A stretch of 64,000 nucleotides of DNA from Anthoceros angustus. Lineage: Eukaryota > Plantae > Anthocerotophyta. Shown in pieces: positions 1 through 64,000 of the stretch (position 1 is its first letter; the number at the start of each line of letters is the position of its first letter). The notes under the pieces are model-generated. The model was not told where the DNA came from and did not search any database. It saw only the letters and a program-made list of their open reading frames with translations. Position numbers and translations under genes: made by a program. The stretch lies in contig MU008202.1 in NCBI GenBank assembly GCA_010909165.1, positions 1 to 64,000 of the forward strand, read 5' to 3'.

Positions 1-1152
1 GATCGTGCAATGGTGGGTTACGGAGAACAGCATGCACGAAGGCCGTCATGAGTATACCAAGAGATTTTGCCACCGAATCGTGCGGACAAGAATGCTCTCA
101 CAAAGGCGGAAGCGTCACATCTCGATCACTTTGTGTCAAGTGAGACCTTTTGTATTCTTTCATATGGGTTTGCCTGACGAGAGAGCACACTTATGTGAGA
201 ACCCAAGAGCTCATAAAGACCAAGTTCCTATTTGAACTCCACCATATGCAAATCGCTACTGAATAACGAGGGCTCAAATTTCACCACCTTGAGGCGCGAG
301 GAGAAACGTTCCACCATACAATATGGTCAATGATATTAACCCCAAGACCATGTTCCGAAGTTGAGGATGATCCGCTGAGTCCATGCCAAAGCATTAGTTC
401 TTGACCAATTGGAGATTCTGACACGGACGGTGTATTGGAGATCCTAACCTACCGGGTTTTCAAGGCATGTTTGAAGATAGCTCCCAACCAACGTCCGACG
501 GGACTAGAAGGAAAAACCGCAGCGAACGACCATGTTTTGTCAGCTTCGGCTTCCAAGTCTTTTGTGGGCAAGCTCTCAAAATCCCGGCATGCCTCTTCCA
601 GTTCTCCACATTTTGTAAACATGTCCACCAGGCAGGTGGCAACCAGTGTCTTCTAGCTGTCCTCTTCCCATAATCTGTCAGTGCGTCTGCCAGCCTGTCT
701 TAAAGAAACCTGCTTGCACAGGCCTTGAGAAGGCTAAAGGAGCCACGAGCAGGCCCTCCTGCTCCATTTCCCATTTCAACCAAGAGACTCTGGAGGCTTC
801 ATGATCTTCCAGAATATCTGCTCATGTTAAACATGGACTTACAAGCGGGACTTCCAACTATACAGCCGGATACACAGCTCAAAGAGTGAAGACAGATGGC
901 CGTGTTTGCGGGCACTTAGGGCAGACGCGCAGCTCCCGTCTGATGCAAAACATGTCTGATGCTAATCACCATGGTGGTCAGGATAGGAGTGTAAACATGC
1001 GCACTCAACGCTGCGTCTTAGAATTGGTGGTGTGAGAAACATCCGCCTGTGCCACATCCGGGCCCGTGCCCTGTGACAAACCACAACTCTGCGGGTAAAA
1101 TCCAAAGCACCGGCTGTCTGGAGGCGGATTGTGTGCGCGCTACTGAGTCCCC

Positions 1153-1163
1153 CAATGTGGGAT
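1153..1163 (-). promoter_or_regulatory. USE-like snRNA promoter element, unit 1 (TATA and RNA body replaced)
   Basis: Minus strand ATCCCACATTG versus plant USE consensus RTCCCACATCG. Same spacer as the other units, but no TATA follows. Confidence 0.55.
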
Positions 1164-2468
1164 AATTTGCCACAAGAAGTCTGGATCCTGGATCGTTCCT
1201 AACAACCACATCCTGTCATGGCAGCTTGTTGCCAGACGCGATGGATGTGTTTGAACTGGTAGCTCAACTGCTGTACCTAGATTTCTCACAAAGCTTGAAA
1301 GGAGTGAATCTTTCAGGTTTTGTCAGTACCCCTGTGTCTGCAGACTGCAATTACTCCGTATTTCTACCAGAAATAATCCTTCCTTCTACAGGCCTCTTTG
1401 TTTAGGTTCTCTAAGTTCATTTTACGGCCAGGCTGGGCGAGGGTGTGCTTTCTACCTCGTTGGGGTAGGATGGGAAACTCAGCGGTATGAATTCACGATA
1501 ACAACTTTCTTGGCCTCGGACAGTAGTTTGAGATTACTGTAGATGAGTCTTTCAATGCTACAGAGTGAGCTGTAGAGACATAGGTCTTGTCTCTCAAGTT
1601 TTGTTTGTGGTGCAAGAAAGCAGCATTGCTGTTGCCACTTCTGATTATCCTTGTAGGTATGTATCATTATCACTCTGTTGCTATGGACCGCTGTAGAAGG
1701 TACGGTGATGCTCCCAACGCAGGTTGGATTGCAAGGGCATCCTGAAAGCACTTCCTTCTTTGGTCAGCTTCACATTGCAAGATGCAACCAAAGCCTGATC
1801 ACATACTTCATACAGCCTCAAGGTGCCGGACACATCCTCCTTTCTTGCGATTCCGAGCTCTTCCGGCTCCAATTCTGCAAAAACTTGGGGAGGGTTTCAG
1901 CTGGAAATCTAGAACAGAACCAGGACCAGGCTCAGCAGGCCCTCGGTTGTGATTCAGCACAAGTTGCTCAGACGGCATATTGAGGTTTGCAGCTGATTTC
2001 CTGCACCAGCAAATGTGCAGTCCAAAAATTTGCCTCGGTGGAGATGTAACACCTTTCCTCCTCTGGTACCAAGAGACCTTAAGGGAATTGCACGAGCTAC
2101 CGGACTCCTGTGTACGTTTGACACCTAATTAAATGTGACTGCGCAGAGAGCAAAACAAGGCTATCACGCCTGCAACCTGACCTTCCTCGAGTTCGAAGGC
2201 CCAGAATGCTTCTCAACCCTCTTCGGTCCAGGAATGGAACTTCGACATGGCCTCAGCCACAAGGATCCTTGCCATAGGATCCTGCAACGTAGTCAGTTCT
2301 TTTTCTCACCGTTCTGCCCTATCTGCTATGCAGGTGGCTGGACTCCTCCTATTGTAACGGCTCTAGATCGCAGCGAATCGGAACTCGGCATCGGCGACGA
2401 CAAACGTCTCAATGAAATCAAGATGCTTGGAAATATGCGCACTCTCGATCCTGCTTAACATTGGTGGT

Positions 2469-2606
2469 GTAGGGCCGACTTGAACAAGTTGGGCCCCTTC
2501 CAAAATTAGATATGTAACAATGTAGGGCTCACGAAAGCTAGCCCTATTCCAAAATTTGCAGATAGAGTGGGTTGCAGCCGTGAGGTGTGCACGACCACTA
2601 ACCCAC
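2469..2606 (-). ncRNA. Putative Sm-class small RNA, unit 2 (two Sm-site + hairpin modules)
   Basis: 5' stem GTGGGTT...AACCCAC; AATTTTGG (2556-2549) then TAGGGCT..AGCCCTA hairpin; second AATTTTGG (2507-2500) then GGCCC..AACTT..AAGTCGGCCCTAC. 5' end uncertain. Confidence 0.55.
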
Positions 2607-2623
2607 GAACAGACACGGTCGGC

Positions 2624-2673
2624 CATATGATACCGGATTGTGTGCACGCTACTAGAGTTCCCCGATGTGGGAT
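2624..2673 (-). promoter_or_regulatory. USE + weak TATA, unit 2
   Basis: Perfect-consensus ATCCCACATCG (2673-2663), then 35 bp to TATG (within TATCATATG). Confidence 0.6.
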
Positions 2674-3397
2674 AATTTGCCGCATGAAGTCTGGAACGTT
2701 CCCAACAACCACATCCTGTCATGCCTGGAACACATATGGTAGTGCACCGTGGGGGTTGGCTGGTGCATATAAAACCGGCTTACTTCCTGAGCAGGTCCCC
2801 AGGAGAATTACCATCTCATAGTTCTGAAACCTCAGATGCTCCTGGTTGTGTGCAGCATTTAGGAGTGTGCCCCAAGGCAGGCAGCCGAGAGGCAGCTACA
2901 TGAAACTAAGCAGGAAAATACAGAAAATGCAACTGTGCAAGAAGGCAAGGCACGGCTGCAGCCTGTCCCACACATGCATAAGCTTGCTGGAAGGCACATA
3001 CGTCACAGAAGTGAGTGTAGTCCTCCGCCTTCCTCTTGCATGGCCCGGATATCGTTCTGGAAATAGTCTGTCATTTTCAAGGTATGTTGGATCCAGCCGG
3101 GAGCGATGCAGCAGAAAGGGCCGGCAGCTTCTGCTTAGGTCTCTTCAGCATCTGCTCCTTGCCTGCCTTCGGCTTCCACGGCTTTCGTGGGCAAGCTGTC
3201 AAAATCCCGGGTGCCTCTTCCAGTTCACCGCATTTTGTAAACGTCTCCACCGGGCAGGTGGCAACCAGTGCCATCTGGCCGTCCTCTTCCTATAATCGCC
3301 AACGCGATGCGCCACTCCCGTCTGACGCAAATGGACCTAGTGATCAGGTTAGATTGCGTGGAGAGGTGCGCTTTCAATGCTGCTTAGAGGTAGTGGT

Positions 3398-3490
3398 GTA
3401 GGGCCGACTTTCAAGTTGGCCCCATTCCAAAATTCTGGAAAAATGATAAGAGAAGGCAAGTTAGAGAGCTGAGCCAAAACTTGTCCTTCT
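3398..3490 (-). ncRNA. Putative Sm-class small RNA, unit 3 (~92 nt)
   Basis: AGAAGG(A)CAAGTT...AACTTGCCTTCT stem; Sm-type AATTTTGG (3434-3427); GGGGCCAACTT-GA-AAGTCGGCCCTAC 3' hairpin. Confidence 0.65.
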
Positions 3491-3511
3491 ACCAATTCAA
3501 ACAGAAAACGG

Positions 3512-3557
3512 ATTATATGATAGCGGATTGTGCTAAATGAGTTCCCCAATGTGGGAT
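3512..3557 (-). promoter_or_regulatory. USE + TATA, unit 3
   Basis: ATCCCACATTG (3557-3547), 29 bp spacer, TATAAT (3517-3512). Confidence 0.6.
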
Positions 3558-4222
3558 AATTTGCCACATGAAGTCAGAAACGTTCCCATCACATCCTGTC
3601 ATGGCAGCTGGGACCCTCATCCAGTCAACCCAAAGCCAACCAACTCAGGATCCGCTGCCGGACTCCCAACTTACAACAGTGCCCATCAAGTACGACCCTC
3701 TCTGACCGATACTCCCACTGCTGAATTGCACAAACCCGACAATCTCGAGCGCTCCCACTGCGAATCCCGGAATCCCTACGGCAAGGGCTAGCTCAAGGCA
3801 GATGCTTGTGCCTTCGATTCCTAACCGTCCCTCGCTGCGATCAATCATGCTCGTCGCAATTGGAAGATTATAACCACTGTGCGAGGGATGGAAGAACGTT
3901 CCTGAGTATGAAGACCCAGAGTGAGCTTCTCAACCCTTTACGGTCCAGGACTGGAACCTCGACATGGCCTCAGCCACAAGGGTCCTTGCAATGGGATCCC
4001 TGTACCGTAGTCATTTCTTTTTCTCACCGTTGTGCCCTGTCTATGCACGGGTTGGACTCTTCGACAACTGTAACGGCCGCTCCAGTTAAGCGAAAATTTG
4101 CTGGTTGAACCTGGCCAAGGGACGTGTACAAACGGATCGGAACTCGGCATCAGCAAACAACTAACACCTCATGCAAGAGTCCTGGAAATGTCCGCACTCT
4201 TTATGCTGCTTCAATTTGTGGT

Positions 4223-4313
4223 GTAGGGCCGACTGCGGCAAGTTGGCCCCGTCCCAAAATTATCCAACAGACACAGGCCAACACATTAGAGATGATGTCT
4301 ATATCTCCCAGGA
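4223..4313 (-). ncRNA. Putative Sm-class small RNA, unit 4 (~90 nt)
   Basis: Unrelated 5' domain (GAGAT..ATCTC stem); AATTTTGG (4261-4254); GGGGCCAACT-TGCCGC-AGTCGGCCCTAC hairpin. 5' end estimated from TATA. Confidence 0.55.
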
Positions 4314-4334
4314 ATATTTCAAGCAGGCATCGGG

Positions 4335-4383
4335 TATATGGTAGCGGAGTGTGAGCATGCTACTCACTTCCCCAATGTGGGAT
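4335..4383 (-). promoter_or_regulatory. USE + TATA, unit 4
   Basis: ATCCCACATTG (4383-4373), 34 bp spacer, TATA (4338-4335). Confidence 0.6.
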
Positions 4384-5432
4384 ATTTAACCGCATGAAGT
4401 CTGGAACGTTCCCGTAACAACCACATCCTGTCATGGCAGCTGGTTGCCAGACGCGATGGATGTCTAGAACTGTAGCATAACTACTGTACCTGGCGTTCTC
4501 CAAAGCTTGGAAGGAGTGAATCTTTTAGGGTCCTGAGGGACAAAGGATTTGCACATTATAGTTATCTTACAAGAGAAACAGTCATTGTGGAAATTTTGAG
4601 GGTCTGCGTTGCTTGCTACAAGGAAGCTCAGATGCTCCTGGTTGTGTGCATCATTTAGGTGTGCCCCAAGGCAGGCAGCCGAGAGCAGCTACATATAACA
4701 AAGCAGGAAAATACAAAAGATGCAACTGCGCAAGAAGGCAAGACACGGCCGCAGCCTGTCCCACACTTGCATAAGCTTGCAGGAAGAGCACATACGTCAC
4801 ACAGTGAGGTGCAATCCTCGCCTTCCTCTTGCATGGCCCGGATATCATTCTGACGTAGTCCGTCATTTTAAGGTATGTTGGATCCAGCCAGGCGCCGCAG
4901 CAGAAAGGGCCGGCAGCTCCTCCTTGGGTCTCTACAGCATTTGCTCCTTGCCTACAGCTTCGGCGTCCACGGCTTTCGTGGGCAAGCTGTCAAAATCCCG
5001 GCGTGCCTCTTCCAGTTCACCGCATTTTGCAGACGTCTCCACCGGGCAGGTGGCAACCAGTGTGCCGTCTGGCCGTCCTCTTCCTATAATCTGTCAGTGC
5101 ATCTGCCTGCTCTTCTTTGAGGAACCAGCACTTGCACAGGCCTTAGGAAGGCCGAAGGAGCCACGAGCAGGCCCTCCTGCTCCATTTCCCATTTCAAACA
5201 AGAGCTGCCGTAAACACACAGCCATCTGCCTTTATACTTTGAGCTGTGTATCCGGCTGCGCAGATGGAAGCCCTGCTTGTCTTGCAAGTCCATGTTTAAC
5301 ATGAGCAGAAACTCTGGGAGATCACAAGCCAACGCCCGGCAGACGCAACTCGCGTCTGATGCAAATCAACAAGGCGATCAGGGTAGATGCATGGAAACAT
5401 CCGCACTTTCAATGCTGCTTAGATCTGATGGT

Positions 5433-5523
5433 GTAGGGCCGACTTTTGCAAGTTGGCCCCGATCAAAATTTACAAAATGGTTTGAGTGGAAAGCTTGTCG
5501 TAGATCAGCCAAAACTTCCCTCT
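5433..5523 (-). ncRNA. Putative Sm-class small RNA, unit 5 (~90 nt)
   Basis: GAGGGAAG..CTTTCCACTC stem; AATTTTGA (5470-5463); GGGGCCAACTT-GCAA-AAGTCGGCCCTAC hairpin. Candidate start A lies 29 nt after the TATA. Confidence 0.65.
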
Positions 5524-5545
5524 ACCGGCCAGCTCCAGAGACAGG

Positions 5546-5597
5546 TTATATATGATAGCGGATTGTGTGCATGCTACTGAATTCCCCAATGTGGGAT
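5546..5597 (-). promoter_or_regulatory. USE + TATA, unit 5 (best Pol II snRNA-type geometry)
   Basis: ATCCCACATTG (5597-5587), 34 bp spacer, TATATAA (5552-5546). Confidence 0.7.
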
Positions 5598-6215
5598 AAT
5601 TTGCCACATAAGCTTCTCAGGATGAAAATGGCCGGTTTTATATGCGCCAGCCAACCTCTAGGTGCACTACCACTAGTTGGTACAGGAAGGTGCATGCTGG
5701 TACAAATGTATCCTGCTTAATGGTCTCACAGTCAGAAACGTTCCCGTCACAACCACATCCTGTTATGGCAGCTGGTTGCCGGACGCGATGGATGTGTCTG
5801 AACTGGTAGCTCAACTACTGCACTTAGATTTCCCACAAAGCTTGCAGGGTGAATCTTCAGGTTTCCTGAGGGACACATATTTTACAGTCATCTTACAAGG
5901 AGAAGCAATCATCGTGAAAATTTTGAGAGTCTATATTTGCTTGCTACAAGGAAGAGGCGAGGGAAGCTCTCATCTGCTGTGACATAATTAAGCACGATAC
6001 ATTTGTACCAGCATGCACCTTCAAACACACGGACACCTGCCTTTACACTTTGAGCTGTGTATCTGTCTTGCAAGTCCATGTCTGAGCAGAAACTCTGGAA
6101 GAACACAAGCCCACGCCCGGAAGACGCGCAACTCGCGTCTGACGCAACGTCTTTCAAGGCGATCAGGGTGCGTGCGTTGGGACACCCGCAACTTCAATGC
6201 TACTTAGATCTGGTG

Positions 6216-6304
6216 GTAGGGGCTACATTTGCGAGTTGGCCCCATTCCAAAATTTGCAAGCTGGTTTGAGTGGAAAGCTACAAAGGTGCACCAAAACTCC
6301 CTCT
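6216..6304 (-). ncRNA. Putative Sm-class small RNA, unit 6 (~88 nt, possibly decaying)
   Basis: Close paralogue of unit 5; AATTTTGG (6254-6247); 3' hairpin GGGGC..GCCCCTAC with internal mismatches. Confidence 0.5.
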
Positions 6305-6325
6305 ACCAATTACACAAAGAACGGC

Positions 6326-6372
6326 ATATATGATAGCGGATTGTGTGCACGCTGAGTTCCCCAATGAGGGAT
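6326..6372 (-). promoter_or_regulatory. USE (one mismatch) + TATA, unit 6
   Basis: ATCCCTCATTG (6372-6362), 31 bp spacer, TATAT (6330-6326). Confidence 0.5.
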
Positions 6373-8039
6373 AATGTCTCATATAAAGTCAGAAACGTGC
6401 CCGTCACAACCACATCCTGTTATGGCAGCATTTTACAGTCATCTTACAAGGAGAAGCAAGCATCGTGAAAATTTTGAGAGTCTATGTCGCTTGCTACAAG
6501 GGAGAGGCGAGGGAAGCTCTCATCTGCTGTGAGACAATTGAGCAGGATACTTTTGTACCAGCATGCACGTTCCTGTACCAACTGGTGGTCGTGCACCCTA
6601 GAGGTTGGCTGGCGCATATAAAACCGGCCATTTTCATCCTGAGAAGCTCCTGCAGAATTACACATCTCATACTTCTGGAACCTCAGATTCGACTACATTT
6701 GCCTGGTTGCAGCATTTGGGAGTGTGCCTCCAAGGCAGCAGAGAGGTGATGCATGAAAAAGGAAACTGCGCAAGAAAGCAAGACGTGGCTGTAGCCTAGT
6801 TTTGCCTGCACATGAGGGCCTGTAAACACCGAAGGGCCTCCTGTCCCATGCCATACAGGGAATAGCCACTATCATCGTTTTTCACGTCACCACATTTATT
6901 CACGATGTCCATCAAAGAGGGCAGAAGCAACTTCTAGGCGGTGGTAGTTTGTGTACATGTTTCCTAAACTGTTGGCTACAAGGGCCTCCTTGAGGTGGTG
7001 CTCTTTAACCTGCCTGTGATGAATCTGCTTTCCTTCTCCAAACCTGGAGTGCCCACACTTGCATAAGCTTGAAGGAGGAACACGTATTTCACGGAAGTGA
7101 CTGCAGTACCCTTCCTCTTGCATTGCCCTGACATCTTTCTGACATGGTCGTCAAATACTCTGCGGACTTCCTTCCAAGCTGCCAGACTTCGCATACATGT
7201 GCACCAAACTGATGGCAACAACTAAGCACATAACCTTCATGACCTCGTTCTCTAATCCGCACTTGAAGCTGCCTGCTCTACACTTGCAGACGCCCTGTTG
7301 AGAATAGATATCTTGCTATCATGGCAGTCCAAAGTCATAGGCATTTGTAGGGTGTGTTGAATCCAGCCAGGAGCACTGCAGTAGGAGGGGCCAGCGGCTC
7401 CTGCTGGGACTTTTCAGCAGATTCTCCTTTCCAGCAGCTTCAGGTTCCACATCTTTGGTGGCGCTATGAAAATCCCGGCGTGCCTCTTCCAATTCACCTC
7501 ATTTTGTAAACATGCCACCAGGCAGTTGCCAACCAGTGTGTCATCTAGCAGTCCTTTTCCCATAAGCTGTGAGTGCATCTGCCTGCCCTTCTGTAAGGAA
7601 CCAGCGGTTGTCAGGCCTTGAGAAGGCAAAACTAATACAGTAAGCCACAATCAGGCCCTCCTCCTCCACTCGCCCACTTCGAACAAGAGCCTGTTGACCA
7701 AGCCCTTGCAGAGCATAGCCAGCAACCAGGGATGCCCCACCGTGAACTCATGCACCTTGCCCCTCACTTCATGTACCTTCCAGCATCCTGTCATGGCTGC
7801 AGCTGCAAGACGCGAAGCAGCTGGTTGCAGCCCTTCAGCCTTGTGGGAGGAGAGGACAGTTGAAAGCTCGGAAGGAGCGGGTGCATGAACATGTTTTAGG
7901 CCAGCTGGAACGATAAGCCCTGATTTGTTTGCCTGCAATGGCTTGATGGAGGACATGTATGCAAAGACTAGTATGGCAGCTTGGAGATGCTCAAAGAGTG
8001 TTTGATGGACTTGGTCAAGAAAATGGATGTTGTGCATGC

Positions 8040-9990
8040 CAATCCCTCGGTTTCCTCCTCCTTTGTTAGCGAGAATGCTCTATCGCCCTTCCTCCCTCCA
8101 ATTCACAGACAAGCTCGATCACTAGGGCGTCTCGCACACCCGCCTCCGTTAATTAACGTCTCCAACCGCCCGGTGCGTGGGGATCTCAACGAGGAATGCT
8201 CTGCGTGAGGCACAATTCGCCCCTTTTACATCAGGCGTCCTGCCCCCATATTTTCAGTCCTAAAAGCATTATCGTGAAGAGCGCGCCTACAATTAGCGAT
8301 CTCGGTCGTGGCACCTATCCAAATTCCATTCCTAGGATGCTATCACCTATTTGCCCTCGCTATCTGCGCGCCTTCCCGACTTGGCACTTTGGCCCTTCCC
8401 GACAGCGCTGGCCCCGTCCTCCACTGCGCCTCCACGAGCCCTCCTTCCTCGCTTGGATCGACAAGTCCTCCCAGGACCTCCACCTCCTGCTTCTTTGGAC
8501 GTCCTCTTGCACCTAATCGGGTATGCCTTCCCAGCTTCCTCCTCTCCATGCCGCCCGGGTGCCATGACATGGCCTTGACATGGGCTTGCGCTTTTCTCAT
8601 TTTGGCCGTCTATTCTTGAGGACTATTACGGGCTCTTCATCCACCACGGACTTCTTCCTCCGTTAGCTCCTCCAAAATCGCCTCCATAATAGGGGCCAAT
8701 CCCCACACTCGGGCACGGTGGAAGAAGTATCACTTGGTCCTCACTTGCATAAGGTAAGCCCTGGTCCCTCCTATTCCCACGCACATGGATGAAGTTAAGC
8801 CTGGCGTTCCCCATTCACATATAGACCGAGGAACATAAGTTTCCTCATCCATATGCCTCAACATAATAGGACCTCCTGCCATGGTGGTGCTTACCCCTCC
8901 CAAGTGGACTACCCCGGCACTTTGATCCATGCCTTGAGATGCCACGTCGCCTCACATTGCGCTCAGCAGGAGTTGGGTTTTCAAGGTCGGTGCTTTTCCC
9001 CTAGTGGTGGCGGACTCCACGGCCGTCGCTTTGTTAAACTCGTAGGTGTTTCGGCTACCGCAGTTTGCTCCTTCTTCTCCGCGGTAATTCCTTCCACTAC
9101 CCCATCATGGACTTGCTACTCCTTTTCCCTTCTCCTTCCTGGCTCGGCCATCGCTCCGCTTATGCCGGTCCGCCAACATGGGCCTTCTCCACAGGCGCCT
9201 CTTGCTCTTGGACTGCAACAATTCCCCGCATTTCTTGATTTGCCTCATGGGCATCCTTGATCACAGGCCATGGCGCTTCTTGACTCGTCATGGTGCAACT
9301 CCTCTTGGGCCCTAGCAAATCCTCCACGAATCTTGACCCTCATCTCCTCCTCAGGGGCCCGCTTATCTTCCTCCAATTGTTTCCGCTTAGCCTCCTCCTC
9401 ATTAGAATCGGGCCTTCACCACTTCCTCTTGCCGCCCTTGCATCTGAGCCATGTGAGGGCCAGTGTAGCTTGGTCCGGCAAATCCGGCGGGCGGATCATA
9501 GATGTGGTTAGTTCCTGCAAATCTACTTGTTGAGGAGGCCTCGCGCCAGACGCCATCCCCCTATCCAACACCTTCCTTCCCAGTAGGGTGCGCACCCTAA
9601 CCAATTCTGCTACGTCGACCTCTGTCGCCAATGGAGTTCCCTTGAAAATCTCTTCCCATCCTGAGGAGGGGTCTGCTACTGGGGTCAACCCTAATCCTTC
9701 CGGGGTCGGTTCATCATCTGCATCTAGGTCAGCAAAATTGTCTTCCTCGGACCGCGCCTCTTCCTCCGCCAAATCCATCTGCCGTTTGGCCTTCATTTTC
9801 TTCGCTTTTTCCTGCGGCCTTAGCGCGCCGACACGGTGGCGCCGTCCACCTCCCTTCTTTGTTGAGGCCGCTGCCTCCCCGGCCTTTCTCTTCTTGCTTG
9901 CCCTCCTTTTCCTCTTGAACTACCCGTCGCCACGGACTCCCGGTTGATCTTCCTCTATCTCCTCCTTGGACTCTTCCTTTCCACTTCACC
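8040..9990 (-). mobile_element. Degenerate transposon-like remnant, copy A
   Basis: Co-linear with 11810-13420 (e.g. shared 'CCTAGGATGCTATCACCTATTTGCC'). Broken minus-strand charged/coiled-coil ORF ('EEEMRVKIRGGFARAQEELH'). Family not identifiable. Confidence 0.55.
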
Positions 9991-10324
9991 TCCCTAAGCT
10001 TCTACATGTGGAGGCACAATTNCTCCTTGTGGCCGAATTGGAGAAGGTGGTTGGCATTGAGAACCGGAATTGAGCGTGTGGTGGGTGAGGGAGAGGATGC
10101 ACGCCGCAGACGGGACTGGCCCGCATCCGGCTGTAGATTCGAGTGAGAGCGGCGCCATCCCGCTTTGTTTAGAGTTACCGGTGTTGATGTTGTGTTTGTT
10201 TTGGTGACCGACCCATAGTTTTTGGGTGAGCACGCTCTCAATAAAGCGGCCACCTTTTCATTCGAGTTCCCGAACCCTTCCTCAAACCCTATACCATATG
10301 CACATGAATGCTCACATACCTTGA

Positions 10325-10690
10325 TCCTCATTGTAAACCGCGTGTTGTTGTAAGGTATGTATGTCCGTTGTAAAAGCCTTGTAAAACTTGACAATGCGTT
10401 GTAAACCACTTCCCATTGTTAGTAGACCATGGGCCGTTGTAAAGAAAATCGTTGTAAACAAAAGTGATGGTATTTACTACGGCGTTGTAACAAAGACATT
10501 CATTGTTGTAAAATCATTGCGGATCTATGCGTGTTGCAACCAAGAAGAGCCCTCGTAGTAAAGTAGCATATGCCACGTCATCGAATAGCCATGGCTAAAC
10601 ACTCCCGTAGTAAAACACCAGAGCTCTGTAGTAATAATTGGCTATACAAGAAAATAATCCATGAACCATGAAGCCCGCTTGTAAATCGAC
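10325..10690. repeat. Cluster of about ten (C/G)TTGTAA(A) motifs, resembling DNA-transposon subterminal repeats
   Basis: Motif at ~10331, 10347, 10367, 10379, 10398, 10435, 10451, 10483, 10506 and 10678. No CACTA terminus seen. Confidence 0.4.
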
Positions 10691-11809
10691 TTGAGCCTCG
10701 AAATTGCTCTAAAAAACAGCCTATAGTAAAAGGCCCGCTTTTCCTAATGCAATTAGTCTTGCGGCGTATAAGAAAGGCCACGGCAATCAAAATTTGTTGA
10801 GTTAAACGTGACGATCTGCTTTGCTCATATCCGTAAACATGCTACTACAAAATGATTAAGGTAAGAGACTTCGGTGCCTCGCCTCACCCCGGCCTCGTTT
10901 CCTCGGCCCACTTCGTAAATATAGTGTGTATTCAAGTAATGAGTGAGACAATATTCTTGTCCCAAGTAGTCTCTAAATTTAGACTTTCATTTTGAATATT
11001 TTCATGAGTATTTTAATTTTAATTTTAATCTCATGTAGAAGTGATATATTTGTATATCTTGTAAAAAATCGACATTTAGAGAAGAAATAAATTAGTTGAA
11101 ATTATTAACGTGCTATATGAGGACAAAATAACAATGTTTCGTCTGGCTTCGGCTCAAGTCGTGAGTACTCAAGCATGCTTGCAATTTAACCGGCCAATCC
11201 CACTGCTGCAATCAGCTCAGGCCTACCGCGTTCTGGGTGCTACTCATGTGGGGTTCTCACTACGGGTAGTTATGGCTACCGAGGGTCCCACACCAAACCC
11301 TAGTAACTTATTTCAAACGCCGCTGGATCCTCGCCACGGGCCGCGACCGCTTCCCGGATCAGTTTTATTCTACACTTCACACTTCATGCTCACACGATTT
11401 CTAGGAACGGAGTTCCTAGGACACCTCACACCCGCTTCCACACACACACCCACACAAAAAGGCGCCACCACACGATTTCTGGGGAACGCTGCTTCCCTCA
11501 GGTACTTCCACCGCCAAAGACCGGTTTGAGTTTCACAATCCACTCACATCAATTTCCCACCGCCAATTTTCACAATTTCTCCTCCCACTCCACTTTCGAT
11601 CTCACACCGTCGCATCGTGACATGCTGGCGACCTCCCCTTCGCCCGATCTCTCTTTCTCCTCCTCTTCTCGATGCACACACAAGCTTCCAACCATCCACT
11701 CAACACTTCCGGGTTTCGAACACAACTATCGTGGGATCAAAGGTGAAGGCAGAAGAACCCCAAGGCCACACAAGCGTTACGAGCAAGCTCCTGCACCCGC
11801 CCCGCCCAA

Positions 11810-14450
11810 TCCCTTGATTTCCTCCTCCTTGTCGTGGATTGCTCTATCATCCTCCTCCCTCGGGCCAGTGAGCAAGCTCGACCACCCCTGAGCTGCCTCA
11901 CGCGCCCGCCTCCGTCAACCTGGACTCCAACCGCCACAGCAGGTGGGGATCTCAACCGGAAATTATCGTATGGTAGCACAATTTGCCCTTTGTAGTAGCA
12001 TCACCGGGGCGCCATAGCCCCGACTGGTTCTAAAATACCTATCGCAAAGACGCCTACAATTCCGAGCGATCTTAGGTCCAGTGTGGCATCCCCAATCAAA
12101 TTTCCTTCCTAGGATGCTATCACCTATTTGCCTACGCCATCACGCTGCTCTTCCGACGGCTTGGCCCGGCCCTTTCGCCCTCCGCTCCGCCGCGAGCTCC
12201 TCCGCTTGTCCGATCTAATGTGTCCTCCCACAAGACCTCCACCTCACTATCGCTGGTGGATGTCAACGGAGAGGTATCACTGGCTCTCTACCCGCAAATT
12301 GCCGCCATTCTCAGGATTAATATGTGCTCTTCTTCCACCATGCTCGGACTTTTCTTCCGCCGCCTCCAAAATCGCCCGCAAATGCCTCGTTGCTGATCTG
12401 CCCCCAGAGCTGCTATGGCCGAAAGTTGCTCACCATGCGCCATGCTTGAGTTGGGCTCCCGATGCTCTGGTGGCTCATACATGGTGGACTCCACGATCGG
12501 GCCGTCTGCTCAGCAACTCGCGGTGTATTTCTGGCTGTTCCTTCCTTTCCTTCTAGTCCTTCCACTACCATCGTGGACCCGGCGCCGCTTCCTCTTTCCT
12601 CCTTCTCCTTTTTGGCCACGTGCCTCGCCGCCTCGCTTATACCGTCCGCCAACTTATGGGCTCTCCATGAGGTTGCCTCTTGCCTTGGGCTGCAACAATT
12701 CCCCATTTCTTGACCCGTGGCATCCTTGATCTCGGGCCATGAGCTCTCACCATGGACTCCAGCCCTCGAGCCCCGCGCAATCTCCCGAATTTTACCCTGC
12801 CTCCTGGTCCGCTTATCTTCCTCCACCGCTGCTTAGCCTCCTCCTCCTGATCGGGCCCTCACCACTCGCCGCCTCTTGCACGTTGAGACGAGGGGCTAAA
12901 CGCAGCCTTGGTCCAGCCAAGTCCGACCGCCCGGATCATAGATGGGTTAGCTCCCGTGAAATACTTGTTGAGGAGGCCCGCCCGGACGCCATTCTGCCGA
13001 GCACCTTCCTTCCGAGGGTGCGCACTCTAACCACCCGCCGACCTCTCGCTGCCGGAGTTCTGGAAAATCTCTTCCATCCCGAGGAGGGGTCTCGCCGAGG
13101 TCAACCCTAATCCTTCCGGTCGGTTCGTCATCCGCATCCGTGGTCAAGTCAAATTTTCCTCGATCGTGCCTCCTCCGCCGAATCAATCACGCTTGCCTCC
13201 TCATTTTCTTCGCTTTGCGCACGACGCCGCTGACCAGACGCTGCCCACCTTCTCGCCTTCTTTTGTGAGCCTCACCGCCTTCTCCCGGCTTTTTCTTCTT
13301 GCCGGTGGCAACTCCTTTTCCTCCTCGAATCGCCCATTGCCACCGACTCCCAATCACAATTCCTCCTCTATTTCCTCCTCGCTCCACTCACCTCACCTCA
13401 CCCGGCCTGGCTGAAGGAGGCCACACCCACCTCCAGTATGAAGCGTATGACACAGTGAACCAAAATGGCGAATTAGAGAAGGACGAGGGAAGAGGAGATC
13501 AAATAACCTCTCTTCACAGCCTTGTCAAAGAGAATTCGCCCAATCGATCCTCGCCCCTTGACAACTTCATGGAGAAACAAGAAGAAATGGTCGACAAATA
13601 GTCCCGCTTGTGTCAGAGAAAACATAGAGCCACTTGGCTGCACTCCATCACTGTCGATACCAATTCTCGGGTCAACCCATTGGCTCCCGAATTACGCTGC
13701 CTGACTGTTGGCCCGCACGCGTGCCTTTTCCGAGAAGGTCTGATTACCAAACCACCTTCCTCCTTTTCACGCTCATACACTCTCCGACCACCCAGTCCCA
13801 ATCCCAGGCTTCTAATTCCCCCGCCTGGCCGCCATTGTCGGATGGTAGACTCTGTACTGGGCCCCAAGTTCGAGATAATTCCACCGCTTCTCCATGAAGC
13901 CAAGCTAACTCCTTCACCACCCCTCATTTCCGGACCTTCCAATGGTCCATGTTTGGCCATTGTCACAATTTCTGGCCTTGGGCGCCATGCCTCTGCAGCA
14001 ACCTCCCTTGCCTGCAGTGCCTCGAATCGGTGATGCCTCGCCTCAAAATTCATGGCGGGCCGGGCCTCCCGTGGTTCCTACCTCCTGCCAATCCACACAC
14101 TGTAGAGTCACCCCTCAGCTGGCCCCTCACTAGCGAGGGTTTGGTCGTCCTCGCGATTGCCCTCTAAGCCCTCTAGCGGATCAGCGGTACTATCCTCGAC
14201 GGCCCTCGTGACTCGCCATTCAGGCCTGGCCTCACTCCGCCTCCGCCCGCCATTGCGCTCCATCGTTTGAACTTACTGCCATTTTTTACATTCGTCCAGT
14301 TACGTGCCCGCTCCCCTACTACGATCGATTCCACGACTACTTCTCCTTCGACGACCGCTCCTTCCTTCCACGACCGCCCGTCCCCTAGTCGCCGACCGTT
14401 CTCAAACATAACCTTTCTCCCCATTTCGGTCCGCAACTACACACTTATTC
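11810..14450 (-). mobile_element. Degenerate transposon-like remnant, copy B (possibly a Gypsy accessory ORF)
   Basis: Homologous to 8040-9990 and extends further 5' with broken ORFs. No RT/integrase motif seen. Confidence 0.5.
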
Positions 14451-15159
14451 GACTACCACCTGGTTGGATCGACCTCCAACCTATGGACTTAGCAACCATA
14501 TACCAAATATGTGAACCCCCCTCACACATATATAGACTTTCTATTGGATATCCCAAGACCAAAGGCCAAGGGACATCGAAAAGACCATTTATTATCTAAC
14601 CTAAGAAACAACAAAAACCCCCATAAGCCAAGGACACTTTTTGACATAAATGCCCTCTCCTACTGTCAACCTGGCTTATTTTAACACCATTCCTAACAAG
14701 AAAACAAAAAAATCACCCCAAGACGCCTTTCAACAGGGAGTTTCCAAATCCAGATCATTTAAAAGTTCCCGAAGCGGAGGATGTAGAACCGGAGACAGGT
14801 GCAAGATCAGCCAATAATTTTATAGTCTGCAGGCTATTGTAGAAAGCACTAAAAAATGATCAGCAAGTCCTCTCTTCAAGGAGTGACATCCAGACATGAG
14901 TTCAATGGAACTCCACAATTAAGTGTCATTCGGACGGATTGGTACTTGGATGAAGTGTCGCCCAATATGTCCTCGTCTCCACAGTGTGCCTCTAGGGCCG
15001 CCAATTGTTAGTACCCTACAGAGTTACTCCCAATCAAGTTTCAGTGCATAGTATTATCGCAGATCAAATTCCAATGGGAAAATTCCACATATACTTTGAA
15101 ATATCTATAAAAGTCTCTAAATTCACTAAAAATGATCAGCAAACTAACCACGCTGAATT

Positions 15160-15290
15160 AAAGTGCAAACTTGAACTTTACAAGTTGGAGGTCTAGTGCA
15201 AACTTAAACTTTACAATTTGAAGTGAATGGAAAATTTTAAAGTTGAAGTGAACTGCAAGTTTGAACCTAACAAGTTGAAATGAACTCACT
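15160..15290. repeat. Degenerate ~27-bp minisatellite
   Basis: Recurring AAGTGCAAACTT(G/A)AACTTTACAA-like units. Confidence 0.6.
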
Positions 15291-18182
15291 TGACATTTGC
15301 TTTCCTCTTCAACTTGTACTTCTGGTTGCTGAAGGTACAAAAAATCTGTCTTTTTGCCCAACGATTTGACTGATTTCCTTAGTTCCCTTGCAAAGGCATT
15401 TTGAGTGGGTTCTCTATTTTGGCACTTTTTGGTCTTTTTTTATCAGATATTAATATTATTTTAAAATAAGATACTTCACAATAATTTTCAACGTACTTCC
15501 CTCTTCAATTTTTTGTAGTTAATTATTTTTTTCTAATATTCCTAAATTACATATCCCTAAGTAAAATCAATTTTCAGCCCCTCCCTTCCTTCGCTTTTTA
15601 GTGGAATCTCTTATGAGTTCTCGCAACTCAATGAGCATGTAGTGGTAGTGGTAGGTTCAAGATGGAGATCCTGACATGCAAACTAGGTGCAGGTATGCTG
15701 CGGGCAATCAATATATGATTGTGAGGTGGGAGGTGGGCCCGAAAATGAGATAAGCCTGCAAGTTAAGGGGTCGCAGAGAGTGTGATCGGAAGACGAAGGA
15801 GGAGTAGAGCCCAAGTATAGCCCAAATGTACCCTCAATTAAACAAGTATCAAATGTTCCTACAAAAAATAGAGGGCGTTAGTAGCTACATAAAAAGCTTG
15901 TAGTAATAGGAAAACACTTAATTTCTCGGGAATAGACTAATAGTTGTCATCTAAGAAGTGAAGAAATTGTTCTTACGCTGCTTGAAAGAAAATTCTTCAC
16001 ATCGAACCGAGTGTCAGAATTGTAGCTTGATATCAATATTGGGAAGAAACGGAGGAGAGGAAGAAAAGGTTTGACTATTTGTGAAATAATTTTTTGATAC
16101 AAGAGACGAGAAATAATGACATTGGTCCAAATACCTACCATTGCTGAAAGAGTAAAGTCAACTTTATATCTTGACACCTGAGCATAGCATACTGTCTTTC
16201 CCTGTTTCTTGCATTTTGTCAACCTCATATATGTCAACGTACATGTGTAGGGGTGTGGGAAGGAAAACAGAAGGGACGTATGTTTGTTTGAAGTACAAAA
16301 TATTAGCCTTTAAAGCGAATCTGCTTGGGGAGAGGTGAGTTCCTTGGACCTTGAATACTCTTTGGCATAAAACGTCGAAATTACGCAGTCGTACATGAGG
16401 GAACATTTGAGAAAGCGGCAAAAAAAAGTTAATTTCCCATGTTTTCCTTATGACCATGGGACGTGGCGCGGGCCCCTTGGGGCGGACTCTCGGGCGGTGT
16501 GTCGATAACGAATCGGGGCCCGCGGCTGGGCAGATGGCAGATGCCTTTTGCTGTGGCCGCTGCGCCGCCTTGGGCCCGTCGTCGGCGGCTGCTTGGACGG
16601 ACACTGTCCCAGTTTGGCTGGGAGGGCAAGGAGCAAAGCCCACATTTCGTGGCCAGTGTTGTGGGCATGTTTGTAGCCACTCTAGGACCTAAAACGTAGG
16701 GAAAAGGAATGGAATGGATGTCGGAATTTGAAGCGAAGAATGAAGGAAAAAGGAGGAGTGTGGGGTGGGAAGTCGGGATGAAACGGCTACGATAATTCGA
16801 TTTAGCGGAGCGGTTGAAGGCGAAGCGTGCGAAGGAATCGATGAGGAATTCCGAATTATTCGGCTTTAGCCTTAATGCGCTTCACAAAGGAAAAGGTTTG
16901 ACGAACGGCATTCCAATTCCCAAATTGGCGCACAAAATGTTGGAGTGTGTGTGTGTTTCGATGGAGGAATCTTTGCCTCGGGTGGGGTACGGAAAACGGC
17001 AAGCAAAGCCAGGCCAGGCCAGGCCAGGCGGGCTGGGCGTCGGGCGTCAGGCGTCAGGCGTCAGTCGGCAGTTCAGTTGGCCGTACGGGTGCACCAGCGG
17101 CCACGCTCGCCGCCCCGTTCCGTCCCGTTCCGTCTCGTCGCTGCCCACGCTGCAACTGCGGGGACGGATAGGTGTTAATATTATACCGTTCCGCCCCCAC
17201 TGCATTGCATGCAGGTGTTGCTGTGCGGGCGCTCGAAGCCCCGTCCCGTCCTGGTTTCACGACCGAGGACTCGGACCGGGAGCAGCCATCCTGGGCGCGG
17301 CTCGCGCTGCGGGCTCGTGGATTTCCACGAGATTCTGCGGCTGGATGTAGCAGCCGGCTGCGCTGTGGATGTGAGAAGAGAATCCCGCGTCAGAGCAGTG
17401 CTTGTGGACTGAGGTGCAGTCCACTTGGCTTCCTGGTCGTGGTGGTCCTGGTCCTGGTCCTGGTCCTAGCCCTGGCCCTCGCTCGTTCTGCTGTTGGCCC
17501 TGGCCCGATCGGGAAGAGGCAGCGGCGCAGCCATAGGACTACCCATTGCCCTCCTCCTGCCATGGATTACGCTGCTGCTCCAGGTCCGGGGAGGGGGGGC
17601 TGTTCTCCTCGTGGGATGTGGGGAATGATTCTAGAAGCCGGAATTTGGGATGAGAATCTTGGAAGGGATGGGGGACCTTCGCCTCCATCCACCCCGCCTC
17701 CCCGATCCTGTCGTGCATAAAAGACCGGCCGATGCTCTCATTCCTTCCCGATCTCCACAAGCTCTCCTACGCCTCCAGCGCTTGCACCTGGCTCTCTCGC
17801 TCTCGCTTACGCTCCCGCTTTCTTTCCAGCGCTTGCTCTAAGTCCTCTTTACGCTTCCTGCTCCTGAGCTACAGCCTTAGGCTGCCGCTCTCCTCTTTGC
17901 TCCTTCTTCTGCTTCTGCTTCTGCCGCGGCCTGGGCCGCCACCCAGTCTCACTCTCCGCTTAGCTGCGGCTACTCCTGCTTCAAGTTCAAGCCAGGCAAC
18001 AGCTCCCGACTCCCGCTCCCGTCTACGACTTCCTCTCAAGTGTTGCACTTCCTCGTTCGAGCCCTCCTTTAAATTTCCTGCCTCTTTGCTTGCTAGCCAG
18101 CTCCCAATTCGGCGCCAATCTTGTGACGTGACCGCTGCAAGGGAAGCGTTGAGGGAATTTTCGTCAGCACCTACAGAAATCC

Positions 18183-18563
18183 ATGGCCATGTCGGATTCG
18201 GAATGGCAGGCGTGCCTGAGCCCGATGCAGTACAAGGTGCTGAGGCAGAAGGCGACGGAGAGGCCCTTCACCGGGGAGTACTACTCGCACTACGAGACGG
18301 GGACGTACAAGTGCGTGGGATGCAATAACAGTCTCTACTCCTCCTCGGCCAAATTCGACAGCGGATGCGGCTGGCCGGTCTTCTACGAGGCATTAGATGG
18401 AGCCATCGAGACGCAGACGGATTCCGATGGCCGCCGGACGGAAATTGTCTGCGCCAACTGCAACGGTCACCTGGGCCATCTTTTCACAGGGGAAGGATTT
18501 CCCACTCCCACGGATGAGCGCCACTGCGTCAACAGCATCTGCCTCAAATTCTGCCCGGAATAG
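18183..18563 (+). CDS. MSRB: Peptide methionine sulfoxide reductase B (intronless ORF, 126 aa)
   Basis: KATERPFTGEY, CVGC, KFDSGCGWP, RTEIVCANC, GHLGHLF, ERHCVNS: SelR/MsrB motifs with both CxxC zinc pairs. Confidence 0.95.
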   Translation: MAMSDSEWQACLSPMQYKVLRQKATERPFTGEYYSHYETGTYKCVGCNNSLYSSSAKFDSGCGWPVFYEALDGAIETQTDSDGRRTEIVCANCNGHLGHLFTGEGFPTPTDERHCVNSICLKFCPE

Positions 18564-19719
18564 CAGGCGGCTGCATCACCTTTCACTCCTCCTCCCCCCC
18601 TTTTTTCGCTCTTCTCCTTGCGGCCATATTCTACCTACAATTGAGCGCAAACAGGCTGCCTATAGCTACACATTTTTTTTTGACAAGGTCTACGCACACA
18701 GCAGTGGATGGCATCTTGGCACACGGTATATGCAGTAGTGTGAAGAAGGGACTTCTGCGGCCGGCTAACCTAGTCTTCTGCACTATTGCTGACGGGGGAA
18801 AGGTTCTTGCATACATGTGCTCGCAACAACAGCCCTGGAATTGCAGGAAACCGGAGTTGCTGGAAGTTTCTCAGCGCTACTTCGGTCACAAGATGCTCTG
18901 CTGCCAGGTCTTGTTCTTCGAGGGTGCCGTACAGTGTGCAATGCAGTGCTGTGGAGTGCGCGGTGCAACATCAACATCCCTGCAATTTTGTGTGCCGTGC
19001 ATTGGGGACTGCAAATTTTGGGACAGTGTCACTTGTTTCTGGGGCTGAAGTTTTTTCTTTTTTCCAAGCAAACTGTGGCCTGCGTCGTGCTGCCACGTCG
19101 AGCAGGGAGCGGCGAGGGGAAGCTGAGGAATCGGTCCTCGGCTACGAGCTAGAAGTTAGAGGTCGGGTAGTTACAAGTGCCGTGCGGATGCAATCCTTGC
19201 CCTCCTTTTCCGGCACAGCGGATATTAGACGCATCAGTTGAAGTGATTCCGTTAAAGCAGTTAGAGAGATCAGGGCCTCGCAGGCTGCAGCGCTGCAGCA
19301 GCCGCAATCATTCAAGAGAGAGCTGTGTGAACTCTGTGCGCGGGGTGGTGAGGTTCCACCTGCTGGTTACCATGGACCATCCATCCTGTCTGTGCACAGT
19401 AGCCTAGTCTGGCAGATTGCCACATTCATGAACTTGAATGAAGAATGATATGTTCAAGCTGTTGTGCTTTGTGCTTTGTTTGATTCCCATGTTATCCGTC
19501 CACCACATCCAAACAGGAGCTGGCAGGCACCAGCAGCACAAGGACAAAACAGATCCCCACCACAAATCAAGTCACAGAAAATTGGCTTCTGCCCTTGCAC
19601 CTGGTCGCACCCTCTCACATCACACTACTCGTACTCTCACTGCCACTTCAGGACAGCGGTTGGTGGGTGTTGCATTCAATTCCATTCCCTCAGGAGCCCA
19701 GAGTCCTGATCGCTCCTCC

Positions 19720-21967
19720 TCAGTGGGATTGGAAGAAGGCAATGATAGGGGCATAGAGATCGGAGTTCGCAGTCGTTCCCGTGACGAAATCTGCGTGCCC
19801 ATAGTTGGGCAGGTCCACAACTTGCACAACCCTGTTCAGGGCTTGCCTCAGGAGCCCCACATCGGCCGTATCCGCCAGCCAGTCCTGCCCCCCACAGGCA
19901 AGGAGGATGGGGAGGTTTTCGGGAATTGCCCCCAGGTTGTAAGCTGGAGCAGAGGGGGAGCCGTAGTGCGCCAGGTTGCCGACCAACCCGTAATCGTGTT
20001 TGGCAAAGGTTCCGGTTCTGATCACTGCACGAATTTCCAGGCAAATTTGGTCAGCCAAACTGTTCGAGTTGTCCGGATCATATGAAGTCAGCAACTCATC
20101 CCGAAGCCGGCGCTCAGAGGAGACTCACTTTGCGCCAAGTGGACCAGGTTCCTTGTACTTGTGGACTGGGGCTCGAACTGCAAGTAGTAGTCCCACCTGG
20201 AGCCATTGAAACAACAGTTCGGTCCTGGCCAAGACAAAGGAAGAAAAAATGTGAGCCCATGCTCTGTCAGTCAGCCGGATTGACACAGGGTCAAGTCAAT
20301 AAAAAACACAAAAGAAGTCTAGGATGTGCTAATCAGGATTCCTTCCCCTGGCTTGGCAGATGCATTCATGCAATGCAGGCTACAAGATTTTACCAGTCAT
20401 GGCTGTGAGCAGATTTCCGCAGTTCACTCCCTGGATTGCACAAACGCGGTCAAGTAGCCACCTCCAAGCTCCACTGCGTACACATCAAAAGAGTACATCC
20501 CGAAGCTCTCAGAAGGATGGGTCGATCAGTAACCGTCCCGCCCCTCCCCCGCCTTAGCATATAAAATGAAACGTGCTAATTCTGGCTGACTTGATTACGG
20601 TGCTGGAATTATGCCCCAGCACCAAATGCTATTCCCTAGGGCTTCCCCAGTCTACAAATTATGCACACAAGTTCTTACTTACTTGTTCAAGCCAAACTCT
20701 CCCGGTCCTACGCTGTTGAATAACTGTGGGCCAACCAGGACAGCGAGAAACTTCAGTCTCTCAAAGTGGCTACAGAAGGAGCAGGATGGGAATAGAGGCA
20801 GTGCTTACCTGGTCGATATACATATCGGCTGCAGTCCTAGCCATCGTGGACTGGACATTTCCGAGAAAAGCGATAGGGCTGAGCAAGGCAGCAGCTGCTA
20901 TGTTATCTGTCAAGCTTGTGTCCTGGCTGAAGGCTGCCAATGCTGTGATTGTGCCCTGCATCAAGATTCCCAGCAATTTAGCTTACATACGCAACTTTGC
21001 AAGAACAACGCCACCCTCTTCGGTTTGCCCAACAATACCAGTTATTAACTGCACGTCTACCTGAGAATGGCCAACGTAGTAAATGGGAGTGTTCCTTCTT
21101 CCATAGATGAAGGAGATGAAAGCTGGGGTGTCGTAGGCTGCTAGGTCATCCCAGGTCCAGTCCCAGAAATCCTGCAGACAGATTTAAAACTTGCTTGCTT
21201 TCAAACTTAATCAGCTAAACTGTTAATTGCCATAGCCGCTCAAGTTGCCCTGCAAGATACAAACACCAGCCGGAGGAGCGAGTTGCTCAAATACTTACGG
21301 AATCAGACCTCTGGAATGAGATGTGACCGTGGCTCCACGTTGAGCTCCTGGAGCTCCCGATCCAAACATCGTAGCCAGCGTCTGCGGCTATGTATGCCAG
21401 GGACTGCTGCGGATTGTTCAGAACCCAGTCATCGCCTCCCTGCAGATGAGGATGAGGTGCAAAGGTCATGATCAATTCTGCCAACACCACACAGCGAAGA
21501 GACTACGGAATTCGTGAATTCATGTAACCCCGTTCTTGGCAAAGAAAATGCCAGGATTCACAACTGGGGCACCTCTAATATTCCGTGCTGCAGAAACAGT
21601 GGCTTGCCCAACGCAGCCTGTGGTCCAGCAACGCCATGAGGAATGTTCTGGAGGCCGAGAAGAAAGCCATCCTGAGTTTGCACCTATGATTCATCAAGAC
21701 AAAACAGAGCGCTCAAAGTCAAAAACTCGAACACAATCTTGCAAGCTTTGCAGCGAATAAACTTGTGAAATGCACAACACAGATGCGAACACAAAATTTT
21801 CGGGGAAGTTCACGTGAGGTCACCGTGTACTCAATGCAAGGGTATCCACGCCCAAGGATGATAGCGTCACAAAGGCCCTCAGCTCGAGTTCCTTGAACAA
21901 CGGCGAGAAGGCAGAAAAGAATGATTAACAGACTGGGAACGGTGGTGACCCCGTCTTTCTTCGCCAT
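19720..21967 (-). CDS. Secreted acid triacylglycerol lipase (LIP1/gastric-lipase family), multi-exon
   Basis: Signal peptide, 'TQDGFLLGLQ', 'FLQHGIL', 'GYDVWIG', 'DFWDWTWDDLAAYD', 'YVGHSQ|G' catalytic motif split by an intron, 'EPQSTSTRNLVHLAQ', 'NYGHADFV'. Confidence 0.93.
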
Positions 21968-23266
21968 CCTCAAAGACCTCACAGGAAAGAGGACAGGGAA
22001 TGGAACTGAGCTCGCCGAATTACTCCAGACACACAACAACTCAAATTCGCAGCGGAGCCCTGGATCTGGAAACGCTTCAATTCCCGCTGAGGAACTGAAG
22101 GCTACAAGCTCAGCACGTCGACACTAGTTGCCCATGAGGCGGCCAAGAAGCAGGCAATCCACAATTCACGGTGGCCGGCAGTATCGCAAAGGGGAGCAGA
22201 CACAATCTGCGATGAGAACAATCCTGCCTCACCCAGGCTTCAATTTATACATATGTGACTGGGCAGGCTGTGCCCGAGGTTGATCGTATTAAAGTTAGAT
22301 ATCTCGAAACGTATTAGCTGCAAGGAGAGCGTTATACTATACGTCCGGACGAGGCATCTTTGCTTTAGGAGGTGCTTGATTTGTGGTTTGAAGAACAATC
22401 TGCTTCCTGTGAGTAGACTGCGTATGATGGACGAAATAATCCACCAAGAGTGTGGATTCATGTCTACCCTCTGGGTAGGTGAACCTAGCTGGAATCTATT
22501 ATCGGCTCCTGCCTGCCGTCTATCCTGTGTTTTTCTGTCTGCAGAGGCGCCGAGAGTTTGCACCGTGTTCACACCTTTCCCACCGCTGCCTATTCCCACC
22601 ATGTCCCAACCACGTCAAGCGAAATCAGCCAGCGCAGGGTGTAGCAGCGAGCACTCTAATGTGACCCCGTCCATAATTGGAGTTGGAGTCAAATGGCTGG
22701 AACAAGCCATGTGTGTGGCGGGTGCCAATTTACAGATGCTGCTTGAGTTGCTGCAAGCCAGGTGGCTTTCTTCAACGCTGTTCACAGTCTGGACGTGCGT
22801 ATGTACACACATACATTTTGGACATAATGGAAGCAGTTTCCTAAAAGGAATGTGTCCGTGTGTCGGTGGCCACGGTCCGCTGTGCACGAAAAGGCTGGTT
22901 GGCAGACAAGACCTGCATCGGGCTTCCCCCCTGATCTGTTGTTCTACTTGCAGCGTGCGAGGTGTGCATAGGAGGTATCGTGCTTTTATGAGGGCACTCT
23001 TTGCGTTGTGGATACTGTTTGAGAAGTATCTTGGAGTAAAATAAAGAGTGTGTTTCAGTCGAGGCTCGTGGTTACCTACCACTAGCCTGTTGTTTGGGTT
23101 ACCAGCAACAGTCTTTCAGCGCTATACCTTCTCTAACCATAGCCTGCTTGCACTCCCTTGCGCAAACAACCCCTGCAAACCAGGGCATCCCTTCCTGTGA
23201 AGAGTTGTGTACCGCTGCTTGCAGTGTGGCCACAAGAGGAAACATATGGGGGAGAGACCCGTTGCA

Positions 23267-24528
23267 TCATCTCAGATTGAGATACTGTGCTTTGGCTGAC
23301 TTCAGGCTTGGCCTTTTCGTGCCGTCGTCAGCCCTGCAGAAGGACAGGTAAACCTTGTCAGGAAAACAGCCACTGCTGCAAGGTGAAATATAAGAGGGCC
23401 GACAAAACATACCTTAGAATTGCTGGTATGGATTCTTCTGGTTCTTTCCCCTTGACATCTACTGCCGTAATCTCTGTACTGCCATCTTCCTGAGGAGCTC
23501 CCCCTTCAGCCACTTTTGGGGCTTTCTTGTAACCATATTCAATGTCTTCCGCAGGTTTAACAGATAAGAACAAAGGATGCTGCGCACATAGAGGGAAGCC
23601 TGTCACCAACAGCAAGCGTATGAGCCGAATTTGATACAGGGTGTCGGTCGACGACTTGTTACCTGGTATACTGCTGCAGCCAGGAGTTTTTTCCTCCGCT
23701 CTTTCAGGGCTACCGCAACGTTGGCATTTGTCTCCACAAGAATCTCACCAATTTCTTGCCACGACGATGATGAACCATCCTAAACCATCAAATACAAGCC
23801 AGGTCTTCAGGAACAGAGTTATCCAGAACAGGAGTTTTACGAGAATTTTCTTTCATCGATCAACGAAAAGAGCTGTTGAGACATTCATGACAGTAACACA
23901 GCGAATGAAGACTCACTTCACCTATTTTCCGAGCAACAACGACAAATGTGTCCACACCACTGGCCTTGGATACGTCAAGTGTCCTGCACCACCCCATCCC
24001 CCAACCAGTCAATCAAATTTCACGACTGATAAGCAGACAAAAAATGACACAAAAGCTCACTCAAGAGCCTTGATTCGGTACCACTCACAATATTTTGTGT
24101 TTAGGTTTTGCCTCAACACGTTTGCTGAACCCAGTTCCTGACTGCATCACCCATTTGGTTCCAGCTCTCCTGCAACAAGGTTATGCATCAATGCGTTACT
24201 GGGCAAAACCTTAGTGCACCAGGTTGTCATGCAGCAGCCCGGTAGAGCTGATAGAGTTACCCCCTCTCCTCAATTTGAGTACAATTCCTCCCATCCCTAA
24301 AAAGGGGCACAGTCCTGCAAGTGATCAAATCGTGAGGCGGCCTGTGCTAACCACTCAATGCCAACCAAATGAGCTCACAAGATGAACGTAAGCCAAAGCC
24401 CAGCAGTTGATAACGCCGGATGAAATGTGGCGGAAGTACCTGAGATGCTCCACGGTGGTGAATCGAGACCAGGTTGAGAGGCCAGACAGCCGTGAGGCGA
24501 GCGCGGGAGGAGCCACACGGAGCGCCAT
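23267..24528 (-). CDS. Uncharacterised spliced protein with a transit-peptide-like N-terminus
   Basis: Phase-consistent GT-AG exons (..23917 | 23779-23663 | 23579-23413 | 23333-23267) give 'RTLDVSKASGVDTFVVVARKIGE|DGSSSSWQEIGEILVETNANVAVALKERRKKLLAAAVYQ|HPLFLSVKPAEDIEYGYK...'. Exon 1 reads MALRVAPPALASRLSGLSTWSRF. Exons 2-3 are less certain. Confidence 0.7.
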
Positions 24529-25062
24529 GTCACCGGATTGTCACTGTTAACGGGCCAGACAACGTCCCAGTCGCACCGCCACTCCTTTTAACTTTTCGTC
24601 TGCTTTACTGTATCGTTATATCGTTAAACAGTATGTTGATGTACAAGATCAGAAAACACGGATTCAATCGGAAACGGTTAGGCCTCCTGATATTACGCCG
24701 TCGCGTATGGATGACAAGGGGTGTAATGAAGAAGCATGTCACTTCTCGAGGTAGGTCCCCGCCGGCTTCAGCAGACATGATCGTGAAATGGGGTGAAACC
24801 TTTATCCCATACAATTCACGACCCCATCTCACGATCCAGGTCCCACACATTTAACATGGTTGATGGCATTTATACAACATGCTACACAATTGGACTTAGG
24901 TATGTGATTTGAAGCTTTGCAGCGGTGCTGTTTGTTCAGCACGAATCGAAATTGATGTGAAATCTTGATCCGACTTGGGAGTGGAGTTTATTGAAGAAAG
25001 ACATGGTGAGATTGATTAATTGAAGCTGACCTGCCGTAGGAAGAGAGTTGTTTCTGCTTCTG

Positions 25063-27840
25063 TTAGTCCACATGTGGGGATAGAGGCACATAGCCTTCTT
25101 TCTTCATTTTGGGGAGGAGCTGATTCAGCTTTGCATAGATAGCGTCACTCTCGGGGTGCTTTTGATCCTCGACCAGAAAGCTATGCACCAGGCCGTCCAT
25201 GTCTGTCCACCAGCTCTGGCCTGGCTGCTTCCAGGCCCTGATTTCCTTTCTCCTGTCCTGCATCTCCTGAGCCTGCTCCCACATCTGGGCAGCGGCGTAT
25301 ATGTTTGACATCAACACATATGCTTCTGCGTCCTTTTGGTTTAGCTTCACTGCTTCATGAAAAGCATGGAGTCCCACCTCCACATTGCTCCACTTCCGGC
25401 AGGCACCCAACAGAGTGTGCCAGACGGCGGCATCAGCGACAGGCATTGTGCTCACCAGAGCTAATGCTTCGTTCACTTCGCCTGCACGACCCAGGAGATC
25501 CGCCATGCATGTGTAGTGCTCCACTGTAGGAGGGATGCCGTACTGGCTGCTCATGGCCTCGAAGAGATCTTGCCCCTTGTCCACCAGGCCAGCATGACTG
25601 CATGCTGTGAGTAGGCTGACGAAGGTGATGCCGTCAGGGTGGGTGCCGTCCTCTTGCATTCTGTGAAACAAGTCGAAGACCTTGCCACTGTCTCCTTGGC
25701 GGCTATATCCTGCAATCAGTGCACTCCAGGTGCCCACGTTTGGTTTGGGCAATGCATCAAAGACCTGCTGTGCGTCCACCATGCTCCCGGACTTTGCATA
25801 CATGTTTATCAAACTGACAGCTATAGGGAGATCCCCTTCGAGCCCTTCCTTTTCAATCTCTGTGTGGAGCTGCCTTCCCAGCTGCAGAGCAGCCACGTCT
25901 GCACATGCCTGCAGGAGGCACACAAATGTCACAGAATTCGGAGGAACCCTCCCTTCTTCTTGCATAGTCCTGTAAAGGCGGATTGCTTCCTGCCCCTTTC
26001 CCTGATGGGAATATCCTGCAATCATAGCATTCCATGTCACAACGTCTTTCTGACCAAGCCTGTCAAACACACCCTGTGCATCTTGCAAGCTGCCACACTT
26101 TGCATACATGTTTACCAGACTGCTGGCTACAAACACATCAACGTCAAGTTCACATTCCCTAATCTGTGCATGAAGCTGCTTCCCCTTCTCCAAAGCCAGG
26201 GTGCCCACAGTTGCGCATGCCTGGAGAAGGCATGCAAATGTCACAGAGTCGGGTGCCACGATGCCTTCTTCTTGCATATTCCTGTACAGATGAAGGGCTT
26301 CCTGCCCCATGCCCTGCTGGGAATACCCTCCTATCATGGCATTCCACGTTACCACATTCTTTACACCAAGTCCATCAAAGACACCCTGAGCATCCTGTAA
26401 GCTGCCACACTTGGCATACATGTTCACCAAACTGCTGGCTATGAAAACATCAGCCTGAAGACCTTGTTCGCCAATCTGTGCATGAAGCTGCTTCCCCTTT
26501 TCCAAAGCTGGGGTGCCCACACTTGCACACGCCTGGAGAAGGCACAAAAAAGTCACGGAATTGGGCACAGCCAGGCCTTCCTCTTGCATAGCACTGTGCA
26601 GAGAAAGAGCTTCCTTGCCCATACCGTGCTCCGAATATCCTGCTATCAGAGCGGTCCATGTCACCACATTTTTTTGATGAAGTCCATCAAACACGCCTTG
26701 AGCATCCTTCAGGCTTCCACACTTGGCATACATGTTTACCAGGCTGCCACCGACAACAACATCACCGTCAAGTCCCCGTTCTCGAATCTCTAAATGGAGC
26801 TGTTTCCCCTTCCCCAAAGCTGGAGCACCCACACTTGCACATGCCTGCAGGAGGCACACAAAAGTCACAGAGTTCGGTGCAATGACGCCTTCTTCTTTCA
26901 TATCCCTGTAAAGATGAAGAGCTTTCTGTCCCATCCCCTTCTGGGAGTACCCTGATATCATTGCATTCCATGTGACCACATTCTTTTGTCCAAGTCCATC
27001 AAACACCCTTTGAGCGTCTTCCAAGCTGCCACACTTGGCATACATGTCCACCAACGAATTACAAACAAACGGATCAGGCTCAACCCCACTGGCCACCACA
27101 TCAGCATGCACCTCCTGTCCAGTTTTCAAGTCTGCTCCTCTTGCACAAGCCTGTAGGGCTGCGACAAACACATGGCAATCCGGCTTCACACTCGACCTGC
27201 GCATCCGATGGTACAGACCTATGGCCTGCTTATCTTGCCCATGTTTAGCATGAACAGAAATTATAGCAGACCACGTGAAGGCATCTGGTTTGTCCACCAC
27301 TGCAAACACATCCAACGCGTCTTGCAACCTGGCATGAGAAGTATACATTCGCATGATGTTGTTGCCCAGGAACGTATCCGATTCATACCCCGCTTTCACA
27401 GCCAGGGCATGCACACGACGACCCAGAACCAGATCCCTCTGAGCCATACATTGCTTTAGGACAGCATAAAAGAGAGACTGAGAAACATGACACTCTGTCC
27501 GCACCAGAGTTCCCAGAGACTCAACAGCCTCACTGAGCTGCTCGTTCCTACATAGTTGGCTTACGGTTTCAGCAGTTACCCCCCGTTCGAATACTGCAGG
27601 CCTACGAGGCTCAAAATCATCCGGCCCGTTCCAGCTGGAGATAGGAGAACGCCGACCCATCTGCATATCCAGAGCAACCAGCTGCGCATGCACCCTCGCC
27701 GGCGAATAGCTCTTGTTGGAACTCTTCTCGTGATGCCTGTTCTCCCACCAAAGTGTATGGTCCAGGAACAACTCCCCAGCCAGACATCCTGTTGGACGGG
27801 CTGCGTTCATTTGCAAGCTTGTGGCCCCCAAGAGCTTCAC
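25063..27840 (-). CDS. PLS-class PPR protein with E/E+ domains and truncated DYW (organellar RNA-editing factor type)
   Basis: 925-aa ORF with repeated P-L-S triplets (SLVNMYAKCGSL..VFD..NVVTWNAMI), PG box 'KQPGQSWWTD', ending 'GYVPLSPHVD*'. True start uncertain: 27840 is GTG and the first ATG is 27810; an upstream exon is possible. Confidence 0.95.
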   Translation of the reverse strand: MKLLGATSLQMNAARPTGCLAGELFLDHTLWWENRHHEKSSNKSYSPARVHAQLVALDMQMGRRSPISSWNGPDDFEPRRPAVFERGVTAETVSQLCRNEQLSEAVESLGTLVRTECHVSQSLFYAVLKQCMAQRDLVLGRRVHALAVKAGYESDTFLGNNIMRMYTSHARLQDALDVFAVVDKPDAFTWSAIISVHAKHGQDKQAIGLYHRMRRSSVKPDCHVFVAALQACARGADLKTGQEVHADVVASGVEPDPFVCNSLVDMYAKCGSLEDAQRVFDGLGQKNVVTWNAMISGYSQKGMGQKALHLYRDMKEEGVIAPNSVTFVCLLQACASVGAPALGKGKQLHLEIRERGLDGDVVVGGSLVNMYAKCGSLKDAQGVFDGLHQKNVVTWTALIAGYSEHGMGKEALSLHSAMQEEGLAVPNSVTFLCLLQACASVGTPALEKGKQLHAQIGEQGLQADVFIASSLVNMYAKCGSLQDAQGVFDGLGVKNVVTWNAMIGGYSQQGMGQEALHLYRNMQEEGIVAPDSVTFACLLQACATVGTLALEKGKQLHAQIRECELDVDVFVASSLVNMYAKCGSLQDAQGVFDRLGQKDVVTWNAMIAGYSHQGKGQEAIRLYRTMQEEGRVPPNSVTFVCLLQACADVAALQLGRQLHTEIEKEGLEGDLPIAVSLINMYAKSGSMVDAQQVFDALPKPNVGTWSALIAGYSRQGDSGKVFDLFHRMQEDGTHPDGITFVSLLTACSHAGLVDKGQDLFEAMSSQYGIPPTVEHYTCMADLLGRAGEVNEALALVSTMPVADAAVWHTLLGACRKWSNVEVGLHAFHEAVKLNQKDAEAYVLMSNIYAAAQMWEQAQEMQDRRKEIRAWKQPGQSWWTDMDGLVHSFLVEDQKHPESDAIYAKLNQLLPKMKKEGYVPLSPHVD

Positions 27841-28229
27841 ACCTCGAAGTCCAGCGTATCCTCGAGCAACTGTATGGAATCAAGATTTGTCTCAACCTGA
27901 GGTGAAGTTGTAACCTTGATTTTCTCTGCATGACATCATGCTTTCTCGGCCAAAGGAGATTCACATTCAACGGGCCAGAAAACGTCCCAGCCGCACCGCC
28001 ACTCCTTTTAACCTTTGCTCTACTTTACCGCCTCGTTATGTCGTTGAACATCGCGTTGATGTAAAGCAGAAGATCAGAAAACACTATTGAATCGGAAAAG
28101 GTTAGGCCTCCGGATGGCCTAGGTATCCACCGTGGGAAGACGGAGCGATGGTTGGACCGTGGAGAAGCTTCCCCGACTAGGTCTACTGGTTAGTGCACGC
28201 AGTACTTAATGCTCAGTCAATCGTGAGAA

Positions 28230-28950
28230 ACTTTGATGAAAAATAAGGAATATGTCGGCACTCCAACTGTTTAGTGCCATGGATGCAGATCATGAACCAG
28301 ATGTCCTGAAAATCAGTTCTAAGCCAGCTGGGAGAGAACCGACAAGCTATCCAGCAATTGGGTTTGAGACAATGCCCTCTGTATATCGATCGATGAAACG
28401 ACACACTTCAATGACTGGAATCCAGCAATTTCTGAGCAACTTACAGTAAGTACAAAAGGTGGCCACAGCACTGGCCTCGGATACCTCAAGTGTCGTTTTA
28501 GGAATCCATCCACCCATATTTCACATGGGACAAGCAAAGAGGGATGAGAGACGGAATCTCAAGTTCAGCCTTGGGTAACTTGGGGTACACCTTGTGAACT
28601 CGGTTCCTGACTGTATCAGTGACCATTCGCTTCCAGCTGTCCTGCAACAACGTTTTGACTGTGAATCAATTTGAACATCACCTGGGAAAACCTTGGTGCA
28701 CCACTTTGCCAGAGACTTCATGAAGTAGCCTACAACAGTTACCCTCCTGCATTTGAGAACTCCGGCCAGTGCACTGGGTCGATGCCTAGGGCGCAGGACA
28801 CCAGCCTGTGGTGTGCCCACATCCATCAGTGTTGTTGCTCGCAAAATGGATGAAACTGTGAGTTTTCATGTGTTGCTGCCATGGATGTCTCTCAGCAGCT
28901 CGTGTTCCACAGAGTACATCCTGTCAAATGGAATCGTTGTTCGTACGGCT
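28230..28950 (+). pseudogene. Possible highly degenerate PPR remnant
   Basis: Short PPR-like words 'ALQLFSAMD..EPD' and 'MPRAQDTSLW..CSQNG' only. Confidence 0.3.
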
Positions 28951-29867
28951 TAGCTCTCCAAATCCTCCTACTATCCCAAATTGTGTCAAGTCCGAATCGT
29001 CAAAATTAGATGAAATCATGCATGCTTATTATATGAAGGTAAGCATTATTGGGTTAACGCGGATGGGAACAAACCCATCAAACTACACCTATAGGCGAGA
29101 TGATGCTAGGCTCCATCTTCCGAGGAAATACAGCCTAGTATCAAACATTCTCTTGTGATTCTCCTACATCATTGACATAGCTAATTATTAAGTTGTGTCT
29201 CAAGCTTGGAGAAGGAATTGCAGCAGGATTACAGACAAGGATCAATGATGGGTTGTTGCCAGTTTGTGTGAAGTAGCAGTGACAAAGATCCGATGTCGAT
29301 TCGACGCGAGAAAGAGGAAGGAGATCCGTCGGTGATACGCGCAGCGTCGGCAACCACGTTCACACGTCCATTCCGCGTCAACGTCGACAGTTGTGTGGGG
29401 CCCCGACAACACTTTCTTTACTGGAGAGTGAAAACAATTCTTGTAGTGATATTCGCATTTTGCAAGCTTGCAATTGCAAGCTTGCAGGCGTCGGTAAAGA
29501 GAGCTGGGCCTCCAAGTTCGCCGGGAGGAATGTCATGTCTGAGATAGAGGTGGTCCAGGCTGCAATCCAATCGTGAGCCCCACCCACTGAATTTCGCTTT
29601 GGGCCCTACCAACCCACTCACTGGCCCGCCCAGGCGTGAGGCTTGAGACCGAACCTGCCTCCCAGCTTGGGAGCCGGACCTTATAAAACACTCCACCTCC
29701 CCATCCCCCTTCATCGCCTGCCTCACCTCTTCTTTCTCGCATTGCCTCGTCGTGGTTTTGCTTCTGCTGTTTCTGCTGCTGTTCTTCCTGCGCCTGAGCT
29801 TCCAGCCTCTGGGTTCTTCATTGCAATCGCATTTCCTTCCTCCCGCAATCCGCCCCCGCCCGCCAAG

Positions 29868-30790
29868 ATGAGCTACCAGGCAGAGGACTCCGAGCCCAAC
29901 TACGGCTCCACCCCCGCTGCTGCCGACAGCTACGGATCCGATCAGCCCACAGACTACACTCCCGAGGAAACCGGATACGGCGGAGGGAAGGCTGATTCCG
30001 GCTACGGGGAGTCAGAGGAGAAGCCGACGTCCTACGAGACTCCAGAGGATCAGACCACCTCCTCGGGAGACTACGAGTCCGAGGAGAAGCCGTCCTCGTA
30101 CGACGACGCCCAGGACACCCCGACCTCCTACGAGGCGGCCAGCGAGGAGGTGCAGCCTTCCTCCTACGACGAGCAGGAGGTGAAGCCATCTTCGGACTCC
30201 TACGACCAGGATGTGAAGCCCACCTCGGACTCGTACGAGGAGGATGTGAAGCCCACCTCGGACTCGTACGAGGAGGATGTGAAGCCTTCCTCGGACTCCT
30301 ACGAGGATGCGGTTCCCGCCACGTACACGGACGCCAGCGAGGACCCGGTTCAGCCCATTGCTGCCTCCGAGGATTCGGGCTATGGCGCAGCCGCAGCCAA
30401 GGACACGGATACCTACCAGGAAACCACTGACAGCAGCAAGGTATGACATTTGGGCGCCGCAAAGAAGGAACCCCCAAGTGGCTGGGTGCATCGATGCATA
30501 TGCCGTCTCACACTCCTTGAGCTCTGTGTGCTTCCTTGCAGGTTGATGCGTATGCCAGTGGCACCCCAGACGAAGCCCCGGTCGCTGCTACAGACGACGA
30601 CGGCCTCAGCCTGGGTGAGAAGATTGCAATTGGAGTGGGTGCTACAGCGGCCGTGGCGGCCGTTGGCGTTGGTGGGTATGAGCTGTACGAGCACAACAAG
30701 GGCGACGATGATACCGCGGCTGCAGTCCCCGCTGCTCCTGCCGATGCGGCCACAGACGAGGAGCCTCCCAAGAAGAGCAGCTGGTTTTAG
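29868..30790 (+). CDS. ASR-related protein with a long acidic Ser/Tyr repeat region and partial ABA/WDS C-terminus
   Basis: Exons 29868-30440 and 30542-30790. C-terminus 'EKIAIGVGATAAVAAVGVGGYELYEHNK...KKSSWF' parallels the neighbouring ASRs. Four 33-bp repeats at 30177-30308. Confidence 0.8.
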
Positions 30791-31697
30791 GCTAGTGCTG
30801 CTCATTGTGTAGTTTGCAAGCAACGTTTGGGGTACAGATCGTTGTTTGTGAACTCGTAGTGTATAGCAATTTTCCCCTTCTCGAGCACTGTCTGCACCCC
30901 CCGGAGATTTCGAAGAGATGGTTATTAGATCCTGGAAGCCATCCCTTTGTGCTCGAGCAATGCGGCTATATATGTAGTGTTACAATTGTGAAGTCCCCTT
31001 CCTAGTTGTAGAAAATGTATGCTTTCTTGGGATTGGACAAGTATGCAGGCCTGCCCAGTGCCCAAACGTTTCCATTCCTCCTGAGGGCAGAGGCGTTTGA
31101 ATGTGTTGTACTTCAGACATAGGGCAAGGTTGCAAGCTTGTGGACCCATATCATCTCATGCTGTGTAGAGGTGAGATGAGGATTGCATTTTATAGAGAAA
31201 TTGTGTTAAACTCTCCAGCGTTGCATCCCGCTCAGTTAATGCTGCATCAATGGTTCAAACGAAAGCCAGGCTCGCCCGCTCAGCCCTGGAAGTGCGAAAC
31301 ACATTTGAACACCTTTGAAGAGGCTCGGGATGTGGAACACGCGGGCACACGACGAAATAAATCCTGGCAGGAAAAGGACCGGGGAAGAAGCAACCCAGCT
31401 GTGTGTGTTGTACATGTGAGAGGGGCGCAAAACCGGGGATCCCAAAGAGGCAACAGGACGCTGCGTGAATGCATATCATGTGACACGTGTCCTGCACTGA
31501 CAACGTCAGCAGCAGTCTGGCCACCACTGCGCCTTGTGCTCGCCAGCACTGGTACCTCATGGAAGCTTTCCTGCTAATCACTCTCCACTGTCGCGCACAT
31601 CGTGGAATAGACATCCGAAAACCTGACTCTGCAAGTTCATGAATCACAGGTCGAAGCACACCATCCGGACTGACCTGGTTAGCTGTAAGCTGCGAGC

Positions 31698-32651
31698 ATG
31701 GCGTACTTAGGGGAGCTGGAACGGTTGGGGCACACCACTGTGGGCGAGCGTGAGAGCTGGGTGGTGCCTGACCTCCACAGCTGGGGCCCGGCTGTGCCTG
31801 ATTACGAGCCCAGGTTTAGGCTGGATCTGGATTTGGGCGAAGAGGACGACCAGCTCCAGGTCAGGCCTGGCCTGTGCAGTGTTCTATTGGGATATTTGTG
31901 ACTGATTGCGGGGCCCAGGTGATGGGGAGTGACCTCAAGTACGAGCTCTTGCAGATTCCCGAGGACGCTGCTCCAGAGTCCGACATGGATGAGGACTCGG
32001 AGGAGAAAGAGACGGTCATGTGTGCGATGCACGAGGGCCATCATCACCATGCATATGGTTTTTCACATTCATCCTAATCCTTATTCCATCCCACCCTCAC
32101 CTACTCATGAGCATGTTACAGATTGCTTGCACCGTTAGACTTAAGTACTAAGTCTAGTTGGTTTCAAGATGTGCAAAGCATCCAGACTTGTCTCTTCTTC
32201 TCTAGAACAACATCTGGAATTGACGGTTTGTGTTGGATGAAACTGCAGGCCCAACTCTTGGTGAAATCTGGGTTGCTTTGTACACAAGAAGGGCCATGGC
32301 TAGATGGCTAGCCAAAAGGAGTAGCCGGACGGCAGCGGAGGATTGCAGGGCTGGCGTGCCGATCAGTCATTCAGATGAGGACGGGGATAAACAGTCGTCC
32401 AGCTGGGTCAGTCAAAATTGGCAGGTTTGCTACATATATTTTCTAAATATCAGGCAGAAACTGACGAGTGGAACTACGAACATGCGGGTGTGGTGGGCCT
32501 CGTTTGCTGCAGGGAAGTGCTTGTAAGGAATCGGGAGCGGCGGTGGAATTACGGCAGCTCAAGTTGGAAGAGGACAAAGATCCGGATGTTGAATGCCTGG
32601 GAGCAGATGTGGATGATGTCCATGTCTATCATTGTGCATAACCATTCCTGA
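31698..32651 (+). CDS. Hypothetical spliced protein
   Basis: ATG at 31698; plausible GT-AG junctions link 'DLGEEDDQLQ|VMGSDLKYELLQ..HHHHAY|GPTLGEIWVALYTRR'. Last exon uncertain. Confidence 0.5.
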
Positions 32652-33218
32652 AGTTGTACATAATGACTAAAATAGCATACCTTTCTTGCTGCTTACTAAG
32701 TCATCTTCCTTTCTACATATTTGCTTTCTGCTGTATGCACAGCCCTATTACATATTTCTAACCCAATCCTAAGAGTCAGTTACATCACGTTCATAATCCA
32801 ATGCTTACCCTAGGAGTCACTTACACTTGCAGGATGTGTGAGGAGCACTGATTTGATCCCAAAACCGCGATCCAAGTATTACAACACCTTCGGGGTAATG
32901 CCTGCAGAAAAGTCACAAGCACTGGCGTGCCTACAATGCACTCGATCGTAAAACAGTGACCCAAGTTTCACATTGATACCCCAGGGGTGAAAACTCACAG
33001 GAATGTCAGATGCTAGCTAAAGAATCACATAACCTCCAGCAAAGGTACGTGAAACGACTACACCAAGCTGTACATGCTTGTCAGCTGCAGCAGCAGCTAG
33101 CCCTGAGGAGTTGTTCTGGAAAAACTTTAAAAAGGACCTTCTAACTAAAAAGCAGAAGCTGCACTTGGCACTGATGATTTTCATCAGAAATGCGGCAGTG
33201 GGTGGCCGTTGCCGCCGT

Positions 33219-33937
33219 CTAGCTGAACCAGCCATGCTTCTTAGGCTCCAGGGACTCCTCCACGTCCTCCGCTTTCTCCTTCCTGTGGTGCTCGAAAATG
33301 CCGAAACCCGCAGCCCCAGCCGCCAAGGTTCCGGCCACTCCAGCCTCAACCTTGTGCCGAGTGGCATTCTCAGGGTCCACCTTGGTCTGATGGGCTTCGT
33401 ACTGCACAGCATTGCGTTCACATTCCCCCGGGGTCAATAGCCAAAACAAACTTCCAAGATGGCAAGCAGATCATGCATGCATGCACTCACGAACTCGTCC
33501 GAATCCTACTGCTGGCTCACCAGAGCGAAAGCACCGGCAGCCAGGGCTCCCACGCCAGCAACCTGCTCCTCGCGCTTATGCCTGTGCACCTCCGTCTTGG
33601 CTTGCTCCAGGTCGTCCACCTTGTTCACCTCCGTGTACACCTCGGTGGTTTCCACAGTCGCCACCGCCGCCACGGGCGGGGCAGTCTGGCCATACCCGCC
33701 ATCCTGGCCGTAGCGAGGCCCGGAGGGAGCGTCAGTCTGGCCATAGCCGCCATCCTGGCCGTAGGGAGGTCCGGAGGGAGCGTCAGTCTGGCCATACCCC
33801 CCATCCTGCCCGTAGCGACGGCCGCGCGGGCCGTCGAACCCCTCCTGGTTGAACTGCGAGGGGCGATCCTGCTCGTCGTCGTCCCGGCGATGGTGACGGT
33901 GGTGGTGGGGAGGCGGGGCGTCGTACTCGTCGGCCAT
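33219..33937 (-). CDS. ASR: ASR (ABA/WDS-induced) protein with YGQDGGYGQT repeats
   Basis: Exons 33937-33521 and 33401-33219. 'HKREEQVAGVGALAAGAFAL|YEAHQTKVDPENATRHKVE..GFGIFEHH' with the family-typical intron position. Confidence 0.9.
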
Positions 33938-35321
33938 AGCTCAAGCTCTCAGACAAAACAGAAGTCTCGCAACCTTCCAAGCAGGACTCCACCTCCAAGC
34001 CTCCAAGCGCAGATCTGAGCAACAGGCCAGGGCACGAGAATGTGCTGCAGCAGAGCTCATCTTTAAGGCCTTGGCTCTCAGCCCCACGCGGCGACGGGGC
34101 ACTGCGCTCTGCGCGTAAACAGAAGCGTGCTGCACCAGGTACAACCCCCCACAGCTCCCCTCCATCACGTTCCTCCATTTCCTGGGTATATCTCGAATTT
34201 GGTTCCACCTCCCATGTCCAACTCGCGGTCGAGATCCGTGGATCCCAGCCGCTTGGCGCGCGCTGCCGCGGTTACATGCTCATCCGCTGCACCGGATAAT
34301 TCCCTGCAGATGCAGATGCAGATGCAGCAGCAGCAGCAGCTCCAGATCCTCACCGACCGCGCTGGGAAATGAATGCCCACCAATGCCCGCTCCGCTGGCA
34401 TCTCCTTTCTTCACGCTCCAATCATCCAACCACCCTCCGCACAGCACTGCAGCGGGTACATTTGCACATCGCGTGGGAGGGAACGTCACCGTCAGTAGTA
34501 GGTGGAGCGTGAAGCGTAGGCGCGCAGGCTGTAGCTGTGACGTCGCCCTCACCGGGCCGGCCTTCCACGCCTGATCCCATTGGGCCCGGGATCGGCGCGA
34601 GCATATCCGGTGCCCCGGCCTGCTCGGTGGGCCAGGCTGGTAACTCTTTCATTATCCCGTCTACAGGCCTTCAAGAGAGAATATCGCAGGCGTGTGGCAC
34701 GATATGGCCTCCGTGCCCCCACTACTGTGTAGGCCCTGGCTGCAGCGAGGGCGGAAGCAGCTCGCAAGTTGCCTAGCGGCCGTGTAGGTGTGTACCGAGC
34801 CCGCCTTGGGCTGGTGCAACGAACCTAGGTCTTCAGCTTGCTTGCCCGGCCTGCTCCCGGACCCACCGACACGCTACCTTTTAACTTTATATTTAGTTGC
34901 TTGCCTGACTGCGTCGCGTTACGACCAGGTGCTGACGCGAAATGGATGATCCCAACGCGCTTGCCGCACTCAACATCCGCGGTGCGCTGATGAGGCGACG
35001 GTTGACAGTGGTTGGAAGCGACAAAGCAGCGGCTCATGCGAGGCGAGCCTGGGAGGTCCGGTGCCGGACCTGGGTAGGTCCGTGGCCGGACCTGCCTGAA
35101 TCCGGTGCCGTGGGCCCCTGTCCTGTGACACGGGAAACGGACTCGGTTTTTGCCCGTGACGCCGCAGTCCTGGGACACTAACGGGCGGGCGTTGCCTCGC
35201 TCCTCGCTCCTCGCATCGTTGTTGGGTCGAGTGCGCGCTGACACAAGTCCGTGGCGTGCATGCGGATGCGGATGCGCATGCGGACAAGTCCCATGGTGGT
35301 GGTGGGTTGCGAGATTGCAAC

Positions 35322-38300
35322 ATGGCCTTTGCGGGGCGGGCATTGGCCGTCGGGAGGCGGGGCTGTCGGTGGGGATCGATGCAGGTCCCGCCGTGGCGTC
35401 CTTCGGGGTTGCCATCCCCAGCCTGCTTCTGCTGGCAGAGGCCCGGGGTGGGCATCCACGGGAGCGGCATGGCGGAGCAGTCCAAGAAGGGGCACCCGCA
35501 GTCCGTGCCTCTGAGCAAGCTCTCGGACAGCTTCATGGACGGGACCAGCAGCGTGTTTCTGGAGGAGCTGCAGAGGACGTGGGAGAAGGACCCGGGGAGC
35601 GTGGACGCGTCCTGGGACATTTTCTTCCGGAATTTCACGGGGCAGGGGAGGGCGGGGGTTGCGGTGTCGGCGGCGTCGGCGTCGGGGCAGAGCATCCAGG
35701 AGAGCATGAACCTGCTGCTGCTGGTGCGGGCGTACCAGTTCAGCGGGCACAACAAGGCGAACCTGGACCCGCTAGGGTTAACCAAGATGCATGCAGGGAT
35801 GGTGGATTTGGATCCGGCGCAGTACGGGTTCAAGCCGGGGGATCTGAACAGGGAGTTCTTCCTCGGGGTTTGGCGGATGTCCGGGTTTTTGTCGGAGAAC
35901 AGGCCGATGCAGAGCCTCAAGGACATTCTGGCGAAGCTGGAGCAGGCATACTGCGGCAGCATAGGGTTTGAGTACATGCACATCCCGGACCGGGAGCGAT
36001 GCAACTGGCTGCGGGAGAGGATCGAGGTGCAGGTCCCGGTGAAGTACTCTCGGGAGCGGAAGGCGGACATCCTGGATCGGCTCATGTGGGGCACCAGCTT
36101 CGAGAATTTCATCGCCCAGAAGTGGACGGCGGCAAAGCGATTTGGGCTGGAGGGATGCGAGACGCTCATTCCCGGGATGAAGGAGCTCATAGACAGGGCA
36201 GCGGACAGAGGCGTGGAGAGCATTGTGATCGGGATGCCGCACCGGGGGCGGCTCAATGTGCTGGGGAACGTGGTGCGGAAGCCGCTGCGGCACATTTTCA
36301 GCGAGTTCGGGGCCGGGATCAAGCCGGCCGCAGTGGAGGCCGGGGATTACACCGGGAGCGGGGACGTCAAGTACCATCTGGGGACGTCCTACGACAGGCC
36401 CACCAAGAGCGGGAAGCGGATTCACCTCTCGCTGGTGGCCAACCCTAGCCATCTGGAGGCTGTGAGCCCTGTGGTGATCGGGAAGACCAGGGCCAAGCAA
36501 TACTACGGCAGGGACAAGCAGCGGCTGAAGCACATGGCTGTGCTGCTGCATGGGGACGGGAGTTTCTCCGGCCAGGGCGTGGTGTACGAGACCTTCCATC
36601 TCAGCGACCTGCCCAGCTACACCACCGGCGGGACTGTGCACATCGTGGTGAACAATCAGGTGGCTTTCACCACCGATCCCAAGTACAGCCGCTCCTCGCC
36701 CTACTGCACCGACGTTGCTAAGGCTCTCAACGCTCCCATCTTCCATGTTAACGGCGACGACGTGGAGGCTGTGGTGCGTGCCTGCGAGCTGGCCGCCGAC
36801 TGGCGGTGCCAGTTCCACTCCGATGTGGTGGTGGACATTGTTTGCTACCGCAGGTACCTAATAATCTCTACGTCGCTTTCCTAGCCGTCATCACCCACAA
36901 AACCAATGCATCTCGCACACACTGACTGTCTTGGCTCAAAGATCACTTCTCAGGTCATGGACAGGCATTTTCTCAAGATGTTGATTGCTCTTGCCTTGAA
37001 AGCGTGAAGGGCCACCCTTGCTCACTCTGCTGCATCTTAGGTTTGGACACAATGAGATTGATGAGCCGGCCTTCACTCAGCCTACGATGTATCAGGTGCG
37101 TGTGTACTCGTGATGATTGTGAAGAGGACATGACAATCAAGATTCTCTCTCAACTGCAACAACTGCTTGCTGCTTTCCACAGGTGATCAAGAACCATAAG
37201 CCGGCCCTGGACATTTATGTGAAGAAGCTCACGGAATCTGGGGAAATGTCGAAGAGCGACATTGAGAAGATGCAAGACAAGGTTATGGCCATTCTCAATG
37301 ACGAGTTCAACAACAGCAAGAACTACCTTTCCAAGACTCGGGACTGGCTGGCAGCCTACTGGTCGGGATTCAAGGGCCCTGAGCAGCTGTCTCGGATCAA
37401 GAACACTGGGTAGGATTCTCCACTCTTCTCCTTCACAAGCCTTTCTGCTCACTCTTCTTACCAAGCTGTGCACGTGTTCTAGAGCTGAGCATGATTTCTT
37501 GGTTCAGAGTGAAACCCGAGGTTCTGAAAAGCGTGGGCCAGCAAATTTCGAAGCTGCCTGCCACTTTCACACCTCACAGAGCCATTAAGAAAGTGTATGA
37601 ACAACGTGCACAGATGGCTCAAACTGGAGAAGGGGTGGACTGGGCTTTTGGAGAAGCACTGGCTTTTGGGACCTTGCTGACGGAAGGTAATCATGTGCGA
37701 CTTAGTGGCCAGGATGTAGAACGGGGTACTTTCAGTCACAGGCATGCAGTGGTGCATGATCAAAAAACGGGCCAGAAATATTGTTCTCTTGTCAACGTTG
37801 TGGACAAGCAAGACCCTGAGATGTTCACAGTCTGCAACAGGTCAGCACTTGCCACTGTCCTGCTAGGCACATGAGATGTTGCTTCTTCTCTGATTGAGAA
37901 TGTGCTGCAGTTCTCTTTCCGAGTTTGGAGTGCTGGGCTTCGAGTTGGGCTACTCTATGGAGAACCCCAACTCGCTTGTTCTTTGGGAAGCACAGTTTGG
38001 TGACTTTTCCAACACTGCTCAGGTGATATTCGACCAGTTTCTCAGCAGTGGAGAGACCAAGTGGTTACGGCAGAGCGGCTTGGTAATTCTGCTTCCTCAT
38101 GGCTACGATGGTCAGGGTCCAGAACACTCCAGCGCAAGATTGGAGCGTTTTCTACAGGTACTCAACGGCGCAATGGCCCTGCTTAATTGAAGCCATATTT
38201 CTGATGACAAAACACGTGTGTGTGCGCAGATGTGTGATGACAACCCACTTGTCATTCCTGAAATGGAGCCAGCCATGCGGAAGCAGATTCAAGAGTGCAA

Positions 38301-39228
38301 CTGGCAAGTTGCAAATGTGACAACTCCTGCCAACTACTTCCATCTTCTTCGTCGACAGGCAAGCTAGCCACAACTCCCCCGGGCTGTCCTCATAGTTGTA
38401 CAACTGCTCAATATTCTCTGATTCGCCATCTTCATTCACGCAGATTCATCGCGAATTCAGGAAGCCTTTGATTGTCATGTCACCAAAAAACCTGCTCCGA
38501 CATCAAGGGTGCAAGTCGAACCTTACAGAGTTTGATGATGTAGCAGGCCATACTGGATTCGACAAGCAGGGAACACGATTCAAACGCCTGATCAAAGACC
38601 AAAATGATCATTCTGATAGCATGCCAAGCATCCGCCGGCTTGTGCTGTGCTCTGGCAAGGTGAATGCTGCAATCTTTGGTTGTTGTATTTCCACAACAGA
38701 ATACTCATACCTCATAATCAGTGCCCTAAACTATGTTACCCACCAGATCTACTATGAACTGGACGAGGAAAGGAAACGAGTGAATGCAAAGGACGTTGCC
38801 ATCTGTCGTGTGGAGCAGCTTAGCCCCTTCCCATACGACCTCATCCAGCGGGAGCTCAAAAGATACAACAGTGAGCCTGACACACCCGTCCTCCTAATCA
38901 GTCTGGACATACACGTCACAGATACAACCTTTGGGAAGAAAGTGCAACTCCCTGAACTCCTCCTGACCTTTCTTCTGCTTCACACACAGATGCAGAAGTG
39001 GTGTGGTGCCAGGAAGAGCCCATGAACATGGGATCGTACAGCTACGTCGCTCCTCGCCTGGCAACAGCCATGACTGCCTTAAACCGAGGAAACTTTGAGG
39101 ATGTGAAGTACGTTGGCAGAGCTCCAGCCGCGGCCACAGCTACCGGGTTTGGAGCTACTCACACCAAGGAGCAGAAAGGCCTCGTTGAGATGGCCCTGCA
39201 GTCTGCTGCCATCAAGTCTCCCCGGTAA
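35322..39228 (+). CDS. OGDH: Mitochondrial 2-oxoglutarate dehydrogenase E1
   Basis: '[20 protein letters not shown]', '[11 protein letters not shown]', 'NPSHLEA', '[12 protein letters not shown]', 'WEAQFGDF', 'QEEPMNMG'; multi-exon. Confidence 0.97.
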
Positions 39229-40021
39229 TAAGGCAACCGTAAGTTCGAATTTAACATCTCAAACTCAGATTGATGGGCAAACCTCACACACTGAGCCTCA
39301 CTGAGCTTGTGAGTTGGCTCTCAACAGTCGGAGTTCGAGCACTTCCGTTCATGTTGCAAAAGACAAGACGCGAAACAAAAAACAAAAAGATTCAGGGTAC
39401 TGGGCAGAGTGCACAGACCAAGGCATGCGACAGAAACCGGTTGTGCGCAGGCAGGAGGAGGAAGCCTGCCGTGTGGAGCTAAAGAGCAAAGGGAGCAATG
39501 CATGGAAACCACGCAAAGGGACCACTAAGAGGGAGAAGGCCCAAGGCTCCACTGCTGGAAAGAACAAAAGCTCAGGAAAGAACGCAGCAGGTGGGTCAAA
39601 GTCAGGCCAAGGTGCAAAAGGAGCACAATTGAGGCGGAATTCATGGAGGCCTCCCGCATTAGCCCAAGGCAGCAGCGACGCTTTGGGGCCCTTCGGGTAC
39701 CTCCTCGGAGGCACCAGGAAGAAGGATATTGAGAGTCGTAGGGCAACAGCTATCTACAACCCCGTCAGGTGGTGGAAGGGACCTCCTCACACGGCGTGAC
39801 GGAAAGCAGCCAACGGATTTCATACATAGACGGAAAAAAAGAATATCAAGTACTGCACCAAATCCAGCAATGAGAAATCCAAGGAAACAGAACAACAACG
39901 GGGCCGAGGGAAAATTGCTCAAGGCCTCAGATTACAGACTTCCTCTACAATAGGAATTGGTGCAAAATCCCAAAGGGTTCCTAGGTTTCAAAAGTCCCGA
40001 GGACACAAAAGTGACCTAAGC

Positions 40022-41050
<1,029 letters not shown>

Positions 41051-41237
41051 GGTGGCGAGAGCGCTCGCTCACCTCCAGCTGACGGCGAGTCTCGGCTTGA
41101 AAAGGGATTACAATGTCTTCAACCCTGGAAATATAGGGCTCCCCTAGCCAGCACATATAGGGTTGCTGAGAGCGTATCGAAATGTACATCTCGGAAACCT
41201 AAACCGGCAAGTATCGTTTAGGGTTTCTTGTTTAGGA

Positions 41238-42236
41238 ATGTTCGGTAGAAGAGCTCCACGCGCGCGTCCTCGAAAGGTTGTAGAGGCGAAGCGAAGACCT
41301 GCCGGGAGGAAAGGGCGCGCCCGTCGAATGCCATGGAGCTTGGGACGGCTGATGTGGTGGAGTCTTTGTGCGAGGGACAGTCTTTTCTGGCAGGAAACCA
41401 CCATGCCTTGCATGAGCCTCTGCAAGCCGATACGAAATGGCAGCAATCGGATGAGGAGTCCAACTCTCGCAAGAGGCTGTCAGCATCGAGCTGGGTATGT
41501 CTTGAGGATCGGAGCGGGCCTGGGACGTGGAATCATTTGCAAGAGCTGGTTAAGGATGTGATGCTTTCGCATCATGTGTTCTTGCAACAAGCGCGCGTTT
41601 TCCGACATTGTGACAGTTCAACGACGGCTCAGGCCGGGAGTAATCATGGAGAAGTTTAACAATCTGATGCTGGAAAATTTGAAGGTGGATGCAGGGATGG
41701 TCACGATTGCCCTTGCTCTGTCGGGCCAGCTGCTGCTGATTGTTCTGAGCAAGAGGAGAGTCAGGCGGTTCAGGCAGGCACAGAAAGGGACGCTGTGGGT
41801 TCATAGTCTTGAGCAAGGTGTTGCCCCTTCCACCAGGATTGTGTATGAGGAGCCTGAAATTCAGTCGGTATCAAGCTACGACGATGGATCTGGCTTGCGC
41901 GCTGCTTTCGGAGAGGAACCAGGGCCCAACCAAGCGAGCTCCTCCTCTACCTACAACTTACCACACACGGACCCAAATAATGATATGTCACAGGTGGACA
42001 GGGACGAGCACGAAAGAATGTACACGTTTCTGCATGACTCTATGACACTGGCAGAGAGGGTGAAGGCCAGAATGAGGATGAGAGAAGGCTTTCGCCGGGC
42101 GATTTCCATGCGACACGGAGCGTTTGAAAGATTTACTCAGGGGTTTTCCGTTTTGCTGATATGCCTCATGTTCATCTGGTCGTGGCACTATCATGGTTAT
42201 TTCTTCGAAAGCGAGTTGTTTCACCACCGAGACTGA
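41238..42236 (+). CDS. Hypothetical membrane protein, divergent from RPS8
   Basis: 220-codon ORF at 41574-42236 with two hydrophobic stretches. The 5' exon and start are uncertain. Confidence 0.4.
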
Positions 42237-42299
42237 CAACTGCTTTGTTCAAAGTTGTCGAACTTCGAGATCGCCATTGGTTAGAGCAGATCAGAGTGT

Positions 42300-43060
42300 C
42301 GAAAGGCAGTAGCTTAGTTGCGATGTTACAGGATTTTCACCTGACCGTTATTGGGCTTTGAGAAATTTCTCTCTGTGGAAACTGTCTTCGTAAGTCGGAA
42401 GATGTGAAGCCTGCTTTGAGATGGAGGAAGGAGGTGTTCAGGAGTTGTCCGGAAGAATCTCATTTGCAACGGTGCTGAATATATCGCCAGCAAACTGTGC
42501 GGGGTGGTTTCGCGCAAGGTGCATGGCGAACACCTCATTTTCCTCCATGCTCTGGCTGACAGAGGCAAGGTTCGGAAAAATGTAGGCCAGCAGTAATTAT
42601 TCTGTGGTTTTTCAAGTAGCCAACATCTAGTGATGTTAACCACGAATCCTTGGCAATTTTCTACTCGTCAATAGTTGAATTTATGCCAGGTGCAAGACTA
42701 CCAGATGGGAAATCTTGCTCTGAGGTATTGAAGAAGCATGGCAAATGTGATATGGGGTTGTCATGCTACTATGCCGAAGACTCGAGGTGCCTTGCCATCT
42801 ACGATCTGATTCTTATGGGTGCACCACATTGCATTCTAGGTCGAGGACCTTCTGAGAGGACACCTGCGTCGCCAGCGTCAGGGGATTTCAGAATTCGCTG
42901 TTCTCTCTACGGGGTCGAAGAAGTTGTGAAGACTGCTTCTGTGGTGATTTCTTCTTTGACCTTGCAAGGGTTATTAGGATTGTGTGAGCCAGGGTCAATG
43001 AAGCTTGATGTGCTAGGCACTCAAAGGCAGCGTCCTGCTTACGTGTCTGTGAATGAATGA
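42300..43060 (+). pseudogene. Possible degenerate PPR remnant
   Basis: Weak words 'RISFATVLN' and 'HGKC' only. Confidence 0.25.
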
Positions 43061-43563
43061 AGTTAGCTCGTGGATGCATCATAACAAGAGATGCAGGTAC
43101 GAGTTTGCTAGTATCCAAGTATTGACGAAGCAGCACCATTTTCCATAAAGAGAGAGCACAAACACCCGAGGCAAATTTATTAGCACATGTCCTTCGTTAG
43201 CCGGATTTGATTGTGAACCGGGCCTACTTCGTTTCCTGTGTCCCTCAACAAGTTCATTCGTTTGGAGCTGTTTTGGACAAAGCAGCTCAAAGCGCTGATC
43301 ACGAGATGCCAACAGTAGGCTCCGAGATATCAACGGCTGACGCAGCCCACCTTGTGCTGGAGAAAGTGGTAAGGGGTAACAGACAACTCTCCACAGTTTA
43401 CTTCCGATCCACAACTCTCCACAATTCTGACAGATATTCAAATAGTATTCCTGTACAGGTGGAGATTTCCCCCAGACCCTGACGTATCCCAACAACTACA
43501 TATGTAAAGCCCGAAGGTAGCTTTCAGAGCTTGTGACTTAAGGTCTACCTCCTTCCGCAAGAT

Positions 43564-44246
43564 TCAAGAAAACCAGCCGTGGTGCTTCTTCTCGTGATAT
43601 TCATACTCGCTGATGGTCCCATCCGCCTTCTTCTTCTCGTGATGCTCGTACAGAGCGAATCCGGCAGACCCTGCAGCAGCAGCAGCGGCCGCCTCTGCCT
43701 CCAGCTTGTGCCGTGCAGCGTGTGCAGGATCAGAGCTCTCCCTGTGATGCTCATACTGCCAACAATTTCAACACAAGGAAGTGAGCGGGCAATCAATCAG
43801 ATGGCAAAATCCACCCTCGCCCGCAACAGATACACATCATACAGATCACAACTTACCAGACCAAACGCTCCTGCAGCCAGAGCGCCAAACTCCCCAACAT
43901 GCTCCTCTTTCTTGTGCCTCCTCTCCTCCTCTCTAGCTGCCTCTAGGTGCTCCAGCCTCTGCTCTTCCGCGTACAGCGCGGTCTGCTGGGGAGGAGGGTA
44001 GCCCCCGCCATAGCCAGGCTGCGCGCCATAGCCAGGCTGCGCGCCATAGCCTGCGGGCGGCCCGTACGCCGGGGGAGGATAGCCGTATCCCCCGCCGTAG
44101 CCAGGCGGTGGGGGTGGCACGCCGTAGCCAGCACCCGGTGCGGCATACCCGTATTCCGCCCCAGGAGGAGGAGCAGCAGCATAGCTTCCGTACTCTTCTC
44201 TGTACTCCTCGTGGTGGTGATGCTTGTGGTGGTGGTGCTCTGACAT
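43564..44246 (-). CDS. ASR: ASR protein with Pro/Gly/Tyr-rich N-terminus
   Basis: Exons 44246-43857 and 43755-43564. 'HKKEEHVGEFGALAAGAFGL|YEHHRESSDPAHAARHKLE..GFALYEHHEKK..KKHHGWFS'. Confidence 0.92.
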
Positions 44247-44675
44247 GATTGTAAGCCTTAGCACAGAGCTCCCAGCTGCGAGCAAAGTATGATATCACAG
44301 CGCACCGATCTGGAGACGAGGTGAACGCTCCACACGACACAGAGGAAGGAACTCGCTGGTTCTAAATAGCCGAAGACTGGTGTTCTAGAAGCAGGAGTGG
44401 AGTCCCTTTGTAGTTGTACCCAACGCGGGGCAACGCGCTGGAAAGACCGGCTTCATCTGGTCACTAATGGAAGGAGGGGTGGAAACGGAAGCCGGGCGAG
44501 ACATTACCTGTTCGCTCGGATGTCGCCGGATCGGCATGTTCCATTACAATTACGAATCTTCCAGCTCCCACAGTGTGGACATTGAAAAGTTGAAAAACTC
44601 CCAGTCAGGCAGAGTGGGACGTAGACGTTCTTTTGAATTATACAAAAACCTACAGCTATCACACTTGTTCAACCA

Positions 44676-44756
44676 GCAGCTTTGGCCGAGTGGTTAAGGC
44701 GTGTGCCTGCTAAGTACATGGGTTCGCCCGCGAGAGTTCGAATCTCTCAGGCTGCG
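44676..44756 (+). tRNA. tRNA-Ser (anticodon GCT)
   Basis: Full cloverleaf: acceptor GCAGCTT/AGGCTGC, D-loop AGTGGTTAA, anticodon arm TGTGC-CTGCTAA-GTACA, long variable arm, TTCGAAT T-loop. TTTT follows at 44775-44778. Confidence 0.95.
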
Positions 44757-46361
44757 AGAGAAAGTTGGTGGTCCTTTTCAAAACCAGTGGTGCTTCTTTT
44801 CGTGACCCTCATCTCGCTTCTCGTCTCGCTCCGCCTCCTTGTATTCATGACGCTCGTAAGCTCCGTAACCGGCGGAGCCAGCGGCAGCGGCCGCGGCCAC
44901 CTCCTCCTCGCGCTTGTGTCGTCGAGCGTGCTCCGGGTCGGAACCTTCCTCGTGATGCTCATACTGCGGGGCAAGGCACCATCAGCAAACCACACAATAA
45001 TGCCTCGCCCACGGTTCAAACCCAACAGCGACGCTTACCAGACCGAAGGCTCCAGCACCCAGCGCGCCGAGCTCGCCCAGGCGCTCGTCCTTCTTGTGCT
45101 TCTCCTCCTCAGTTCGGTCCCTTTCCAGGCCCTGCGTCCTGTCGTACGCTTCCGGGTACATTCCACCTTGCTGCTCCCCGTAGCCGCCGCCGGCGCTGGC
45201 CTGCTGCTGCTGCTGCCCGCCATAGCCGCCTGGCTGCCCGCCTGGCTGCGATTCGTACCCGTAGGCTGGTGCAGGCTGCGCGCCGTACCCCTGGCCCTCC
45301 GATGCCGAGTACCTGTCAGGATTCTCCATCACGTCCTCCCGATGGTGGTGGTGGTGGTGCTGCTGATGCTCAGACATTCTGCTTGCTTTGACGTCTCCCT
45401 GATCTTCACAATGCCACAGAACACGATTCCGCGAGTGTGAGCTCCCAACGTGCAGAATGTTCAATTTAGAGGCCGCCGTGAACGCGCTGGGCTGTTTCCC
45501 TCGTGACACCAAACGCACACATGTTGAACGCTAAGCGCAAGCGCATGCTTTCATCTGCAGTGCAGCTCAAGTGACTAGGACTGCAGCTGCTCCCCGGCTA
45601 GTCAGTACCCCCGCCAAATGTGAGACCTTTCTCGCCCTTCCACGTTCCTCAACATCGCTCCCTCATCCGGAGTCCTCCAATGTTGAAGAGGGACTCCTTC
45701 CACAAGTCAATCGTCACCTCGGTTAATTTGAACTTCATCCTCATCTCCTATTTTCATTGCCATTCAGCGATGCGTTTTACAAAATTTGGACCAAAAGAGC
45801 AGTACCTCTTGCACTAGTTGAATAGCTAATCGGAGAGGAACACAAGCAACACAACAAAGAAATGAAATCTACTAATTAAGACTGCAATTTCGTCCTGCAC
45901 TTGTACCTCTGGGAATAAATTAAGCATTATTATTAAAAGATTTAAACAAAATTAAAATTATTATATGAGTAATATTAAAAATAACTTATTTATCATGAAT
46001 TATATAAAATAATTTAAGAAAATATTTTTATAATTTATTTTTAATTAAACTTATTGATTTTAAATTGAGATGCTTGAAAACGAATAGAGTAGACAGTATT
46101 AATAGCCAAGAGAAATCCCATGTATCCCTGAAGTCCAAGGAGGAACAACCAAAAAGGACTAATGGTAAAAGAGGAAATCCTAGTCCCTCGAATGCCTATC
46201 CCCTTATATGCTTGAAAAACTAAAAGATCTATGTGCTCCAACTGTTTTGTTTCCATTTCGGAGCGATAGAAAGATGATTTTAAGACTGCTTATTAAGGGG
46301 TGCCAATAATTGAGCAAGACAATCTGAAACGCTAAGCATTGTGCGATCATAAGTAGTGCTG
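44696..46361. repeat. Segmental duplication, copy 1 (3' part of tRNA + ASR + promoter)
   Basis: Near-identical to 48710-50525 apart from indels. Confidence 0.9.
44778..45377 (-). CDS. ASR: ASR protein with Gly/Gln/Tyr-rich N-terminus
   Basis: Exons 45377-45039 and 44963-44778. 'HKKDERLGELGALGAGAFGL|YEHHEEGSDPEHARRHKREEEVAAAAAAG..KKHHWF'. Confidence 0.92.
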
Positions 46362-46449
46362 TCATGCTTGCTGTGCAGCGGGATCACAGAGACTTCTGGG
46401 GGTTGCACATAAACATCTCTATTGAGTGATTCTGTTGATCTGTCTGCAG

Positions 46450-47830
46450 GTCAAGCAAATGCTACTGGATTAGAAAGCACTGGTATCCTTCGTCATGCAG
46501 AAGTGACCAGCCGCCAGACGTTCACCACGCTGCAAGGTGAAGGACAAGGTCTTAAAGTTTGTAGCTTGGAAGCTCAGATCATGACAAAAGCCTTTCAGAT
46601 GCACAACATGGCGGTATGGTAATCGACTTAGGAAAGCAGATGCTTTTAGGCTTACCTGGCAAAATCTGTGACATGCATCTTCCAAGGAACCACATTTCAG
46701 GACATGCCCACGAGGGAGCTCCCAATAAACGCATCATACTCAAAGCCTGTTTCACGACTGTCCGAGTATAGCTGCCTGCCTTGCTGCAAAGCTCCAACAC
46801 TGACACATGCTTTCAAGAGGCACAAGGATTTGACACGATCAGCTGGTTAGATATCCTCATTTGCATCACAGCATGAAGTACTCCCAGTCTGCAGTCCCAA
46901 ACCCACCTTCCTGTCGAGTATATACCGTAAAACTGAGGCAGTCCAAGTGACTACCTTCGTTTCAGCAAGCCCATCAAACTAACTGCCTCTGTGCATCCAT
47001 GAGACTGCCAAACCTCTCTTACTTGTCTCCCAAGCACCATCAGATACGAGTCCCCGGCCTCTGAGCTATGAGTGGAGCTGCTTTCCATCTCTCTAATGCT
47101 GAGACGGCCACATTTGCACATGCCAGCAAGAAGCAGACAATTGTCACATAGCCATGCCTTTAGATTACATGGCACTGTGAGGGTTAAGGGCTTTCTGGCC
47201 TATGCCCCCTCCTGAGCATAACCTCCTCCCATCTTAACATCCCGACTCACCACATTCTTCTAACTAAGCCTGTCAAATACAACATCTGATCATCCTTGAG
47301 ATTCGCAAACTTTGCATACATGTCAGATTCAAGCTACCACCCACAACTGTGCCAAATTCAAGTCCCTGGTTCTTGACTAGTGAATGAAACTGCTCTCCCT
47401 TCCGTATTATTGGAACACCCACAATTGCACATTCCTGCAACATGCAGACAAATGGCACCGATCGAATCTGAAGGAGCCACGGCCCTCCGTTTGCAGCGCG
47501 CAAAAAATGGTAAGGGCACGAACTCCTGCTTAACATACCCAGCTTCTATCCTGGTATAGCAGGTCACCTCGCAACACATGGACTGCTATACCACTCACAA
47601 TCACATCCGCTTCAAGAGCCCAGTCTTTGAGCTATAACTTAAGCTGCTTTCTCTTATTCACACTTGCACATGCCTGGAAGCTTAAGAGGGAGGCATCCAA
47701 ACAGCCAGGCCCTGCTCCTGACCTCCTGAAAAGGTAAGGTCTGGATGTGCTTGGCCCGTGTCTTTTGCTGAGCCAAACCTGCTATCATGGCAATCCATAC
47801 CACCACATCCTTCTCACAAAATCTGCCATA
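46450..47830 (-). pseudogene. Decayed PLS-PPR gene
   Basis: 'FVCMLQECAIVGVPIIRKGEQFHSLVKNQGLEFGTVVGGSL' and DMYAK-like words across several frames with stops. Confidence 0.7.
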
Positions 47831-47869
47831 CACTATCGACAGTAAGACAGTAAGTTGCTCTCACCAGCG

Positions 47870-48200
47870 CCCATGGTCACTGACGTAGAGCTTGTTCAGA
47901 ACAAGTGTGCTAAATTATCGTGCCGTGGGACGATGGGTTTTTGCAGGGACTTAACGATTCTGGATTTCATGGAAGTTGTGACCTCGGCTTCGTCAGATGT
48001 GGTCAAGCAACCCCTGCTCATGCCCCCCGTTGTCACCAGTAATGCTGCTACACTAGGTGAAGTCATTCCTCTTCTTTCCCTAGAGAGGATTCACCGTATT
48101 TACGTTGTTGACGAGAGAAAAAAGGGTGACGGGAGTAGGTCATCACTTTGAGAAACATCATCTCATGTTTCGTGTCCCAGTCGGACAGCAGCTACAATGT
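47870..48200 (+). pseudogene. CBS-domain gene fragment (frameshifted)
   Basis: 'LTILDFMEVVTS..TLGEVIPLLSLERIHRIYVVDE', continuing after a frameshift as 'VITLRNIISCFV'. No 5' part found. Confidence 0.65.
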
Positions 48201-48709
48201 ACAGGTTATTGATTTCCATGAGATAGTGCATAAGGAGTTCAAATTGATGCTGCAAGCAGATCCCTAGGACAACTTTGCAGATTTCAGTAGCTGTCTACAA
48301 CAGTCAAAGAAAAACCTTGAGCAAATCTATGCCCTAAGTTCCTTATTGCATTGTATGTACGATGAGCTCCGTCTGCCCCTGCTGGAAGCCGGAAGCAGAA
48401 AGGTTCCCAGCTGGACGCAAAAAGTGTGAGACTGTGTGACCAAGAGCCTCTGCGTGCGTGCTTCAATTACGTACAACCTACTGGTGAGCAGAGGCAGTCG
48501 TGCAGTCGTGGTGACACTGTTCCGCAGGTGAGTTAGAGCTCATGCGCAAAAGTGAATATGTGCAAGATGAGTAGTTCGGCAGAGCTATGTCGGCAGTACA
48601 CCTTCCTCCTGCCATGCCTCCCAAGGCGGACCAGGCTCGACCCGCTCGGCCACCTGAGCATAGTGGTCCTTTCACCCTTTCGCGGGGATTAAGACTCTTG
48701 AGGTTGTTC

Positions 48710-48774
48710 AAGGCGTGTGCCTGCTAAGTATGTACATGGGTTCGCCCGCGGGAGTTGGAATCTCTCAGGCTGCG
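48710..48774 (+). pseudogene. tRNA-Ser(GCT) pseudogene
   Basis: Lacks the 5' acceptor strand and most of the D arm. Has a 4-nt insertion in the anticodon arm and TTCG>TTGG in the T-loop. Confidence 0.85.
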
Positions 48775-48798
48775 TCAACACGAGATCGGAGACATTTT

Positions 48799-49401
48799 TC
48801 AAAACCAGTGGTGCTTCTTTTCGTGCCCCTCATCCCTCCTCTCGTCTCGTTCTCGTTCTCGTTCCGCGACTTTGTATTCGTGACGCTCGTAGGCCCCATA
48901 ACCGGCGGAGCCAGCGGCAGCGGCCGCGGCCACCTCCTCCTCGCGCTTGTGTCGTCGAGCGTGCTCCGGGTCGGAACCTTCCTCGTGATGTTCATACTGC
49001 GGGGCAAGGCACCATCAGCCAACCACACAATAATGCCTCGCCGACGGTTCCATTCCAACAGCGACGCTTACCAGACCGAAGGCTGCAGCACCCAGCGCGC
49101 CGAGCTCGCCCAGGCGCTCGTCCCTCCTGTGCTTCGCCTCCTCAGTTCGGTCTCTTTCCAGGCCCTGCGTCCTGTCGTAGCCTTCCGGATACATTCCACC
49201 TTGCTGCTCCCCGTAGCCGTGGCCGGCGCCGGCCTGCTGCTTCTGCTGCCCGCCATAGCCATAGCCTGGCTGCGATTCGTACCCGAAGGCTGGTGCAGGC
49301 TGGGCACCGTACCCCTGGCCCTCCGATGCCGAGTACCTGTCAGGATTCTCCATCACGTCCTCCCGATGGTGATGGTGGTGGTGGTGCTGATGCTCAGACA
49401 T
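48799..49401 (-). CDS. ASR: ASR protein, recent paralogue of 44778-45377
   Basis: Same two-exon structure; ORF intact with in-frame indels. Confidence 0.92.
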
Positions 49402-51649
49402 TCTCTGCTTTCTTTGACGTCTCCCTGATCTTCACAATGGTGCAAAACACGATTTCGCGAGTGTGTGCTCCAGCGTGGAGAATGTTCAATTTAGAGGCCG
49501 CCGTGAACGAGCAGGGCTGTTTCCCCAGTGACACCAAACGCACACATGTTGTACGCTAAGCGCAAGCGCATGCTTTCATCTGCAGTGCACCTCGAGTGAC
49601 TAGGACTGCAGCTGCTCCCGGCTAGTCAGTGCCCCCGCCAAATGTGAGAACCTTTCCCGCCCTTCCACGTTCCTCAACATCGCTCCCTCGTCCGGAGTCC
49701 TCCAATATTGGAGAGGGACTTCTTACACATGTCAATCGCCACCCTTGTTAATCTGAACTTCATTCTCATCTATTCGTTTTACAAAATTTGAACCAAAAGA
49801 GTAGTACCTCTCGCACTAGTTGCATAGCTAATCGGGGAGGGACACAAGCAAACACAAGAAAGAAATGAAATCTACTAAAGTCCATTAAGACTGCAATTTC
49901 ATCGTGCACTTGTACCTCGGAGAATAAATTAATCAGTTTTATGTACAAAATTAAAAATAATTAAAATTATTATATATATAATATTAAAAAACATAACTTA
50001 TCTTCGGGAGGATGAATGAAACTCCAAACATCATAGCTTATTATTTGATTAGATAAAAAAATATTTTAATTTTTTTTAATAATTGGTCTCTTTGTTAACT
50101 TTGTTAATTTAAAATTAATATGCTTGAAAGATAAAAGAGCTGTGTGCTCCAACTCTTTTGTTTCCACATCGGAGAGATAGAAAGATGCCTTTAAGACTGC
50201 TTATGAGGGGGTGCCAATAATTGAACAAGAGAGAATAACAATTGGAACCCGCTTGAGAGTAATATAGTTTGGCACACAAGGGAGTATTTCACAATAGTGA
50301 ATGAATTGGTTTGGAGACTTTTATCTTGAATTAACACCATGCTCAACTTATTAACAGGTTGTTAACAAGAAAAAAAAACATTAAGGTTGATGCTCAACTT
50401 ATCGGCAGGTTATTAACAATAAAAATTAATGTTGGTGCAGAACTTATTAGTGGGTTATTAACAAGAGAAAATAAAATTAGGTTGGTTCTGAAACGCTGAG
50501 CATTGTGAAATCATAAGTAGTGCTGCATTTGAGTTGAAAAGCTAGCACGCTAGTATCTTACATCAAAGCCCGTTAAGAGTCTATGGGATTACGTTACTTT
50601 TGTAGGATGATGATCCCATAGGGAGCACATTAAACCCTATTGTTGTTATAGCTTTGAGATTCTCTCCCGGAAACCGTACTTGAGTATGATTTGCTTTTAT
50701 TACAAATATTCTCACTATACAACACCACGCACCTAATCTTAAGACGGGATGACAAGTACAACTACAAGCATTAAGTCAGTCTCACAGCTTGTGTGATACA
50801 TCCGTACCATATGTTTGTTTTGTTTTGTTTTATTTTATGTTGGAACATAGTTATACAAGTTTAGATGCACCACAAAGGTATTATGCTCGCAAATCCACAT
50901 GGAAAGATGCAATGGGTTCACCTTATAATATATGCTTATGTACAAGACCATAAAAAAGGCTACAAAGTGAGTATTTTAAGTAAGCCCTTGTAATTTGATT
51001 GTCTAGTAAGAAGATGTCGCACTAAATAAACACTTGCATTCATGTATGCACTTCCTCAACAGACAACCAAGCAAAATAAATCTAATATGCAAATATAGGT
51101 GCAACACTAAGAAAGAACGCACGTCGTGGCACAACAACACTCTTCCCATGAAAACAACACGCAAATTCCTCACACATGGCTCTCGGAGTCAGAGCTTTGG
51201 CTCCTCACAACAATCTTGCATTGCATATCTAGAGGACAAGCTATGATCTGAGTTTGTCCTCCTAATTCTATATATATATACTGCATCGATATTCTAAGGT
51301 ATCTTATTGGCATCATCATATGCCGGAAATATCATAAGAATACACTATAATATGTAAAGGAATATGCTAAAACATATTACTTGTGCTAATCCACTTAGCT
51401 ATTGCTAACCATATTTAATTAACACTAATCAATGCTTAATTAACATAAGCGTTTGGACAATGTTAACATAAACAATGCTAATCAAACACTAAACCCAAGT
51501 GCAGAGATTAGTGTTACACAGCATGACACATATCTTAGTAGTGTTTGTCGTGATATTAAGTATGCTATTAACTGCTATAGTCATGACCTTGTTGATATAG
51601 TGCGCAAGTAACGTGCTGTACATATGACACAAAAAGGTGCTCACTGTTT

Positions 51650-52110
51650 TCTAGTTGTTGTATGTGTCCATAAGATTTGCTGACCTTAGTTAATGTAAGA
51701 TATGCATATAGAATTGAAAGCATGATGAGAAATATTTGTAACAGAATATTGCATGAAATCAATAGGGAAAATTTGGCCTCAACAAGATGAAATTTGAGGA
51801 ACTACTTTGTATATATTGTTGAGCCTTGGCTTGCTTAAAATTTGTATCCCTTGCATGTAAGAATGTGCTAATGAGCTAACTTGATTTTGCATGTGATAGT
51901 GTGCTCTTCACGGCTTCCATGACAAAGGAATTGAATTTAATTAGGTAGTTCTTACCGAGCACTTAGCATCGAACTCTTCCATGAAGGTGACTATGGGTTG
52001 ACTAGGATGCCGTTTGGCATCCTTTTGTGAAATTGCCTTGTGAATAGACCACAGCAGGTCATGAATGAAACCTTCACTACCATCCTCATTATTCATAGTT
52101 TAGAATTTCT
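51650..52110 (-). mobile_element. Possible degenerate TE-derived coding remnant in an AT-rich region
   Basis: Stop-riddled coding-like sequence; family not assignable. Confidence 0.25.
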
Positions 52111-52700
52111 GGCAAGTACTAGTGTGCATATTTTACGTTAAGGACTAATTTTGCTGCATTCCAACATAGAGTTGGCATGTAAGCTATCATCTCTTGGGCT
52201 GTTCCAACACATTTTCATTAGCATGTTTGTGAAGTTAATTTTGCTGCTTTCCAACATAGAGTTGGTATGTAAACTATCAACGCTTGTATAGGTAGGGTGT
52301 TCCAACACACTTTCATTGTGAGTGCGGTAGAGTTATGCGCCCCCAAAAGAGTGGCATGTCCATTAATTGGATCGCTTAACGTTTTGCATTTGAGTTTCAC
52401 ACATAATATTCTTGCCGTGCCACCTAGCCTAGCAATAACAAAACTTCAATCTAAAAAACTTATCATAATTTACTTGTATGTTTTTAATAAAATAGTGGTA
52501 TCATTTACATCGCCCGGAAACAAAGAAAACCTGCGCTCGTTCGAAAGAACATGTGCTTGCCTAGGAGAAGGAAAACGTGGGTGCAAAGCCAGCGGTTTGC
52601 GTGCAGCTGGTAAAGGACAGACGTGTGGTTTGCAAGGAAAGTGAAGTGAGGTTCCTTTCCCCAGCCAATTGATGACTAGTATGTACAGTCCGCTGATGAG

Positions 52701-53995
52701 TTAGCCCACGGTGGAATCAACACCCGCATCTGGGAACTTCTCATGGGGTTTGGGTACATTTTCCTCATACGGACGATCCCCCGCACTGCCTAGCAAGGGA
52801 GCTTTCTCAGATTCATCAATGCCACCAGCCGTGGTCTGCCCCGCATCTGCATTCCGATCAAAACAGACGTCAGGAATAACCGAATAACCAGTCGGTGCTC
52901 ATCACTAGAGCATTTCCGTGCCAAAAACTCACCGGATGAGTGTCCAACAGGAAGGTCGGGCACAGAATCGTCTCCGCCAGAAACGCTCCTATCCGGCTTA
53001 TCCACCCCACTGAAGTTCCTCGCATCACCACGCAGCCCATGGACTTGTGTTGCACTGAGCAGTCCCGCTCGCTCGTTCAGGTCAGCAGCAGCTTGCATCG
53101 ATGCAGCAACTCCCCCGGGCACGATCTGGCCGTCGCCGCCCCGAAGCTCGGCTTCCCGGATCTTGGCCGCGTCTTCCTGCGTAACTACCTTGTCCGCATA
53201 CAACTGCACAGTTGCGTCCTGATTGGACAACCCACAATGCCACCCATCAAAAAACAGCCAGGTGCAGATGCTCGAAGACGCACATTTCCAGCAGAACAAG
53301 GATATCTTACAACGAGCACATCGCCGAGGGTGGTGGGGTCCTCGGTGTCCCCCTGGAGGTTGAGCTCGGCCGCGGACTGCGCCGTGGCGGCCAGCCCTCC
53401 ATGCACCACGGCGGGCAGCCCCGTGGCCCGGGCCTCGGCGCTCTGGATCGCGCGCGCGTCCTGCAGTTGCACAGGCCGGTCTCCCGCCCCGACTGCCGCA
53501 GCCTCCAGGGCCTGTTGATCACAGAGGGACTGAATGTCACACTACCCACTTCACCACAGCCGACCGAGGGCAATTGCAACCATCCTCACGACCCACCGGC
53601 AATCCGGCACTCACCTCTCCGATGGTGACGGCCTCGGAGGCGGCGATGTCGGCCCGGGTGGGCATGGGACATGCCGTCTGCACCACCGGCTGCCCGGCAA
53701 CGTACTCCGTCTCCAGCAGGGCCCCCGGCAGCACCGTCTCCACCACCGTGACCCCGGTCTCCGCCACGGGCGAGTGCGCGTCCTTGGCCACAAACCCGAA
53801 CTGCACGTTCCTGGCGGCGGCCGCCTGCATCGCGGACGCGGCCCCGTGCTTCTGCGTCCTCCCCGTGGCCAGCGCCTCAGCGCTCTGCATCAGGGCGGCA
53901 TCCTCCGGCGTCACAGCCTGCTCCGCGATGTCCCCCGGGACGCTCAGGAACACATCCCCGTAGGTGACCGGCCGCTGCGGCTGCTCCTGGCTCAT
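52701..53995 (-). CDS. Seed maturation protein / LEA D-34 (SMP family), three SMP repeats plus C-terminal tail
   Basis: 'MSQEQPQRPVTYGDVF', 'DAALMQSAE', 'VTIGE|ALEAAA', 'DARAIQSAEARATG', 'TTLGDVL|..DKVVTQEDA..GGVAASMQAAADLN'. Exons 53995-53615, 53511-53311, 53218-~52937 and a last exon ending at 52701. Confidence 0.9.
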
Positions 53996-54139
53996 CTTTG
54001 CTCCACAATCGAGACCCACAAAACTCAGTGCTGCTGCTTCCTCCTGGGTGCCTCAAACTGGTAGCAAGCTGCTCTCCAATCCAGATCGATGGCTTCTGCG
54101 AGAAGGTGGCAGACCCGGTCAGTATATGTAGTTGCCGTA

Positions 54140-54192
54140 GCCAGGGAGGACGGCGACACGCGGCACGCGCCCAGAGAGCCGTGGGGACACGT
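54140..54192 (-). promoter_or_regulatory. ABRE (ACGTGTC) with adjacent CE3-like CGCGTG motifs upstream of the SMP gene
   Basis: Minus-strand ACGTGTC at 54192-54186; CGCGTGTC and CGCGTG at ~54155-54170. Confidence 0.55.
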
Positions 54193-54995
54193 TGCGATAT
54201 GCAGGTGGCATCCTGCTACTGTGGCTTGGAAGATTGCATTAACCGGCCCGATTTGAGGATTTAATAGGGCCAAGTTAATGCGCCACCTGCCCGCCTGGTC
54301 TGGTCGTACGATACATATTCGACTGCGATGCTCGTTGCGCAGACTGCGCAGACGAGGATGTGGAGGGTCTTGGCTCTCTCGATGGTGGGAGCGGGGAGTG
54401 ATTGTTAATTATGAAGTTTGTAGGTACATGTCGGTCTTCGGAAAGTTTGGAACTGGTCTACTGGTGGCCACTATGACTCATGCATGAGCAGCAGGGTATT
54501 TGTCCTCGGGTGATTCTTGTCATATCCGAGCTCCTCGTGCCACCGAAATGTGATGTCATGTGGCCTAGTGTGGCCATGTAATTCGTCTGGTGAAGTCGGA
54601 AGAATCGAGAAGCAACGTGCGTGCATCGATTCGGGGCCTGGTACAGAGGGATACACAGGATGGTCTTCTCGGAGGATAGAAATTTGCACAATGCACCATT
54701 TGACTTACCAAATTGTCCAGTGGTGCTCAGTTCCTATCAGTTTCCGGAATCCGAATTGGTGACAAGACGTTAGAATCGCTACAACATTGTCACTCAGCAT
54801 GGGCGTCTTATGTGAATGGTAGACGCGACAAGACTATGTAGGTACTTACTACTGTATGTCTGTCTGTCTGTTTGCTGCAGTAACTTGAGATGGGGAGCTC
54901 TCAAGGGGCCAGGAATTTGGCAAATGATCTTGTAGCAGCCTTGAATTTGTTGCTAACAGGAGAGGGAAACAGCGTGAGCTGGGTTGGTGGATGGG

Positions 54996-56816
54996 TCATT
55001 TCACTTCTGCTCCGGGATTGTTCACTATGCTGTTGACCACTTCAAGAACCTTGTCCACATCCACTGTGAGGCTGGTGTTCTTCCCGCCGGGACTGTAGAA
55101 GAGGTGGTATCCGAAGTTGAGCACCCCGGCCAGGTTCTCGTAGCAGCTGTTGGAGAAGTCGGTGGGGCGGACCTCTATTACAGACGAGCCGTAAGGCATG
55201 AACACCATGTTGGACAGTCCAGCCCCGTGGGGGGAGATGTAGATCACCGCCCTGGAGAACAGAGCTCGGATATCCTTGAACATTTGCTTCCTCTTCATGC
55301 TGTCTTTATAGTGGAAGAGCTTAACCCTGGCCTCCCCATAGGTCTGGGTCAAGCTCTCCAGGAGGGAGGCGGTCTCGTTCACTCGCCGGGTGGTGTCCCT
55401 GTACCCCACCACGATCCACCAGTCCTGCACCCGCTCGAACACGCTCCGGTTGTCGTTCTCCAGGTGAAGGTACTGCTGCCTGATCTTCTCCCACCCCACA
55501 GGGGAGCTCTGGCCGCAGGGCTGGCTGACGGCTGTAATCAGGGTGTTAGCGTACGCCAGATCCTGCTGCCCATCCATGTAATGGACGTTGAACTCGTCCA
55601 AAGACTCCAGTTCCAGAACCTGCAAAACATATCGGTAGTGGTCGTCGTTGCGGGACACCAAAACTGGAATCCCCGGCATGCTGCGGAGAATGGGCAGCAG
55701 CACAGCCCACTTGGGCACCGACTCTACCAGCGCATGGTAGTAGTTGTAGAGGCCCATGGTGAGGCTGACAGCCACATCAAACCGTGTAAGATTAGTGACT
55801 CCACTGGTGAAGAGTGGGTTGCTGAAGTGCTCCCCGCACCCGCCCTTGAGATACATGTTGTGGGCGTCGAAGATCTGCGCGTGGTAGTTGGTGTAGACGT
55901 TGGACATGACCGCCACAGCCCCGAAGTACTCCCCATACATGAGCAGGGTGCGAGCAACATGATCGCCCCCCACCAAATGCTCCGGGATGGACCTCGGAAA
56001 CGGCCCCCGAGAGTTGAGGCACACGGCAGCCAGCCCGTGCACCGCCTTCCCACATTGCCAGAAATCCGGGCACTCCAGCCTCCAGCCCCTCCCCGGCCGG
56101 ATCTCCAGCGCAGTCGGCCCCGCTCCAGAGCACAAGTTGGGCAGATTGTGGAAGGCCCGGGTATTGAGGTCGTAGAGGGTGTGGAAGGTGAGGTTGTCCG
56201 GCAGAGCCTCCAGCTTCTCCTGCACGTGGTACTTTCCTCGAAGGCTGCGCTGCGCAACGGGCCCAACTCCTGCACCAAAGATTGTCATGAGGCATGCGGC
56301 TATTGCTATTGCTGCTGCTGCTGCTGCTGCTGCCAATTCCCAACAACCGTGAGCTCCAGAGGCTCATCAGAGTCCATCGCACTCACCTCGGCCTGCACCA
56401 ATGCCGTCTTGTTCTTCGAAGCCGCTCACAACGGTGTTGAGGAAATTGAGGCCGACGCTCCCACCTTCCTCCGCCTCTTCCCGACGGGAGACTCCATCGC
56501 TGTGCCGCTCCGCCCTGAGCAGGCTCCCGTGGGGCCGCGCGAAGGAGAGCTCCTGGCTGTCGAGGAAGGCGGCCTTGGGCAGCCCCGCGTTGTGCAGGGC
56601 GTCGGGCCGCACCTGCAGCCGGCAGAGCGCGCGGCGGTAGGGCGAGAGCAGGGATTCCGAGTCCGAGTCCGAGTCCGAGCCCTCCTTGTCCCCCTCCCAC
56701 GTCCCATCCCAGCTGCACGACAGCAGGTGCACGCAGAGGTGGGTGGTGGCCACGAAGAGCACAAGCAGGCAGAAGCGCAGGAACATCCTCCACCACAGGC
56801 CCGGGCTACTCGTCAT
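54996..56816 (-). CDS. Glycosyltransferase family 61 / DUF563 protein
   Basis: Large exon with 'NYYHALVE', 'HGAGLSNMVFM..SSVIEV'. A probable 5' exon (56816-~56388) carries a signal anchor; whether it joins this ORF is an inference. Confidence 0.8.
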
Positions 56817-57381
56817 GGCCCCTAGTCCCCTGCTCAACACCGGTACCAGCAGCTCCCAGCATTGTACCGTGCAATGCCGTGCGATGCAATGCAGTGCAGT
56901 GCAATGCAGGATGCAAGCAAGCTTGAAGCAACCCTGAGGGGCAGCCCCTGGGCAGAAGCAGAAGCAGAAGCGGAAGCTGAAGCACAACCTCCGTGCTTAT
57001 CCCGCTGCATCGGACATGGAGCAATGAGGCGGAAGGACAGGCACCCACCAGCGCCCAGGCACCACCCACCTCCACGCAGGCCGCTGGTACGGCAGATTGG
57101 GGGGCTGCAACAACGGACAAAGTCGGTGATTGATGATGCCTCGCAGCGCCTGGAGTGGCGTAGCGTCCGCTACCTCTGCTTTCTTTCTTTTGCGATCACA
57201 GTCAAGCCGAGCCCAAGGAGGCGGAAAAGGTGCTCATGAGAGGGGGGCAGTTGGGCGACTCCCGATCGCTGGTCTCAATTATCGGGGCGAGCGCAAGAGC
57301 GCGATACCCGGTACTTCGCCTCCAACTGACTTGATCATCGAGGCCCAAAGGGCGAGACCGTGAGAGAGACTCTGACGCCGA

Positions 57382-57464
57382 GGCAGAGGCAGAGGCAGAG
57401 GCAGAGGTAGAGGTAGAGGTAGAGGCACAGGCACAGGCAGAGGCACCGGCACAGGCACAGGCAC

Positions 57465-57505
<41 letters not shown>

Positions 57506-57508
57506 GAG
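57382..57508. repeat. Compound hexamer microsatellite (GGCAGA/GGTAGA/GGCACA)n
   Basis: About 21 consecutive hexamers. Confidence 0.95.
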
Positions 57509-58561
57509 GCTTAACAGTTTCCTGGGCACTGGGCAGCCCACACACACTTTGCACGGGTGACATGGGACGACGCTCCGGACGAGGACGACAAGACCATTGT
57601 CCACTCTCTCAAATTTTATGGCACTTGTCCGGACTCTGGACGCTCCCAGAGCACGGTCGGGGCCCGCCTCTGGGATCCGGACCGGAACCGGAACACTCGG
57701 CCGCTGGGCCCTCAGGCTGCGCCCGCCCCATTTATGTATGCTACCTCCGCCACTCGCACCCCAACATGCTTTCTGCCTTTCCATCAATGCGTTATAAAAA
57801 CCCCACTTCTCAGCATCTATGATTTTGCAGAGCTTTATTGACTACGGAGATATGGATAAACCCATCCTCACAGGTGGTCACGGCGTCGTGGCGTGGAGCG
57901 CTATGCCTTTGTACGCATTAGACTTGGACTGTGAAAACACCTCCTTACCATTCCAAATTCCGGATGTCGTTCCCTTGTCTCATCCTTATGTTGAGAATTG
58001 CTCCTCCCACCTCCAAACCATGCACTGTGATTGCCTCTTTGTTGTCCTGGCTGTCTGATAATTGCTCTTCAATCCCTTTACTGTCAATACTAGGAGACAA
58101 ATAAGAAACCGGTAGGTCTTTGGAACACGCTCCACAAGTATTGCTATTGCGAACCTCGGAGATCTTGAGTTGCGATTATTCCTTCCCCGAACTGCGTCAC
58201 CGATTCTCGAGAAGGGCATGTAACTTCTAAGTAGGATGCATTATGCTTCTCTAAAATTTAATCTTGATTCTTATATTTTTATCATATTCTGATTTTAATT
58301 TTTTATCTATTAGTAAAATATATTTACTATATTATCTCTCTTACTATATTTACCAATTATGATAAAGAAAGTAAGCACCCAGGACGTCCCATCTTTGAAG
58401 AGGTGGTAGAGAACAAACCACAAGAGAGCCTAGGTCAAAAGGGGGCCTAGTTCCCTCGTGTGTCTACTCTGAACTCACCTACCTTCCCCATGCTATCATT
58501 ATGTGGGATAGGAAAAGGCCTACTTACCACCCAAACTGAAGATATCGCATCTCCCACCTTC

Positions 58562-58714
58562 AAAGTTGTCTTCAAGATGACACTTGCCAATGCCCTCCAC
58601 AACAATGGAAGGTCATCATAAAGCACGTTGTTAACATAAAGTTGTCCTCAAGATGACACTTGCCAATGCCCTCCCACAAAAATGGAAGGTCATCATAAAG
58701 CACGTTGTTAACAT
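58562..58714. repeat. Two-copy ~76-bp tandem duplication
   Basis: AAAGTTGTC..GTTGTTAACAT occurs twice, nearly identical. Confidence 0.9.
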
Positions 58715-59185
58715 AGCGTTGGCCAACGCTCTCTCTGTTCGGCTATGGAAGATTGTGATAAAGAAGGTAATTGATATGATATGGAGCACCTCGCACACAA
58801 TGGAACTCGTAATCATGGACAATAGGAATTCTTTTCTAAATAACAACGAAATCTAGGTCTAGGCCTTACTAGCCCCCAAAATAGAGATTCCAACAAGATC
58901 ATGTTAAATATCGAGAAAAAAACACTTCTAGCGCCTCTCTCTCTCTCTCTATGCATATATATATTATATAAATTAAAATCTGTCTACAAGCTATGTATAC
59001 CACACTCGACTGTTTTAGGATGAGAAATGCGGGTTGGTAAGGATCAGGCTTTGAAAATAATTGATTACCGACATAAGTTACGAAGTACTCACTGGTGCTT
59101 CGCCTCCGCCTCCGTTTTCGGTTCGTTGGTGCCAGTGTACTGAAGAAGTCAAGCTACGCTACATACTTCACCTGGGCACCTGGTG

Positions 59186-60837
59186 ATGGGTCCGAGAGCG
59201 AGAGGGAAAAAGGCGTCCCGGGTGTCTGCAGCCCGTTCCAGGAGAGAGTCCCAAGCCATCGCTGACCTCGTAGCTTGGGCCTCCTCACTTTCTTCAACTT
59301 CCGCTGCTTCCAACCTACATGGCAAGGCTAAGCCTGGGCCTGCCTCCGCTCCACTTTTCGATCTGCACACGCACAGCACGTGCAGCGATGGCAGACTGAC
59401 GCCCTCTGAGCTTGTTGCCAGAGCTCATACAATTGGGGTTGGTATACGATGTGGAAATTTCCATTGTTCAGATTGGTGGGGATGTTTATCGTCTTTAGTG
59501 ATGTGGTTCGGCCTATAGGATGTTGGGTTGTTGCGCAGGTGCAGGTGCTAGCTCTCACTGACCATGACACCATGGCAGGGGTGCCGGCTGCCATAGAAGC
59601 GGGTCTGAAGCTTGGCTTGCGGGTTATACCCGGTGTGGAGATCAGCGGGCTGCATCAGGGAAGGTGAGGTGCTTTCTGGTGCAGGCAGGTGGGCAGGCAA
59701 GGCTAGGCAGTGGGGGGGTTTGGCGGGAGGGGGGGATCGTCAGACCCGGCTTCTGAGTTCATTGCTTGTGTTTCAGTGAGCCTGTGCACATTCTAGCTTA
59801 TTATGGACCTTGTGGCCCTACAAAGGTTACTGAACTCAATGCGGTGTTACATGGAATTCGGGAAGGACGATTTCGTCGGGCGCAATCTATGGTGCAAAAG
59901 CTTCGAGCATTGGGAAAGGAAATTGGATGGGAGCGTGTACTGGATATTGCTGGGGAGGGAGTTGCACCAGGACGGGTGCATGTGGCCAGGGCACTGGTGG
60001 AGGCAGGGCATGTCGCCACTGAGCAAGAGGCATTTGTTAGCTATCTCCATGACGGTGGTCCTGCATATGCCGAGTAAGTTGGGTCTCTTTTTGCCTTTAC
60101 GCTGGAACACCAGATGCCACGTTTTCACCCCTGTCCTGCTCTTTTGCCTACAGGGGTGCCGAGCCTCCTGCGAATGAGGTGGTTCGGCTCATATGTTGCA
60201 CCGGAGGGGTTGCAGTGCTAGCACATCCATGGTCCCTGAAGAACAGTTTTGCAGTTATTCGAAGCTTGAAGTCAGCGGGGCTTCATGGGATGGAAGTGTA
60301 CAGAGGAAGTGGTAAGGCTCCTGCCGAGTCTTGTGCGGCCTTTAGTCGTTTTGTGGCTATTGCTCCATTGCCCTGCCCTTCTCACTGCCCCGTCCTCTTG
60401 CTGACTTAGGTCGCCCTGATGGCTTCGGAGCCTTGTGTGAAGCCTACGGGTTGTTCAAGTTGGGGGGTTCGGATTTTCACGGGAAAGGTGATCCCAATGA
60501 GACACAGCTAGGTGGTGTGTCTCTGCCTGCACTAGTACTCCAGAGGTTTCTCAACACAGCAGAGCCTATTTGGAGAGCAGCATTGAAGGACATCTTACAT
60601 GACTTTGCAGATGACAGTAAAGAAGCATCTGCAGTGGAGCTGGCCAAGTCAGCATCCTCGTTTGCAGGGTTCGAAGGAGTGAAGACGACAGCTTTAAGGA
60701 ATGCTGCTGGGTCCAGATTGCGGGTGTCTCCCTGGTTGACAGGAAAGGAACTCATGTGGGTTCAGGAAGAAGCAGCTTTGCTTCAGCTCCTTGCAGATAC
60801 TGGATATGAAACCCCCTCAAGCGAACAGAACCAGTAG
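59186..60837 (+). CDS. PHP-domain phosphoesterase (TrpH/YciV-like nucleoside bisphosphate phosphatase family)
   Basis: 'DLHTHSTCSDG', 'ALTDHDT', 'IPGVEIS', 'VHILAY', 'VLAHP', 'GGSDFHG'; multi-exon. Confidence 0.92.
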
Positions 60838-61516
60838 TAGGACCAACTTTGTCATATTCACGAATTTGGGGCGAACATACATTTGAAGGATTCTTCTGCA
60901 ATGTGGATGGTGCCCCCATTTGCGGTTGACCAGGCTATCATGTCAGACTGGGGTTCTCATTTGCAACAGGTGCTTGAGAACCTCGAGGTCACATCCCTCA
61001 AAATCTGCTACCCTCCTTTTCGTAAATGGAACCCCGCTACAGTAGGACCAACGCATTCATTTATTTATTCCAAGCTGATCACTAGAGTGTCTTTCCCAGT
61101 ATGTACAAAGACGGACTGCACTGCTGCAGGTTTATCTATGTTAAACATTGAAATATAAAAGGACCCGACCACAAAGTGCGGCGCTTCAAGTGGGGACAGT
61201 TCCGACAGCTCAAGCTGGCTCCAAATAATACCTGGTCTGCATTTCGTGAAAAAGTAGAGCATTACAAGCGCATTCCAGCTGCCACTGCAGAATCTCCCAC
61301 AGCTCTCCTTCCATTCACATCGTCTGCTGGTGGCATCTGGCTCAACATGTACCCTCAATGACAGACTCTGTTCCACTGCGACAGGCAATCCAGAACGCAG
61401 ATAGTAACGAATGGAACCACATATCCGAGGGAGAGCCACAACTATTAGCCATCTACTGAACTCTGGGAGAATCACCAGTCAGTCCCAAATTTGAGACATG
61501 GTGCATTCCAAAACAC

Positions 61517-61762
61517 CTACTTCCGCTTCTTGAGCACGGGAGACTTGTCTTCCTTGCATGCCTCATCTCCTGGTGTCGAGTTGACGTCTTGAGCCTCATC
61601 AACAGGGGTGCCGTGGCGAATAAGGTAGCTCGCAAACTCCTCCATGCATTGTTCCTTCAGCTCCAACAGACCATCAGACAGCTGCCTGGGGTTTGACACG
61701 CTTCTTGCGAATGCTTCGTCCATGCCTAGCGTGATAGTCACGCGAGCGACCGGACGATCCAT
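61517..61762 (-). CDS. Small uncharacterised protein (81 aa), head-to-head with proteasome alpha-6
   Basis: ATG-to-TAG ORF with an amphipathic helix (LLELKEQCMEEFASYL) and a basic C-terminus (KKRK). Confidence 0.6.
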   Translation of the reverse strand: MDRPVARVTITLGMDEAFARSVSNPRQLSDGLLELKEQCMEEFASYLIRHGTPVDEAQDVNSTPGDEACKEDKSPVLKKRK

Positions 61763-62012
61763 GGCCTCTCGAGATGCTTCCCACGAAGTCGCCTTCTCTA
61801 AAACGAGAGTGCGAAAAAGCGTCGGTCTACTGGCCTAACTTCAATTCTTACTGTTAGGGTTGAGGTGCTGGTTACGGTAACGGGCGGGAGCTAGTAAAAC
61901 AACTTGTGGCTTCTGGTCCGGCTTGTACACCTTTGCCACTAGGTGCACGCTGGTGCTTGGTGTGGTCCGGCTCTTCTTCCAGCTCCACAGTCACAGATAC
62001 CTAGCACACATC

Positions 62013-63375
62013 ATGAGTCGTGGGACTGGAGCTGGGTACGATCGCCATATCACCGTCTTCTCCCCAGAAGGGCGGCTCTTCCAGGTGGAGTATGCCTTCA
62101 AAGCCGTGAAAGCAGCTGGTATCACTTCAATTGGAGTCCGTGGGGCGGACTCTGTTTGTGTTGTCACGCAGAAGAAAGTTCCGGTATGCAATTGCAGACT
62201 CCATTGAGAGATATTAGGGTTTCACGTCCTGCTGCACGATGTTTTGCCTCAGATGATGGTTTTGCTTACTTTTAGGACAAACTTTTGGATCAAACTAGCG
62301 TCACTCACCTTTTTTCGATTACCAAAACCATTGGCCTGTTGGCCACTGGAATGCAAGGTCAGATTCAGTATCTTCTTTTGAAATTGATCAAGGCTTGGGT
62401 CCATTTTCTGCATAATACATCCTGACCGTTGTTTGTGTGCATTGCCTGGCAGCGGATTCCTGTTCTTTGGTGCAACATGCACGGAATGAGGCTGCGGAAT
62501 TTCGTTTTAAGATGGGCTACGAAATACCCGTCAACTATCTTGCCAGCACGTGCGGAAGCTCTTTTCTCTCTGTCTCGTTATCAATTGTTTGAAGTCAGCA
62601 AGGAAACTGCCATGAATTCTTGATCATGTGGAAAACATGCAACAGGCTGGCAGACAAGTCACAGGTGTACACTCAGCATGCCTACATGAGGCCTTTGGGA
62701 GTGGGTATGAATTCTGGGACCCTGTCTGAAGTTCTTGGAATCGCCATAGTTTTCCACTTTTCTGCCATTGAGGGGTGCTGTTCATGTGCTCCGTCTTGTT
62801 TGTGGCAGCTGCTATGGTACTCGGCATCGATGATGAACTGGGTCCTCAGCTTTTTAAGTGTGATCCTGCTGGCTATTTCGTTGGCTACAAGGTTAGGTGC
62901 TGCCACCCACTTGCTGCACGAGCAAGTGACAGTGACTCCCATACAGGACTGATACCGGGAAGTTGATACCTGTTTTAGGCAACAAGCGCCGGTCTCAAGG
63001 AGCAGGAAGCTGTCAATTTTTTGGAGAAGAAAATGAAAACCAATCCACAGCTAACCTACGAGGAAACTGTCCAGGTATGGTGTGATTTGCGTTCTTACAG
63101 TATTGGCAACCTTACTTTGACACCCTCTTCTGGTTTGCAGACAGCGATTTCTGCACTGCAGTCAATTCTTTTGGAGGATTTCAAGCCCACCGAAATTGAG
63201 GTGAGACCTATAACGTCACCCGCGTTTGCAAATCCAGAAAGGGGGATCAGGACAATGCCTGAGCTTGAACGATTCTTTACAGGTTGGTGTTGTCAAGAAG
63301 GATCATCCAGCTTTCCGAGTTTTGACCACTGAGGAGATTGACGAGCATTTGACAGCCATTAGTGAAAGAGACTGA
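62013..63375 (+). CDS. PAA1: 20S proteasome subunit alpha type-6 (alpha1)
   Basis: [31 protein letters not shown], '[11 protein letters not shown]', '[13 protein letters not shown]', C-terminal 'HLTAISERD'. Confidence 0.97.
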
Positions 63376-63641
63376 GCTTTTTACACTGTAATTCTTCCTT
63401 CATAATTTTCAATCCAATCCGGGGGTTCTCTTCAATCCGGGGGTTTTGAGCTTCGTAGTCAAAGCTTGGTAGCCTGAACAAAGCACTGTCGTCAGAACTT
63501 ATTATCATGAGACACTACAGACTAGGGAAGTTCGCGTGATTGGTAGATCTAGGCATCAAGCTAAAGACTGAGCAACCATCCTGGCAAGTCAAGCTCATTT
63601 ACATAAACAAATAGTATCCTCTACTAAAACTACACGCTAGC

Positions 63642-63752
63642 AACGGGAACGGGAACGGGAAAGCGAACGGGAAAGGGAACGGGAACGGGAACGGGAACGG
63701 GAAAGGGAACGGGAACGGGAACGGGAAAGGGAACGGGAACGGGAACGGGAAA
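63642..63752 (+). repeat. (GGGAAC/GGGAAA)n microsatellite
   Basis: About 18 GGG tracts with 2-3 nt spacers. Confidence 0.95.
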
Positions 63753-64000
63753 GCCTTCCCCCTATGTGCGGTCTCGGGCTACTCCAACCTCGTACAGGTA
63801 CTCCACAAACTCATCGATCAAATAAGGCCAAGCTCCTTCAGCGTCATAATTCGATAAGGAAGGATCTATAGTCTGCAGCAGAGTAGGAACCAGTCACAAT
63901 CGCGCACCTACGCAAGAGCAGGTACAAACCAACCAAGATAAAAGGGGCTTACCCTAGAGAATTCCAGAAGCTGTGACCACGTATCCTTCGAGATAGCTTT

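Follow-up and report, generated by a model that had tools for sequence, protein, structure and literature searches.

An array of minus-strand units built like spliceosomal snRNA genes that may encode a lineage-specific small nuclear RNA

Across eukaryotes, the Sm-class snRNAs form a nearly invariant set. To our knowledge, its lineage-specific additions are few (nematode SmY, the spliced-leader RNAs and the viral HSURs), and we know of no plant-specific addition that has been described. Nematode SmY (RF01844) is an RNA of ~70-90 nt in which two stem-loops flank a canonical Sm site; it is lineage-restricted, is encoded by many clustered copies with snRNA-type promoters, and works in spliced-leader trans-splicing, which we do not know to occur in land plants. 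U7, whose Sm site is non-canonical and whose 5′ guide is single-stranded, pairs with histone pre-mRNA, and the HSURs of Herpesvirus saimiri, which are viral, pair with host microRNAs.

Here we describe an array of five apparently intact snRNA-type units and one dead copy, all on the minus strand and with their upstream sequence elements (USEs) within ~5.2 kb (1163-6372) of the window, the whole 64-kb stretch of DNA that was analysed, which comes from a land plant, probably a hornwort. Since the units are built like spliceosomal snRNA genes and match no known RNA family, they may encode a lineage-specific small nuclear RNA. On balance, their sequence features favour a lineage-specific family of Pol II snRNA-type genes making ~90-nt Sm-class RNAs. 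The units resemble the plant Pol II U-snRNA genes of Arabidopsis type (U1, U2, U4 and U5) in their RTCCCACATCG-type USE, TATA box and four-turn spacing, in the Sm site with its terminal hairpin, in a conserved signal past the 3′ end and in being clustered and multi-copy, but differ from them in the absence of any sequence or structure match, in a shorter body (~90 nt), in a 3′ box that matches the angiosperm consensus only in part, and in a 5′ domain that varies between copies. The analogy with nematode SmY drawn in an earlier note on this DNA holds for size, Sm-site architecture and clustering, a likeness that is architectural only; kingdom and promoter type differ, and the Rfam scan gave no SmY match. 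With the HSURs and U7 the units share a short Sm-class design, in which a constant Sm site and 3′ hairpin carry a variable or target-pairing 5′ part, whereas the 5′ part of the array units is predicted to fold on itself and most of the 5′ domains are homologous to one another.

The exact pattern ATCCCWCATYG occurs six times in the 64-kb window, always on the minus strand (starts at 1163, 2673, 3557, 4383, 5597 and 6372), which bears out the six USE copies claimed in the earlier note; five of the six depart from the angiosperm consensus RTCCCACATCG by a T in place of C at base ten. The gap between the end of the USE and the TATA-like box measures 35, 29, 34, 34 and 31 nt in units 2-6, respectively, in agreement with the 29-35 bp previously given for five units. 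The box reads TATA(A/T/C) in units 3-6 and, in a weak form, TATGG in unit 2, and is missing from unit 1. Arabidopsis Pol II snRNA genes are distinguished by the longer USE spacing; in Pol III genes it is one helical turn shorter (10.1101/2022.07.06.498962). This rule was published as USE-to-start distances and is carried over here to USE-to-TATA gaps, of which those of the array (29-35 nt) show the four-turn spacing of Pol II type and not the three-turn spacing of Pol III. The transcription starts predicted in the earlier note (3490, 5523 and 6304) lie ~28-30 nt past the TATA box. Directly upstream of the USE, units 1, 2, 3, 4 and 6 have a conserved block of ~55-60 nt in common (..GCTGCCATGACAGGATGTGG..GGGAACGTT..GACTTCATGTGGCAAATT, at 3558-3614 on the minus strand), which a 110-nt insertion in the promoter of unit 5 has displaced to ~5720-5772.

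The predicted RNA bodies measure ~86-91 nt in units 3-6 and ~140 nt in unit 2, as had been estimated (~90 and ~140 nt). Unit 3 (3372-3557) has its USE at 3547-3557, TATA from 3517 and a predicted start at ~3490, followed by a 5′ stem-loop (3490-3451), Sm site (3427-3434), hairpin (3400-3423) and 3′ flank to 3372; its module scores 79.9 bits against a covariance model built of Sm site, hairpin and flank, and the fold of the whole RNA has a z of -4.0. In unit 4 (4198-4383; USE 4373-4383, TATA from 4338, predicted start ~4310), the Sm site lies at 4254-4261, the hairpin at 4225-4250 and the flank reaches 4198 (76.6 bits), while unit 5 (5407-5597; USE 5587-5597, TATA from 5552, predicted start ~5523) has its Sm site (AATTTTGA) at 5463-5470, hairpin at 5435-5460 and flank to 5407 (80.4 bits). 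Unit 6 (6193-6372) carries a USE with one variant base (ATCCCTCATTG, 6362-6372), TATA from 6330, a predicted start at ~6304, an Sm site at 6247-6254, a weakened hairpin (6218-6243) that keeps ~5 G-C pairs, and a flank to 6193; its module scores 73.3 bits, with no fold signal (z +0.1). Unit 2 (2443-2673; USE 2663-2673, weak TATA from 2627) has a 16-bp 5′ stem-loop at ~2606-2567 followed by two modules, the first with its Sm site at 2549-2556 and a hairpin at 2524-2545 whose stem letters differ, and the second with its Sm site at 2500-2507, hairpin at 2471-2497 and 3′ flank to 2443; the covariance model scores in this unit are 76 and 42 bits. Finally, unit 1 (1005-1163) is a dead copy that retains the USE (1153-1163) and a relic of the 3′ flank (..CACACCACC..AAGACGCAGCGTTGAGTGCG) and has lost TATA, Sm site and hairpin; the 3′-module covariance model finds no match in it.

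In line with the earlier note, AATTTTG(G/A) followed by a G+C-rich hairpin is present in units 2-6, twice in unit 2, and the site fits the Sm consensus RAU(3-6)GR as AAUUUUGG in five modules and as AAUUUUGA in unit 5. The covariance model finds these six modules (E 1e-6 to 1e-14) and, elsewhere in the 64-kb window, only noise (E at least 0.9). The helix of the 3′ module comprises 10 pairs, and 89.7% of hairpin cells are paired, as against 31-52% when the partner is slid; the stems are kept, whereas each copy has a loop of its own. The extra module of unit 2 retains the fold despite two single substitutions and a double one (C-G to U-A). The covariation signal comes from six related sequences and one compensatory pair and is reached by 84 of 500 shuffles. 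The conserved 3′ flank, CACCA..AAG(C/T)AGC, is present as described and runs beyond the limit first set for it, to ..CATTGAAAGTGCG. The plant 3′ box consensus is CA(N)3-10AGTNNAA (PMC5079582); the flank CACCA..AAGCAGCATTGAAAGTGCG supplies CA..AGT in units 1, 2, 4, 5 and 6 without the terminal AA of that consensus, which is an angiosperm one and may not be that of the host lineage.

Within the units, conservation is highest in the promoter and the 3′ module. Identity is 82-100% in the USE and 72-85% in the 3′ module, which are thus better conserved than the downstream flank (54-77%), the TATA-to-start spacer (46-78%) and the 5′ domain (38-73%, with a random level of ~40-47%). The result that the earlier note had named as refuting, motifs no better conserved than the flanking PPR-derived DNA, was not obtained. 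A 5′ stem-loop, with stems of 12-16 bp, can be drawn in all five units, as claimed, and is more stable than shuffled sequence in two of them (unit 3, z -3.0; unit 2, z -4.1). The 5′ domains of units 3, 5 and 6 are homologous (z 5.7-10.6) and that of unit 2 is distantly related to them (z 3.7), while that of unit 4 is unrelated to every other (z 0.8 or less). Despite this variable sequence, all five units keep a TATA-to-Sm distance of 71-83 nt, and in an off-window paralogue promoter and Sm site are separated by a diverged stretch of equal length.

We compared the locus with every family in Rfam 15, those of interest being U1, U2, U4, U5, U7, U11, U12, U4atac, U6atac, SmY and the spliced-leader RNAs. 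No snRNA, SmY or spliced-leader match reached gathering scores over the window, and with E up to 10 none of these families matched 800-6700 or the single units 3 and 5; this comparison, proposed in the earlier note, thus matched no known snRNA family. The noise matches comprised SNORD95 (E 1.1, at 1933-1999, outside the units), HOTAIR_2 and bacterial sRNAs. Signature motifs of U1, U2, U5, U11, U12, U6 and U4 were absent from both strands of 900-6600, which confirms the reported absence of U1, U2, U5 and U12 signatures, and the suggestion of a miniature U1/U11-like RNA found no support in any test. Metagenome scans with the hairpin and Sm patterns turned up no related sequence, their one hit being a chance match in a bacterial coding region, and the literature searched held no account of such an RNA family. 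U5 was rejected for want of the invariant loop and of a model match. Telomerase RNA was rejected because the telomere-template stretch is absent and the spacing is of Pol II type, and a spliced-leader RNA because there is no plausible exon-donor arrangement, GUUUUG ~8-11 nt from the predicted start being all that was seen.

Discrete transcripts were not seen in the one DNA run and one RNA-labelled run examined. The units have zero depth in the RNA-labelled run. The library type of this run is unrecorded, and RNAs that are small and not polyadenylated usually escape detection. The single related contig in that run (388 nt, depth 3.9) comes from a paralogue outside the window and, since it includes the promoter, is DNA carry-over or read-through and not a discrete snRNA. 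The novel Sm-class snRNP family proposed in the earlier note is partly supported, by the full anatomy of a plant Pol II snRNA gene (USE, TATA, four-turn spacing, Sm site, hairpin and flank) and by the lack of an Rfam counterpart; transcription, capping and Sm binding of the units are predictions.

By analogy with Arabidopsis U-snRNA genes, from which the steps from transcription onward are drawn, the USE and a TATA box ~four helical turns downstream would recruit Pol II, transcription would start at a purine ~28-30 nt past the TATA box, and the transcript would be cut before the 3′-box-like signal of the conserved flank. The predicted product of ~86-91 nt would consist of a 5′ stem-loop, a single-stranded linker of 10-16 nt, the Sm site (AAUUUUGG) and the G+C-rich terminal hairpin. 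The minimal signal for assembly of the Sm core consists of an Sm site with a 3′ hairpin next to it, and the RNA would thus be expected to form a nuclear Sm snRNP with a trimethylguanosine cap. Its effector part would be the fast-evolving 5′ stem-loop, which is conserved among units 3, 5 and 6, only remotely similar in unit 2 and replaced in unit 4. As to its role, we would tentatively favour an accessory, non-core snRNP over a substitute for U1 or U11.

Several features count against this family of Pol II snRNA-type genes. The RNA-labelled run showed no transcript of the units, which lie among segmental duplications and PPR pseudogene fragments; unit 1 is dead, and two others seem impaired (the TATA box of unit 2 and the hairpin of unit 6). 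The fit to the 3′ box is partial, the covariation signal is reached by 84 of 500 shuffles, the 5′ stem-loop stands out from shuffled sequence in only two of five units, and the sequence of the 5′ domain is not conserved family-wide. Given the dead and the impaired units, the ‘expanded family’ of the earlier note is weaker than stated. Alternatively, the units could be relics without function. On this view an old snRNA-type gene, perhaps a canonical one that had been truncated or rearranged, was copied along with PPR pseudogene pieces by segmental duplication; its copies would now be decaying, and their conserved frame would stem from recent duplication and patchy gene conversion rather than from selection on an RNA. 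The array is indeed a patchwork: units 2 and 4 have flanks that are 90% identical over 477 nt, some duplicates are inverted (93.7% identity), and the unit 5 promoter carries its insertion. The losses in unit 1, the weakened elements of units 6 and 2, the lack of family-wide conservation in the 5′ domains and the lack of coverage of the units in the RNA-labelled run all suit such a history. Uniform decay, however, leaves unexplained why the USE and Sm-hairpin module stand at 72-100% identity and the spacer and 5′ domain at the random level, and why loops vary while stems hold and the duplicated module of unit 2 folds alike with changed letters; furthermore, no canonical snRNA parent is detectable, even in permissive single-unit scans. 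We regard decayed relics as less likely than snRNA-type genes, though as the main alternative.

It is improbable that the units encode guide-bearing Sm RNAs, in which a constant promoter and Sm-hairpin carrier would bear interchangeable 5′ domains that pair with different target RNAs. The unrelated 5′ domain of unit 4 within an otherwise alignable frame, the equally long diverged stretch in the off-window paralogue and the constant length of the variable part fit this idea, but homology is plain for three of the five 5′ domains and remote for a fourth, leaving only one real swap in the window, which patchy recombination would explain in so rearranged a region. Moreover, the 5′ ends are drawn into stems and are not single-stranded, and a BLAST search of the window with the five 5′ domains, at a short word size, gave no complementary target above chance, only the similarity of units 5 and 6. 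We likewise give little credence to a land-plant family in which a constant Sm-core module bears exchangeable 5′ effector domains. Such RNAs would be natural counterparts of U7 or the HSURs, each acting on its own RNA or protein, and the family would diversify as modules are duplicated and domains replaced. In Cuscuta campestris, interface-induced MIRNA loci show a lineage-specific small-RNA expansion that reuses the plant snRNA USE before variable hairpins (10.1101/2022.07.06.498962), and the 29-nt gap of unit 3 is intermediate; those loci nevertheless have Pol III spacing, T-run terminators, long Dicer substrates and no Sm site, none of which describes the array units with their Pol II spacing, short stems, Sm site and terminal hairpin. 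Four of the five gaps (31-35 nt) are of the Pol II class, T4-T5 runs within the unit bodies would stop Pol III after ~15 nt from the body start and no T run follows the units, which argues against Pol III, stems of 12-16 bp are too short for Dicer-like processing, and a canonical Sm site is out of place in such precursors, so that Pol III (U6-type) units or USE-driven microRNA-like precursors appear very unlikely. Least probable of all is a chance co-occurrence of short motifs in repeated DNA, devoid of gene-like meaning. Admittedly, the USE pattern recurs four times elsewhere in the window with one mismatch each, giving 10 matches in all when one mismatch is allowed, a number that 1 of 100 shuffles reaches; but a single strand carries all six exact USEs, which span 5.2 kb and keep register with TATA, Sm site, hairpin and flank, and TCCCACATYG-N20-40-TATA and the hairpin pattern each have 4 matches in place of the 0.01 and 0.18 expected. 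As far as sequence analysis reaches, such composite statistics already refute it.

If the favoured snRNA-type family is expressed and Sm-bound, it would be the first plant-specific Sm snRNP and would show how an snRNA can originate through duplication of an Sm-hairpin module and turnover of the 5′ domain. If the units are silent relics, the locus would show the decay of snRNA-type genes, with promoter and flanks outlasting the body, as in unit 1.

The surroundings of the array are a mosaic of segmental duplications and PPR pseudogene fragments. An exact-protein look-up of the ORFs overlapping the array and of the neighbouring PPR gene found no identical protein on record, and the ORFs at 7-20 kb matched no Pfam family. 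Between units 4 and 5, a PPR-derived pseudogene fragment (4935-5093, minus strand) resembles repeats of the window's own PPR protein (BLASTP E 1e-6); further copies lie at ~541-789, 3163-3297 and 7435-7692, and the DNA contig of this fragment has a depth of 7469 against a baseline of ~12.

A pattern search of the window identified six exact copies of the plant snRNA upstream element (USE, ATCCCWCATYG) on the minus strand, at 1163, 2673, 3557, 4383, 5597 and 6372, each heading one of six snRNA-like units that occupy 1005-6372; all remaining matches anywhere in the 64 kb carry at least one mismatch. In units 2-6 the USE is followed by a TATA-like box after 35, 29, 34, 34 and 31 nt, respectively, and with 29-35 nt these gaps fall into the long class, which spans four helical turns. 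In Arabidopsis, Pol II snRNA genes have the longer distance from USE to start, and in Pol III genes this distance is shorter by one turn (10.1101/2022.07.06.498962). Carried over from USE-to-start distances to USE-to-TATA gaps, the rule presumably places the units in the Pol II class. By their gene anatomy the units belong with the plant Pol II snRNA genes, the 3' box fitting in part.

Each of units 2-6 carries an AATTTTG(G/A) element, the putative Sm site, about 71-83 nt past the TATA box, followed by a G+C-rich hairpin (GGGGCC-AAC..GTC-GGCCCT) and, beyond it, a conserved flank (CACCA..AAG(C/T)AGCATTGAAAGTGCG). With the start set 28-30 nt past the TATA box, the predicted RNAs measure about 86-91 nt, or about 140 nt in unit 2; in units 3-6 they would begin near 3490, 4310, 5523 and 6304, with ends a few nt beyond the hairpins. 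The starts given in the earlier note (3490, 5523 and 6304) are the same, and its description of the array (USE, TATA, Sm site, hairpin and flank) was correct in all material points. The flank is a partial fit to the plant 3' box consensus CA(N)3-10AGTNNAA (PMC5079582), with CA..AGT present in five units and the final AA missing. A covariance model trained on the six 3' modules (Sm site, hairpin and flank) recovered from the window exactly these six training modules, at 42-80 bits and E values of 1e-6 to 1e-14, and with filters off it returned only noise (E >= 0.9) from the rest of the 64 kb. Unit 2 contains two 3' modules in tandem, which shows that module duplication occurs among these units, and unit 1 is a dead copy that retains the USE, the 3' flank and the upstream block, a conserved stretch directly upstream of the USE, having lost its TATA box, Sm site and hairpin. 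A second small conserved hairpin of 6-7 bp (CAGACGCG-AGTT-GCGCGTCTG type) lies about 75-80 nt past the 3' flank on the minus strand of units 1, 5 and 6 (923-942, 5341-5358 and 6122-6141), and unit 3 has a degenerate version. This hairpin may belong to the end signal of the transcription unit or be just co-duplicated DNA. At about 1990-2029 on the minus strand, a hairpin (CTGCAC..GTGCAG) comes after another Sm-like site, AAATTTTTGG; this pair has no upstream USE or TATA box and no Rfam match, and is probably due to chance.

Comparison with known RNA families was negative throughout. At gathering scores, Rfam 15 matched just one tRNA in the whole window, outside the array; at E values up to 10, the interval 800-6700 gave only a weak SNORD95 match outside all units, and scans of units 3 and 5 singly, with the most permissive filters, gave only noise. 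Signature motifs of U1, U2, U4, U5, U6, U11 and U12, in the form of strings that we take to be diagnostic, were absent from both strands. With no covariance-model match of this kind, the units are not members of any known snRNA family, and the full-length Rfam hit that would have spoken against the earlier note is absent.

We compared the units by pairwise identity per segment, together with a sliding profile. Identity was 82-100% in the USE, 64-88% in the USE-TATA spacer and 72-85% in the 3' module, 49-75% in the upstream block, 46-78% in the TATA-to-start spacer and 38-73% in the 5' domain (the body preceding the Sm site), where random expectation is about 40-47%. The downstream flank stood at 54-77%. 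The motifs are thus kept better than the sequence between and beyond them, which goes against the refuting condition set in the earlier note, motifs no better conserved than the flanking PPR-derived DNA.

A 5' stem-loop can be drawn in all five bodies of units 2-6, beginning at the predicted start or adjacent to it and ending 10-16 nt ahead of the Sm site; only those of unit 2 (z -4.1) and unit 3 (z -3.0) are more stable than shuffled sequence. Alignment scores against shuffles indicate that the 5' domains of units 3, 5 and 6 are homologous (z 5.7-10.6), that unit 2 is remotely akin to unit 6 (z 3.7), and that the 5' domain of unit 4 is unrelated to that of every other unit (z <= 0.8). Within the window, the picture of a swapped cassette therefore applies to a single unit.

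The family has at least one more member outside the window, as read from a 388-nt contig of the RNA-labelled run and from loose ends at 3538 and 3393 in the other sequencing run. The paralogue on the 388-nt contig has the hairpin variant GTCGGCAC and a 67-nt stretch between promoter and Sm site that is of the same length but diverged, so that the swapped-cassette picture appears to extend to it. Also present are a close copy of unit 2, differing at 2 positions in 30 nt, and a further USE that has TATAATAAAC 29 nt downstream and continues into a different body. Copy estimates from DNA contig depth (about 15 for the USE-proximal region, 5 for the 3' module and 2 for the unit 3 5' domain) would fit a genome that has, at other sites, a few extra members of the family or other snRNA genes with the same promoter. 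In the RNA-labelled run, one of two runs examined, depth across the units was zero; its sole unit-related contig, the 388-nt one (depth 3.9), includes, besides the body, over 200 nt of promoter and upstream sequence, which argues for DNA carry-over or read-through rather than a discrete snRNA. Neither metagenome scans nor exact-protein look-ups were informative about the family.

The most economical explanation, to which we give somewhat better than even weight, is that the units are Pol II snRNA-type genes forming a lineage-specific family. The encoded RNAs, candidate Sm-class RNAs judging by sequence, would combine a minimal Sm-core assembly signal, namely the Sm site and adjacent 3' hairpin, with a fast-evolving 5' stem-loop; as a guess at their role, an accessory nuclear Sm snRNP seems likeliest. 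SmY RNAs have a close architecture, being short, clustered and lineage-restricted with two stem-loops around the Sm site, and Cuscuta MIRNA loci show that a small-RNA family specific to one lineage can reuse the plant USE (10.1101/2022.07.06.498962); a literature search found no description of such a family in plants. A constant Sm module joined to a variable 5' part is also the logic of U7 and the HSURs, and a guide-carrier role of this kind is possible but thinly supported, and we rate it improbable.

The main rival, rather unlikely in our view yet ahead of the guide-carrier reading, is that the units are non-working relics in an unstable region, where recent duplication together with gene conversion would have preserved their frame. 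Consistent with this, direct and inverted duplications make the array region a patchwork. The flanks of units 2 and 4 are duplicated (90% identical over 477 nt), which implies that their differing bodies arose by replacement or gene conversion, not point substitutions. In unit 5, a 110-nt insertion separates the upstream block from the USE, and one copy of an inverted duplicate (5611-5736 and 6523-6648, 93.7% identity) lies between them, indicating that the promoter-upstream region has been rearranged. Bearing on the other side, the hairpin loops differ in every copy and the stems are maintained, with 89.7% of hairpin cells paired versus 31-52% with slid partners, and in the extra module of unit 2 the helix is preserved despite one double change (C-G to U-A) plus two single ones. 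This covariation, equalled in 84 of 500 shuffles of six related sequences, is suggestive, not proof. Pol III or microRNA-precursor units are largely excluded: T4-T5 runs within the first 15-50 nt of the bodies predict an early Pol III stop, and no T run was found 3' of the bodies. Chance is, by a shade, the least credible reading and likewise largely excluded, a composite search for TCCCACATYG-N20-40-TATA having returned 4 occurrences against 0.01 expected.

PPR pseudogene fragments are interspersed with the units, and one (4935-5093) resembles repeats of the window's own PPR protein (E 1e-6). A PPR-motif fragment at 4911-5101 (..AKCGELEEARRDFDSLP..) has a contig depth of 7469 in DNA, where the baseline is about 12, and 2616 in the RNA-labelled run, as the PPR family is huge in this genome. 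On the minus strand at 25063-27840 lies an intact PPR gene of the PLS class, intronless and with E and E+ motifs; its 925-aa ORF presumably encodes an organellar RNA-editing factor. A gene of this type marks the source as a land plant, and the very high number of PPR motif copies is one of the features that make a hornwort likely. Between units, RNA-labelled contigs of up to 2352 nt and depth up to 117 match 3712-4115 and 4501-4782 at about 90-95% identity, one of them skipping 4116-4500. These contigs apparently represent transcripts from paralogues at other loci, and both intervals therefore look like gene fragments. The interval 8001-14000 is strongly skewed in composition (GC skew to -0.27, AT skew to -0.26; plus strand C- and T-rich), and the ORFs within it have no Pfam match. 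Finally, the ordinary genes farther along include a tRNA gene (44676-44756, plus strand, 58.5 bits) and, at 35256-36884 on the plus strand, an ORF whose domains are those of 2-oxoglutarate dehydrogenase E1.
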